A DNA stretch of 59,036 nt, filler included, from Basidiobolus ranarum (taxonomy: Eukaryota): NCBI GenBank assembly GCA_040143965.1. It is 7 parts of 7 records of this genome, joined end to end, with 100 filler letters (N's around TTAATTAATTAA, not from the genome) between each part and the next. Parts side by side here need not be neighbours in the genome. Positions count along the whole stretch, not along the records: positions 42,267 to 50,604 come from JASJQH010007858.1; 6 more parts are not named here. One strand, given 5' to 3'. The notes beneath the pieces were generated by a model. The model worked only from the letters and a program-made list of their open reading frames with translations, was not told the DNA's origin and searched no databases. Shown piece by piece: positions 1-59,036 of the stretch; position 1 is the first letter of the stretch, and every line of letters begins with the position of its first letter. The position numbers and the translations under genes were made by a program.

Positions 1-2
1 CT

Positions 3-3000
3 CGCAAGGATAGTAAAACTAAGGAGATGCATAGTCAGCCTACTGATACCGTCAAGTCAAGTATTTCGGAGTCTAATTCTCATGTGAATATCAAATCCTC
101 GGGTACTACTAGTACGCCTACTAAGGCACATAAGGTAAAGATAAGTGATACTGGAAAGGATAGTGAATCCAAGAGAGCACATATTCAGTCCGTCACTATT
201 GAAAAATCTATTTTTTCCGAGTCTCATGGAAATACCGAGTCCTTGAATCCTTCTAGTAAACCCTCCGAGGCTCGCAAGGTTAAGGTGAATGATACTAGCG
301 AATATAGTAAATCCAAAAAGACACCAATTCAGTCTGCGAATACTCACAAGTCAAGTATTACTGATTCTCTTGAGAATAACAAATCCTCAAGAATTTCGAG
401 AAAGCCTACTGATGCACACAATGCAACAGTGAGTGCTACTCACAATGATACTAAATCACAGGAAACACATAGACGAGCGACAGTTACTGATAGTGGTAAG
501 GATAAATCAAAGGAGTCACAGAGTCAGATAACTAACACCCACAAGTCAACGATTACCGAGTCTCATCGGAATACCAAGACCTCGAGTGCTTCTAGTGGGC
601 CCACTAAAATACACAAGGTAACGGTTAGTGATGCTCGTGAGGATAGTAAATCCAAGGAGATACATAATCCGTCCATCGATACAGTCAAGTCAAGAATTTC
701 CGAGTCTGATTTTCATGGGAATACCAAGGTTACTCTTAATAAGCCCACTGAGACCCACAAAGCTACAGTGAGTGCTACTCGCAATGATAATAAGTCCAAA
801 GAAACCCACAGTGATACCAATGCTACTTATAAACCAGATCTTCCAAAATCTCAGGGGAATACCAAATCTTTAGACACTCCTAAAGAGCCTACTGAAGTAC
901 ACAAGTCGACGGTTATTGATACTCACAAAGATAATAGAACCATGAAGGCACGCAGCCGTACTGATATTCCCTATAAGTCAGAGATTACCAAGTCTCAAGA
1001 GAATTCCAAGTCCTCGAATACTCTAAGAAAGCCCACTGAGGTACACAAGACAGCAAAGACAGCGGAGAGTGACACTCGCAAGGATAGTAAATCCGAAGGA
1101 ATATATAATCAGTCCACTAATACTGGCCAGTCACCTATTTCCGAGTCTAATTCTCATGGGAATGCCAAATCCTGGGATACTCCTAGTGCGCCTACTGAAG
1201 CACATAGGTCAATGGGAAGTGATACTGGAGAGGGTAGTGTAACCAAAGAGGTACATACCATATCTACTGATACTAGTAAATCACTTATTACTAATTCTCG
1301 TAAGAATACCAAGTCCTCGGGTATTCCTAGGAAGTCAGCTAATGAATACAATGCAACAGTGAGCGATACTCGTATATATAGTAAATCTCAGGAGACACAT
1401 AGTCGGTACACTTTTACTTACAACTCAAGGATTTCCAGGTCTGAGTCGCATGTGAATGCCAAGTCTTTGGTTACCCCTAGTAAGCCCACTGAGGTTCACA
1501 AGAGAACGGTGAGAGATACTCGTAACGATTGTAAATCTCCAGAAACACATAGTCGGTCTACAGTTACTGATAGCAGAAAGGATAAATCAAAGGAGTCACA
1601 TAGTCAGATAACTAATAACCGCAAGTCAACGATTCCTGAATATCATCGAAATACGAAGACCTCGAATATTTCTAGCAAGCCCACTGAAGTACACAAGGCA
1701 ACGATTAGTGATACTTGCGAAGATAGTAAATCCAAGGAGATACATAATCCGTCCATCGATACTGCCAAGTCAGGAATTTCCGAGTCTGATTTTCATGGGA
1801 ATACCAAGCCCACGGTTACTCTTAATAAGTCCACTGAGACCTGCAAGGCTACAGTGAGTGCTACTCGCAATGATAATAGGTCCAAGGAAACCAACGGTGA
1901 TATCAATATTAGCTATAAATCGGAAAGTACCAAGTCTCAAGGGAATACTAAGTTCTCAGATAGTCATAGAGAGTCTACTAAGGCACGCAATACAACAGTT
2001 AGTAATATTTTCAAGTCCTCAGTTGCTCCTGGTAAATCCACGGAGACTCGAAAGCCAAAGGTGAGTAGTTCCCGTGAAGATAAGAAATCATATAGTCAGT
2101 CTACCGTTGCTTACCGGTCAAGGTTTTCTGATTCACATGGAAATACTAAGTCCCCAGACACTCCTAGAAAGCCTACCAAAGTACTAAGGTTAACGGTTAT
2201 TGATACTCACAAAGATAATAGAACCAAGAAGGCACACGGTCATACCGATGTTGCCTATAAGTCAGAGACTACCGAGTCTCAAGAGAATTACAAGTCTTTG
2301 AATACTCTAAGAAAGCCCACTAAGGTACACAAGACAGCAAAGACGGTGAAGAGTGACACTCGCATGGATAGTAATTCTAAAGAGATGTATAATCAGTCCA
2401 CTGCTACCATCAAGTCAACTATTTCCGAGTCTAATTCTCATAGGAGTGCCAAATCCTGGGATACTCCTAGTACTCTTACTGCGAAACATAAGACAACGGT
2501 AAGTGCCACTCACGAAGATACACAAGGTCATCCTTTCAATACTGTCAAATCAAGAATTACTGGGTCACATAGGAATGCCTATTCCTCGAATACTCTTAGC
2601 AAGCCCACTGAGGCACATAGTACAACAATCGGTGATACTCATGAGGATAGTAAATCGCAAGAGACGCATGTTCAATTCAACAGTACTGACAGATCAACGT
2701 TTCTCATATCTCATAGGAATTCTCAGCCCTTAGTTACATCTAGAAAATCTTCGAAGGTCCATAGAGTAACGAGTAGTGATTCTAACGAAGAGAGTAAGAC
2801 TCATAAGACACATAATCAGTCCACAATTACTTTCAAGCCAAGAAATTTTCAGTCCAAGTCTCATGGTACTGTCAAGCCCTCGGTCGCTCCTAATAAGTCC
2901 ACTGAGGATCGCAAAGCTACGGAGAGTGGTACTCGTGAAGATGGTAAATCCAAAGAAAAAATAAGTCGGTCCGTGAATGCTCAGAAGTCAACTATTACTG

Positions 3001-6000
3001 ATCCTCATGCAAATGCTAAGTCCTAAGGAAATATTAGACAGCCTACTAATACACACAATGAAACGGTGAGTGCTACTCCCATTGATACTAAATCTCAGGA
3101 AACACATAACTGGTCGAGAGTTACTGATAGTGGTAAGGATAAATCAAAGGAGTCACAGAGTCAGATAACCAATACCCACAAGTCAACGATTCCCGAGTCT
3201 CATCGGTATACTAAGACCTCAAATGCTTCTAGTGGGCCCACTGGAATACACCGGGTAACGGTTAGTGATACTCGCGAGGAGAGTAAATCCAAGGAGTCAC
3301 ATCGTCACTCCACTTTTACCTATAAGTCAAGGACTCTCGAATCTCATGGGAATATCAAATCATCAGGTGCTGCAGGAAAACCCACTCAGGCACATAAGGT
3401 AACAGTGAGTGATTCTCGCACTGATAGTAAATCCCAAGAGACACATAGTCAGTCCGCAGTTACTTATAAGTCAAGGATTTACGGGTCGGAGTCTCATGCG
3501 AATGACAAGTTTTCGGTTACTTCTAGTAAGCTCACTGAGGTACACAAGACAACGAACGATTTTCGGTCCGTAATTACTTACAAGTCAAGAAATTCCCAGT
3601 CCGAGTCTCATGGGAATGCTAAGCCTACGGTTGCTCCTAATAAGCCCACTGAGACCCGTAAAGTTACGGTGAGTAATACTCGCAATGATAATAAGTCCAA
3701 GGAGACACACAGTGATGCCAATGTTACCATTAAGTCAGGAATTATAGAGTCTCAGAGAGATATCAAGTCCTCGGATACTCCTAGAAAGTCTAGTACGGTG
3801 CACAATGCAACGAAGAGTAATAGTCACCATAATAGTAAATACAGAGTTACTGATAAATCAAGCATTACAGTATCTTATTGGAGCGTCAAATCCTCAGCTA
3901 CTTCTGGAAATTCCCCTTCAACTCACAAGACAACGGTTAATCATATTGGCAAAGATAGTAAATCCAAGGATATACGTAGTCAGTTCACTAATACCGGCAA
4001 GTCAAGGATTCCTGAGTCTCATAGCGATGTCAAGTATTCAGATGCGTCTAGAAAGCCTACGAAAGCACCTAACGCAACGATAAGTGATACTCACCTAAAT
4101 CGCAAGTCTAAAGTGACACATAATCAGGTCACTGAGGCTAATAAGTCAATAATTCCTGAGTCACATAGGAGTATAAAAACCACAACACCACCACGAAAAC
4201 CCCCTACCGCACACAGTGCAACAACTAGTTATACTACCGAGGATAGAAGATCCAAAGCGACACCTAGCCAGTCTATTAATAATGATAAATCAATGATTCC
4301 CAAGTCTCATGGGAATATCAAATCCTCGGCTACTTCTAGAAATTTCATTATGACCCACAAGACAACTGTGAGTGATACTCGTGAAGATATTAGCTCCATG
4401 GAGACAAATAACCAAACCACTGATACTAAACAATTGAAAGTCCCCGAGTCTCATAGTAATATCAAGTCTTTGGACTCTCCTAGTAAACTAACTAAGGTAC
4501 ACAAGGCAGCAGCGAGTGATACTCAAAAAGACAGTAAATCTAAAGAGGCTCATATTCATCTCACCGATACTAACAAGTCAAAGATTACCATGTCCACGGA
4601 TACTCCTAGAAAGCCTACTGAGTCACACGTTGTAAGATTTAGTGATAATCACGAAGATAGTAAATCCAAGGAGGAACATTTTCATTCTACGGATACACAC
4701 AAGTCCAGAATCTCTGAGTCTCAGAGTAACAAAAGGCTCATGGATACATCTAGTACGCTTGCTGAGGCACATAAGACCACGGTGAATGCTACTAAGGTGG
4801 CACAAAGTCATACCACAAAAACTGACAAATCAAGGGTTAGGTCTACAGATATTCACAGTAAGCTCACAGAAACCAGTAGCACTCCCATTACTAATATGTC
4901 CGATAAAGGCCATGGAGAGTCAACGAGGGCTCGTATCGCTACAACCTATATTTCACATCAGGCTGTTACAACCGAGAAGACTAATAGTAGATCTACTAAG
5001 AGTTATGATTATACTTCTAGAAAGGATCAGGTAAACAGTAATACAGTTGATCATGATGAGTCTACCGAAGCCCACCAATTGACAAGTCTTACCTCGCCTC
5101 AGACTAGAACATCAGAAACTCGTAATACTTCCGTTATAAGCCATAAATATACATCTAACAATCCACATGAGGATAAGAAATCAGTCGATGATCATGAAAG
5201 TTCTACTGCAACTTACCGGTCAACAATCAAGGCCTCACAAAGGACAAATACATCAAATGAGACTCAAAGGGTATCCATTCAAACTCAGATGCAATCTATT
5301 AGTGCCGGACGCGAGGCTACTAGGTCTGTCAAGGGCCATAAAGGGCTTACTAAAGTTCATTGGAAAATAACTAATTCTTCAGACCAGATCAAAACATCAA
5401 AGGATGTTAGTATTAAGTTCACTAAATCTCAGATGACTAGCGACGCACATGCACATGGTGAGTCGGTTGAGAACCATAGCGAGTCTAAAGAGTCTTCTAA
5501 ATCTATTACTAGCACCTCATACAAGACTAGTACCTTAGAGGAGAGCCCTAGTAAACCCATCAAAAGTTCCAAAGGTATTTCAGCGGAGAGTCAAAATAAA
5601 CCCTCCAAAAGTCACATATATTCGACAAATGATGCACGCAAGATCCGTATATCAGTCAAGGGTCATACTAAGTCTACTGATACTTACCTGGCAAAAATCA
5701 GTACCTCACATCATATCAGTTCCTTCAAGCAAATTCACAGTAAATTTGTTGACAGTAATAGAGTCATTTTTTCTAGCAAGACTCACACAAATACTGAGTC
5801 GGTGAAGGGTCATGGTGAGTCTTCCGAGGTGCAAACATTTCCAACCGGTACACCACACTGGACTAATACTCCAAAGAGGCCTTATATTAAACCTACTGAA
5901 ACTCACAAACAAACAACTAGCGACGTTCACGTGAATAGCAAATCAGCTCGGGAGCATGATGAGCCTAGTAAAGCTGATGTCTCATATCATACGAGTAAGC

Positions 6001-8376
6001 CAACTAAAATTAGTATACAGCCCACCTCCTATAGTAACAAAAGCGAGACTAGTGACACACACAGCCAGTCAGTGAAAGATCGTGGTGAGGCTAATCGTTT
6101 GAGCTCTAGTACCTCACAGGCTTACCAACATTCAACTAGCATTACTAGTCCGAATAACAAGTCAATGAAGGACTATCATGCGTCTATTAAAGCTAAAGGT
6201 ACTACTAGTAATGCGCATTTGAATGGCAAGTCAGTGAAGGATCATAGTGAATCTACTGAAACTCGTCATAAATCTACCATTGCCACACTTCAAAGCAATA
6301 ACTCGGAGCGAACTCGTAGCAGATCTAGTGACATTCATAGGTATTCAACTGGCATTACTAGCAAAAATAGCAAATCAGTTCAAGACCATGATGAGCCTAG
6401 CAAGACTTCCAGTATGACCATTAGTCTCTCACAAAATACTACCACTTCAGTAAAGACTAGTATCAGACCCACTGATACTTATAAAGATAAACCTAGTAGC
6501 ACACCCATAAGCAGCTGGTCGGAGAAGAACCATCTGGGATCTAATAGAGCTTATGGATTTACAACTATTGTCTCAGATTATCACAAAACCTCACATAAGA
6601 CTCATAAGAAGCTTACTGAAACATATAAATATTTACCTGGAGATACTCACATGAAATTCAAGTCAGTTTTGGCTCACTACGTCACTATGAGCACTCCAAA
6701 CCAGTCCACTATGTCGGAGGAGACTATTACTAAGTCCGCTGATATTCCGAAAGAACGAACTAGTATACCCACCGCAACTTATAAAGATTCATCTAGTAGT
6801 GCTCATGTGGATAGTCAGGTAATGAAGAGTCAAAACTTAATCAATAGTAATACATCCACAGTACCTGTAAAGGTAATTACCGCAACCAAACAAAATGATT
6901 CATCTTGGGGCGGCTTTACTATTCTTACTACCTCAACTCCGACTGCCCATATTGAGATAACCACTATTACCCTCACCAACGAGACTATTGTGGCTGAAGC
7001 TTCCGTTCCTGGCATACTAACAAGTACCGTAGTTGTATTCAATCCTAGACAACCATTTGCTACTGAGATAAACAGTGACATTGAAAAATACAAAACTGTA
7101 ACTATAGAAAGACAGCACGAGAGAGCGTCGGCCGTTGCTTCTATAGCCTCTGCTGGACATGTCGAAACAATCACTGTTACCAACGACAATGAGGTGACAG
7201 CGACTGAATCCTCTGCTCAACTTACACCAATGCGCACCATAACTGCGGTCAATCCTGGACACTCTTTTGTTACTGATGTCAATAGCAACATTGAGAAATA
7301 TGAAACTATTTCCGTAACTCCTGCTGGTCATGTAAAGAAAATCACTGTTACCAATGATCACCAAGCCACTGTAACTTATTCTTCTGCTCGCAGCGTGCCA
7401 ACTCATCAAATGACTTTCTTCAAATCAGGACAAGCCTTTGTTACTACGGCCAACACCATCCTTAAGAAATACAAAACTGTAGCTTCTGTTAATCATATCA
7501 AAACCATCACTGCTACTGTTTTTTCTGTAGCCGCTACTAGTCATGTCAAAATAGCCACTGCTGTCGATAACAGCGAGATCACTTTGACTGAATCCTTTGT
7601 TTGTGTCAAACCAATGAATACCATGGCGGTCCTCAACCCTGAAAAACATTTTTTTACCGATGTTAATAGTAACATGAAAAAACTCGAAACTATTGCTGTT
7701 GTAAAACAGCCCGAGAGATTATGGACAGTGGTAACCGTGACCAAATCTTTTGCTCCCGAGATTCCATTGCCTGTTGTTACTGTAGTTTCTGATGACCATG
7801 TGAAAACAATTACCGTTACTAATGCCAACGAAGTCGCTGTGATGGAATCTTCCGATGCACCAACGAGTACCATAATTGCGTTGGATACGGGACAACCCTT
7901 TGTTACTGAGGTAAACAGAAACATTAAGAAATACAAGATGGTCACTGTTGAAAGACAGCACGAGGGACGGTTGACCATAACTTCTATAGCCTCTCCTGGA
8001 CATGTCGAAACAATCACTGTTACAAATAACAATGAGGTCCCAGAGACTAAAACCTCTGATCAAATTATACCAAAGCGCACCATAACTGTGTTTAATCCTG
8101 GATACTCTTTTGTTACTGATGTCAACAGCAATATTGCGAAATCCAAAACTGCTACTGTAGTTCTCGTCAGTCATGTCAAAACAATCACTGTTATCAGTAA
8201 TCATCCAAACACTGAAACTGAATTTACTCATACAGTGACTAATTCCAAGCCAGCAAAGTCATTTGTTGCTGCTGTCAACAACGTCATTGAGAAATCCAAG
8301 ACTATCACTGTTGAATGACAGCGTGAAAGCCCGTTGACTGCTGTTTTGATAGCTTCTGCTAGGCATGTCGAAACAG
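3..8376 (+). CDS. Giant Ser/Thr/Lys/His-rich tandem-repeat protein (mucin/adhesin-like), partial at both ends, with in-frame stops at 3024-3026 and 8316-8318 (possible pseudogene)
   Basis: The frame is open from nt 3 (cgc aag gat agt...). ORFs 27..3026 and 3066..8318 share one frame separated only by a TAA, and the repeat pattern runs through both stops. N-terminal part has ~48-aa units (HKxTVSDTxxDSKSKETHxQSTxTxKSxIxESHGNxKSSxTPxKPTEx). A different Val/Thr-rich repeat follows ~6940. Confidence 0.7.
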
Positions 8377-8476
8377 NNNNNNNNNNNNNNNNNNNNNNNN
8401 NNNNNNNNNNNNNNNNNNNNTTAATTAATTAANNNNNNNNNNNNNNNNNNNNNNNNNNNNNNNNNNNNNNNNNNNN
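8377..8476. other. Artificial contig linker N44-TTAATTAATTAA-N44
   Basis: 100 nt; the palindromic six-frame stop core lies at 8421-8432; identical at six places in the window. Confidence 0.98.
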
Positions 8477-9640
8477 CCAACTAGAGCCACCAGCCGACTT
8501 CCAGAACCTGTAAAACCCGAACTAGATGATACAGAAGAATACCCGATCGCTCCAGCCTCTGATATCTCACCAGGCGGAAGATCAAGAACTAAAGAAAACA
8601 AATCTGGAGGAGTATTCCGCCGAATCAGTCAAGCTTTACGCTCCGGAAGAAACGGAAAAAGTCGACGAGAGCGTCAACAGAAGATTCTCTCTGATGAAGA
8701 AGCAACTCTTGATAAATCCTCGATAGCAAAATCAACATCAAGTGGTATATTCCGGAGCAAATCGGTGCACTCTTCGCAGCCAAAGAATCAAAATTTGACT
8801 TTCGACTTTCCTGAAAATCGTCGAAGAATTCATCCAAGACCAAGTCATGAGCAATTCCAAGAAAAGCTTTCCAATACAGTTTCTCGTGCTACTAGTTTGA
8901 AAGAACCTTCTGGTCGTAGTCGCAATGGCCTCCTTGAAGAGTCCAAGAATAGGAATGCTGCACCTACGATTCGTTTACCAAACTCATCATCTGCTGCAGT
9001 CCGTAACAATGAATCCCAAGATAGTTCAATTGTTTCGAAATCGGATAGAACTGCTGATTCTTATATCAAACCAGTATTTCTTAAGGGTCTCTTTTCTGTG
9101 GCCACAACAAGTACTAAAAAACCTGCAACTATTCGATTGAACATCATCAAAGCGTTAGAACAACTAGGTGTTGAGTGGCACGAAGGAAAGGGCTACTTTG
9201 AATGTGTTCGCAGACCCAACAAAAGCTCTTCTAAACCCGAATCTGTTCATGTAATGAAGCCTAAATTATTGTCACCAGAAGTAGATAATGGACAGAGTGA
9301 GGACTCTCAACATGGCGTACGTCGACATAGATCCCTGCTTTCCCGTGGTAGACATGATAGCTATCGTCCAAGAGACAATTCTGGAGAACCTTCCTTTGAT
9401 CCTCCTTTCAATAAGAAGGTTGAACCCGAATCCTTCTTAAGAGAAAGTAGTTCTGACGAGGACGAAGACGAAGTAACTGGTCCCAACGAAAATGAAGAAG
9501 GAATCTTACGTTTCCAGATAACGATAGTGAAAGTACCATTACTTCTGGGTCTTTATGGAATCCGATTCAGGAGACTTGGTGGCCCTCCCTGGGAATACAA
9601 AGACTTCTGTTCTCAACTGCTAAAACGGTTGAAATTGTAA
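8477..9640 (+). CDS. KIN1: Kin1/PAR-1/MARK-family Ser/Thr kinase, C-terminal part with KA1 domain (5' truncated by contig end)
   Basis: The frame is open from the first base of the contig (PTRATSRLPE...) into ORF 8765..9640. Fungal Kin1 motifs IKPVFLKGLFSVATTSTK and LRFQITIVKVPLLLGLYGIRFRRLGGPPWEYKDFCSQLLKRLKL* are present. Confidence 0.85.
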   Translation, partial: PTRATSRLPEPVKPELDDTEEYPIAPASDISPGGRSRTKENKSGGVFRRISQALRSGRNGKSRRERQQKILSDEEATLDKSSIAKSTSSGIFRSKSVHSSQPKNQNLTFDFPENRRRIHPRPSHEQFQEKLSNTVSRATSLKEPSGRSRNGLLEESKNRNAAPTIRLPNSSSAAVRNNESQDSSIVSKSDRTADSYIKPVFLKGLFSVATTSTKKPATIRLNIIKALEQLGVEWHEGKGYFECVRRPNKSSSKPESVHVMKPKLLSPEVDNGQSEDSQHGVRRHRSLLSRGRHDSYRPRDNSGEPSFDPPFNKKVEPESFLRESSSDEDEDEVTGPNENEEGILRFQITIVKVPLLLGLYGIRFRRLGGPPWEYKDFCSQLLKRLKL

Positions 9641-10253
9641 ATAGTTTCATACAAACCAGTACTTCGCTTTTTAACCTGGTAATTTATTTCCTAACTCTAC
9701 TTGACTTGCCACGTTGATGTACTCTCAAGCACTGGATAAGTCGCCCATCCTCACCTTTTCTCACTACTGTGTCTTCCTGCTTTAGGTCTATTAAGAATTA
9801 ATATATCTATGAAATATACCGCATGGTCGGTTTCCAGTTGCTCTACTATCTAACGGTAGACCTCTCATTGTCTCGGAAACCCATCATTCACTAAATTAAT
9901 CTAATCTCCTCACCTAATTTCAACGAAGCTTTCTACCAACGGGCTAATTATACAGTAAATAAACTGGTATTCAAATAATCGTTTTTTATAATATATACAA
10001 GCATTCATTTTTAGTAGTTTTCACACAGACAAATGAATCATCCGATTTCAATTAAACCAGTCACAGACACAATATTTTTTTACGATTCTTTCCATAATTT
10101 GAAGAAAAAAAAAAAGAGAATTTGGAATTTTTTAGAAATGTTCCTGTCTAATGAATTGATTCCGTAAAAGTTATCATTGATAGTAACCCAACCCTACGTT
10201 GTCCTATCCCATTCTTTTCTTTCCTTACTTTCTAACAAGTCCATTCTTCTACC

Positions 10254-11831
10254 ATGTTTTTCGAAACTGGATTCAACCTTAAGGGTCCACTTGTAATAGG
10301 AAAACCTACCGAGAAAAATAAAAATTCTAAACGTAAAACTCCCACTCCATTGAGTAAAGATACCTCTTCAATTCCTGAATCCTCTAACCAAGCGACCAAG
10401 GTGAAACCAGCTCAAGCAGATACCCCCAACAAGAAGCAAAAAACTACTGTAGTGGAGAAAAAGAAACTTCCTGTAAAATCCAAGCCTCAAGAGCAAGTCA
10501 AAGACACAAAACGTAAGCCTGAGAACATAGCCAAAGAAAAGGTCAAAGCTAAGCCTGATAACGTAAACAAAAATTTGGTTAAAAATGAGCCCAAGACCTC
10601 TACGGAAGCTGTTAAACAAACTTCAGAAAAGCCCAACCAAGACTCTAAGAAACCAGCCAAAGAAGAGGAAAATGAGGACGAAGAGGGTGACGATTCCGAA
10701 TATGATACTGACGATTGGGAGGATATGAAATTCTCAGATGAAGAGGACGGTGAATTAGAGGATATGAACCTCGAAGAGATGGTTAAGCCTTTTACTACGA
10801 AAAAGAAAAATCAAAAGAATGGCAAGAAAGAGAGCGTAGAGTCAGACGACGAAGTTGATTTCAACTCTGTTTTAAGTAATTTCGAAGCTATCAAGAAACA
10901 ATTTGCTTCTGTTAAACCTGAGAAGCAGAAGAATAAGTCTGAGCAATCTGATCTAGCTAGCTCGGTGACAGATGCGGGAGAAAAAGCCAACTCCGAAAAA
11001 CCATCTGTCGCTTTGCCCAATAAAAAGCTTTCATTAAAGGAGCAGACCAAGTTAAAGAAGTTATTGGAAAAGAAAACCGCTGATAAAGATTCTTCAGAGC
11101 CTGAGTTTGAGAATCAAGATATTATTTCTTCCAAACATTCATCACTTACCCCACTCCAGCAGCAGATGCAGAAAAAGCTACAAGGAGCACGCTTTAGATG
11201 GATTAACGAGCAGCTTTACACCACTTCTGGTTCTAAAGCCTTCGAACTTCTGCAAAACGAGCCAGGTATATTCGAAGAATATCATGAAGGATTCCGTTCT
11301 CAGGCTGAAAGCTGGTCTGTAAACCCAATTGATATTTATATTGATTTCGTCAATTCACTACCTCAAGACAAGATTATTGCTGATCTTGGCTGTGGAGAGG
11401 CCAGGTTAGCCGCCTCAGTTAAGCATAAGGTTTGGTCATTTGATCTTGTTGCTGCCAATGACCGGATTACGGCTTGCGATATTTCCAATGTTCCTCTTGA
11501 ACCGAATGCTGTCGATGTCGCAATTTTCTCCTTATCGTTGATGGGAACCAATTTCCTAGAGTTTTTAGTCGAATCTCACAGAATTCTTAAGCCAGGAGGG
11601 CAGCTGAAGATTGCCGAGGTAGTCAGTCGGTTTACTGATGTTAATGAGTTCATTGACACAGTCGTTGGGCTAGGGTTCCGTCTTGAGAAGAAAAAGATGC
11701 TTAGCAAGATGTTTATTATGTTCGACTTTGTTAAGAATAACAACATCACAAAGCAAAAGGTGACAACGAAAAAGCCTTCTGTCGAAGCTGCGTCACATCT
11801 ATTGAAGCCCTGTATCTATAAGAAACGTTAG
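10254..11831 (+). CDS. RRP8: 25S rRNA adenine-N1 methyltransferase RRP8/nucleomethylin
   Basis: Lys/acidic low-complexity N-terminus, then KKLQGARFRWINEQLYT, YHEGFRSQ, SAM motif IADLGCGEA, VAIFSLSLMGTN and terminal LKPCIYKKR. Intronless. Confidence 0.95.
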   Translation: MFFETGFNLKGPLVIGKPTEKNKNSKRKTPTPLSKDTSSIPESSNQATKVKPAQADTPNKKQKTTVVEKKKLPVKSKPQEQVKDTKRKPENIAKEKVKAKPDNVNKNLVKNEPKTSTEAVKQTSEKPNQDSKKPAKEEENEDEEGDDSEYDTDDWEDMKFSDEEDGELEDMNLEEMVKPFTTKKKNQKNGKKESVESDDEVDFNSVLSNFEAIKKQFASVKPEKQKNKSEQSDLASSVTDAGEKANSEKPSVALPNKKLSLKEQTKLKKLLEKKTADKDSSEPEFENQDIISSKHSSLTPLQQQMQKKLQGARFRWINEQLYTTSGSKAFELLQNEPGIFEEYHEGFRSQAESWSVNPIDIYIDFVNSLPQDKIIADLGCGEARLAASVKHKVWSFDLVAANDRITACDISNVPLEPNAVDVAIFSLSLMGTNFLEFLVESHRILKPGGQLKIAEVVSRFTDVNEFIDTVVGLGFRLEKKKMLSKMFIMFDFVKNNNITKQKVTTKKPSVEAASHLLKPCIYKKR

Positions 11832-13254
11832 AATATCTCCTTATTTCTTGTCATTACGATGTAATATTTTTCTGTCATCAGTATAGCATTTTTATCTCGT
11901 AAATATACCTAATTGCAACATGTCCATATGTGCATTGATCGATTGATTTGGTCTTGGCAAAGCTGGCCATTATTCTGCCTAACTAATTTACTTGATTTAC
12001 TGCGAGGTTCCTTCGTTGCAGAATGATACTTGCCATTCTCTGATTAATTTCATGTAATCGATTACGTGCCCCCTTGAGCTTGTTTACCCTCAAATGACAG
12101 GATTCCAGAATACCTGCATGGTATGTATCACGTTGTAGCACGTTTCATCCTAGAGAATATTCGAATGCATATACCACTCGTGGAGTGCTTCACGACCGAG
12201 CACAAATTTGGTGCTTGTTTCTCACGGAGATTTAGTTGATTAATCGAAATTGATGGCTTGAATTTCAAGGCTTCTTTCAATGGCGTTGGATAAACGTCGT
12301 CTCACATGGCAATTTGTTTCAGGAGTTCGAATATTTTCAATGTGTTTTGATGTCGTTAATGAAGTCGCACAGCGAGAAAGAGTTGATGTATTAATGAAGC
12401 AAGTACATGAAGGTGGGTGCTTAGATAGGAGTACAGTTGGTCGTATCCCTTGATCGGGGATACTAAGAACATATACCATTAACTGCCAATAAAGGTAGCA
12501 ACACGTTGCTTGGTAATAAACACAGAGAGCCTCTATCAGGGATGATTCGGAGGAGGATGGTATATTTATGAATACAGTTGTGGTATTTTATATCCCAATT
12601 ACATGCGGATTCGGGCTGAAGTGAAAGGTATCTCGATATTTAGCAATTCCCTGTAGAAGCGGATCGAAAGTGAAGCTCTTATGAGGTGCATATCTTAGCA
12701 TAAACCGTAGTGGCCGAAATACAGATCGTGAGATGTTGAAAAGTTTGATTACCTTGCGGTAAGGAATATCATGTACAGATGATGCCAGGACTTCATCCAA
12801 TCTTCAAGTTCATGATACATGAGCTATTTTTCTAATAGTTTGATACATGAGAAATTTTAGTTTGCGGTTATTGTAAGACAGGCAGTTTCGTCGCCGTTTG
12901 ATCTCTTGAGCATAATGATAAATACAGGGGCGACATTTCGGAAAATAAACCCTTTAAATATCGAATGCTAGTCTCCAAGCTTTGGTTTGTTACCTGAACA
13001 CACTCACTGTAAAGTCTATATACTAGATAGGATCATCATTGTTCATTACCATTGTGGTGCCTGCCATTCATCTGTCCTATATTTTAGAGTTTCAAAGCTG
13101 TATTTACTACAAAGATCACACTAGTTTATCCATTTGGTGGTCAGAGTCTTCGCCTCGTTCACTTGAACCTCAGTAACATTTTCTACATCTCAGTCGATTC
13201 GACAGTCCAAGAAGCCAAGATATACTACGACTACTCCAGTATTGATTGTTAACG

Positions 13255-14611
13255 ATGACCTTTATGGGTTATTCCCTGTTGTTTTGTGGGGTTCTAGCAA
13301 CTATGGGTAAGTGGAAGATATATTGAAATTATCCAGACTGACAACTCAATTCTATTCAATCTACATCAAAGCTTATGGGGATTACTGTGGACCTCTGCGT
13401 AATTCGTCCAACATTTGCCAGGAAGTAGCTTATAGCACAACTGTTGATAACATTGTAGCAGCGGAAGCTAATGTTAAAGGTTAGTGCTTGCTGTCTTCCA
13501 TTGCTTTAAATTGATGATATCGAATTGACTTTTGTTTAGAACTATTAAACAAGATTAGTAGAGAAGGGTACGAAAACGCTGGTGCGGGATGTTTTCTAGC
13601 TATAAGAGAGGCACTATGTGCAATTACATATAGAAAATGTGACCCAGACACGCTAAAAGTCTACCCCGTATGTCCGCTAGTAAGGTTAGTAGATGTAGAG
13701 CTATCGAAAGTGCTTGTCAATAGCTAACGTATTGCCATAAAGAGATCGTGCGATATCAATTTGCGAGGGTGGCCTAGTTCATCTCGATAAGTTCATACTA
13801 GAAGATAATATTGACAGTAAAGCACTTCAAAATTCGAGTGATTGCTACGTATATTCAAGCCAATCTCTCCCTGATGGGAAAAATGAATCAATTGTACTTG
13901 TCACCTCAACATACAACTTAAATCAGCAAACCCTTAAAAGTTCATTATATACTACAACTTCAACTTTACTGGTAGTCGCTACATCAATTCCAAATAATGT
14001 TGAAGCACCAGGTACAACCACAACCGCTACAGTTACCGTTGCCCTATCCACCAAAGAGCCATCATCCACGTTGGTTAGCCATGGCAATACCCCAGATAAT
14101 AGCAATCCTAATTATATTCAAGAGGATTTAAGTAACAAATCAGACCTGGAAGCAGTCACAAAAGCTGTTGGTACCAAATCGTCGCCTTCTACAGACAAGC
14201 ATTCGCCCGTCTTAATCCTTCGACCAAATTTAGAGGCGAACGAAACTAGTTCTAATACGCAGAATGAAGAGTTGCAAGATCGGTTTAACATTTCCTTGGT
14301 TTTTACGTTCGTGTCAGTAACTCTGATTGGCGGCTTGATCTCGGTGGGAACAGGGTTACTTCTTTGGAAACTTCGCCGTCGAAAGAACCTTCGATATGAC
14401 CAGGTCTGGGAAGCAGATGAAGAGCCGGAAACCAAGAAGCATGAAACTCAGTATCTTACAACACCAAACTTATCTTCAACCGATCAAACTCGAATGAGCC
14501 ACGAGGTCTTTGTACTAGAGGTATGCTAACTTTTTGCTGTCAAGTACGAAATGGTGTCAGCATTAACCACTCATTTTTTAGGATTCGGAGGGAAGTGACA
14601 TGGAAGCATAA
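13255..14611 (+). CDS. Spliced type-I membrane protein: signal peptide, Frizzled-like Cys-rich domain, S/T stalk, TM helix, short acidic tail
   Basis: Hand-spliced exons 13255-13306, 13372-13479, 13540-13684, 13743-14520 and 14582-14611 keep one frame with GT..AG introns. Cys spacing CFLAIREALCAITYRKCDPDTLKVYPVC...IC...DC; TM LVFTFVSVTLIGGLISVGTGLLLW followed by KLRRRK. Confidence 0.7.
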
Positions 14612-15486
14612 TCTCTTTGAAGGGAAAGCCTCCTCTCTCGTCACATACATATAGCACCATTTGACCTAAATATTTCTTATCTGATTCTCTACTAAGCTGA
14701 TTTATTATTGTATCTGAGTACTCGCATGTATATAAATAGAGTGTATTGGAATTATTGCTTCGGTTTCTTCTATATATTCTGTCACACTTGGGAAAGAAAT
14801 ATTATTGAAGGCAGATATCAAATAAGACTACTATTAAAAATATATGATGGATGCGGACTTGCATGACCTTGTGAATTAGGAGAATACATCACAGCATAAC
14901 ATCAGGTTATGATGCAGAAATCTGAACACTTATGGCTAATACTAGTTTCTTCATCAGCAATGTTATAATAGTTTCTCATTCGTGATTAGTCTGTAGAAAC
15001 TCGATCTCTCGAAGCCAATTGTGGCTTGATACTTTTGGATGCGTCACGAATAATAATAAATATTTGGTCAGTGAAAGCTCATATGGCAAATTTTAACCAT
15101 CGATTGGCGATGATAAGGGATACACATGAAGATCAATCTGTGAAGCTCCCACAGAAAGCCACGTAGCCTAAACTGTACACTTCAGGATTACACAGTACCC
15201 ACTAATACAGCGATGGGTTGGGCCTATTTTTGTAAGGTGCAGTCGACATGCACACCAAGTCACTTCACCTATCGGTTGTTAGCTAGCTATATCCGAGCTA
15301 TTTGGTGCAATAAATCAAAAGACTCAATTGTATATCTAAATGGTTTATCGGATAGTAAATGGCCGACAATAAATATCTACGTGCTATTTATGTACATTGG
15401 GTGATTGCTATGCTTAGTGTCTCTATAAAGATAACTGCCTCACACATATGATGTCGTATTGTCAGGTCTTGGAACGTGACTTGAAA

Positions 15487-16179
15487 CTATACAGTAACTG
15501 GTGGGGTGTGATTGGGATTCACTGCGGCGGATGGCAAAAGTGTTAGACGTTTTGATGGGAACAGATGCACCACTTTCTGTAAAAAAGAGGGCCTGAAATT
15601 CGAAGCCATGAATTCCAATGAACATTCAAAAGTAAGTGGAGTTATCCATCTTTCGCCACCAATAGGCTCGAGATCCTCAGGTAGGCTGGGCGGGGTTTTT
15701 GAAACTCGATAAGAAAGTGCCCACCGCTCATTCGCCGTGTGGCTACTGGGCAATCCCAAGAAAATCCCCTCTTTTTTGACGGGGAAAGATCGGTTTGGGG
15801 TGATATTCATACTACTGTATGGGGCTAATTGAATACTAGTAACCTTGGGATTTTCTAATAGGATTCCATAGAAGCAACGCCGTGTTTTTAAAGTTTTTAC
15901 CTTATACACCACCCTGGAAGTAGCTTCGTCGTATGAAGAGAATCCAAAGTCAACTGTAAACCTCCATTTCCCCTCCTGTTCAAATGTCAACGACACAGAA
16001 GTATGTCTGATTTTCATAGCAATGTGATTCATGCACAGCGTATACCAATTCCGGCTACAGATGCGAGTAGTTATGAGCGAGTTAAGATCAAGAAAGCTTA
16101 GAATGTGAGCGATTATTTCGGTAGGGTATTGGACTATGGGCAAACACAGCAGCCTCGTCGTTGAGTATTTCTTCGTCAT
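15487..16179 (-). CDS. F-box protein
   Basis: N-terminal F-box pattern IVQYPTEIIAHILSFLDLNSLITTRICSRNWYTLC; first ATG at 16179 (MTKKYS); C-terminal domain not recognised. Confidence 0.8.
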   Translation of the reverse strand: MTKKYSTTRLLCLPIVQYPTEIIAHILSFLDLNSLITTRICSRNWYTLCMNHIAMKIRHTSVSLTFEQEGKWRFTVDFGFSSYDEATSRVVYKVKTLKTRRCFYGILLENPKVTSIQLAPYSSMNITPNRSFPVKKEGIFLGLPSSHTANERWALSYRVSKTPPSLPEDLEPIGGERWITPLTFECSLEFMASNFRPSFLQKVVHLFPSKRLTLLPSAAVNPNHTPPVTV

Positions 16180-16836
16180 CTTCAGAATGGTGAAACTGAA
16201 AAATCCGGGAGCAATGATCACTCTTATATACTCGTGGAAGTGCTGTTTCTCTGTTGCAGGATCTTGATTTAAACCTGTATAATATCTTAGATCTCTTTAA
16301 TGTTTAGAGTCATGCTGAGAATATGACCAATCTTCACTGTAACTGGCCTGATCATTCGGAGTATACGATGGAGGGGTCCAGTAACTTCCAAAATAAGCAA
16401 GAGTCTACATCTACACGTCCATTCAATATGAGCGCTCTTAGTAAAGTCGCCACTGCATTCATATTCCAGCTGCTAATGACTGTTTCTACAAAATATAGAG
16501 CACTTGGTACCTTAGAGTGGAATAAGCTTTATCTGCGGGCGAATCAGTTCGATGGCAACATTATCTGATTCAGTCATACTTACTACTACCTAAAATCCGT
16601 CGTTGCTTTGGCCGCTCGATCTCCGTGTATCCCAGCATTGTATCGGAATTCGAAATCTAATCGAGCAATGTTCTAAAATGTTCTTTCCCGTACTGAATCA
16701 TTCTCACTCATTGCTCTCAGAGGGTAATACTGCCCATCGGATAAATCGAGTAGCGATTCTAGCGTAATATCCGGCTTTCTCTTAATGCTGTCTACCAGTG
16801 GCGTGATCGGCTATCATATAATTCAGTTTCTCCGCT

Positions 16837-16936
16837 NNNNNNNNNNNNNNNNNNNNNNNNNNNNNNNNNNNNNNNNNNNNTTAATTAATTAANNNNNNNN
16901 NNNNNNNNNNNNNNNNNNNNNNNNNNNNNNNNNNNN
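16837..16936. other. Artificial contig linker
   Basis: N44-TTAATTAATTAA-N44. Confidence 0.98.
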
Positions 16937-17476
16937 AAGGGGATACTGTCATGATTCTGATCTTGGCATACTGATCCACTACAAATAGAACTTCTCTATT
17001 ATTAGATTATGACATCATATCTGCTGTGCCATCCCTTCTTGGCAATCCGGTGTCAGTTCATCCAGATTATCTTATATGGAAATCATGTTCTTTGGAACAT
17101 TTCATGAAACCTAACCAATCATGCCATCCCGCTCATAATGTATTTCCGCCAAGACCTTCCATGGAAGGTCACCTGATCATCCTTACATCATCCCTCTTTG
17201 TATTGATCCTTGTAGTCCTCAACACCCCAACTCTCAAACTTGCCACAGTATATTCCCTATTCAGTATATTATATTTCACCTTGCAATATCTATATAAGCC
17301 CCATGTATTCCTTGATCAGACTTCAGTCTGATCAATGCCAGTTATCAATAAAGATTCTTGCCAAAGTATCTTCCTTATCCAGTCTTGTCTTGTCTTGTGG
17401 TCTACACCCAAGTAGTCTCCTGCCTTCTAGCCTCTTGTTGTTGTTCCCAGTCCTTGTCCAGTTCTTTATTGTGACA
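16937..17476 (+). mobile_element. Probable Ty3/Gypsy-type 3' LTR (16947-17476) with upstream polypurine tract
   Basis: AAGGGGATAC precedes TGTCA at 16947 and the element ends in TGACA at 17476 (terminal inverted repeat). Internal TATATAA (~17291) and AATAAA (~17347); CpG-poor. Confidence 0.6.
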
Positions 17477-17973
17477 CAAACTTTGATCTGATGAGATATT
17501 CAGTTGTGAATTGGAGAAGAGCTATTGAAGACAGAAGATCTACAACAGGATACTGATTTCTTTGCTGAAATAGAGCTATTTCTTGGGATTCAACAAAACA
17601 ATCTATCATAGCACTTTGAACAACAAAAGAAAAATACATGGCTGCCTGTGCAGCAACAAAAGAAGCATATATGGTTTAGAAAACTCTTAGCTGATTTGGG
17701 CTATTTGTAAAATTCATCTGCTACAATATCTCAAGATAATCAAACTTGTAACAAATTAGCTAGAAATCTCATATATCTTACTAGAGGCAAACATAGAGAT
17801 ATTGGATATCATTTTATTAGAGATACCATGGAGTATAGGCTTATTGACTTAACTTATTTCTGTATAGAAGACATGATTTCTGATATTTACACCATATAAT
17901 TGGCTAGATGGAAATTTGAGAAATTTCCACCTTCCTAAAGATTAGTTCATATGACTATTTGGTTAAGGGAGAG
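17477..17973 (+). mobile_element. Degenerate Ty1/Copia pol (RNase H) relic ending in a PPT
   Basis: Translates with stops/frameshifts to YSVVNW..EDRRSTTGY..AISWDSTKQSIIAL*TT...YMAACAATKEA...DNQ...RGKH.DI.YHFIRD. The PPT TTAAGGGAGAG directly precedes the LTR. Confidence 0.9.
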
Positions 17974-18321
17974 TGTTGCAATTAGCATTGCCTAAGTGCC
18001 TAAATAGTCATATATGACTTAGTGCTTAGTTTTCTTATACTTCACTGATATATTACCCATTATGCTCCAGCAGAATTTACTCAGAAAATTGGTACCAGCT
18101 CAGATGTTCTCAGATATATAGATTTTTCAAACTTGTGCTAGAAGCCCCAAACTTTGCACTCATGTTCCTGGGCCTTTCTTAACCTATTTTACACACTTAT
18201 TTATCAATGATGTGACAAAAGCTTAAATATCAACTTCCAACTCAATATAACAAAAAGTCAATACTACCAACTTGTCTATTTCCTCTAAACAACTTCCAAC
18301 AGGTTCCGAAATACTTTAACA
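17974..18321 (+). mobile_element. Copia-family LTR (full length, TG...CA)
   Basis: Starts TGTTGCAATTAGCATTGCCTAA after the PPT and ends ACTTTAACA; homologous to several other copies in the window. Confidence 0.85.
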
Positions 18322-20345
18322 ATTGTTGGAGGATCTTACATAATGGGAGTAGACTTTGTATGTTAGAGGTCACTGTTGACAGTACTTTAGTTACTTTATT
18401 CTTCAGAGAATTTCATGACTTATATAGTAGAGAAGTAAATCAATAATTTGAGGTATACAGGAGTTTGTGTAATAAGATATAATAGATGAGTGGGAGTGTA
18501 ATACATACTTGTTATGTAGGTATGGAGATATCCCTAATTAGAATATAGGGACTATAGATAAGTTGCTTTCTGTAAAGATATACACATCTAATTTTTGGTC
18601 CATTGAAATTGCTCCATTTTGTAAAGTTTCTTCTGCGAGCCTCAAGTATTTTCCAGGAAGAATTCCTAGAAAAATCCAAAATATAAATGACAACCTGATA
18701 GCCTTGAATTATCAGAAAATGGAAAGATATTTTGGAGAAGTTTGATGATGTTATTTTTAAATTTTTTTGTCCCATTCAAATTATAAGCTTTGATAAGAAC
18801 TTTGGAAATATTCAGTAAGCATTCACTATGCTGAACTTGGTGTATAAGTGTTTAGGGGTTTAGGTGTTTAACTTCAATATGTCAACAATAATAGTGTTAT
18901 TAATAGGACAGAGTTAGAACATTCATTTTTAAAACACTGACTTGTGCTCTGGGTATTTCGAAGCTAATACAAAATATCTGAGAAGTATACCACATTTTTT
19001 AGATTATTTCTTCACTGAAAAAAAATATACTTCTAGCTAATGTAAAATGAATAACAGGAATCTTACATGCGAGAGTAATCTTCCTTAAGATGGTCTTGAT
19101 ATTTATGACCCCTGCACATACACTAGTTGCTCATTGTACCATATCATAAATTAGCAACTTGTTGAGAAGCAGTGAGTTTCCATGGCAAATTTCCGAATCT
19201 CATGATCCTGATTCAAAAGTATATCGATATGAAAAAAAGGTATATGATTACTAGCATCCTAGTGTTGTAGCCAGCTCATTGGTTCCCATTAGCGGATCTT
19301 GTCAGAATGATTGTTGTTGTTACTGATCACAAGCCCTATCTCTATTAACATTAAGGTTATATAAGGACTTAAAAACTTAAATCTTAAACGACAGATGTTT
19401 AGATTCCTTGGTTAGGTCATCAAGATCCATTCGAGTGTAAATCAATGAAACTTCACCATCAAACCTAATTCGAACTTTATGCGAACTTGGTTCGTTGTAA
19501 GTGGAAAATGACAGTTGATTACTTAAGAAGCATCTCATCCTCCAATTCTGGATTGTTCTTTAGAATTGATGACTATTTAGTAAGTCAGGGTGACCCTTTT
19601 GCACGATAATCTCAGCTGCTTTAATGGTCTTGCCTAACAAATTCAAGTGAATTCCCACCCGAACAAATGAACGCAAAGTACTACCATTCTGTTCCCATTC
19701 TTCTTACCCTTTATATCCAAACCTATGGCAGGTATACCAATTAGGGAAATGGAGATGAACGTGGAAAAGTGAAGATAATCAGTTTTTTGATCACTTCAAA
19801 AATTTCCAGTCGCCATGGCAAACTCTATTCTAAACATAGTAACAGTCGGACCGAAGTCCTTTCCAGCTCTTATTATGTCAAAAGGAGAACTTGACGAATT
19901 ATCGTGGTTTATGCTGCAGCATTTTTGAGATTCCAATATTTACCCGACCAGATTCAAAGCCCCATGACGAGCCTTCACCACCATTCGTTTGCTCGATCTC
20001 TATTCAACTTGTTGAACAGCTTATCCATTCGAAAATAAGGATCATCAATAATTAATGGTTATAAAGAAGTCAATTACTGCACTTTTAATATGTATTGCTA
20101 CAACAAACTAAGTAACGAGATATAAGTTAGATTCACTACCATACAAATCGTCCTTACAATGCAAATTGAAATCAACACTGAACGTTTGAAAAGTAAATGC
20201 GAATGATGCCTGATGGACAAATGGTGTGAGCTAGGCTACATGATGAACAAAATTTGGAGGAAGAAACCTCACTATGAATGGAATATGAACCAAAAAAATT
20301 CAAATGGTAGGATTGCAGTGAGGAATGGTATATAGTCCACTAATG

Positions 20346-21993
20346 CTAATAGGTGATGGTAGCGAACTTCTTCTCATCAACTGGTGCTTCAACATCTACT
20401 CTGGGAGCTGAGACGATCTCTTCACGACTCTTACCATGGAACTGGCAAATCATGACATACACAAATCCACCTAATAAGAATCCAATGAACCAAGAAAAGT
20501 TGAACACTTTTTGGAAGAAATCCGGAATTCCTTGGACTCCAATCTTGTTTAAGAAGCCTGGGAAGTTAGGGATGATACCGATCACTAAGGCAACTAGGGC
20601 TGGCATGTGGAATCCGTTGCTATACCAGTAGATACCTCCAGGTTTGTACAACTCAGATACCTCTACATATCTCTTGCGAACGATCCAGTAGTCAGCAATA
20701 ACCACTCCACCAATAGGACCGAGGAAGGTAGTGTAGGATGAAAGGAAGTTGAGGAAGCCGTTGGCACCAGACAATAATTTCCAAGGGCAAATACAGATTC
20801 CAACAACCGCACACAAAATACTGCCACGTCTGATGGTCATATAGCGAGGAGCCAAAGATGAAATATCGTTTCCAGCGAATAAAGCGTTGCCAGCACAGTT
20901 AACTACCAATAAGGCCAAGCAGAAACCAAGACCGAGAATAAATTGAAGAACTCGGTTTAGGGTGCTACTAGGATCCATCTTACTGATGAATACGATAGGG
21001 TCCCAAATGGCTTCATTGTACAGGGTAATAGATGCCGAGGAAATAAACACAGCCAAGAAACCAGTGAAAAACATACTCAATGGAATGGTAATGGCCTGTC
21101 CGAGAGTCTGGGCTCTAACGGTTTTCGAGTATCTCGTATAATCAGGGCAGTTGATAGCGAAGGTTGCCATATTACCCATGACGGAGGTCACACCAGAGAA
21201 GAAGGCCCAGAAGAAGGGTTCCTTGCTTTCCACATTAGTTCCAGCCATAGCTAGGACAGAGCTGAAACCACCAGCGTTTACCACAGACCATACAAACAAC
21301 ACTATACCGGCAATGGGGAGGAAGAAGGCTTTGACCATAAACAACGGTCTAATCTTTTCGGCTCCTAGAGCAATTACTGGAATACTTGCCAACCAGAATA
21401 CAATACAAGGGATGAACTGTTTCATGTGAATATCCGGATCCGAGAAGCCTTTGTCGATATTATTATATCCAGGCCACACAGCAAGAATAACCACGTAGAG
21501 ACACTCACCTCCGAGCCAGAGATTGACACCATACCAGATCCAGGCGAGAACGAAACGCATACACACTGGAATATAGGCACCCTTCATACCAAAACTCAAG
21601 CGACCTACTACTGGGAAGGAGACATGGTATCTGGCACCTGTCACTCCAGCAAAAGTAATGGCTACAGTGATCACAAGCATACCAGTCATGAATGTGAGCA
21701 TAGCTTGCCACCAGTTCATTCCTAAGGATACTAGAGATCCAGCCATTAAGAACTTGGGAATGTTGAAGGCATCACTGATCCAAAAGGAGACAAAATTCAG
21801 GAGATCCCAAGTTTGTCTTTCCTCTGGTAGTGGGGCCATATCTTCACTCCAATAGCGATTGTTTTCGTGCTCAACATCACCATCACTGCGTTTGATCTCC
21901 ATAAAACTATATAGAAGATGACGATTGATTAGTATTTTGGAAACATTTGGTTAACTAAACGAGCAATTAAACTCACTTTTTGAGTCTTTCCAT
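20346..21993 (-). CDS. NCS1-family nucleobase:cation symporter (Fur4/Dal4-type uracil/allantoin/uridine permease)
   Basis: ~12 hydrophobic segments with motifs GARYHVSFPVVGRLSFGMKG, PDYTRY, PWKLL and ADYWIVRK. A short exon 1 (21993-21977) and intron 21976-21907 give MERLKNFMEIK. Confidence 0.93.
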
Positions 21994-24933
21994 GCCGAGT
22001 AGTGGTGGTTGTGATTAAAGTAGAAGAAGTGTTAGTATTGCTTTTTCTGAACTGCAGCTTGTAGCCCTTTTATATCATCGAGGAATGCTCCAAGTTTCAC
22101 TACAAATAGATTATGAGAATGTTTCACACCGAAATATACTAAGCATCTCTTTTTTGGATCATATACAATGCATTCATATCAGGTTTCCCCAATGGAAGCA
22201 AATCTTGATTACCCATCATCCGATGGAAGTGTCCTCGTGAGTTGATCATAGACTGAGAAGTTACAATGATGGTCACAGCAAGATACAGATGGATGAATGA
22301 AGAAGCAAGATGCCGGTGACAAAGTGCAGTCTCCCTTCATCTTAATCCAACCATTAAAATATACTATATCGGTATTATATAGCGCGGTTTGTACAGGCAG
22401 CCATGCTAAAAACCTTCAACAGATGCAGTGCACCTGGAGGGTCCCATCAATGCTGGCTAAATCTGCTCATTTCGCGGTAACAATTGTGGATTGGGTATGG
22501 ATCTTCTCCAGGTTGTGACGCAAAACACATCGAATATGATGACAAGAAATACCCTTGAATATAGGCCCAGAGGTGAATACTTGAGGATTTTGAGAACAAA
22601 TCCACACCACATGCAAATATCTGTTCAAGATATCTCTCGGACCCATCGAAATGTGTCCTGAAAAGGTGGTGATACCTAATAGATGAGTTCAGCTCAGCTT
22701 TCTGGTTCCAATATTATCTGAAAGAACTTCATGGTTACATGCATCAGCTGGTCACACCATAAGCTTATCGTTCAGGTTTATTATATGCATTCCAACAGAC
22801 ATGTACTGAATCAGGTTTGTGACTAGCAAATCGACTAGTTGCCAAATGAGAGCTATTTAGAGGCAAAATAAATCGTGGGTTCATCCCTCCGCTTTAAACG
22901 CTGATCCAGAAATCTCTTTTAATAAGCTGCCTTGTTCAAGTATACACTGGCACTGTCTGATCTGATTCTTTTTTGAGTTGGATTAATCCGCAACCTTATC
23001 TGAAGATTTGGATGAGACGGCAGTGGATAATACAGTGAGAAATGTTCCCCACATACTACACAGCGCAATCTCGTGACCGATTAATGACAAGTGATTCTTG
23101 CACACCTTGCTATATCAGACTACCACTCACCATTCAGCAGCAGAAAATGCTTGGAGAAAGTCCAACAGTTTTTGCAGAGTTTCTTGCAAAAGGCAATACT
23201 ATATCCCAGCATTATTATCTTGAACACTCGTGAAGTCACAAAATGACTGGCCTTTTACTATGACCGCTTGCCAAGGAAGTATATGGAACACCAATCTGTT
23301 GGTTAATTGCCATAGGTGCATATGTGGACTGTTGATTTACGAAGATGTAGTTACCATAAATCATGGGTACATATGAGGATGACTCTATCTTCAAACGATC
23401 TCAGATGAAAACAGACCGAGTAGGAATTACAGAAGGTGAAGTGTGTATCTGAATGGCCAATTCTAGACACTAACGCTATTACATCAGGTGGATTCCATTC
23501 TTCTTCATCTTGTCGTATTTACTTAGAGAAAGATCTATAACGCTAAAATAGATCTTAGTTTCACTCAATCTGTATGAGAAGATCTCTCCATATATCGCCT
23601 TATCTCATACCTAAACGGAACATAACAACAGCGCCTTCTTTGTGTTAGATTTGATAATCTTGTAATACAATACTTTAGATCGACCTGAGTAGACTTCGGT
23701 GAAATTCCGGTTGGCCAGCCAGTAAGTATACTCACAGGCACAAATAGTTTGGCTTGCTCGAACTATTGGAAACCTAACTTAGCGCTTACTTTAACCTTCA
23801 TGATCAGATCAAGCTAACCTGGAATACAAGGATTTGAAACATTTCCGATCGGTTGTTCAGGGAACTAGTTCAAAGCCGAATCAGTGGTTCAGTAATAAAA
23901 CAAACTAAAGATAGTACTGTTTTACTTATGTTACTAAGAAACTACGATATATGCATTTAAAGAGCCTCAGACTAGTGCAACGTCTCTGCCAGCTAACCCC
24001 TAGCCAGTGATAAGAGTACTTACCGTTGTAGACAGATTAAGCTATCAAAGTAATAGTGGTTAAACGGAGTTGGCTATCAAAGGGGTTTGTAGGTGTCATA
24101 TCTAGCTTACTTCATTCCATATCAATTCGCTAAATCGATAATTGTGAGTTGCACAGGGTTCGCTGAAGAATGCATATGCTTTTCCGAATGCATAACTATC
24201 CAATTACCCTAAACGATGCTTTTGAACTTGACGTTATTATCGTTACGTTTATAGGCACATTGCCCGAATGCTTAATCCTAGTAAGGTTATTCAAACTAGT
24301 ACCCAATCATTGTTTTTACCTAATGAATACATCATTGTGATACGAGTAACATAATGGATATTGCCATATAATCTGGAAGACTTCACACTTACATAGCTTC
24401 AGTTCAATCAAAATTGGTTGTAGAATTGGGTTGTTCATATATATAGTGAAATGGCCAAATCGGACTCTGTGCACAAAGTGGAATCTTAAGAATACTGAAA
24501 ACAAACTCTACATGATCATGCTATTTACTAACTGACTTTGGTAATCCCAATTTAAACTCGGTTAATTGATCCAATCATGGATAAGTCATAATCCCATGAC
24601 TGTTCCATGTCAACACATATAGATTGATGCTTACATTGTGAAAAAAACCACTTGTATTGTCGGTAACAAAGAATATATTCTTAGAAATATGAGTATCAGT
24701 TGTTTTATATGAAAAAACATTGTAAAGAATCCTGGGGCTGCTAGGAAGAGAGGCAAGGTGATGAAAGTATATGTTTGTTTTTGTCTAAATAACATGATAA
24801 ATGAGCTACATAGTACCAATATTAATGGGTTATTGAAAGTATATCTGATGCTATCATTAGTTTCCAGCTAAGGAGGTCTCACAAGTACTGTTGGCCACTC
24901 ATGCCTGTGCTGTAACTTTTGACTATCCATATC

Positions 24934-25030
24934 TATTGAGGAAGTTCCATAACTAAAAATGTATATAGTCATATATAGTGTAGTATTTGGTTATGCCATA
25001 TTTCACCAAGATATCACCCATTACTCTCAA
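24934..25030 (+). mobile_element. Highly degraded fragment of the Copia LTR family
   Basis: TATATAGTCATATATAG...TATTTCACCAAGATATCACCCATTA matches the 5' part of the other LTR copies. Confidence 0.55.
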
Positions 25031-25148
25031 ACTACCATAATTCCTCAACAGGTGCCTATTATAGCTGACTTAAAATTTTAGATCTTCTGAATGATATCCA
25101 GGAATTCTTTTGGTATGGATGATAATATTAACTCTGATGCATAGTGCC

Positions 25149-25283
25149 TGTTCAAATTTGCATTGCCTAAGCACCTATATAGGCATATATAGCCTAGTAC
25201 TTAGCTATCCTATATTAAACTAAGATATTACCCATTATTCGATATCGAAATTTACTTAGAATATTTTTACCAACTTGGAAGTA
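25149..25283 (+). mobile_element. Copia LTR, 5' part, truncated at contig end
   Basis: TGTTCAAATTTGCATTGCCTAAGCACCTATATAG... matches the 17974 copy. Confidence 0.85.
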
Positions 25284-25383
25284 NNNNNNNNNNNNNNNNN
25301 NNNNNNNNNNNNNNNNNNNNNNNNNNNTTAATTAATTAANNNNNNNNNNNNNNNNNNNNNNNNNNNNNNNNNNNNNNNNNNNN
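25284..25383. other. Artificial contig linker
   Basis: N44-TTAATTAATTAA-N44. Confidence 0.98.
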
Positions 25384-25655
25384 TGAGTAGAAAGCTGACA
25401 TTTATAGTTTTGTCAAGATGTAAGCAAACTAACATGTAGAATGTGTTAAGGAAGATCCCAGGAACATGTTTGCAAAGTTTGGGGCTTCTAGCACAAGTTT
25501 TAAATATCTATATATCTGAGAACTTCCAAGTTGGTGGCAATATTCTAAGTAAATTCCTTATGAGAATAATGGGTAATATCTTAGCTCAATATAAGATAAC
25601 TAAATACTAAGCTATATATGACTATATAGGTGTTTAGGCAATGCTAATTTCAACA
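25384..25655 (-). mobile_element. Copia LTR, truncated at contig start
   Basis: Closely similar to 33197-33517; ends TTTAGGCAATGCTAATTTCAACA on the + strand. Confidence 0.9.
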
Positions 25656-28600
25656 TTGTGTACGTACATTTTCCTGAGCGGAACAAATGAGAGTAATTGT
25701 ATATCAGGAGTAAATATACTTTCCCAAAAGTAGATCATATATATAAAATATGTATAAGCAACTACGGATACTGTGACTCTACTATCGTATTTACAAATGA
25801 AAACGCCTCAACAAAGGTGAAACACTATAGCCAAGAATTTACACACGCATGTAATATAATATACTATTTATGTACCAGTTGCTAGAACTCTTCACATTTA
25901 CAACCTTAAACTCAGAAAATATTCCAAAACTGTACAAACCTTTTCCACAACTTTCTGAACATCAACACCTGTATTAGCTACTAAACTCCAACTGTAGATT
26001 GTCCCATTTTTCCAACTACAACAAACAAGTTGTGAAGTTGCTCTGAAGTCAATTTTATAGAAAAAGAAATACAAATGGAAAGTTCTGGTATCTTATTTGA
26101 GTACACCTTTGCTATTTCAGAGAAACTCACCAATCCTTCATTGATCATCCACGTGTGTTGAAGGAGAAATCTGACTTGAAAAAGAAAGCTATGCCGCATG
26201 TACAATTTGGAGTTTTGCAAAATTGAATGGAATAGTTGGCATGAACTTTCTTTGTCCAATTCGATATATGTATGACAGACAGAGTGAGACCCAGTAGCTA
26301 GATGACAGTGAACACAGTATAAGTCAATTAAAACTGTCGTCATTAGAGCGGTTCTAATTTATCACCAATATCAGTATCCAGAGATAAGATACCTATTGTC
26401 AATCCATCTATTATCAATAAGATCATCTCGCTACAGCAAGTTTAAGGCCTGTAATCGTCAAATCCGGGATTTTCTGTAATACCTCCCTCGAAATATCCAA
26501 GTTGGTCGTGAGCCATGTCAGATATTTGTAGACGCATTGAAAAACTGTTTGCAGCCTGCCATTCGATAATTGGAACTCTCGAAAGGCCAATGATTAACAC
26601 TGAAATCAGAGAATTAATTCATGCTTAATTCCCATTTCCCCATTAAGTAATCGATAAGTAGTGGATTAGTTGATTGGTGGACAGCACCCACCCTTGATAA
26701 AAGTCTAAATCAATTGGTTTTAGTTAAACCTGTAAAACTAACTTAACATCAAACAACTTGACAGCACTCGTTGGAGGTTGCGATATCGATTTAGATAATG
26801 AACTAATCGGTGACCGTTTCAACCCATCATGACTTCTACTGAATACATTAATCCTTTACAACTCCTGTTGAAGTACTATAAGCCAGATAGCCCGGTAACA
26901 AAATTGAGGGTTGTTGCTTATGACGACTCTACGAATCTGACGTACCATGGTAGATGACTATTATAAAAAAATCAACGTTCAAGGTATTCGAGATATTAAC
27001 AACATTGAAGTGCCAAGTCACAAATAAAATGCTCTCAACTTACCGCGGTGTACTATACTATCAACTGACCAGGATATATTAGCGTGTCGAGAAGCCCCTC
27101 AAATATTATCACCCTGATATATTTTCATAGAGTTGTTACTAGAGATTGGATATAATTTCCAAAAAGCCAATAAAGGCCTGCTTCTTATATTGTTATTTAG
27201 AACTTACAAGTGGCTGAGTTATGACCTCCACGTTCAGTCTATTCAGACTTCTAACTTGCGTGGATATGGACCATGCATTATATTCCCAAGGTATGTACGG
27301 CGCCATTTCTTTATCTACACACGTTGGAAATGAAATATAAGCATTTACCTGGAGTATGAATGCATTTTTCTGATCTAGTTAACTCTAGGAAAGCTAGATT
27401 CAATATCTATCGTTATGTTGGCTCTGCCTTCAGAATTTGAGGCTAGGATGTTCGATATACCAATACATACATAGTCCTCGGTGATTACAGGTCTACTCTC
27501 CAATGAAAGCAAAGTCGAATTCTCCGATGCAGACCAATCAACACTCTCTATGTGCTACTCTTACTATTCGCGTCAGCATTGAGCAAGGTTTCCGAAACTA
27601 ATTAAACCTAGATCGGTACCTTCATGTTTAAGTATGAGACACAGGCTCTGCTGAAATTTTGGATATCAGGTTATGTGATGAGTGGAAGGTGAAGCGATAC
27701 TCCAACCCAAAGCGGGCCTTCGTACATGCAAAGTGATATTCGTAGAAACGACCCAATGCCAAACTGACCTTGCTGCATTGTAGGCCATACACTACGCAAC
27801 ATCACTCGAGCCCCCACATTGTTTACCTCCAGATGGCTGGTCATAAGTATATCAAGAGCCATCTAGGGTATGAAGCTGCATGGATGGCTTGGTAATTAGC
27901 TTCGAGTCTAAACTGGTTGGAGCTTCGTAGGCAAAATCAATGCCCTTTTGCTACATTTTTAAGGTTGACCTGCTTAATCGGTGATAATGACGTGGCTTTC
28001 ATTTATTTTTAGTCTTGCAGTTGCGAATCAGATGAGCCCCAAACCATTGAACATAATTTCTATTGTCTTCTCCAGCATATCAATACCTGAACTGAACTTG
28101 AAACCCTTCAAGTCACCGCTGGCTCTTTTAATAAAGCTTAATTGTGACTCTATACTGATCCCTGTATTTATTCAGAAACTTTGACACCATTCGTACCAAT
28201 GGCTTGTAGTAGGGACAGTGATCTTTCAATTAACAGCTAGTGTCACTGATGGCACAAATACAGGGTGTATACGCAGTTCACGATATTGGTCGCACCGGTG
28301 ATACATATCATACTCTTCATTCCATTGTGTTGCCCAATCGCCATCAGAGAATTCACAATCAATGTATTTGTGCAGAGGATGCTTTCGAAAGCGGTCAAAC
28401 CGATGAATTGGACTACCCCGATTTGACAAACAAACGTGAGCAGCGTGGCATCAAGAGATTCGACGCAGGTAGCCCACTTATTATCAGCATCAGTATTCCC
28501 TCTCACCCAGAGGACTAATGAGCATCTTCAGAAGCGTTAGTTAGTTCGATGCCTTTCTCACAGCTTCGTCTGTAGAAGGTTCGTGAACGGATCATTCCTG

Positions 28601-30165
28601 AACACTAGCGAAGAGAGTTATTGGTCGGTGATGGTGAGATATCTCAGAAATGCCTGGAGGTTCTTGCCATGACAGGAAATTAACTAATCTGCTCAAGCTC
28701 CGGGTATATAGCAATTATGGGAATCTCCAGTTTTATTGGATTGCCTCATCTCCACCAAAAGCACTAGAGCCATCAGCAAACTATATGCACCACTACACTA
28801 GATGTACACTAAATCCGGATCCGGATCAGTTGTGGAGAGCAAGTTTGGCTTCAAGAGCATTGGGACTCAAAGACGGCTTATTCTTACGAGGGACTTGGGT
28901 AGGATTGGATATGGTTGCACCTGGCATCTCGAAGTTAGTGCTTAGCCAAGAAAGACCTCCAATGACAAGTTTTTTAGACCAATGCCCGGTACCAAGCTAA
29001 TATCAGCGTTAGAACATACGGATTTCCATATTGGCCAATGATGAACGCGTCATTATCCCAGACAGGGATTTGACTGAAATTCATCACAATGCGTGCATTC
29101 TGGTAAATTCTCACGAAACTGGGGGATTATTAATGGATAGCTATTTGTATCATCGCTCAGTATTATTATTCCATGTACTCCCCTGATCAAAGGCCACCAT
29201 TTGCTGCAACATGGGGAGCCGACGAATATGCATGGAATTGGGCGAGTTGCGCATCATTCTGCATCCAGATCATTGACAAAACGCGATGTTATTGAGAATG
29301 GCTCTGACTAATAGTTACCAACGCTAGATGGAATTCTTCCTTAATCCTGATTGGAAAGCTGGCACTAATAAAGTAAGGGGTATGATTTTCGAACATTCTA
29401 TCAGTATAAGTAAAGATTATCCGTATTCTAATTCTATAATGGTGCCTATGTATCTCACACATAAATTAACGTAGTCTTTAAATCCTTGATAGCCCTAACG
29501 AATCCATTTGTTTGAACTATCCCTAATGATCATGCACTATTACCTCAGTCTTCCTGATTTGGATCTGAATAAAAGTTGTGAGCTGGATTAGGTGAAAGCC
29601 ATGGGCCCTAAATGAGAAAATGGGATAGTGGCAAGCCCTGATGGTTGGTCAATAGTATCCCAAGTACTGAGGATCAGTATTATTCCTTCGAGGCTAGTGA
29701 TCCCTGACTCACCCTGGCTGATCCTGGGAATCATGTAGAATCATTGGTTTAGCTAAGGCATTGGTTCGACGATGAATTTTTTTCGGTACGCCTGGGATTA
29801 GGGTTGGCGATTCTAATAAATACCTGGACCCTCCTGCTTCAAAAGTTGTAGGTAGAGCATTGCGAAACCATCTCTTCCAACTACCCTCCCCTCATCTGAC
29901 CCAAGCCTTCCTAGGTTGACCTTAGCGACATCTTAGCGTGTATTTAATTCATTGTCATATCAAACCACTATCAAACTGTTCCTGAATTTATACGCAATTA
30001 TCTCGTAACTCTGCTGAGTACGTTGTAAATATATCGATTTTACATCGAACCAACGTCAATAGAAATCCTGTGCACCTGATAAGCCCGTCGCACGTAACGC
30101 TGTAAATACCACATCATTCTCATTTTTGCCCTTATCAACATCCCAGATATTTATCCTGCATCACA

Positions 30166-31182
30166 ATGCAATCCTTCGACTTTGCTGCACACCCTGTACC
30201 AGAGACGGTCGCGTTACTTGCAGAGTATCTAACCAACATTGCCCAATCCAACGATAGGAATATCGTGCATTGCTATGATGCAGCAACGGGCGCTCCATAT
30301 TGTCCTGCATACACTCCTTTTCACGCCCGTGGCATTCCTTCCATTGATATTCAAGCCTATTTGACACGCATTTTAAAGTACTGCTCTTGCTCGAATGATT
30401 GCCTGATCGCTATCGTGGTCTATTTTGAGCGCTTAGTCAATCAAGGTGAGGGTCTAGCTGGGCGCCAGTTTGCCCTTGACTCTTACAATATTCATCGTTT
30501 GGTCATTGTCGCCATCATGGTTGCGACCAAATTTTTCTCCGATGTATTTTACACCAATGTTCGATATTCGAAAGTTGGCGGATTGTCGGTTTCGGAATTG
30601 AATTTTTTGGAAATGCAATTCCTTACCTTACATGACTTTAATATTCACGTTAGCTCTGATGAATTGCAATATTTCGCCGACTGTTTATTGAACAAAACCA
30701 AGCCAGCCGTAAACATGGTTACTCCTGAACTGGAAGCCCCTCAATTCTCCATCTCCAGTATGGATTCGGGTGCCGTGCAAACTTGGACACCTCCTACCAC
30801 TCCCACTCCATCCGATGAGTCCACCCCCATCATCTTCAACTCGAATGAGTTCAAGAATGCCTGTCAAATGAGTAAAAGCTTCTCCTCAGCTGACTTGGTG
30901 ATTCCAGGTAAAAAGGGCCGGACCGAGTCAGGTATTGAGATGATTATTCATCGTTCTAGCTCGATACAAGCTACGTCGAAGAATCAGTACTCGTGCTCAG
31001 TTCCGCTGATACCACAGCCGAACTCGGCCATCCGAAATCCGATAGTAAGTACAGAGCATGGTAAATCTATAGATATGTTGTTTAAGAAATCAAGTATTCA
31101 AAGCGGCCGAACATATGACTCCAATCTGAGTAATATTTTCAGTTCTACGAATGGAAATGTTCATGCATTGAAGTCTTGGTAG
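30166..31182 (+). CDS. Pho85-type cyclin (Pho80/Pcl6/Pcl7 family)
   Basis: Cyclin box TPFHARGIPSIDIQAYLTRILKYC...NIHRLVIVAIMVATKFFSDVFYTNVRYSKVGGLSVSELNFLEMQFL, followed by a low-complexity C-terminus. Confidence 0.93.
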   Translation: MQSFDFAAHPVPETVALLAEYLTNIAQSNDRNIVHCYDAATGAPYCPAYTPFHARGIPSIDIQAYLTRILKYCSCSNDCLIAIVVYFERLVNQGEGLAGRQFALDSYNIHRLVIVAIMVATKFFSDVFYTNVRYSKVGGLSVSELNFLEMQFLTLHDFNIHVSSDELQYFADCLLNKTKPAVNMVTPELEAPQFSISSMDSGAVQTWTPPTTPTPSDESTPIIFNSNEFKNACQMSKSFSSADLVIPGKKGRTESGIEMIIHRSSSIQATSKNQYSCSVPLIPQPNSAIRNPIVSTEHGKSIDMLFKKSSIQSGRTYDSNLSNIFSSTNGNVHALKSW

Positions 31183-33196
31183 ATTATCTTCACATCTGTA
31201 GAATCCTCATACCATTTTTGTTCTGATTACTCGCCTTTCAATAGTGATGAATCAATCCTCTGTCCACATGGTGAACAGAGTTTTATACACATCTTCCACT
31301 ATCCTAATTCTAACTAATAAAACCATTGGATCTTATGGAATCGGTGATGAGATTCAGGAATAGAAGGTTCATTGATTACTGGTGTAGTTTTCCAGTAATC
31401 TGAGGATTGAAGATAAAGATATTGGTAGCTTGATGTATTGATCAAGCTCCGCAGGACAGCAACTGCAGTAAATGTATCTTTATTTTATGGACCTTCCAAT
31501 GTGGAGGGCACCTCATCAATATCCTACTCACTCTGGTCTCAATCATTCGCCATACTCCTAGCACGATGTGGTCGTCTTTTAGCTCGATCACTGTGGTGCG
31601 GTAACCCAAGTGGGCTGGTGCACTACGGGGCACTCAAGAAGACAACAATCCCCGTCGATATGCAGCCCATCTAGATCTGGTGGTTTGGATTGAAGAGAAA
31701 TCTATTCGTTACCACCTTGACGTGGCAATCAATATCAACGCGTAGATTCGAAGAAACCCCTCCGATCATATATGTACAGATATTCTGTATGGCATGCAGT
31801 GTGCATAAGTCAATGACGACGACATTTAATACATTTATGGCTTCATTGGAGCGAATATGCGGGAGTATATTGAATGCGTTAGTTCGAATTCCATTCTTGT
31901 TTATCATCAGCAAGTGCTTGAGAACGGAAAGGTAAAGTAAATTGGATTGCGTAGGCCATACGGTGATGTAGTAAACATAATTGAAATTCACCGATCTATT
32001 GGGACGACCTACAATATTCCTTGTGAATTTCGGGTTGCGCTCTGACTCGTTTGCAATCCATCTATCCCAGTTGACTTGCTTGAGGTGTCATTATGAATTT
32101 CAGAAAATTGCGAAAGAGATGTTATATTATGGAGAACAAGGCTAAGTATCATGTAGGTGTGATTTTCAACGGTCATGTTACATCTTGAATCCTACCCCAC
32201 ATCAACGTGATAGACTTTGCCAATGAAAGGTTGAACATCTCTTTGGTAGCACCAATCACTATCATGAGAAAGAAATCTCACTAATTGTGACCTATAAGGA
32301 TCACAAAGCCTAGGTGGCAAAAGAATGGTGGCATCCGAGAAATCTGATTGCAATATTGTAACGATTGACTCTAGATGTCCACGTGAGAATGGGACAAATG
32401 AAACCTCAAAATCAAGTTATATGATGGTGTCGAGGTGATTCGATTCAAACGTCAAACCTCTTTCTACCAATCTTCTGAGCATCTTGTAGGTTTACTATAT
32501 TACAAATATCATCGAATCAGTGCATTTTCAGTACATGTTATATAGGTGAGTTATACTTGGGAATAATTTTGGAAAAAAATAACCAAGAAACTGTGTTGGT
32601 AAGATGCATCTTGCCAAGTAGTCAAAGGGACGAATTAGGAAATACGTTTCTGAATATATAATTTTTAAAGAATGAGTAATGTGAAGATGATGAGTTTGGA
32701 AGACATGCCTCAGTTTTGTGGAGAATGAAGCTTTTGTTATTGGCACCTGGCCTATTGGTCTAAGGTTCTTGCTCCCTACTAACAGGAAATAAGTCTTCTA
32801 TTGATTCTCTCCAGGCTATTACACAGTTGATCTATGACAAACTACATCATAACAGAGTATGGACAAGAATGGTAGCATGATTAAATTCTTAAAAACAAGT
32901 TGTCACTAAGAGATATTAGATAGTGAAAAAGCACCACTGAGGTATCATATGTACATTTGAGTTGTGTAAGCAAACCAAGATGAGTATTCATTGCATAAGC
33001 AGCAATGGATGAAATGTCAGAAGAATTGGAGATATTGGCCAAAGAAAAAGCAAGGCACAGAGATCAATGTAGTTACATATCTAACAAATGTCCCATAGAA
33101 TGAATATCAAAGAATATGCTCTGAAGATAAGGTATATTCCTTTGAATATTCTATTTCCAAACATCACTTCAGTTGTGATGAAAATATTATGTATAC

Positions 33197-33726
33197 TATT
33201 AAAGTGCTTGGGAGCCTGTTGGTGGTTTTCATTAATTGATTTATTGAGTGGAAAGATGACATTTATAGACTTGTCAAGATGTAAACAAACTAACATGTAG
33301 AATGTGTTAAGAAAGGTCCCAGAAACATGTGTGCAAGGTTTGGGGCTTCTAGCACAAGTTTGAAAAGTCTATATATCTGAGAACTTCTGAGTTGGTAAAA
33401 GATCTTCTGAGTAAATTCCAATTGAGAATAATGGGTAATATCTTAGTGAAATATAAGATAACTAAGTACTAAGCTATATATGACTATATAGGTGTTTAGG
33501 CAATGCTAATTTCAACACTCTCCCTTAACTAAATAGTATTATAACTAATCTTAAGGAAGTTCAAAATTTCACAAATTTCTGTATAGCTAATTGTTTGGTT
33601 AATTTATCAGCAAGCATGTCTTCATTAGAAAAATAAGTTAAGCCAATAAACTTATTCTCTACAGTCTCTCTAATGAAATGATGTCTAATATCTATATGTT
33701 TGCTTCTATTATGAAACATGGAATTA
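33197..33726 (-). mobile_element. Ty1/Copia 3' end: RNase H fragment, PPT and 3' LTR (33197-33517)
   Basis: The minus strand reads NSMFHNRSKHIDIRHHFIRETVENK...EDMLADKLTKQL. PPT (+ strand CTCTCCCTTAA at 33518) abuts the LTR. Confidence 0.93.
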
Positions 33727-33826
33727 NNNNNNNNNNNNNNNNNNNNNNNNNNNNNNNNNNNNNNNNNNNNTTAATTAATTAANNNNNNNNNNNNNNNNNN
33801 NNNNNNNNNNNNNNNNNNNNNNNNNN
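33727..33826. other. Artificial contig linker
   Basis: N44-TTAATTAATTAA-N44. Confidence 0.98.
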
Positions 33827-34419
33827 GCAAGGCCGGTTTCAGTAACGGCAGCCACGAGATCTGTCGTGTTTACAATATTTCCTAGTTTGTAAACAACCAA
33901 GATAACAATAACGGCCATAAGATGTAATACTCCTTTTTAAAGAAAGTATTAGAAATATGTTAGTTGAACTGATCACATAAAAGTAATGATATTTGGATAA
34001 ACACATAAATAGTCCATTCATACCGTCAAAGAACATCCCTATGCAGGCAATTCTAGTAGCACAACGCAAATTCCACTCTAGCAAACGACTTAACATTGCA
34101 AAATATGACATTAAATGGAAAATGAAAGCTACTCCAAGGATGAGGGTCAACTCTGAATATTTCGGAGTGAATAAGTTGAGTGTATCCTATACAACGAATT
34201 AGGAGCGGATTACCAAAACTTACCAGTAGGTTCGATAACGAAGTTATCTGCACTCCCCATGTGAAAGGAACTGATAAGTGGAGCCAAGCTCACCAAAAAC
34301 GATACCGGCGTTAGCCAACCAACTAACAAGATAATCCTAGACCTACGAAAGCTGTTTGTCCTTCGCAGATATTCGGAAATCTTGTTAGTCTGTGAGGGTG
34401 TTTCTTCCATATTCGCCAT
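33827..34419 (-). CDS. 5' part of a spliced multi-pass membrane protein, possibly a TOK-type K+ channel N-terminus; apparent frameshift in exon 1
   Basis: Three hydrophobic segments across GT..AG introns: IILLVGWLTPVSFLVSLAP; LILGVAFIFHLMSYFAMLSRLLEW...ATRIACIG; VLHLMAVIVILVVY. The 'L.R.LE....T' stretch recalls fungal TOK1. No pore GYG motif is visible because the contig ends. Confidence 0.35.
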
Positions 34420-34835
34420 CAAAACCCACAGTATAACAAGAAAGCCAATATAAGATTCACTGGTGTGAACGTCGAGTTGAGGAGGATTTGAAGGTGACAC
34501 TGCAAGCTAGCTAATATTTTAAACTTGAAAGTATAAATTTTTATTGGCCAATACTTTGCAGACTACAAGAAATATAAGGTTTGTAATGAATTTGATCAGA
34601 CGTATGAGGATCATCTACTATATATTTATATTAATATCCCCAGGCAAATGGTTGCACATATGATATAGTTTCAAATAACTTACTACATTAAATAACTACA
34701 TATATCCGAATACATACTTTATTGAAATTACTGAGGTTCGGTTTAGCATACATGGTGATACCAAGCCATTGCCATCATATTACTCTACGTTCCAAGGATT
34801 TAATCTAGCCTCAACACATAACTTATAAATGAATG

Positions 34836-34854
34836 TATATATATATATATATAT
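34836..34854. repeat. (TA)n microsatellite
   Basis: tatatatatatatatatat. Confidence 0.9.
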
Positions 34855-35227
34855 TCTCAATCATTCGATTAGTCTGATACTGACTCAAATACCCTGCTGA
34901 CGGGTATTGTTTGTGTCACACGTGGTTCGTATATTAACTCTAACTAGAGAAATCAAGATTCGTTTTATGGACAAAGTACCCCCAAACCCGTATTCTAAAA
35001 GCTTAGTTTATTGTTATTGCCTGTCAAAATTAAAGATTTGAAGTATTTAGTGAAACATACTGACAATAACGACTAATGGTCCATTGACAGACATGTCCAA
35101 GCATATACTGAATTACTAAGAGTGTTGAGCAATAAATGTACACACTATTAAATAGCATAAATTCTATGGGTATTAAATAAAGGAAACTCCTCAAAAAAAC
35201 AGGTATCTAACATAAACTAGTATTGAA

Positions 35228-36457
35228 CTAGCCGATATGATACAATCCAAGAGCTGCTATTACTATCATTCCATAGAATAAGCCATTGATAACAGTCAAA
35301 GCAGGCTTGGCCTGTGACAACATCTTAATTCGGGCCACCCAGTCATTGTTGCTTTCTGTGGATGCAACCTTGTTCGAAAGAATCTCCTCCAAGTATACCT
35401 TGGACTGAACACCTTTCTTGAAACGTGCAGATTCTATGCTCCAATCCATGTTACCACGGCACCATGCTTCCAGAACGATTATATACTGAGCAACATCTTT
35501 CTTTACCTGAGCTGGGTAACCAGCTACCATCTTTTCGACTGCAGCTTTGGTTTCAAAAAAGTCTTCCATCTCCTTGTTTACCATATGCTCCACCACCTTG
35601 ACCGATTCGTCGATTGATATACCTTTCACCTGGTTGAGTACCATGACTAGATTGTGAATATCTCCATTTTCGTACTCCTTTTCGAAAGAGTAAATATCGT
35701 TTACCCAGCAGACAACATTGATGCACTGGTCTCTAAGAGTGTCAATAAGTTCACAAGTATAAATCTCCTTAGGTAGGGAAATCTCTTCGATGAACTCGAT
35801 CGCTTCCAAACACAGTCTCATGCTTCCTGAATCTTGTCGGTTCTTGATGTAGGTTTCAACATCTGGGTATCTGGTCATTTGTCTCATGTCACACTCGAAG
35901 ATATAGGCGTTCAAATACTTAATGAACTTGGAGGTCACGTTTTCTTGGAGTTCTACACTCGTAGTTTGACAAAATTCCACCCAGAGTTCAGATAAAGAGA
36001 TGTAAATAGGGGAGTCCTGGACTTGGGCCATTTGTTCAGCGAAACTCTCAGTTATCTTTCCTTCTTTCTCGTTTTGCATAAGGGACTCAACATTCTGAGC
36101 ATATTCCGAGGTTACTCTTTTTGTTTCGCTCGTGTTGAATATATTTAGCAAGGCTATGAAAATTATATACATCTGGATTTTATCTTGACCAAGTTCGCTG
36201 TCGTCGAATTGATCATCAAACATAAAAAGCCAAGAAAAAAGCTTAGCAATCCATAACATTCGATCATACTTAACGGTTATGTGGACGCGACAAGCTAGAT
36301 TTGTTAATTTTGACCGGACGAGTCTTTCCACAGCTTCTTTGCCTCGAATAAGTTGTTTCTGTGTCAACCATTCAACTGTCTCTCTCTCTATCTCCTTGTA
36401 TTCAGGAGACAATGAAGTAGGAGGAAGAAAATCGAAATCTCGAATAGCTATCTTCAT
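35228..36457 (-). CDS. Class I terpene synthase/cyclase (microbial, bacterial-type single domain) with C-terminal hydrophobic tail
   Basis: Motifs DDQFD (DDxxD), RQDSG, NDIYSFEKE (NSE), HNLV and WSIESARF (WxxxxxRY-like); intronless. The likely start is ATG 36457 (MKIAIRDF), ~50 nt downstream of a TATATAAA. Confidence 0.93.
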   Translation of the reverse strand: MKIAIRDFDFLPPTSLSPEYKEIERETVEWLTQKQLIRGKEAVERLVRSKLTNLACRVHITVKYDRMLWIAKLFSWLFMFDDQFDDSELGQDKIQMYIIFIALLNIFNTSETKRVTSEYAQNVESLMQNEKEGKITESFAEQMAQVQDSPIYISLSELWVEFCQTTSVELQENVTSKFIKYLNAYIFECDMRQMTRYPDVETYIKNRQDSGSMRLCLEAIEFIEEISLPKEIYTCELIDTLRDQCINVVCWVNDIYSFEKEYENGDIHNLVMVLNQVKGISIDESVKVVEHMVNKEMEDFFETKAAVEKMVAGYPAQVKKDVAQYIIVLEAWCRGNMDWSIESARFKKGVQSKVYLEEILSNKVASTESNNDWVARIKMLSQAKPALTVINGLFYGMIVIAALGLYHIG

Positions 36458-36504
36458 TAGGAATTGATTTTTTAACAGACGAGTATTTCTCGACGGAGGA
36501 ACAT

Positions 36505-36512
36505 TTATATAA
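36505..36512 (-). promoter_or_regulatory. Candidate TATA box of the terpene synthase
   Basis: TATATAAA on the minus strand ~50 nt upstream of ATG 36457. Confidence 0.45.
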
Positions 36513-39500
36513 CCACGCGCGAGCTCCAATGCCTGTATATTGTTCAAAAGCATCACGAAACAAATTAGTACATCGTGAAAAACTAGCCCCGATTCAACCT
36601 CATCAAGCAAACGCTACCATGTTCACTTGCCATATCGAATAAAAGCGGCTGATTAGAGGATTAGCACTCACTTGTGGTGGCATTGCTGTATCTAGTGTAC
36701 CAAACTGATTAGAATGCATTTCGAAAAACCTTATGAACGTCCAATTCTCTAGCATCCACCAATCTACCAAAAGGAACCGCCTTCCAGAACCAGACACCTC
36801 TCTTCTACGCAGAACTCGCTTACCAAAAAGGTCGAATTCTAAGACTCTTTGTCGTTGAGGCCCTGTCCATCAAGCAAAGGCTTCTATCCCAGTAGCGAAT
36901 TGAATTGCCGTACAAATCGAACAATCTGCGAACCAATTCGACTGAACAGGCATGTGGAGTTAAATCTAATTTTGCTAACGGAAAAGCTCTAGAAGTTAAT
37001 CCATGCGTGTAAACAATCATCAAGATTATATTCGAGTCAGGGCAAGAATCGATTCATTGGAAGATCGAATAGCTGTCAACACGTCGAAACATCCATTTCC
37101 GATTGCAGCAAATTGTCCGATTTCCACGGAAATAGCCATTCAGTGCAGTAGTAAACAGGGCAATCTTGATGCAGATTCTACCCAATACCACACGTGTGGA
37201 TCTAGGATTACATCAAAACCTGGGATATTCGAGATATGAGATAACTACACTATTGGCTACCGTGCCTCGGATGACAAAACTGTTCTATATCTTTTCCATA
37301 ATTGGACATGATGATGGAGCGTTGGGTGAGCCATGACAGTTTAGACGTATCATTGTCAAGAGCAGTTGGGTGGTGGACTTCTCTGGATTGGTGAGAATAT
37401 ATTTTAAATATTGTTAGTATCGGCTTCTAGATTATTAATAGGGTGTCCAGATCTGTATGTGAAAAAAACCAAGGACCGGGAGAGCTCTATTCTCCACTAC
37501 GTCCTAGAATAAGTTGTGCTGCTCAGAAGCGGCACCAATCCAATCTACAGTACCTTGTGCAAGTGAGAGGCCTGAGGTTAAAACTAAGCCTCAACCTAGC
37601 CTCGATAATGTGATCTTCTGAAACGAATGTTTATGTCAATAGCATTTCGCGACGCCGTGACGAGGGCTTGGACACCGGCCCCTGTAGTGTTGGGGTGGTG
37701 GATATTGCATGGGAAATGCTTTGCACTTGGTCTATGCTGCTGCGTTGGACGTTCGGCAGATGTATGATTCGCCGATGGTTAAATCATTTCCCTGGAATCG
37801 AAACTATCCCAGATTTTGAAAGTTGGTGAAGCTTGGAATCGGATCATTAAGCTTACTGCGTAGTAGGGAAGTTGAATCCTATCACAGGTGCATATAATCT
37901 TAGTCACACCATTGTAGGGTGGTGGACCAAATACCAGTTATCTATAGCTCATAACCAATTCTGAATTAACAGTCACTTTGTCAATTGATGCTATTGTGTT
38001 CGTCGTTGCACAAGTCAGGGAGTAAGAAGCTTACTTCATATGGTCTTGCGAGAAAATCATTGTTTGTTCATAAGCAAGCACGCAGGATTGCGCATGTTTG
38101 AGAATAACATGACTGGATCAGACAGGTGCTTAGAACTTAATTTTAAGCAACCACATAGAGAGGATGCGGTATGATAACCTGCAATGAGTATCTACCTGTC
38201 GGATGTTGTAAACTAAACTTTATTCACGAAAAGGCAGATGGGAATCGATTGACATTTTGTAGACAAGATGCAGAATCTACTCGTTGAGATGCAAGATTTA
38301 GGCAATAGAATCGAAAGCTTTTGCGTTAATCTCGTTATTCTTGATCTAGATATTTCGCACAGTCCCTCCTTCTGGGAAGGTACGTCCATTCCCAAAAGGC
38401 ACATACGTTATAGTGATCACTCCATATCTGACCTGACTTTTGGAACGAAATCCAGAGCATGTGTAGAACTAAAAATCCGATTACTGGGTTAAACCCCTAA
38501 CTGGTTAAAAGCCGTCGCCTCTGTTGAACATGGAAAGGACAAAGTTGTACCCACTGAGTCTCCAGAATCTTCAATCGAAACGGTGCACTTCCATATACGT
38601 CACGGCCTACTTTTTTGTAACAGCACATTTCCATACACGTCCAGGTGCTCTTTTGCAACTAATTACACGTAATCATTTCGCCGTGATTTTCTCAAATAAC
38701 AGGCACGAATTCCCTAATGACTATTGTCATATACAGCGGCATCTTTCAATCACCCTATCCCCGACACACACTCTTCATGTCTCTCACACCATTGGACAGC
38801 GAGCCAGCCATTAAGTACTCGTCTCCTTTGCTTACTGGATAGTATGAATGTTCATCCATTGTATCTGTTTTGAGACAGGAGGATTTGAAGCCACAATGGA
38901 TGTCCAATCATCTCGAACTGACTATTTCAGAACAGTTGTTACTATTTTCAAAATTCCGGCCGCATTTAAATACTCCATTCCATTTAAGGAGACTTGTGTT
39001 TAGTAATTCTGGGGAGACTGGGAGAGCGAAGAAAACCTCTAGCACACCATCAGGCGAAGGAATCAAAATGGAAAGTGCTCATTAATAAGTTAATAATTTC
39101 TCACGTGTAAATCGAGTTGCATTTACATAGCAGAATGGTCTCACGTACCAACCTAGTGTTCTCTCATCCTTTTACTCAATTCCACAAGTGGCTTAACATA
39201 AACAATTTCAAAGAACGTTCTAGAGTGTTCGTGCCGAAAAACAGCGAGCAATACCCAGCAGGTCATAATTTGCACTAGCCTTAATTTGACTTCGATCTAC
39301 GAGACGGAAGTATAATAGGAATGTTGATCATGTTCTTGAGAATCTGCTCCCTATGGCACCTTGGAACCATTTCAAGAAATAGGGTGCATTTACCAAATCT
39401 CGTGCTTGTCCTCACACTTACATATTAGCCAATGCCGAAGGTCAATCGCCACTAAGTGAAGCATCTTGATTTGATAGTCAGCAAGTTCCTTATTTGACTT

Positions 39501-41840
39501 TCCATCAGACAACTTCACACGGCATGTCTGCCAGATCCAGGAATAATGAACCAAATTCGACGGCAGCTTGTCGCTAATGTAGCCACTCGTTTATTTACAA
39601 TGCCTTTTATGAAACTGACGGGAGATAGTTTCGCATTGATACATATATAGAATCTCACGATTGAAGACTTCGATCAAATCAGATAATTTGGATTTCGCAT
39701 CTCACATGTAAAAATGTTTACCAAAACCATCAGCAATTCGCACTTCCCCCCTATGCATCAGCTTTATTCTGAACAAAAGTATGAAACTGTTGTAAGCCAC
39801 CTCACGAATAGGGTAGCAAACACCCAATACCCTATTATTATCACCTGTTCTGTGTTGATGCCATTGGTGTTCGCAGTGCCGATGGCGTCTTAGAAAACCC
39901 AAGGAATTGCTTCCATTTTGCCAATTATTTCTGACCGATCCTTACAGATAATACACAGACCTCGATACAAGAAGGGTGCCTGACTACGATGTCTTTACCA
40001 TTACTTTATGTGGCATTTTAACTAGTGGTCACATTGTTAATATCTAGATGCCACGCAAAACACGGAGTAGGACATGCCTTCGAGGTGTGCGACTACGGAA
40101 TACCAAACCTGAATGCTATCTTACATTCGATCCAGAACGTCGTTTGTTCGTTCAGATGGCGGTTAAAAGACTATTCCTAGTAAAGTGAAAGTCACAAATT
40201 CCCATAAGAATATGGAGACGCAGAGAACGACAATTGGGTTCTATCGCGATGTTATCTTTAGCATCATTGCATTGCTAAACACTGTGGTTTCAACGTACTT
40301 GGCACTTGCACATCAGCATCGATCTTAAATGGGGAACCAGGTAATCTGAATATCTTAGATATCCAGATTGCCGATTCATATGGCGAATGACAACAGGGCA
40401 TGCATGTCCAGCTCGTTTAACTTAATCGATGTCAAGATCACTACAATCTGGCCACTAATTTGTATTAAATTTGTGGATTCAAGCCTTTTTTACTTAAAGC
40501 AAGTCTAATTCTCGCTCCTACCTACTATCCATTCATAGACCATGTAGTCTTTTTATCAAATGTAAATTATCCAAAAATGTTAGGTAGCACCTGACTGTCA
40601 CAAATAGCGAATGTAGCTTATACACGGATCGGTTTAGACATCTAGACACTCAAATTATAGGATTGTTGAATAAATATTTGTGGCGATTATCCGACAAATA
40701 GCCAAGGAAAGCATTAGCTAATTCGGAATCAGCGTATGTTAGAAACACCGCTCTACTGCTTAGAGACTGATGGGGCCATATGCAACTACACATGTCTCTT
40801 CACTCATGTGTCTGTAGTGTGGTGGGGTCCTTTTCTCAATTGCTTGTATTCAATAATCACTTAAAATACGTCGAAATTGCAAGAGATTCCAGCGTGATTG
40901 CACCCTCGTAGTTTAATTCTCGATATCGGATATTCAAGTAAATAATACCCGTTGAACTCTCATTTGTTATCTATACATTCACATCTGATGATTAGCTTGT
41001 AGGTAGTTTTACCAGTATCTTGAAATCACTATGAAATAGACTTTACAAAAGTAATCACGAAGAATATGGACATTTAGCCAACACAAACACAATTGTCTAG
41101 TGGATGTTCTTGGTAATCCATGGCCTCTGTTCGCCAATTTCAATGTATTCATACAATCCAAATAGAATATTATTGTTTGAGGAATGTCAAAAAAAAAAGA
41201 TCTTCGCCATTTTATTAAGTATGGTTGTTGTTTTAACCAGGCATGGTTTAAATATCTCATCTCAATGAAGATTTCTGCTTAATACCCTCTTTCTCAATCA
41301 GTAACAAAAATATATGATTTTACAATTTATTATTTCCTAGTGAAAAAAAAAATCATATTGGCGACAGCTTTTCAACAGTTGGATGAAATTCTCTAGACCT
41401 CGCTTGATATATTAATGGATTTTTCTTTAATGACCAGTAAAATATAAAACCATAATTATTGCTTACATCCTCGTTTTGTTGATTAAATTAGAATCTAAAA
41501 TACACACCATCATCGGTCTTGCATCTTGATTCATCATTCAAAAGAAAAAACCTTGAATTCACTGATGGATCTTTTAACATAGTATTATTGATATCATTGA
41601 TGCAGAAACACCAATTCTGCTTTTACAATGCATATCTCATGGTTAATATTGATTACCAAAATCTTTCTGTCATTCAACTTCAAGTTAAATTCACACATCT
41701 ATTTTTCTGCATTATCAACCCTACTCCGTGCCATTAGTTTAAGCCCTATATTCCCTCAATTGTTAATGATTTCCTAATTACTATACTATGACCAGAATTT
41801 CCACTGAAGAGCACTCAAATGATAAGAAGTTCCTAGTATT

Positions 41841-42052
41841 TGTTAAAATTAGTATAACCTAAACACTTATATAGTCATATATAGCTTAGTATTTAGTTAT
41901 TTTATATTGACCTAAGATATCACCCACTATTCTCCAGAGGAACTTACTTAAAATATCAACACCAACTTAGAAGTTCTCTGATATATATATTCTTTTCAAA
42001 CTTGTGCTAGAAGCCCTAAGCTTTTTATGCATGTTTCTGGGATAATTCTTAA
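41841..42052 (+). mobile_element. Copia LTR 5' portion, interrupted
   Basis: TGTTAAAATTAGTATAACCTAAACAC...CAAACTTGTGCTAGAAGCCC matches the family. Confidence 0.85.
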
Positions 42053-42166
42053 TGATAAAGTATTTGGGAGCCTGTTGGAAGTGGTTTGGAGAATTAGAGA
42101 AATTGGTGGTTTTCACTTGTTGATTTATTGAGTAGAAAGTTGACATTTATAGTTTTGTCAAGATGT
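42053..42166 (-). mobile_element. Copia LTR 3' end in opposite orientation, truncated at contig end
   Basis: TGATAAAGTATTTGGGAGCCTGTTGGAAGTGG... matches the terminus of the 56670 and 33197 copies. Confidence 0.85.
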
Positions 42167-42266
42167 NNNNNNNNNNNNNNNNNNNNNNNNNNNNNNNNNN
42201 NNNNNNNNNNTTAATTAATTAANNNNNNNNNNNNNNNNNNNNNNNNNNNNNNNNNNNNNNNNNNNN
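42167..42266. other. Artificial contig linker
   Basis: N44-TTAATTAATTAA-N44. Confidence 0.98.
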
Positions 42267-42646
42267 TCATCAGAAGATGCTGATCCTTTTTCTTTAGCGG
42301 ATTGCCATGCGATAGCATCGCCGTCTGCGTCCAGACTAGGGCCTGTTTGATACTTGACATTGACTCCCTTTCGGGCACTAGCCTTAGCGGTGTTCAGATT
42401 GTCATGTTTCCTGATGATTGTGGTGAATACCTGTTTCAACAACGGGGTTTTTAATCTTGTTGTCTTAATAACCGGTTGCATTTGGACTTGCTGGTTGCAG
42501 TCTGTTGCTTGTTGTTCGCATGATAATGAGCGATAGAATACTCTGCCGATAGCACCAGCGCATGGAGAGGAGCAACCAAGAGGAGCGGCGTTGGTAGTTT
42601 GAAGGATACAAACAGTAAGAAAAGGGGCAATAGAAGAAAACCGCAT
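42267..42646 (-). CDS. Secreted 8-Cys array protein, copy 1 (3' truncated by contig end)
   Basis: Signal peptide MRFSSIAPFLTVCILQTTNA, then APLGCSSPC...RKHDNLNTA...KYQTGPSL; paralogous to the following copies. Confidence 0.8.
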
Positions 42647-43429
42647 GATTGGTATACTCTGAATATATCAACCACTCTGACTGTACTAACATCGGGTTAA
42701 ATGTATACTAGCAAGCTTTGCATTGCAAGGTTTAGTTAATGGTTTACGGTAATGTAATTAAATCTAACTTGAATTTAATAACACCTGATTTAAGTTGGCC
42801 TATGTTTTGGTACGACTAACCCTTGACTGAAGGCGCAAAGATTTTGCTTAAGTAATGAAAGTAAATTCTGTGATAGTAACCAAAATGTGGATCTGCATAT
42901 TCGAATATCTTCTACCCTAACATTAGCTATATTTCACATTAAATTGAAAAGCAATTGTAGCTCATATTAATACACTAATGCATAAGAATTTTAGCCTGAG
43001 GAGTATGTCAACAATAAATTGGTAAATACCAAATGAAAACAGCATTGGTCGATATTTACAGTTAGTAATTTGCTTAAATTTTTGCACTTTGTGGCATACA
43101 TTTTTTTATAAGTGTAATATGGAACAGTTATACTGACAAAGGTGAGATGACTGACTACTATTGCAACACGAACAATTTGCTCAGTGATGCTGTGTAAGTC
43201 AAGTAGATCACATTACGAGCAGAACAGAGTATAAATTTAGATTTGACTGGATATTTTGTCTATATCGAGTACAAATAGATAGAAAGTAAATCCCAACTTT
43301 TCTTTATAAACTTCGCCGGTTAGGAGGGCTCCCAGGTCGGTTATATCACTTCTTGCTTATTTAATGTGATATGTGCCATAATCTAATCATAACTATTTTT
43401 ATTCAATATATTTGACTAGAATACAATCC

Positions 43430-43948
43430 TTATTGACCACAATTTTCAGTACAAGGGGTTGATACGGGTACTTGATTGATGCAAGGTGCAATACATTCGG
43501 TCACTTCAGCAGGTGATATGTATTGTGTAGTTTGACCTGGGACTATCATCAGTGAAGGGTGTTCCGAATTGTCATTTGGAGATTCTGAACCTTTTTGTTT
43601 GACATACTCCGATGTAATAGCATTGCCTTCTGCTTCCAAACCTGGCCCGGTTTGATACTTGAAATTGATTCCTTTTCTGTTGCTAGCGCTAGCAGTGTTC
43701 AAATTATCATGTTTCCTGGTGTTTGTGGTGAATACTTGTCTCAATAGTGGAGTATGTAGGCTTTTTGCCTTAATAACAGGCTGCATGTGGACATTCTGGT
43801 TACAGCTGGTTTCCTGTAGTTCACAAGGTAATGAGCGATAGAAGACTCTTCCGATTGTACCAGTACACGGAGAACAACCAAGGGGAATGGCGACGGTAGT
43901 TTGAAGGGAGGCAGTAGCTAGAACAACAGCAATGGAAGTAATAAGCAT
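43430..43948 (-). CDS. Secreted 8-Cys array protein, copy 2 (172 aa)
   Basis: Intact intronless ORF with signal peptide and the family motifs. Confidence 0.85.
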   Translation of the reverse strand: MLITSIAVVLATASLQTTVAIPLGCSPCTGTIGRVFYRSLPCELQETSCNQNVHMQPVIKAKSLHTPLLRQVFTTNTRKHDNLNTASASNRKGINFKYQTGPGLEAEGNAITSEYVKQKGSESPNDNSEHPSLMIVPGQTTQYISPAEVTECIAPCINQVPVSTPCTENCGQ

Positions 43949-44614
43949 GATGAGTGTACTTTGAATATACCTACATAAGGCTCAATATATACATGTTTGC
44001 TTCATTTATCATAATTTGTTTAGTGCTTTACGGTAATGAAGTTGAAATTAACTTGATTTATTGGATTGAATTAACATCTGGTGAAAGCTAACTTCTATAG
44101 TGATACTGAGATTTCCAGACTCAAGTCAGTGAGATTTAGCTCAAGCTGTGGTTAATGCACATGGCCTGGTTTCTATTAAAGATAAATTGAAGTATATAAA
44201 CTTAACAAAGCAAAAATATTAATAATAAATTGAACGAAGTATGCTCCGAATCTACCTGCAATGAGAGACTGTGCACACCGTTCAACCAGATATGCAAAAT
44301 GTGTACTTCAAGATTCAAACTTTAAATCTGTAACAATATATCACCCATGTCTTTGCGTATATTCCGTATGTATTGGCAGTGTAGTTGAATATTACCGCGT
44401 TTGATTATCGATGCCTGTTCTTGTCACAGTCACTCTCGCATTAAGAAGTTTATTTATTTATAGCTGGCGGAATGAAGCCTTTGTTTGAAGAATGCACCCA
44501 TTATTGTGGTTGCTTAGTCGAATACATCCCTCAGTACAAATTTCAACTGAAATCCAACTTTATTTAATCATTGACCATCCTGTTCAATAAATTTGGGTAG
44601 AAGTAGAGATATCA

Positions 44615-45127
44615 TTAGCCACAATTTTCAGTACATGAAGTTGATACAGGTAGTTGACTGATACAAGGTGCAACACACTCGGTCACTTCGGCAGGTGTTG
44701 AGTATTGTGTAGTTTGACCTGGGACTATCATCAGTGAAGGGGGTTGTGGATTTTCATCGGAAGATTCTGAACCTTTTTCTTTAGCATATTGCCATGCGAT
44801 AGCATTACCTTCAGCCTCCAGACTAGGACCTGTTTGATATTTGACATTGATTCCCTTTCTGGCACTAGCCTTAACGGTGTTCAGATTATCATGTTTCCTG
44901 GTAATTGTAGTAAATACTTGTCTTAATAGAGGGCTATGTGTGCTTGCTGTCTTTATAGTCGGTTGGATATTCTGGTTGCAGTCTGTTACTTGTTGTTCGC
45001 ATGGTAAGGAACGATAGAATACTCTGCCGATAGTACCAGTGCATGGAGAAGAGCAGCCAAGAGGAGTGGCCATGACAGTCTGAAGGGAAGCAGCAGCTAG
45101 AATTAAGGCAATGGAAGTAAAACGCAT
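44615..45127 (-). CDS. Secreted 8-Cys array protein, copy 3 (170 aa)
   Basis: Intact ORF with signal peptide and family motifs; TATATATA lies ~50 nt upstream. Confidence 0.85.
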   Translation of the reverse strand: MRFTSIALILAAASLQTVMATPLGCSSPCTGTIGRVFYRSLPCEQQVTDCNQNIQPTIKTASTHSPLLRQVFTTITRKHDNLNTVKASARKGINVKYQTGPSLEAEGNAIAWQYAKEKGSESSDENPQPPSLMIVPGQTTQYSTPAEVTECVAPCISQLPVSTSCTENCG

Positions 45128-45796
45128 GGTTAGTATACTCTGAATGTATCAATATCGGGCTGGAGATGGCTCTATATATACTTGCTGGCATCAAATGTCA
45201 TAGTCTAGTTAGTGCTTTAGTATAATGAAATTAAAGTCAACTTGATTTATTCATTTCAATTAACATCTGGCTGAAGTTGATGTCTGTATTGATACACAGA
45301 TTTTCAGACCCAAGCCAGTGAGATTTAGCTTAGGCCGTGGCTAATGGATATAGGTTTGCTGTTGTTAAAAATAGATTTAAGTATAGTCAGATAACGCGAT
45401 AAAAGTATTAACATTAAAATGAATGAAAGAAGCTCCGAATCCACCCATGTTGACTACAATGTTACTATACAGGGTCCAAACCGTTTGATGTGCTATGCGG
45501 AAAGTATATTCATTGTTAAAAGCATTCAAAAGCGATATCTTAGTAGTTCATTAGTTAACAACCTATCAGCCATGTTTCTGTGTACTTGTTATATATTTAT
45601 GGACTATTTAGCTGAAGGTTACAAGATTTGATTAGCAATGTCTTTTCCTGTCATAGTTGTTGGCATTCGTACAATAAGAAGTCTATCTACATGTTACATG
45701 CACGACTAAGCCTTTCTTTGAAAATCATATTCATTATTATGGTTGCTTATTCTATTATATCCCACGGTGCAAATTTCAACTGAAATCCAACTTTAT

Positions 45797-46366
45797 TTAA
45801 TCATCGACCATCCTGCTCAGTAAATTTGGGTAGAAGCAAACATATCGTTGACCACAATTTTCAGTACACGAGGTTGATACAGGTACCTCCTCATTGCAAG
45901 GTGCAACACACTCCGTTACTTCGGCAAGTGCTGAGTATTGTGTAGTTTGTCCTGGGACTATCATCAGTGAAGGGAATTCCGAGTTGCCATTTGAGGATTC
46001 TAAACCTTTTTGTTTGATATACTCCGATGCAATAGTATTGCCTTCTGCTTCCAGACTAGGGCCTGTTTGATACTTAACATTGATTCCTTTTCTGTTACTA
46101 GTGCTAGCGGTATTCAAATTGTCGTGTTTCCTGGTAATTGTGGTGAATACTTGTCTCAATAGTGGGGTATGTGTGCTTGTTGTCTTGACAACTGGTTGTA
46201 TTTGAACATTCTGGTTGCAGTTTGTTGCTTGCTGACCGCATGCTGATGAGCGATAGTAAATTCTTCTGATAGTCCCAGTGCATGGAGAAAAGCAACCAAG
46301 TGTACCGGCAATGCAAGCTGGAACGAAAGCAGAAGTTAGGATGAAGGAAATGCAAGTAAAACGCAT
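45797..46366 (-). CDS. Secreted 8-Cys array protein, copy 4 (189 aa, C-terminally extended)
   Basis: Intact ORF with CAA CGA where siblings have TAA TGA / CAA TGA, adding RYVCFYPNLLSRMVDD. Confidence 0.85.
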   Translation of the reverse strand: MRFTCISFILTSAFVPACIAGTLGCFSPCTGTIRRIYYRSSACGQQATNCNQNVQIQPVVKTTSTHTPLLRQVFTTITRKHDNLNTASTSNRKGINVKYQTGPSLEAEGNTIASEYIKQKGLESSNGNSEFPSLMIVPGQTTQYSALAEVTECVAPCNEEVPVSTSCTENCGQRYVCFYPNLLSRMVDD

Positions 46367-46966
46367 GATTAGTATTCTCGGAATATAGCAATATCGGACT
46401 GGATATGGCTCTATATATACTTACTGGCATCAAATATAATAGTCTAGTTAGTGCCTTACGCTAACGAAATTGAAGTCAACTTGCGCTATATATTTTAGTT
46501 AACATCTAGTAGAGGTTGATATCTGTCTTGATACATAGATTCCAGACCCAAGCGGTGACGTTTAGCTTAGGCTGTGGTTATTTGCTATTGTTAAAAGTAG
46601 ATTTAAGTATAGTTAGATAACGCGATAAAAGTATTGACATTAAAATGAATGAAAGTAACTCTGAATCCACCCAAATGAGTACTATGTTATTCAACGTACT
46701 ATGCGAAATGTATATTCATCGTTAAAATTTTTCAAAAGTCATATTTTAGTTACTCATTAGTTGTAAATATATCAGTCACGTTTCCATGTGTTTTATATAT
46801 GCTTATGGACTATTTAACGGGTTAGCGATGAGCCTTTGTTCGATGAATGCCCCGTGATTATGATTGCCTATTCAAATACATCCCCGGTACAAATTTAAAC
46901 CGAAATCCAACTTTATTTAATTATTGACCAACCTGTTCAATAATTTGGGTAGAAATACAGATATCA

Positions 46967-47485
46967 TTAGCCACAATTTTCAGTGCATGAAGTTGATACA
47001 GGTAGTTGATTGATGCAAGGTGCAACACACGCGGTCACTTCGGCAGGTGCTGAGTATTGTGTAGTTGGACCTGGGACTACCATCAGTGAAGGGAGTTGGG
47101 GATTTTCATCCGATGATTCGGAACCTTTTTGTTTGGCATACTCTGATGTAATAGCATTTCCTTCTGCCTCCAAACTAGGTCCTGCTTGATGCTTGACATT
47201 GATTGCTTTTCTGTGACTGGCGCTAGCAGTGTTCAGATTGTCATGTTTCCTAGTGATTGTAGTGAATACTTGTCTCAATAGTGGAGTATGTAGGCTTGTT
47301 GTCTTGATGACAGGTTGCATTTGGACATTCTGGCTACAGCTGGTTTCTTGTTGTTCACAAGGTAATGAGCGATAGTATACTCTGCCGATAGTGCTAGTGC
47401 ATGGAGAAGAGCAGCCAAGAGGAGCGGCGGTGGCAGTCTGAAGGGAAGCAGCAGCTAGAATGAAGGCAATGGAAGTGAAACGCAT
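46967..47485 (-). CDS. Secreted 8-Cys array protein, copy 5 (172 aa)
   Basis: Intact ORF with signal peptide and family motifs. Confidence 0.85.
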   Translation of the reverse strand: MRFTSIAFILAAASLQTATAAPLGCSSPCTSTIGRVYYRSLPCEQQETSCSQNVQMQPVIKTTSLHTPLLRQVFTTITRKHDNLNTASASHRKAINVKHQAGPSLEAEGNAITSEYAKQKGSESSDENPQLPSLMVVPGPTTQYSAPAEVTACVAPCINQLPVSTSCTENCG

Positions 47486-48326
47486 GATTAGTATATTCTG
47501 AATGTATCAACATCAAGCTCTATATGGCTACATATACATCATAAAACATAGTTTAGTTATACTGTACGCCAATGAAATTTAAGGCAAGTTGATTTATTTA
47601 TTTCAGTGATCATATGTTTGAAATTTAACACTGTACCGATTTTTAGATTTCCTGATAAGAATTTTGATTTTTGAATGGAGGAAAGATACTCCAGATCCAC
47701 TGTATTTGAGTATGAAAAAATCTAATGCTCCTTATCCACACAAATTTTGAGTATTACGTTGCTAACATTTTGTGAATTGTGTAATGTGTAAAATATGTAT
47801 TAATCGATTCAAACCTTAAATTACCTATTATTTAATGATTCATTATTTAACAACATATCAGCCATAGTTTTGTGTATGCATTACGTATTTGTTGATAAAA
47901 TCGAAGTCAACTTGTTAATTCATTTCAATGAAAATCCGATTGAGGCTTTCCAGACCAAAGGTGATGGGATTTAGCTTAGACTGTGGTTAATGCAACTATG
48001 TTTGCTTTATTAAAAGTACATTGAAGTACAGCTACCTTAAGCCGTAGAAATATTTATGTTACGATGAATAAGCGATGCTACGGACTCACCGAAATTGAAT
48101 ATTTTGCTACTGACAGTGCGCTAATCGTTCAACTTCATTCATCAGATGTATGCTTATCAATTCGGAAACCTATCTTAATGTTGCTGCCGAACTTTTTTTA
48201 CACTGTACCAATGATGAAGGTTTCAAGGTCGCTTGTATCCCTTGTTACAAACTTCACTTGAAGACCCGCTTCGTATATTCATAAACCTTCTTTGTTCAAT
48301 AAATTTGAGTAGAAGCGGAAATCTCA

Positions 48327-48845
48327 TTAGCTACAATTTTCAATACATGAGGCTGATACAGGTACTTGATCAATTCAAGGTGCAACACACTCGGTTACTT
48401 CTGCAGGTGCTGAGTATTGTGTAGTTTGGCCTGGAACTATCATTAGTGAAGGGAGTTGTGAGTTGTCATTTGAGGACTCTGAAACTTTCTCTTTGGCATA
48501 TTCCGATGCCATAGCGATGCCTTCTGTCTCCAAACTAGGGCCTTCTTGATACTTGACATTGATTCCCTTTCTACTACTAGCGCTAGCGGTATTCAAATTG
48601 TCGTGTGTCCTGGTAATTGTGGTGAAGAATTGTCTCAATAGTGGAGTATGTACGCTGGCAGTCTTGACGAAAGGTTGCATTTGAATATTCTGGCTACAGT
48701 CAGTTACTTGTTGTTCACATGGTAATGAACGATAGTATACTCTGCTGATAGTGCTAGTACATGGAGAATAGCAGCCAAGGGGAGTGGCCATGTCAGTCTG
48801 AAGGGAAGCAGCAGCTAGAAAGAAGGCAATGGAAGTAAAACGCAT
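48327..48845 (-). pseudogene. Array copy 6 with premature stop (Cys codon changed to TGA at 48375-48377)
   Basis: ECVAP* is followed in frame by IDQVPVSASCIENCS* up to the family stop at 48327, so three C-terminal Cys are lost. Confidence 0.75.
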
Positions 48846-49369
48846 GATTAGTATACTCTGAACACACAAACATAGAGTTCAAAATATACATGTCAGCATC
48901 ATATATCATAGTTTAGTTAGTGCTTTACGGAAATGAAATTGGAAGCTACTTAATCTTTCATTCCAACTAGCATCTGGTTGAAGCTCACAACTATATTAAT
49001 ACTAGAGCTTCCAGACTCAAGTCAGTGATATTTAGCTCGCGCTGTGGTTAATGCACATGGTTTTGTTTCTATTAAAGGCAAATTGAAGATTAGTGAACGG
49101 GGCAAAAATTTGTTACGGATGTGAAAAAAGATGTTCCGAAGCCACCCTATATTGAGAGTTATGTTGGTAAAAAGTGTGTAAACCGTTTAACTTAATATGC
49201 AAAATGTGTACTTATTCAGACTTTAAGTAATCTATTAAAGCATATCGGATGTGCCTTTGTGTATATATTCCGTATATATGGGCAATTTAGCTGAATATGA
49301 TTACGCTTTATTGTCGATGCCTATAGATATACTATCGTTATTCAGCAACTTTAGCTGAAAGTGGAAGTC

Positions 49370-49895
49370 TCATTGACCACAATTTTCAGTACATGGGGTT
49401 AATACAGGTACTTGATCAATGCAAGGTGCAACACAATCGGTCACTTCCGCAGGTGCTGAGTATTGCGTAGTTTGACCTGGGACTATCATCAGTGAAGGGA
49501 GTTGTGGATTTTCATCGAAAGATTCGGATCCTTCTTCTTTAGCATATTGCCATGCGATAGCATTGCCTCCTGCTTCCAGACTAGGGCCTGTTTGATTCTT
49601 AACATTGATTCCTTTTCTACTACTTGCGCTAGCGGTGTTCAGGTTGTCATGTTTCCGGGAGATTGTGGTGAATACCTGTCTATAATAATAATGGGGTATG
49701 TGTGTTTGTTGCCTTTATAGTCGGTTGCATTTGGATGTTCTGGTTGCAGTCTATTGCTTGTCTCTCACATGGTAATGAGCGATAGTAGACTCTGCCAATG
49801 GTTCCAGAGCATAGAGAATAGCAGCCAAGGGGAGTGGTCATGGCAGTCTGAAGGAAAATAGCAGCTAGAATGAAGGCAATAGAAGTAAAACTCAT
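49370..49895 (-). pseudogene. Array copy 7, frameshifted
   Basis: A 4-nt insertion in a TTA run near 49685 gives TPLLL*; the rest (RQVFTTISRKHDNLNTA...ENCGQ*) continues in another frame. Confidence 0.8.
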
Positions 49896-50452
49896 GATTA
49901 GTATACTCTGAACGTATCAATACCGGGCTGGAAATGGCTCTATATATACATGCCAACAGCAAATATCATAGTTTAGTCAGTACTTTACTCTAATGAAATT
50001 GAAGTCAACTTGATTTAGTTATTTCAATTAACAGCTTGGTGAAGTTAAGATCAGTATTAATACTAAGATTTTCAGACTCAAGCCGTTGAGATTTAGCATA
50101 GGCTGTGGTTAATACATATATATTTGTTTCTATCAATGCTAGATTGAAGTATAGTTACTTAACGTGATAAAAATATTTGAATTTGAATAAAGGAAAGATG
50201 CTTCAGATCCACTCATATTGAGTATTTATACTGATCCGCAGTGGTAGGCCGTGTTATGGAGATGTACACGCATCAATACAGAAAGTTTATCTTTAGGTTA
50301 CTCGTCCAAATGATTCATTTTTTATAGATTATACCAATTATGGAGGTTGCCAGGTCGATCATATCCCTTGCTGAAAACCAAACATGGTATCCTACTTTAT
50401 GTATTCAAAGACTTTCTTTATTCAATAAATTTGAGTAAATGCAAAAATCTCA

Positions 50453-50604
50453 TCAACCACAATTTTCTGTACACAGGCTTGGTTCCGGTACTCGATTGAT
50501 GCAAGGTGCAACACACTCGGTCATTTCGGCAGGTTTTGAGTATTGTGTAGTTTGACCTGGGAGTACCATCAGTGAAGGGAGTTCCACATTGTCATTTGAG
50601 GATT
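50453..50604 (-). CDS. Array copy 8, 3' end only (5' truncated by contig end)
   Basis: SSNDNVELPSLMVLPGQTTQYSKPAEMTECVAPCINRVPEPSLCTENCG*. Confidence 0.8.
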
Positions 50605-50704
50605 NNNNNNNNNNNNNNNNNNNNNNNNNNNNNNNNNNNNNNNNNNNNTTAATTAATTAANNNNNNNNNNNNNNNNNNNNNNNNNNNNNNNNNNNNNNNN
50701 NNNN
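50605..50704. other. Artificial contig linker
   Basis: N44-TTAATTAATTAA-N44. Confidence 0.98.
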
Positions 50705-50797
50705 GTATGTCTTAGTTACTTCTATTGTATCTTCCTCTTCAATATTTCAGTTCAAATTAGTAGAATGAGTTACTCACGCTATCTATTTTCATTGTAG

Positions 50798-51341
50798 TCC
50801 ACTTTTCTGGATGCACCACGCCTTTGTAGACAAAATCTGGGCTGACTGGCAAGATGCAAATCCTTCTTTGGCTGGCGACTATAGTGGAGTAAACCATATG
50901 AATGGAAATGCAGTCACCACCAGTGATGTATTAGAGCCATTCGGATATCGAGTAGCAGATATCCTAAGCACCACCTCGCTATGCTATCGTTACCCAGAGG
51001 GAAGGAATCGACGATCAATTGAATTGAAAAAAAGAACATTAATAGAAGAATCTATGGAAAGTTTATTAAGCTCTTTAAATGAAACACTTGATTTCAATCA
51101 ACTCTTGAACAGCGTTATAAATACGAATCAACCTGATTACGCGAGTATATTTGGTCTACCAAATTCATTTGATCGTGAACAGGAAGGATTGAATGTACCT
51201 GCTGCACTTGACTTGGATTTCATTAATATGTACGGTTTTGATGTTCGTAAAGTACGTACTATGGAGATGGAGAACGCAATGTGGATCAAAAAATCTAACC
51301 AGATGGCTTCTTCCGATTCATCTACTGATCTTCTATTTTAG
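50798..51341 (+). CDS. Tyrosinase/di-copper oxidase, last exon (5' truncated)
   Basis: Intron GTATGT 50705..AG 50797, then the CuB-site motif PLFWMHHAFVDKIWADWQ, core-terminal CYRY (YxY), a dibasic linker RRSIELKKR and a C-terminal extension. Confidence 0.88.
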
Positions 51342-51850
51342 CAAGAATATTGTGATTTCCTTTCCCGTTCCATCCCGTCCTGTCCCTTCTTTTCAATTTT
51401 TTATTGATTTCCCCTATAGAAGTATGATTTTGTAGAAGATCGCAGCAGTGATTGTTATCATCGCTTTTTTGAGTGTTGAAATATCCATTAAACCCCCCCC
51501 CCGATATCTACCTTTCTTTCCCTTCCTACTGTCACGTACATATGAGCATCTTTCATTGTCATGGTTGCCAGAGATCGAGAGTGGTGAATCCAAAATATAC
51601 CAATAAATGACCTTTTTTAAAGCTTAAATGATGGTAGATGGAAATAATTTCATTGTATTAGACATATGGTCTTATGAATGGTGATCAGATATGTGACAAA
51701 GTGTAAGTCTAGTGATTTGTATTATGGATGGGAGAAGAGAGGGACGAGGTACAAGGCGAAAAAGAGATAACAATTGAATATAAGATTTCTAATACATTAT
51801 TTACAGAGAGGGTTTTCAGGCTAAAAAGTTACAAATTTCCCAGTGCAATT

Positions 51851-54198
51851 TCATTTTGGTATTACTTTACTGGAGTCTAGACATCCAAATCCAGTTCCAT
51901 TGGGTTGAATGACGGTCGCTTCCGTGATATCGAAAAAGTCTTCTTGACGAATCTTTTCCTCGCTTAATTTGATCTTCAGTAAACTCTCGGATATGGTAGA
52001 AGTAATGGACCCTCTACGAACTTCACGTCTGGCAAACGCTTCAGCCGCCGAGAATGGGGTAAGAATATTTCCATTGACATCCATAGGTGGTGCGACATCA
52101 GGCAGATCCACTTCTTTGACGACTGGATTTTTCATCGGATTGAGATTCAACGCAGGAATATATTTCGGATTACCAGGTCCTTCGCAGACAACCTTGAGAC
52201 GCTCACTGCCATCCGGAGCACGGTGTGAAAATACCACTCTTATGTTTTTGTAGAGGTAGATTCGTTTCTTCGAAGGTGAACAAAACTGTAGATGAATCGC
52301 ATAGCGTAGAGTTTGATTCTCATTAGATGGTCCTGGTACCGAATACGACTTTTGTCTTAAAAAAGTCTTCGAATTCTCCGGCATATCTGAGAAATCATAG
52401 GGAATGAGGAAGAATTTGACTGCAGTTTTGTTGGGATTCTTGACTATCACTTGGAGTTGTCCTTTGGGTGGGATTCTGTACCCATGAGGGAATCGCTTGT
52501 CAACTGCGTCTCTAAGTTTGGTATTTTCAAGATCTACAGTGCCCACATAAGGCGATGGTGAATCCGTGTTACCATGTTGATAGAAGTAGGCAGGAAATTC
52601 CATGTTAAGGTGGGGCGGGCATTTAAGTGAAGGTTTACACTTTCCCTTACCAAGCACCCCGACTTGTACAGTGAAGTTGATAGGCTTAGATGGCAATGTG
52701 GACATTCTTCCACTTAAGATTGACTCTTCATAACTTCCTACTAATGACCCAAACAATTCCGACGGATTCAAACAAGAGAGACTGGATCGTCGGCCTCCAT
52801 ATCTGGGTGGCATCATCGCCCCGGAATTGCTAGGATGATTCGTATGAGAGCTTCTATGTGTAGAATTTTTAAATGGCGAAAGAGGTGAATGTGGAGGAGG
52901 AGTCAAGTTGATGTGGCAATTGTATGGCTTGCGGACTGGATCGATTGCTCTAGTTGCAACTGTTCTGTCTAGCCCTACTCCAGTGGCATTGATCTTGGAA
53001 GCATAGGCATGCTTTTCCATAAAGCGATGACTAAAAGTATCGTGTGGAGAGTTACCGATCGGTGAAGCAGCAGGGATACTCACTGGTCGAGAAAGTCGGA
53101 TGGATGGATTTATCTTTATGCTTCCATCATCATCTGATGTATTTACATCCCTTTCGTTTATCTCCATACAGTCTCCCTGCTCTTCTTTAAGGGTGGTTAA
53201 CCCTTGAAATGAAGATAAATGATGGTATTTTGGCGTATATTTGTGAGGACTATCCAGTACTGATGATTTTCGTTTTAATTGTTGAGTATGCTTATATTCC
53301 TCTACTGTTTGATCCGGTGTACATTTCTGAATAGAGAGAAAGGTTAGTCTATGAGAAAGATTCATTCAGGGTTAGGTTCTTTACATACCTCAATATTCTC
53401 GTCATTTCCAGTATTCTCACACTCATCTAACCGAACCTGTTCCAGCGTCTTATCATATGCAACGCTAACATTCAATTTACCGAAAGAAGTACAAGCGCTA
53501 TTGAATTGATTACTAGCAAGATCCAGTCCAACTGGGAAACAATCCGTTGAGCATGCACTACTATACGAAGTGATATCGTAATCCACGTCTTCTTTAAGTA
53601 TAATATTCTTGTTGATTAAAGAGTGTAGGGGTAGATATCTGATTTGCGAATAGATCGATTGTAAGAGTAAAACGAGCTGTGTTGTATCTAACTTATTGCG
53701 CTCACTAAACTTTCGTTCACTAAAAGAGGCCGATAAAATACTTAGTGAATGTATTATAATAATATTTCAACACCATTCATGAACCTACCAATTTTCAAAA
53801 GAAATTGACCAACATTCAAGCAAAGTATGTTCATGTTTCTTAAATATATGAATATGTATGGGTTCACCATTTTTCCATAAACTAAGAGCATTTTCAAAAG
53901 AAGGATCCACTTTCTATATTTGAAAAGTGGTTAGTTCACTTTCAGTAAATCAGGGGTGAATGTTTTTATACGTACATCTAGAGAATTATCCACATGAACT
54001 GAAGTTGCTTGTTGACCAGTTCTAGCTTTCAAGATTATCTGACCGATTTTTGTAATAAATTCCATTCCAGTATCTTTGTTTAAGCATGGACCCCCAACTA
54101 CAAATAGAAAACCAACAAGTAAGTCTTACTACTCCAAAGTAAAGAAAACTTAGTAAATAACATCACGTACAAGGAATGACCTCAAGTGCACTAGGCAT
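51851..54198 (-). CDS. FAM214/ATOS-family protein (DUF4210 + Chromosome_seg) with N-terminal HORMA-like region
   Basis: Exons 54198-54171, 54097-53976, 53913-53789, 53719-53389 and 53326-51851 splice in frame. Motifs GSLVGSYEESILSGRMS, SPYVGTVDL, YRIPPKGQLQVIVKNPNKTAVKFFLIPYDFSDMP, TFLRQK and LRYAIHLQF. Confidence 0.88.
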
Positions 54199-55443
54199 TA
54201 TATTGGCTCTCAAGGCAATTTAAATAAGCAAACGTAGATCCTCACTTGGAAAGACGTATTGTATGTGAAAGAAATATTTTAAACAAGACAATTAGATACA
54301 AAGAAAAGTGGAGGAGGTGTCTTGAAAGGAAAATCAGTTAATATATGTATACGCGGGTGCAGGTGTGAACATATGATATGGATTCGCAGAATTCTTGACT
54401 TTGTAATGAATTTTCGTTTTATAGTGGGACCAATCTGAAAAATTTAAGTGAAAATGAGGATACAATAATAGTGTATATAATTATACACTCACATCTGCAT
54501 GCAATGCTTACTTTTAACCCTTTATAGCATGATTGAATTTCATCCGAAAAAAACCCCAGATCTCGTTTGAAAAAAAGGAATTTTTTTCTTTAGTGGAAGT
54601 TTTTTTCAGTCATTCCTGGCTCAGGAAGTTTCCGATGTACCATCGATTTAGGGAGACGGCTGAGGAGAGCTTATCCATACAGCTTACGACACCTACTCTA
54701 TTACATTGTTTGATGCTGAGGTGCTCTACCTAACCCTCAGGTGGCTTCTCTCCCTTCTGTAAAGTCAAATACCTAACCTTATTTGAATAAGGAAGGAATC
54801 AATCATGTGTCACTGGAGAATCGTGTCACACTCACTATGCCCAGTTTAAATGCTATGTCCAATCCGGTTTTAGCCTGTCATCATATCGCCTTGAACAAAT
54901 CATCAACCATCAGTAATAAATGATCCCGTCAACACCCCATCTGTGACGTCAGGTGTGCTTTTATGGAAAGTGATGGATTGTCAACATCTTACATGTTCCA
55001 GACCCGCGTTTCAATGCAAAGCAATTGCAATTGCAATTGTGGTGTGTCAGTGAGACAACGCCAAATAACATCCAGTGCTACATCATGTGACTTCACTATT
55101 GCTCAGAACATCTATGGTTCCCACTCTTTCTAAGGAGATCTCTATGGTTGATAGGGCGCAGTTTTTGGGTCTGATCACATTAGCTCAGGACCTGTATGTA
55201 TCTCGATCTGTATTACATGATCTTACTTGGCTTACTGCGCGAGCGCGATCAGGAACGGGAACGGTGGATGAGTCTAGAGTTGGATTTCTTGTTTAAATAT
55301 TGGTTTATCATTATGCAGTTTTCCCCCTAATTTGTCTAAGCCATAGGATGACGATTGTTCTCTATTCTCCTCAGCCGACTGTAGTCAATATATCCTATTG
55401 AGAAGGAGAATCATCTTAATTGACTCAATTCTTCACCTAAAAA

Positions 55444-56362
55444 ATGACCAAAATTTCACTAAACCTCCCAATCATTACTCAAAACCCCCAACCTACTGAG
55501 AAACTGGGTAACGGTCAGTGGTTAGGCCTTGAAAGGATCTACTATACATTACCCAATACTGGTGAGATTCGACAATGGGAAGTGTGTCGTAGAGCTTCAG
55601 TGAATACCACAAAGATGGAGAGCAAAAAGGAAGAAATCAATGGTAGATATAAGGAGGGTTTACTATTATTAACTGCTCTTCAATTTCTGAGGTTTTTTAT
55701 TTTGGTTTATAGCCGTTGATGTTGTGGCCATTATTCACCAAGAGAAGCAAAAAAGCATCGTATTGGTGGTTCAATATCGACCTGCCGTGGACACTTTTAC
55801 TATAGAGTTTCCTTCCGGTATTTTGACTTATTTAAGTATGGTTGATATATAAAAGAAGAGCTAACACTGTATATAAATGCATATTAGGGCTCATTGACAA
55901 AGATGAGGATGTTAAGGCCGCAGCTTTACGCGAGTTAAAAGAAGAAACTGGATATGTGGGGGAATTGTTAAACATTAGTCCCACTATATGCTATGAGCCC
56001 GGGTTAACTGATTCCTGTTGTAAATTAGCATTCGTTAAGGTAGTGAAGGTATAACGCTCTGTAAAATGTGTCATTGCTAATTGGACCGTCCTTACTGGTT
56101 TAGATTGACCCAACTATAGAAGTGAACCAAAATCCTACTCCTACGCTTGAGGCAGATGAATGGAGTTTACAGACCATTGTTTTACCATGTGATGAAAATC
56201 TCTTGGACATATTAAAAGGTATAAATTCATTTTATTATTGTAAATTATTAATATAAGCTAATGTTGTTGATTACAGATTTACAGGCGGATAAGCCCCATC
56301 TTGTTGTTGATTCTAGACTTTATACGTTTGCTCTTGGTCTAGCCACTTCAAAATATCTTTAA
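55444..56362 (+). CDS. Nudix hydrolase, ADP-ribose pyrophosphatase (NUDT5/Ysa1-like)
   Basis: Exons 55444-55642, 55713-55817, 55888-56039, 56104-56218 and 56277-56362. Motifs QYRPAV..EFPSG, Nudix box GLIDKDEDVKAAALRELKEETGY and C-terminal VDSRLYTFALGL. Confidence 0.9.
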
Positions 56363-56669
56363 TATAACTTATCTGGTATTAACAGCTTTACCAAGTACTA
56401 AAATCAACTCTATTGAGATATTTATTTCAAGTTTACACATCACAACATCTTTCACATCCAATGTTGGACAACTACACAAAGAAATGAATTCAAGTACAGT
56501 GATATTCTTTACGCATCATATTATTTATTGACTTTAGTGTTCATTTGTGTATTCATGGTATTGAACATCTGATGCATGTCCCAAGTTGAAATTGAAATGA
56601 ATGTCTGGAGATATCTAGAAAGTTGTTGCACATATTGGCATTCACCTGTAACTCTTTTGATGTGGATTT

Positions 56670-56998
56670 TGGAGAAGTATTTTAGGAGCCTGTTGGAAGT
56701 GGTTTGGAGAACTAGAGAAATTGGTGGTTTTCACTTATTGATTTATTGAGTATTCAGTTGACATTTATAGTTTTGTCAAGATGTAAACAAACTAACGTGT
56801 AGAATGTGCTAAGAAAGGTCCCAGGTAAATGTGTGCAAAGTTTGGGGCTTCTAGCACAAGTTATCGAAATCTATATATCTGAGAACTTCCAAGTAAATTC
56901 CGATTGAGAATATGGATGATATCTTGGTGAAATATAGAATAACTAAATACTAAGCTATATATGGCAATATAGATGTTTAGGCTATGCTTATTTCAACA
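56670..56998 (-). mobile_element. Copia-family LTR, apparently solo
   Basis: Near full-length match to 33197-33517, ending TTTCAACA; no adjacent PPT and no clear target-site duplication. Confidence 0.85.
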
Positions 56999-58474
56999 AC
57001 CAATAGCATGTATATGGAGTTGTCAGATGTTGTATGCGTTGTGAGCATTCTCAGGAATATTTTACAGTGTTACTCAGATTTGTTTGATAACCTTATTGAG
57101 TTTGAAATATTCAAATCCCTTGGCTCTTGTTTGAATGCTCAATGATTATGTAATGAAACAAAAGCATTGGCAAGGCCTTAGCTTTATAACTCCTTTGAAG
57201 TGCACCATCTTTGCCCAATTTATGTTCTATATACTGAGTGCCACTCAAGCTTAGGGTTAACTGCAATTATGATTACTAAATGGTACTAATTTGATAATTG
57301 CGGTTCAAGCGGGGTTTTTCTTGGTTAGCAAGTAGTGATAGTGTACCTCTACCTATACCTATCTCTGATACTAGTAAAACTTGAGTAGGTTTACTCTGAT
57401 AGCAGCAGTAGTTAACCAATTGATAAGCTGGAGATGAACCTATTTAGGACTCCACTGTTATATAATTATAATACGACGATTTTTCTCGGGGAATTCTAAA
57501 GAGGCTTCATTATAGTAAACAGGTGTCAACTGTTTAGCACCAAATACATTCAGCTGCACCTAAAGTAATCTTAGCAGGACTCAATTGAGTATAATTATTC
57601 TAGAACAACTTGAGAGGGGATATACTGGTTGATAGATTCATGGCCAGTAATCCCAGCTTTCAGGTCATTCTTTGAATTGACCCACAGACTGACACTTGAA
57701 TTGTAACCCGATTGACTATATGAATCATCTAGCAAACCTAAGTAATATGGGTCAATTTAGTCGCAAGTCTGGTTTAATTTGTTCGCAATGTTAGACAGTC
57801 ATTATTGGATTTCTCTTGCGTGGAGAAGCTCTATGATGCCTAGCTTCTATTGGTAAATCCTCACGTGCCTCATGGGATTGGCATCATATTGTATAGATGG
57901 ATGTATTTTTTTGTCCATTCCATAACCCTAGCCCTAGTGTTCAATATCATTACCCCTCACTTTTAAAATTCAGAGTTCCTTCGTCACACGCTTTTGTTTT
58001 GGTGTACTTCCTACATTTTTATACAGCAAGGTTTCGTAATCTCATTTTAGAAGAGAATCTGAGGGATTCAAGTGAGTACTGACTTAAACTTCTAAATAAT
58101 TGAACTGTGAATATTTTCTTGCTTTTTACGAGTGAATGTTATTCGGTTTCCCCTCCATAAAATATATGCTACTCTTATGAAACATCTTTGGTGTCTTTAA
58201 TTAAGATCCTAAGAAAAGAGGGCAAAGAGATATAACATCAAAGTTGTTAAAGTGTGTTGGTGAAAACCTGTAAACGTCGTTAAATATTATTATCGCTCAA
58301 CAGTTTGACTGATCTCATAGAATATTTCAATAATACTTGTTGAACACTTTCTTTTTCGTTTGTACAACTTGACTGCTTTGGAAATTTTATTTCTTGGTGA
58401 ACTAAATATTCTTTGATCCTATTTTAGCAATAACGTCGATATTCCACACTCTGCTCTAGAACAATATATAACAA

Positions 58475-59036
58475 ATGAATCGACAATGTGAGTCTTTATT
58501 CGTTTGATGAGAAGAGAATGGGGGTATAGTGAAGCCCGCTTTATATTTATTTATTTCTCATCTTTCTCCTCCACTCTAGTTAACTCACAAATACTACCGA
58601 GTAAACAAACACCTACTCCTGCCTCTTATTCTACTCTTCCTAGCTTAAACTCCTCGCTAATGAACCGTGTAGGCTCGAATAACGCTTTTGGACAAAAACT
58701 TTCTAATGGAAAACCTTGTAAGTATGTTATAAGAAAATCAAGTCGATCACTGTCTAAGTTTATTCAAACTTGGAACTCTTTTATTGTTTTAAGCACTGGC
58801 AGGTCCTACTTGGGGATATTCTGCTCAACCTTCATCTGTGCGGCAACCACCTCAAATGAATAGCTCTGGAGAAACTTTAGATATGTCCGAATTCCCCGCT
58901 TTGGGTAGTGCACCGCTATCTGGTCGTCATTCTAAATCTTCTAGCGTCACAGATGATAGATCTCAAATGGAGGATTTGAGGAAAGAGGAATTCCCTGCTC
59001 TACCTGGTTCTGGGAATCGCTCCAGTTCTTCTAATT
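58475..59036 (+). CDS. NOT2: CCR4-NOT subunit NOT2/CNOT2, N-terminal part (3' truncated by window)
   Basis: Spliced MNRQ|FNSQILPS...NGKP|SLAGPTW... contains the two CNOT2-type motifs LDMSEFPALG and EEFPALPG; the NOT box is not reached. Confidence 0.65.

Follow-up and report, generated by a model that had tools for sequence, protein, structure and literature searches.

A tandem array of at least eight paralogous intronless genes for an unnamed protein family in Basidiobolus ranarum

Introduction

What does a fungus make from one small gene repeated over and over along a single strand, and what could so many related copies be for? This question is raised by a locus of Basidiobolus ranarum. Basidiobolus diverged early among fungi and has an unusual life cycle: it shoots off conidia by force, makes sticky capilliconidia and passes through the amphibian or reptile gut. 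It is found in the gut of frogs and lizards and is an occasional human pathogen. To our knowledge, its surface and secreted proteins are almost wholly unstudied. A first-pass annotation had described the locus as a tandem array of genes for an unrecognised family of secreted eight-cysteine proteins. Here, we follow up this description computationally.

A tandem array of old, diverged copies

The window, that is, the whole stretch of DNA analysed (59,036 nucleotides, filler included), is made up of seven pieces of ~8.3 kb each, with N44+TTAATTAATTAA+N44 spacers between them. The array is carried by the piece at 42267-50604, called a contig in the first-pass annotation. A tblastn search with copy c5 (10 HSPs, including one chance match at E=0.58) located eight gene copies, all within this piece and head-to-tail on the minus strand (Table 1), and none in the other six pieces. 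In a repeat search of the piece, the units are spaced 1046-1360 nt start-to-start and are 60-87% identical. TRF did not report the array, which is compatible with this architecture because the units exceed its maximum period of 500 nt. The terminal copies c1 and c8, lacking the C-terminus and the N-terminus respectively, are both truncated by the piece boundaries, and therefore the array extends past both ends, as the first-pass annotation had anticipated. In all, at least eight paralogous intronless genes of an unnamed family stand in tandem here, in units of the ~1.05-1.36 kb first proposed.

The six complete units comprise four full-length ORFs (one stop-less and 17 aa longer), one nonsense mutation and one 4-nt frameshift. 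Thus, the initial view that each unit is an intronless ORF of ~170 aa holds for c2, c3 and c5 and fails for c4, c6 and c7. The intronless ORF is colinear with P0001, a relative of 174 aa annotated in B. ranarum, to which c3 is the nearest copy (84% identity), and the partial c1 is 70.6% identical to c5 over aa 1-126. Homology in c6 persists beyond the premature stop, to 48330; c7 is probably a pseudogene, unless the assembly is in error.

Table 1. Gene copies and TATA-like elements in the array piece (window coordinates)
Feature	Position	Strand	Description
c1	42267..42646	-	codons 1-126, coding for the signal peptide, the four N-terminal Cys and module A; C-terminus cut off
c2	43430..43948	-	intact, 172 aa, 8 Cys; first Cys pair a C-x2-C variant
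TATA-like element, c2	43977-43992		GTATATATAGAGCCAT with 2 mismatches
c3	44615..45127	-	intact, 170 aa, 8 Cys
TATA-like element, c3	45166..45181	-	GTATATATAGAGCCAT; 39-54 nt upstream of c3 ATG
c4	45797..46366	-	189-aa ORF; stop TAA/TGA changed to CGA, adding 17 residues
TATA-like element, c4	46405-46420		GTATATATAGAGCCAT, further site
c5	46967..47485	-	intact, 172 aa; query and reference throughout
c6	48330..48845	-	Cys157 codon TGC changed to TGA; ORF ends at 48375, 156 aa, 5 Cys
c7	49370..49895	-	4-nt insertion after ~codon 69, frame shifted
TATA-like element, c7	49934-49949		GTATATATAGAGCCAT, further site
c8	50453..50604	-	last ~49 codons (CVAPC...CTENCG and stop); N-terminus cut off

Could this be a functionless array in decay, made of relic genes or produced by repeat assembly? 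Disabling lesions in two of the six complete units, the lost stop of another and the absence of the five array proteins tested (5/5) from all public protein sets searched would fit such a history. However, pairwise dN/dS between copies is 0.22-0.47 (mean 0.30) at dS values of 0.37-0.74, which argues for long-term constraint and is far from the value near 1 that the first-pass annotation had set against its own proposal. With 13-40% nucleotide difference between copies, the array is not a collapsed or duplicated assembly. Annotated relatives in two other genomes and a conserved promoter and 3' flank also speak against decay, which we regard as highly improbable. The copies are old, diverged paralogues under purifying selection and long-term constraint. 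Their age weakens the earlier notion of a dosage-amplified system, since, at a protein identity of only 71-82%, they are neither recent nor identical.

Conservation extends beyond the reading frames. Averaged over pairs of copies, nucleotide identity amounts to 71-90% in the CDS and 57-82% in the ~300 nt upstream, and drops to 0-17% where indels in the distal spacer are densest; both the 3' flank and the proximal promoter are conserved among copies. The TATA-like element has seven matches in the whole stretch against 1.06 expected, four of them upstream of copies, and four of the seven copy starts are preceded by such an element, 29-54 nt upstream.

A family so far confined to one genus

In successive searches, all relatives found (17/17, 23/23 and 26/26 matches) came from B. 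ranarum or B. meristosporus, with E-values of 1.4e-84 to 8.1e-28 in the search with 17 matches. As far as such searches reach, the family appears to be restricted to the fungal genus Basidiobolus, where it counts at least 60 deposited proteins plus the unannotated array, and it may serve as a genus-specific marker. The array copies form one clade with P0001 (support 93/94), and this array/B. ranarum clade (7 rows) and the B. meristosporus proteins (13 rows) are separate lineage-specific expansions.

The family was first called unrecognised, and this is borne out in the libraries searched. No Pfam cut-off was reached by the window copies and family members scanned, four window copies gave no family at E<=10, a PDB sequence search returned no match, and metagenome and ESM Atlas searches yielded nothing usable. 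Two Basidiobolus genomes nevertheless already contain deposited relatives, under the name 'hypothetical protein'. Automatic UniRef names given to some of them found no support in Pfam: of the five named CBM1 (P0002, P0009, P0018, P0022 and P0058), the four scanned gave no Pfam CBM1 match (P0002 and P0009 at E<=10, P0018 and P0058 at E<=1), and the two named SCP/CAP (P0047 and P0049) gave no Pfam CAP match at E<=1.

Families without Pfam similarity are common among zygomycete small secreted proteins (SSPs), because 2,222 of the 3,066 shared SSP orthogroups lack it in the available text of a recent survey (Chang et al. 2022, PMC9391592). In that same text, the family described here is neither named nor described. 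It resembles the surveyed SSPs in being shorter than 300 aa, with a signal peptide, no Pfam domain, close relatives only and lineage expansion, and differs in its Cys-free 45-aa module, its partner module and its long tandem array.

A Cys-free module as the family signature

What holds this family together? The eight cysteines are a poor answer. They are arranged in the array as first described, with C-x2/3-C, x13 and C-x6-C close to the N-terminus and CVAPC...CTENC at the C-terminal end, but relatives carry 0-10 Cys; many are without the first pair, and some are entirely Cys-free. Judged from these alignments, eight cysteines are a subfamily trait, and the true signature, the one element conserved family-wide, is a ~45-aa basic segment, "module A", present once per protein. 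It reads P-L-L-R-Q-V-F-T-T-x-T-R-K-H-D-N-L-N ... K-Y-Q-x-G-P-S-x-E-x-E-G, occurs in all six alignable window copies and matches the Cys-free basic core noted earlier (aa 67-110, no Cys, pI 10.3). Family-wide, the pattern is a signal peptide, C-x6-C and P-[LVIM]-[LM]-[RK]-Q-x-F-T-T-x-T-R-K-H-x-N-L-N ... K-Y-Q-x-G-P-S-x-E-x-E-G. Eighteen of the ~45 residues are nearly unchanged between species, and P68, Q72, T78, R79, L84, Q100, G102 and P103 do not vary across 23 sequences whose identity goes down to 27%. Within the array, the pN/pS ratio is 0.14 in this core and 0.24-0.42 elsewhere, exceeding 1 in the signal peptide alone, where pS is low (0.17).

Hydrophobins have a C-CC-C-C-CC-C pattern with two CC doublets, in a hydrophobic or amphipathic domain of ~100 aa. 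The array proteins are likewise small, secreted and multi-copy, with eight Cys in the window's subfamily and a candidate surface role. In contrast, their Cys lie in two terminal clusters with ~100 Cys-free residues between, without CC doublets, in a hydrophilic chain (GRAVY -0.43) lacking any Pfam match at E<=10 and with variable Cys across the family; they are not hydrophobins, as first stated. CFEM, a fungal extracellular domain with eight Cys within ~60 residues, was also rejected: it found no Pfam match in four window copies and 23 family members, and the eight Cys here span ~147 residues in two clusters.

A stretch this short and this strongly conserved, set in a variable disordered chain behind a signal peptide, is also what one would expect if all or part of module A were cut out of a pro-protein to serve as a secreted signalling peptide. 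Precursor-derived peptides do exist in fungi: KEPs, in the available text of Le Marquer et al. (2019, PMC6339444), are secreted precursors with a conserved short peptide in a variable chain, defined by identical or near-identical motifs in repeats, with KEX2 (KR/RR) sites in between. The array proteins do not qualify as KEPs, having a single module per precursor and no conserved KR/RR. Such sites occur in one of six window copies (c4), and none flanks module A. The RK pairs, proposed at first as conserved and as cleavage points, fare little better. R79-K80 is indeed nearly invariant family-wide but sits within the conserved block rather than at one of its borders, whereas the second RK is limited to the window's clade, relatives having SDK, SNK or KKS at this position. 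RK-cleaved peptides thus find no support, and we consider a peptide precursor quite unlikely.

Metal binding or buffering by secreted proteins, with ligands in the variable part of the chain that follows module A, would draw on other features: the two C-x3-C pairs at the ends of the window copies, an acidic Q-C-x3-C unit in up to three repeats in B. meristosporus relatives (P0012), and the His-/Met-rich K-P-K-K-H-H-T and M-E-M-P-x-M-E-K-T repeats of B. ranarum P0032. This is a case from composition, and we consider it very unlikely: the candidate ligand segments are the family's least conserved part, their chemistry varies by member, and no metal-binding family was matched.

Probably exported, possibly disordered chains

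In line with the signal peptide claimed for them, the proteins begin with a hydrophobic, signal-peptide-like segment (residues 7-15, Kyte-Doolittle 2.37) followed by ATA|AP, and all aligned full-length members start in the same way. After it comes a ~150-aa hydrophilic chain rich in Ser, Thr, Pro and Gln (mature chain: S 11.9%, T 10.6%, P 8.6%, no Trp). AlphaFold2 gave no fold (pLDDT 39.3 and pTM 0.11 with 18 sequences, 49.5 and 0.14 with 49), although low pLDDT from an alignment of 49 rows and one genus is no proof of disorder. The only helix modelled is residues 2-13, with no secondary structure past the signal peptide, and the ESM Atlas model of relative P0028 has a pLDDT of 0.37.

From composition and conservation pattern, we tentatively favour the reading that the array proteins are disordered extracellular matrix or surface proteins. 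They would be exported and non-enzymatic outside the cell, the largely disordered chains contributing to the wall, the spore surface or the matrix. Module A would act as a docking motif for a partner that is probably conserved and endogenous rather than caught in an arms race, because eight of its residues stay the same in all 23 sequences compared. At either end of the chain, the C-x3-C and C-x6-C pairs could form disulfide staples or cross-links, and the several diverged copies may be isoforms rather than mere added dosage. Against this reading stand the damage in two of the six complete units and, for cross-linking, the lack of family-wide Cys conservation.

Animal secreted disordered matrix proteins share with the array family secretion and the lack of a predicted fold. 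In fact, the nearest language-model feature neighbours of P0028 are cuticular proteins, caseins, enamelin and MEPE, at scores of 0.75-0.79, in a search that gives even shuffled or reversed proteins a top match of at least 0.8 in one third of cases; the resemblance is one of composition, not homology.

Alternatively, the proteins may act outward, as effector- or antimicrobial-like proteins against gut bacteria, insects or a vertebrate host, with a disulfide-bonded N-terminal segment as the active part. Small Cys-containing proteins with a signal peptide, expanded independently in two lineages, have this look, and zygomycete SSPs are numerous, most of them having no Pfam domain (in the text available of PMC9391592). 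Weak similarities point the same way, to Myticin-prepro (3/23 members, best E 0.0025, at most 14.5 bits where bits are shown against a cut-off of 28.5) and Evasin class A (EVA_Class_A; 2/23 members, 17.3 bits against 27). However, both are below cut-off and were rejected as assignments; they sit in the signal-plus-Cys head and are absent from the four window copies scanned. Constraint peaks in the Cys-free core and not in a variable mature peptide, the only ratio above 1 falls where pS is low, and many relatives lack the first Cys pair, some having no Cys. We judge an effector-like role somewhat unlikely.

A second module as candidate partner

For matrix or surface proteins, the likeliest partners of module A would be sister proteins carrying a second Basidiobolus-only module, "module B". 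In relatives, B is either fused to A or found on the same scaffold. Nine proteins hold both in one chain (P0018, P0028, P0029, P0032, P0034, P0039, P0042, P0043 and P0058). In B. meristosporus, seven pairs of A-type and B-type proteins probably share a scaffold, as deduced from identical scaffold lengths and locus-tag numbers, and three of the seven have near-adjacent locus tags (302776/302777, 308263/308267 and 362234/362240). Module B is encoded neither in the piece at 42267-50604 nor in the rest of the stretch, and thus the proposed partner is not local to the array.

An orphan fungal secreted family is in itself an ordinary kind of finding; the A/B pairing is undescribed, and it offers wall or adhesive proteomics a concrete pair of partners. 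If the structural or adhesive role is true, these proteins would be a new protein material; otherwise, they are one orphan secreted family among thousands. As a bolder and, in our estimate, unlikely extension, A and B proteins could each supply one half of a self-assembling extracellular material, specific to Basidiobolus and made of disordered, oppositely charged, disulfide-linked chains, for which the glue of the capilliconidia beak or a spore-wall layer are candidates. We envision that such a material would constitute a new class of fungal biomaterial proteins and a functional stand-in, in an early-diverging lineage, for hydrophobin- or repellent-type coats.

A-type and B-type proteins have a homologous head in common, made of the signal peptide and C-x6-C (hhalign probability 82.5%, E 9.8e-06, 48 columns). 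In gene models such as P0040 and P0049, a B gene runs into an A gene, the model taking in the signal peptide of the A gene itself, and P0047, like P0049, is by sequence a B-gene/A-gene run-on model.

An array confined to one piece of the window

When c5, the reference copy of the gene, is searched against the window by tblastn, eight copies (c1-c8) appear, all on the minus strand and all within the array piece, with none in the other six pieces. A repeat search finds families of six copies, spaced 1046-1360 nt start to start and 60-87% identical to the reference copy; Tandem Repeats Finder returned no rows, which is uninformative because it looks for periods of up to 500 nt and the unit is longer. 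The piece boundaries cut both c1, which lacks its 3' end, and c8, which lacks its 5' end. Thus, the array extends past both ends, as the first-pass annotation had seen when it described at least eight copies running off the sequence.

In fact, the window is not a single locus but seven pieces of ~8.3 kb each, joined by N-filled spacers around TTAATTAATTAA, and the array coordinates coincide exactly with one piece. Genes of adjoining pieces are therefore not to be taken as linked: the tyrosinase-like fragment and the DUF4210 gene of the next piece are unlinked to the array because a spacer lies between. The terpene synthase, permease, Methyltransf_8 and cyclin genes of other pieces are ordinary fungal genes. 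A very large open frame of 1763 codons, also in another piece, has a nature unassigned by Pfam (zero families at E<=0.001).

Features of the window, with positions along the joined stretch
Feature	Coordinates	Strand	Basis or remark
Array piece	42267-50604	-	tblastn, eight copies
c5, reference copy	46967-47485	-	tblastn query
ATG ORF overlapping c4	46104-46430	-	108 aa
Spacers	8377-8476, 16837-16936, 25284-25383, 33727-33826, 42167-42266, 50605-50704		N44 + TTAATTAATTAA + N44
Tyrosinase-like protein, C-terminal fragment	50769-51341	+	Pfam Tyrosinase, E 8.7e-05; next piece
DUF4210/Chromosome_seg gene	51851-53365	-	Pfam; next piece
Terpene synthase	35228-36613	-	Terpene_syn_C_2, 7.3e-41; other piece
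Purine/cytosine permease	20346-21950	-	Pfam; other piece
Methyltransf_8 protein	10236-11831	+	Pfam; other piece
Cyclin	30106-31182	+	Pfam; other piece
1763-codon open frame	3027-8318	+	other piece

Each unit had been taken for an intronless ORF of ~170 aa. This holds for three of the six complete units (c2, 172 aa; c3, 170 aa; c5, 172 aa) but not for c4, where CGA replaces the stop codon and adds 17 residues, for c6, where the assembly reads TGA instead of TGC at the Cys157 codon, or for c7, whose frame, as assembled, is shifted by 4 inserted nt following codon ~69. The intronless gene model is supported by P0001, an annotated B. ranarum protein of 174 aa that is colinear with the window ORF. 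Five window proteins have no letter-for-letter match among ~15 billion public proteins, and the array is therefore unannotated. The ATG ORF that overlaps c4 in a different frame is probably a chance ORF; over the other copies, the matching frames contain only short stop-to-stop open stretches.

A family defined by a cysteine-free core

The window copies carry the cysteine pattern first ascribed to them, lack CC doublets and share a Cys-free basic core (aa 67-110, pI 10.3). Eight cysteines are not, however, a family trait: the count runs from 0 to 10 per protein across 38 relatives, and C-x6-C is the only pair widely retained. What is invariant instead lies in the core, module A (~45 aa), where P68, Q72, T78, R79, L84, Q100, G102 and P103 are unchanged across 23 sequences whose identity goes as low as 27%, all within P-L-L-R-Q-V-F-T-T-x-T-R-K-H-D-N-L-N ... 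K-Y-Q-x-G-P-S-x-E-x-E-G. The RK pairs, also proposed to be conserved, fare unequally, since R79 is among these invariant residues and the second pair is clade-specific. This clade-specificity, together with the scarcity of KR or RR (one of six copies, never flanking module A), weakens the idea that RK cleavage releases peptides from a precursor, a reading that we consider improbable.

The family was said to be unrecognised and remains so in Pfam (four window copies, no family at E<=10) and among all PDB sequences (family profile, no hit at E<=10). The head of the relatives, comprising signal peptide and cysteines, has only sub-threshold Pfam similarity, to Myticin-prepro and Evasin class A, and some relatives bear the automatic UniRef name "CBM1 domain" or "SCP domain", for which Pfam gives no backing. 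A PIR-type repeat is a known glucan-linking motif, and a D-V-Q-F-Q-A stretch in some relatives prompted the comparison; we rejected it, as the window copies read I-N-V-K-Y-Q instead and the Pfam scans returned no such match.

All matches come from one genus. Among 5.8 billion clusters, a word-indexed search returned 17 (1 B. ranarum, 16 B. meristosporus); phmmer, run exhaustively on 1.84 billion representatives, yielded 23 at E<=0.001, every one from Basidiobolus; and a profile built from 23 diverse members matched 26 (8 B. ranarum, 18 B. meristosporus). Of 44 pattern matches in a metagenome scan, tblastn confirmed none. In the searches run, the family thus appears only in Basidiobolus. A maximum-likelihood tree of 33 rows places the Cys-rich proteins bearing module A alone in a single clade (support 95/97). 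Within it, the window copies group with P0001 (93/94), apart from 13 B. meristosporus proteins (98/96), and so the expansions are lineage-specific. The copy closest to P0001 is c3 (84% identity), and none is identical to it; the window thus belongs to the B. ranarum lineage, representing a further isolate or species or else another stretch of the array.

Literature searches on Basidiobolus in the main text of papers found no description of the family. Orphan small secreted families are very common in zygomycetes (PMC9391592), so the kind of finding is ordinary. New here are a family defined by module A rather than by cysteines, its confinement to one genus, its pairing with a second module, and an unannotated array of at least eight copies.

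No confident fold was predicted for the protein. The pLDDT of AlphaFold2 rose from 39.3 on 18 sequences to 49.5 on 49, the signal-peptide helix being the sole predicted secondary structure, and the mature chain is hydrophilic, with much Ser, Thr, Pro and Gln and no Trp. The simplest reading would be a secreted, largely disordered protein, a call that rests on a shallow one-genus alignment, which cannot prove disorder. The ESM Atlas gave no usable match for c5; its model of a relative, P0028, has a pLDDT of 0.37 and structural matches at TM <=0.23. The feature neighbours of P0028 (animal cuticular protein, casein, enamelin, MEPE) reach 0.79 at most, below the level of >=0.8 that shuffled or reversed proteins reach with their first hit one third of the time.

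A second module in the same genus

Many longer relatives contain a second block, Q-A-L-L-D-x-V-N-x-H-S-S ... A-L-S-N-S-N-Q-F-D-Q-A-Q-V-I-D-Q-T-L-Y-Q (module B), followed by a basic tail of Lys, Arg and Tyr. Its matches, 25 out of 25 from B. meristosporus and many of them stand-alone secreted proteins of 174-193 aa, suggest that module B is likewise found only in Basidiobolus; in the window, a search for it gave nothing above chance. Three observations tie modules A and B together. Both occur in a single chain in at least nine proteins, from both species. In B. meristosporus, seven pairs of A-type and B-type proteins (bearing module A and module B, respectively) have a common scaffold length and three have near-consecutive locus tags, a sharing of scaffolds that comes from database fields and not from DNA. 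By hhalign, the head (signal peptide plus C-x6-C) is homologous between the two types (probability 82.5%, E 9.8e-06). The alignment covered this N-terminal head only, and we rejected the idea that the two modules are diverged copies of each other.

As the third link between the modules, several gene models run from a B gene directly into an A gene, including the signal peptide of the latter. Four B. meristosporus proteins (P0040, P0049, P0023 and P0013) look like such B-A fusions, with the A gene's signal peptide in mid-protein, and may be annotation run-ons rather than genuine fusions.

Old copies under purifying selection

Pairwise Nei-Gojobori comparison of six copies (c7 excluded for its frameshift, c6 read through its stop, c1 contributing 126 codons only) gives dN/dS of 0.22-0.47, mean 0.30, at dS of 0.37-0.74. 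A ratio near 1, one of the signs named beforehand as counting against the first reading, was thus not found, and copies of this age weaken the dosage amplification first proposed, since they are no recent dosage copies. By region, pN/pS is 0.14 in the core, 0.24-0.42 in the remaining mature parts and 1.23 in the signal peptide, with an unusually low pS of 0.17. Over the first 21 codons of each copy, that pS compares with 0.26-0.47 in the rest of the gene, and pN is higher, at 0.21; this pattern may stem from constraint on the nucleotides close to the start, or from gene conversion that also takes in the proximal promoter.

In aligned whole units, mean pairwise identity is 71-90% for the CDS, 57-82% for the ~300 nt upstream and 0-17% for the stretch of the distal spacer where indels are densest. 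Four of seven start codons are preceded, 29-54 nt upstream, by a TATA-like element, GTATATATAGAGCCAT, for which the window has seven matches (<=3 mismatches) against 1.06 expected. The copies are old paralogues under purifying selection, with promoters of their own, and not junk. A decaying array would fit neither this selection nor the promoters, and we regard it as very improbable. GC3 is 0.30-0.36 in the copies and 0.36-0.47 in six other window ORFs, which gives no sign of foreign origin or special codon bias.

A possible extracellular role

The reading that we favour, tentatively and with rather less than even confidence, is an extracellular, non-enzymatic role. The proteins would be exported and remain largely unfolded; module A would dock them to an endogenous and conserved partner, for which B-type proteins are the most plausible candidates; and the terminal Cys pairs would staple or cross-link chains into wall, spore-surface or adhesive material. 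Capilliconidia of Basidiobolaceae have a beak that bears adhesive material (PMC13370150), and nothing in the present evidence ties the family to this glue. A homo-oligomer prediction for four copies of residues 58-125 (alignment other than ours, no controls) returned no verdict, with a score of 0.01 against a mark of 0.32, and weighs on neither side of the question of self-association.

An effector or antimicrobial-like protein acting outwards is a reading that we hold unlikely but worth keeping in mind. The strongest constraint falls on a Cys-free motif common to all paralogues and the mature chain bears no sign of diversifying selection, a pattern that a conserved self-partner fits better than an arms race does.

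Finally, in P0032 (B. ranarum K7432_003216), about six K-P-K-K-H-H-T-(W/S)-E repeats and about six M-E-M-P-x-M-E-K-T repeats stand between the modules. Such richness in His and Met points to metal binding in that protein; that the family as such binds metal, a reading the repeats favour, seems to us quite improbable.
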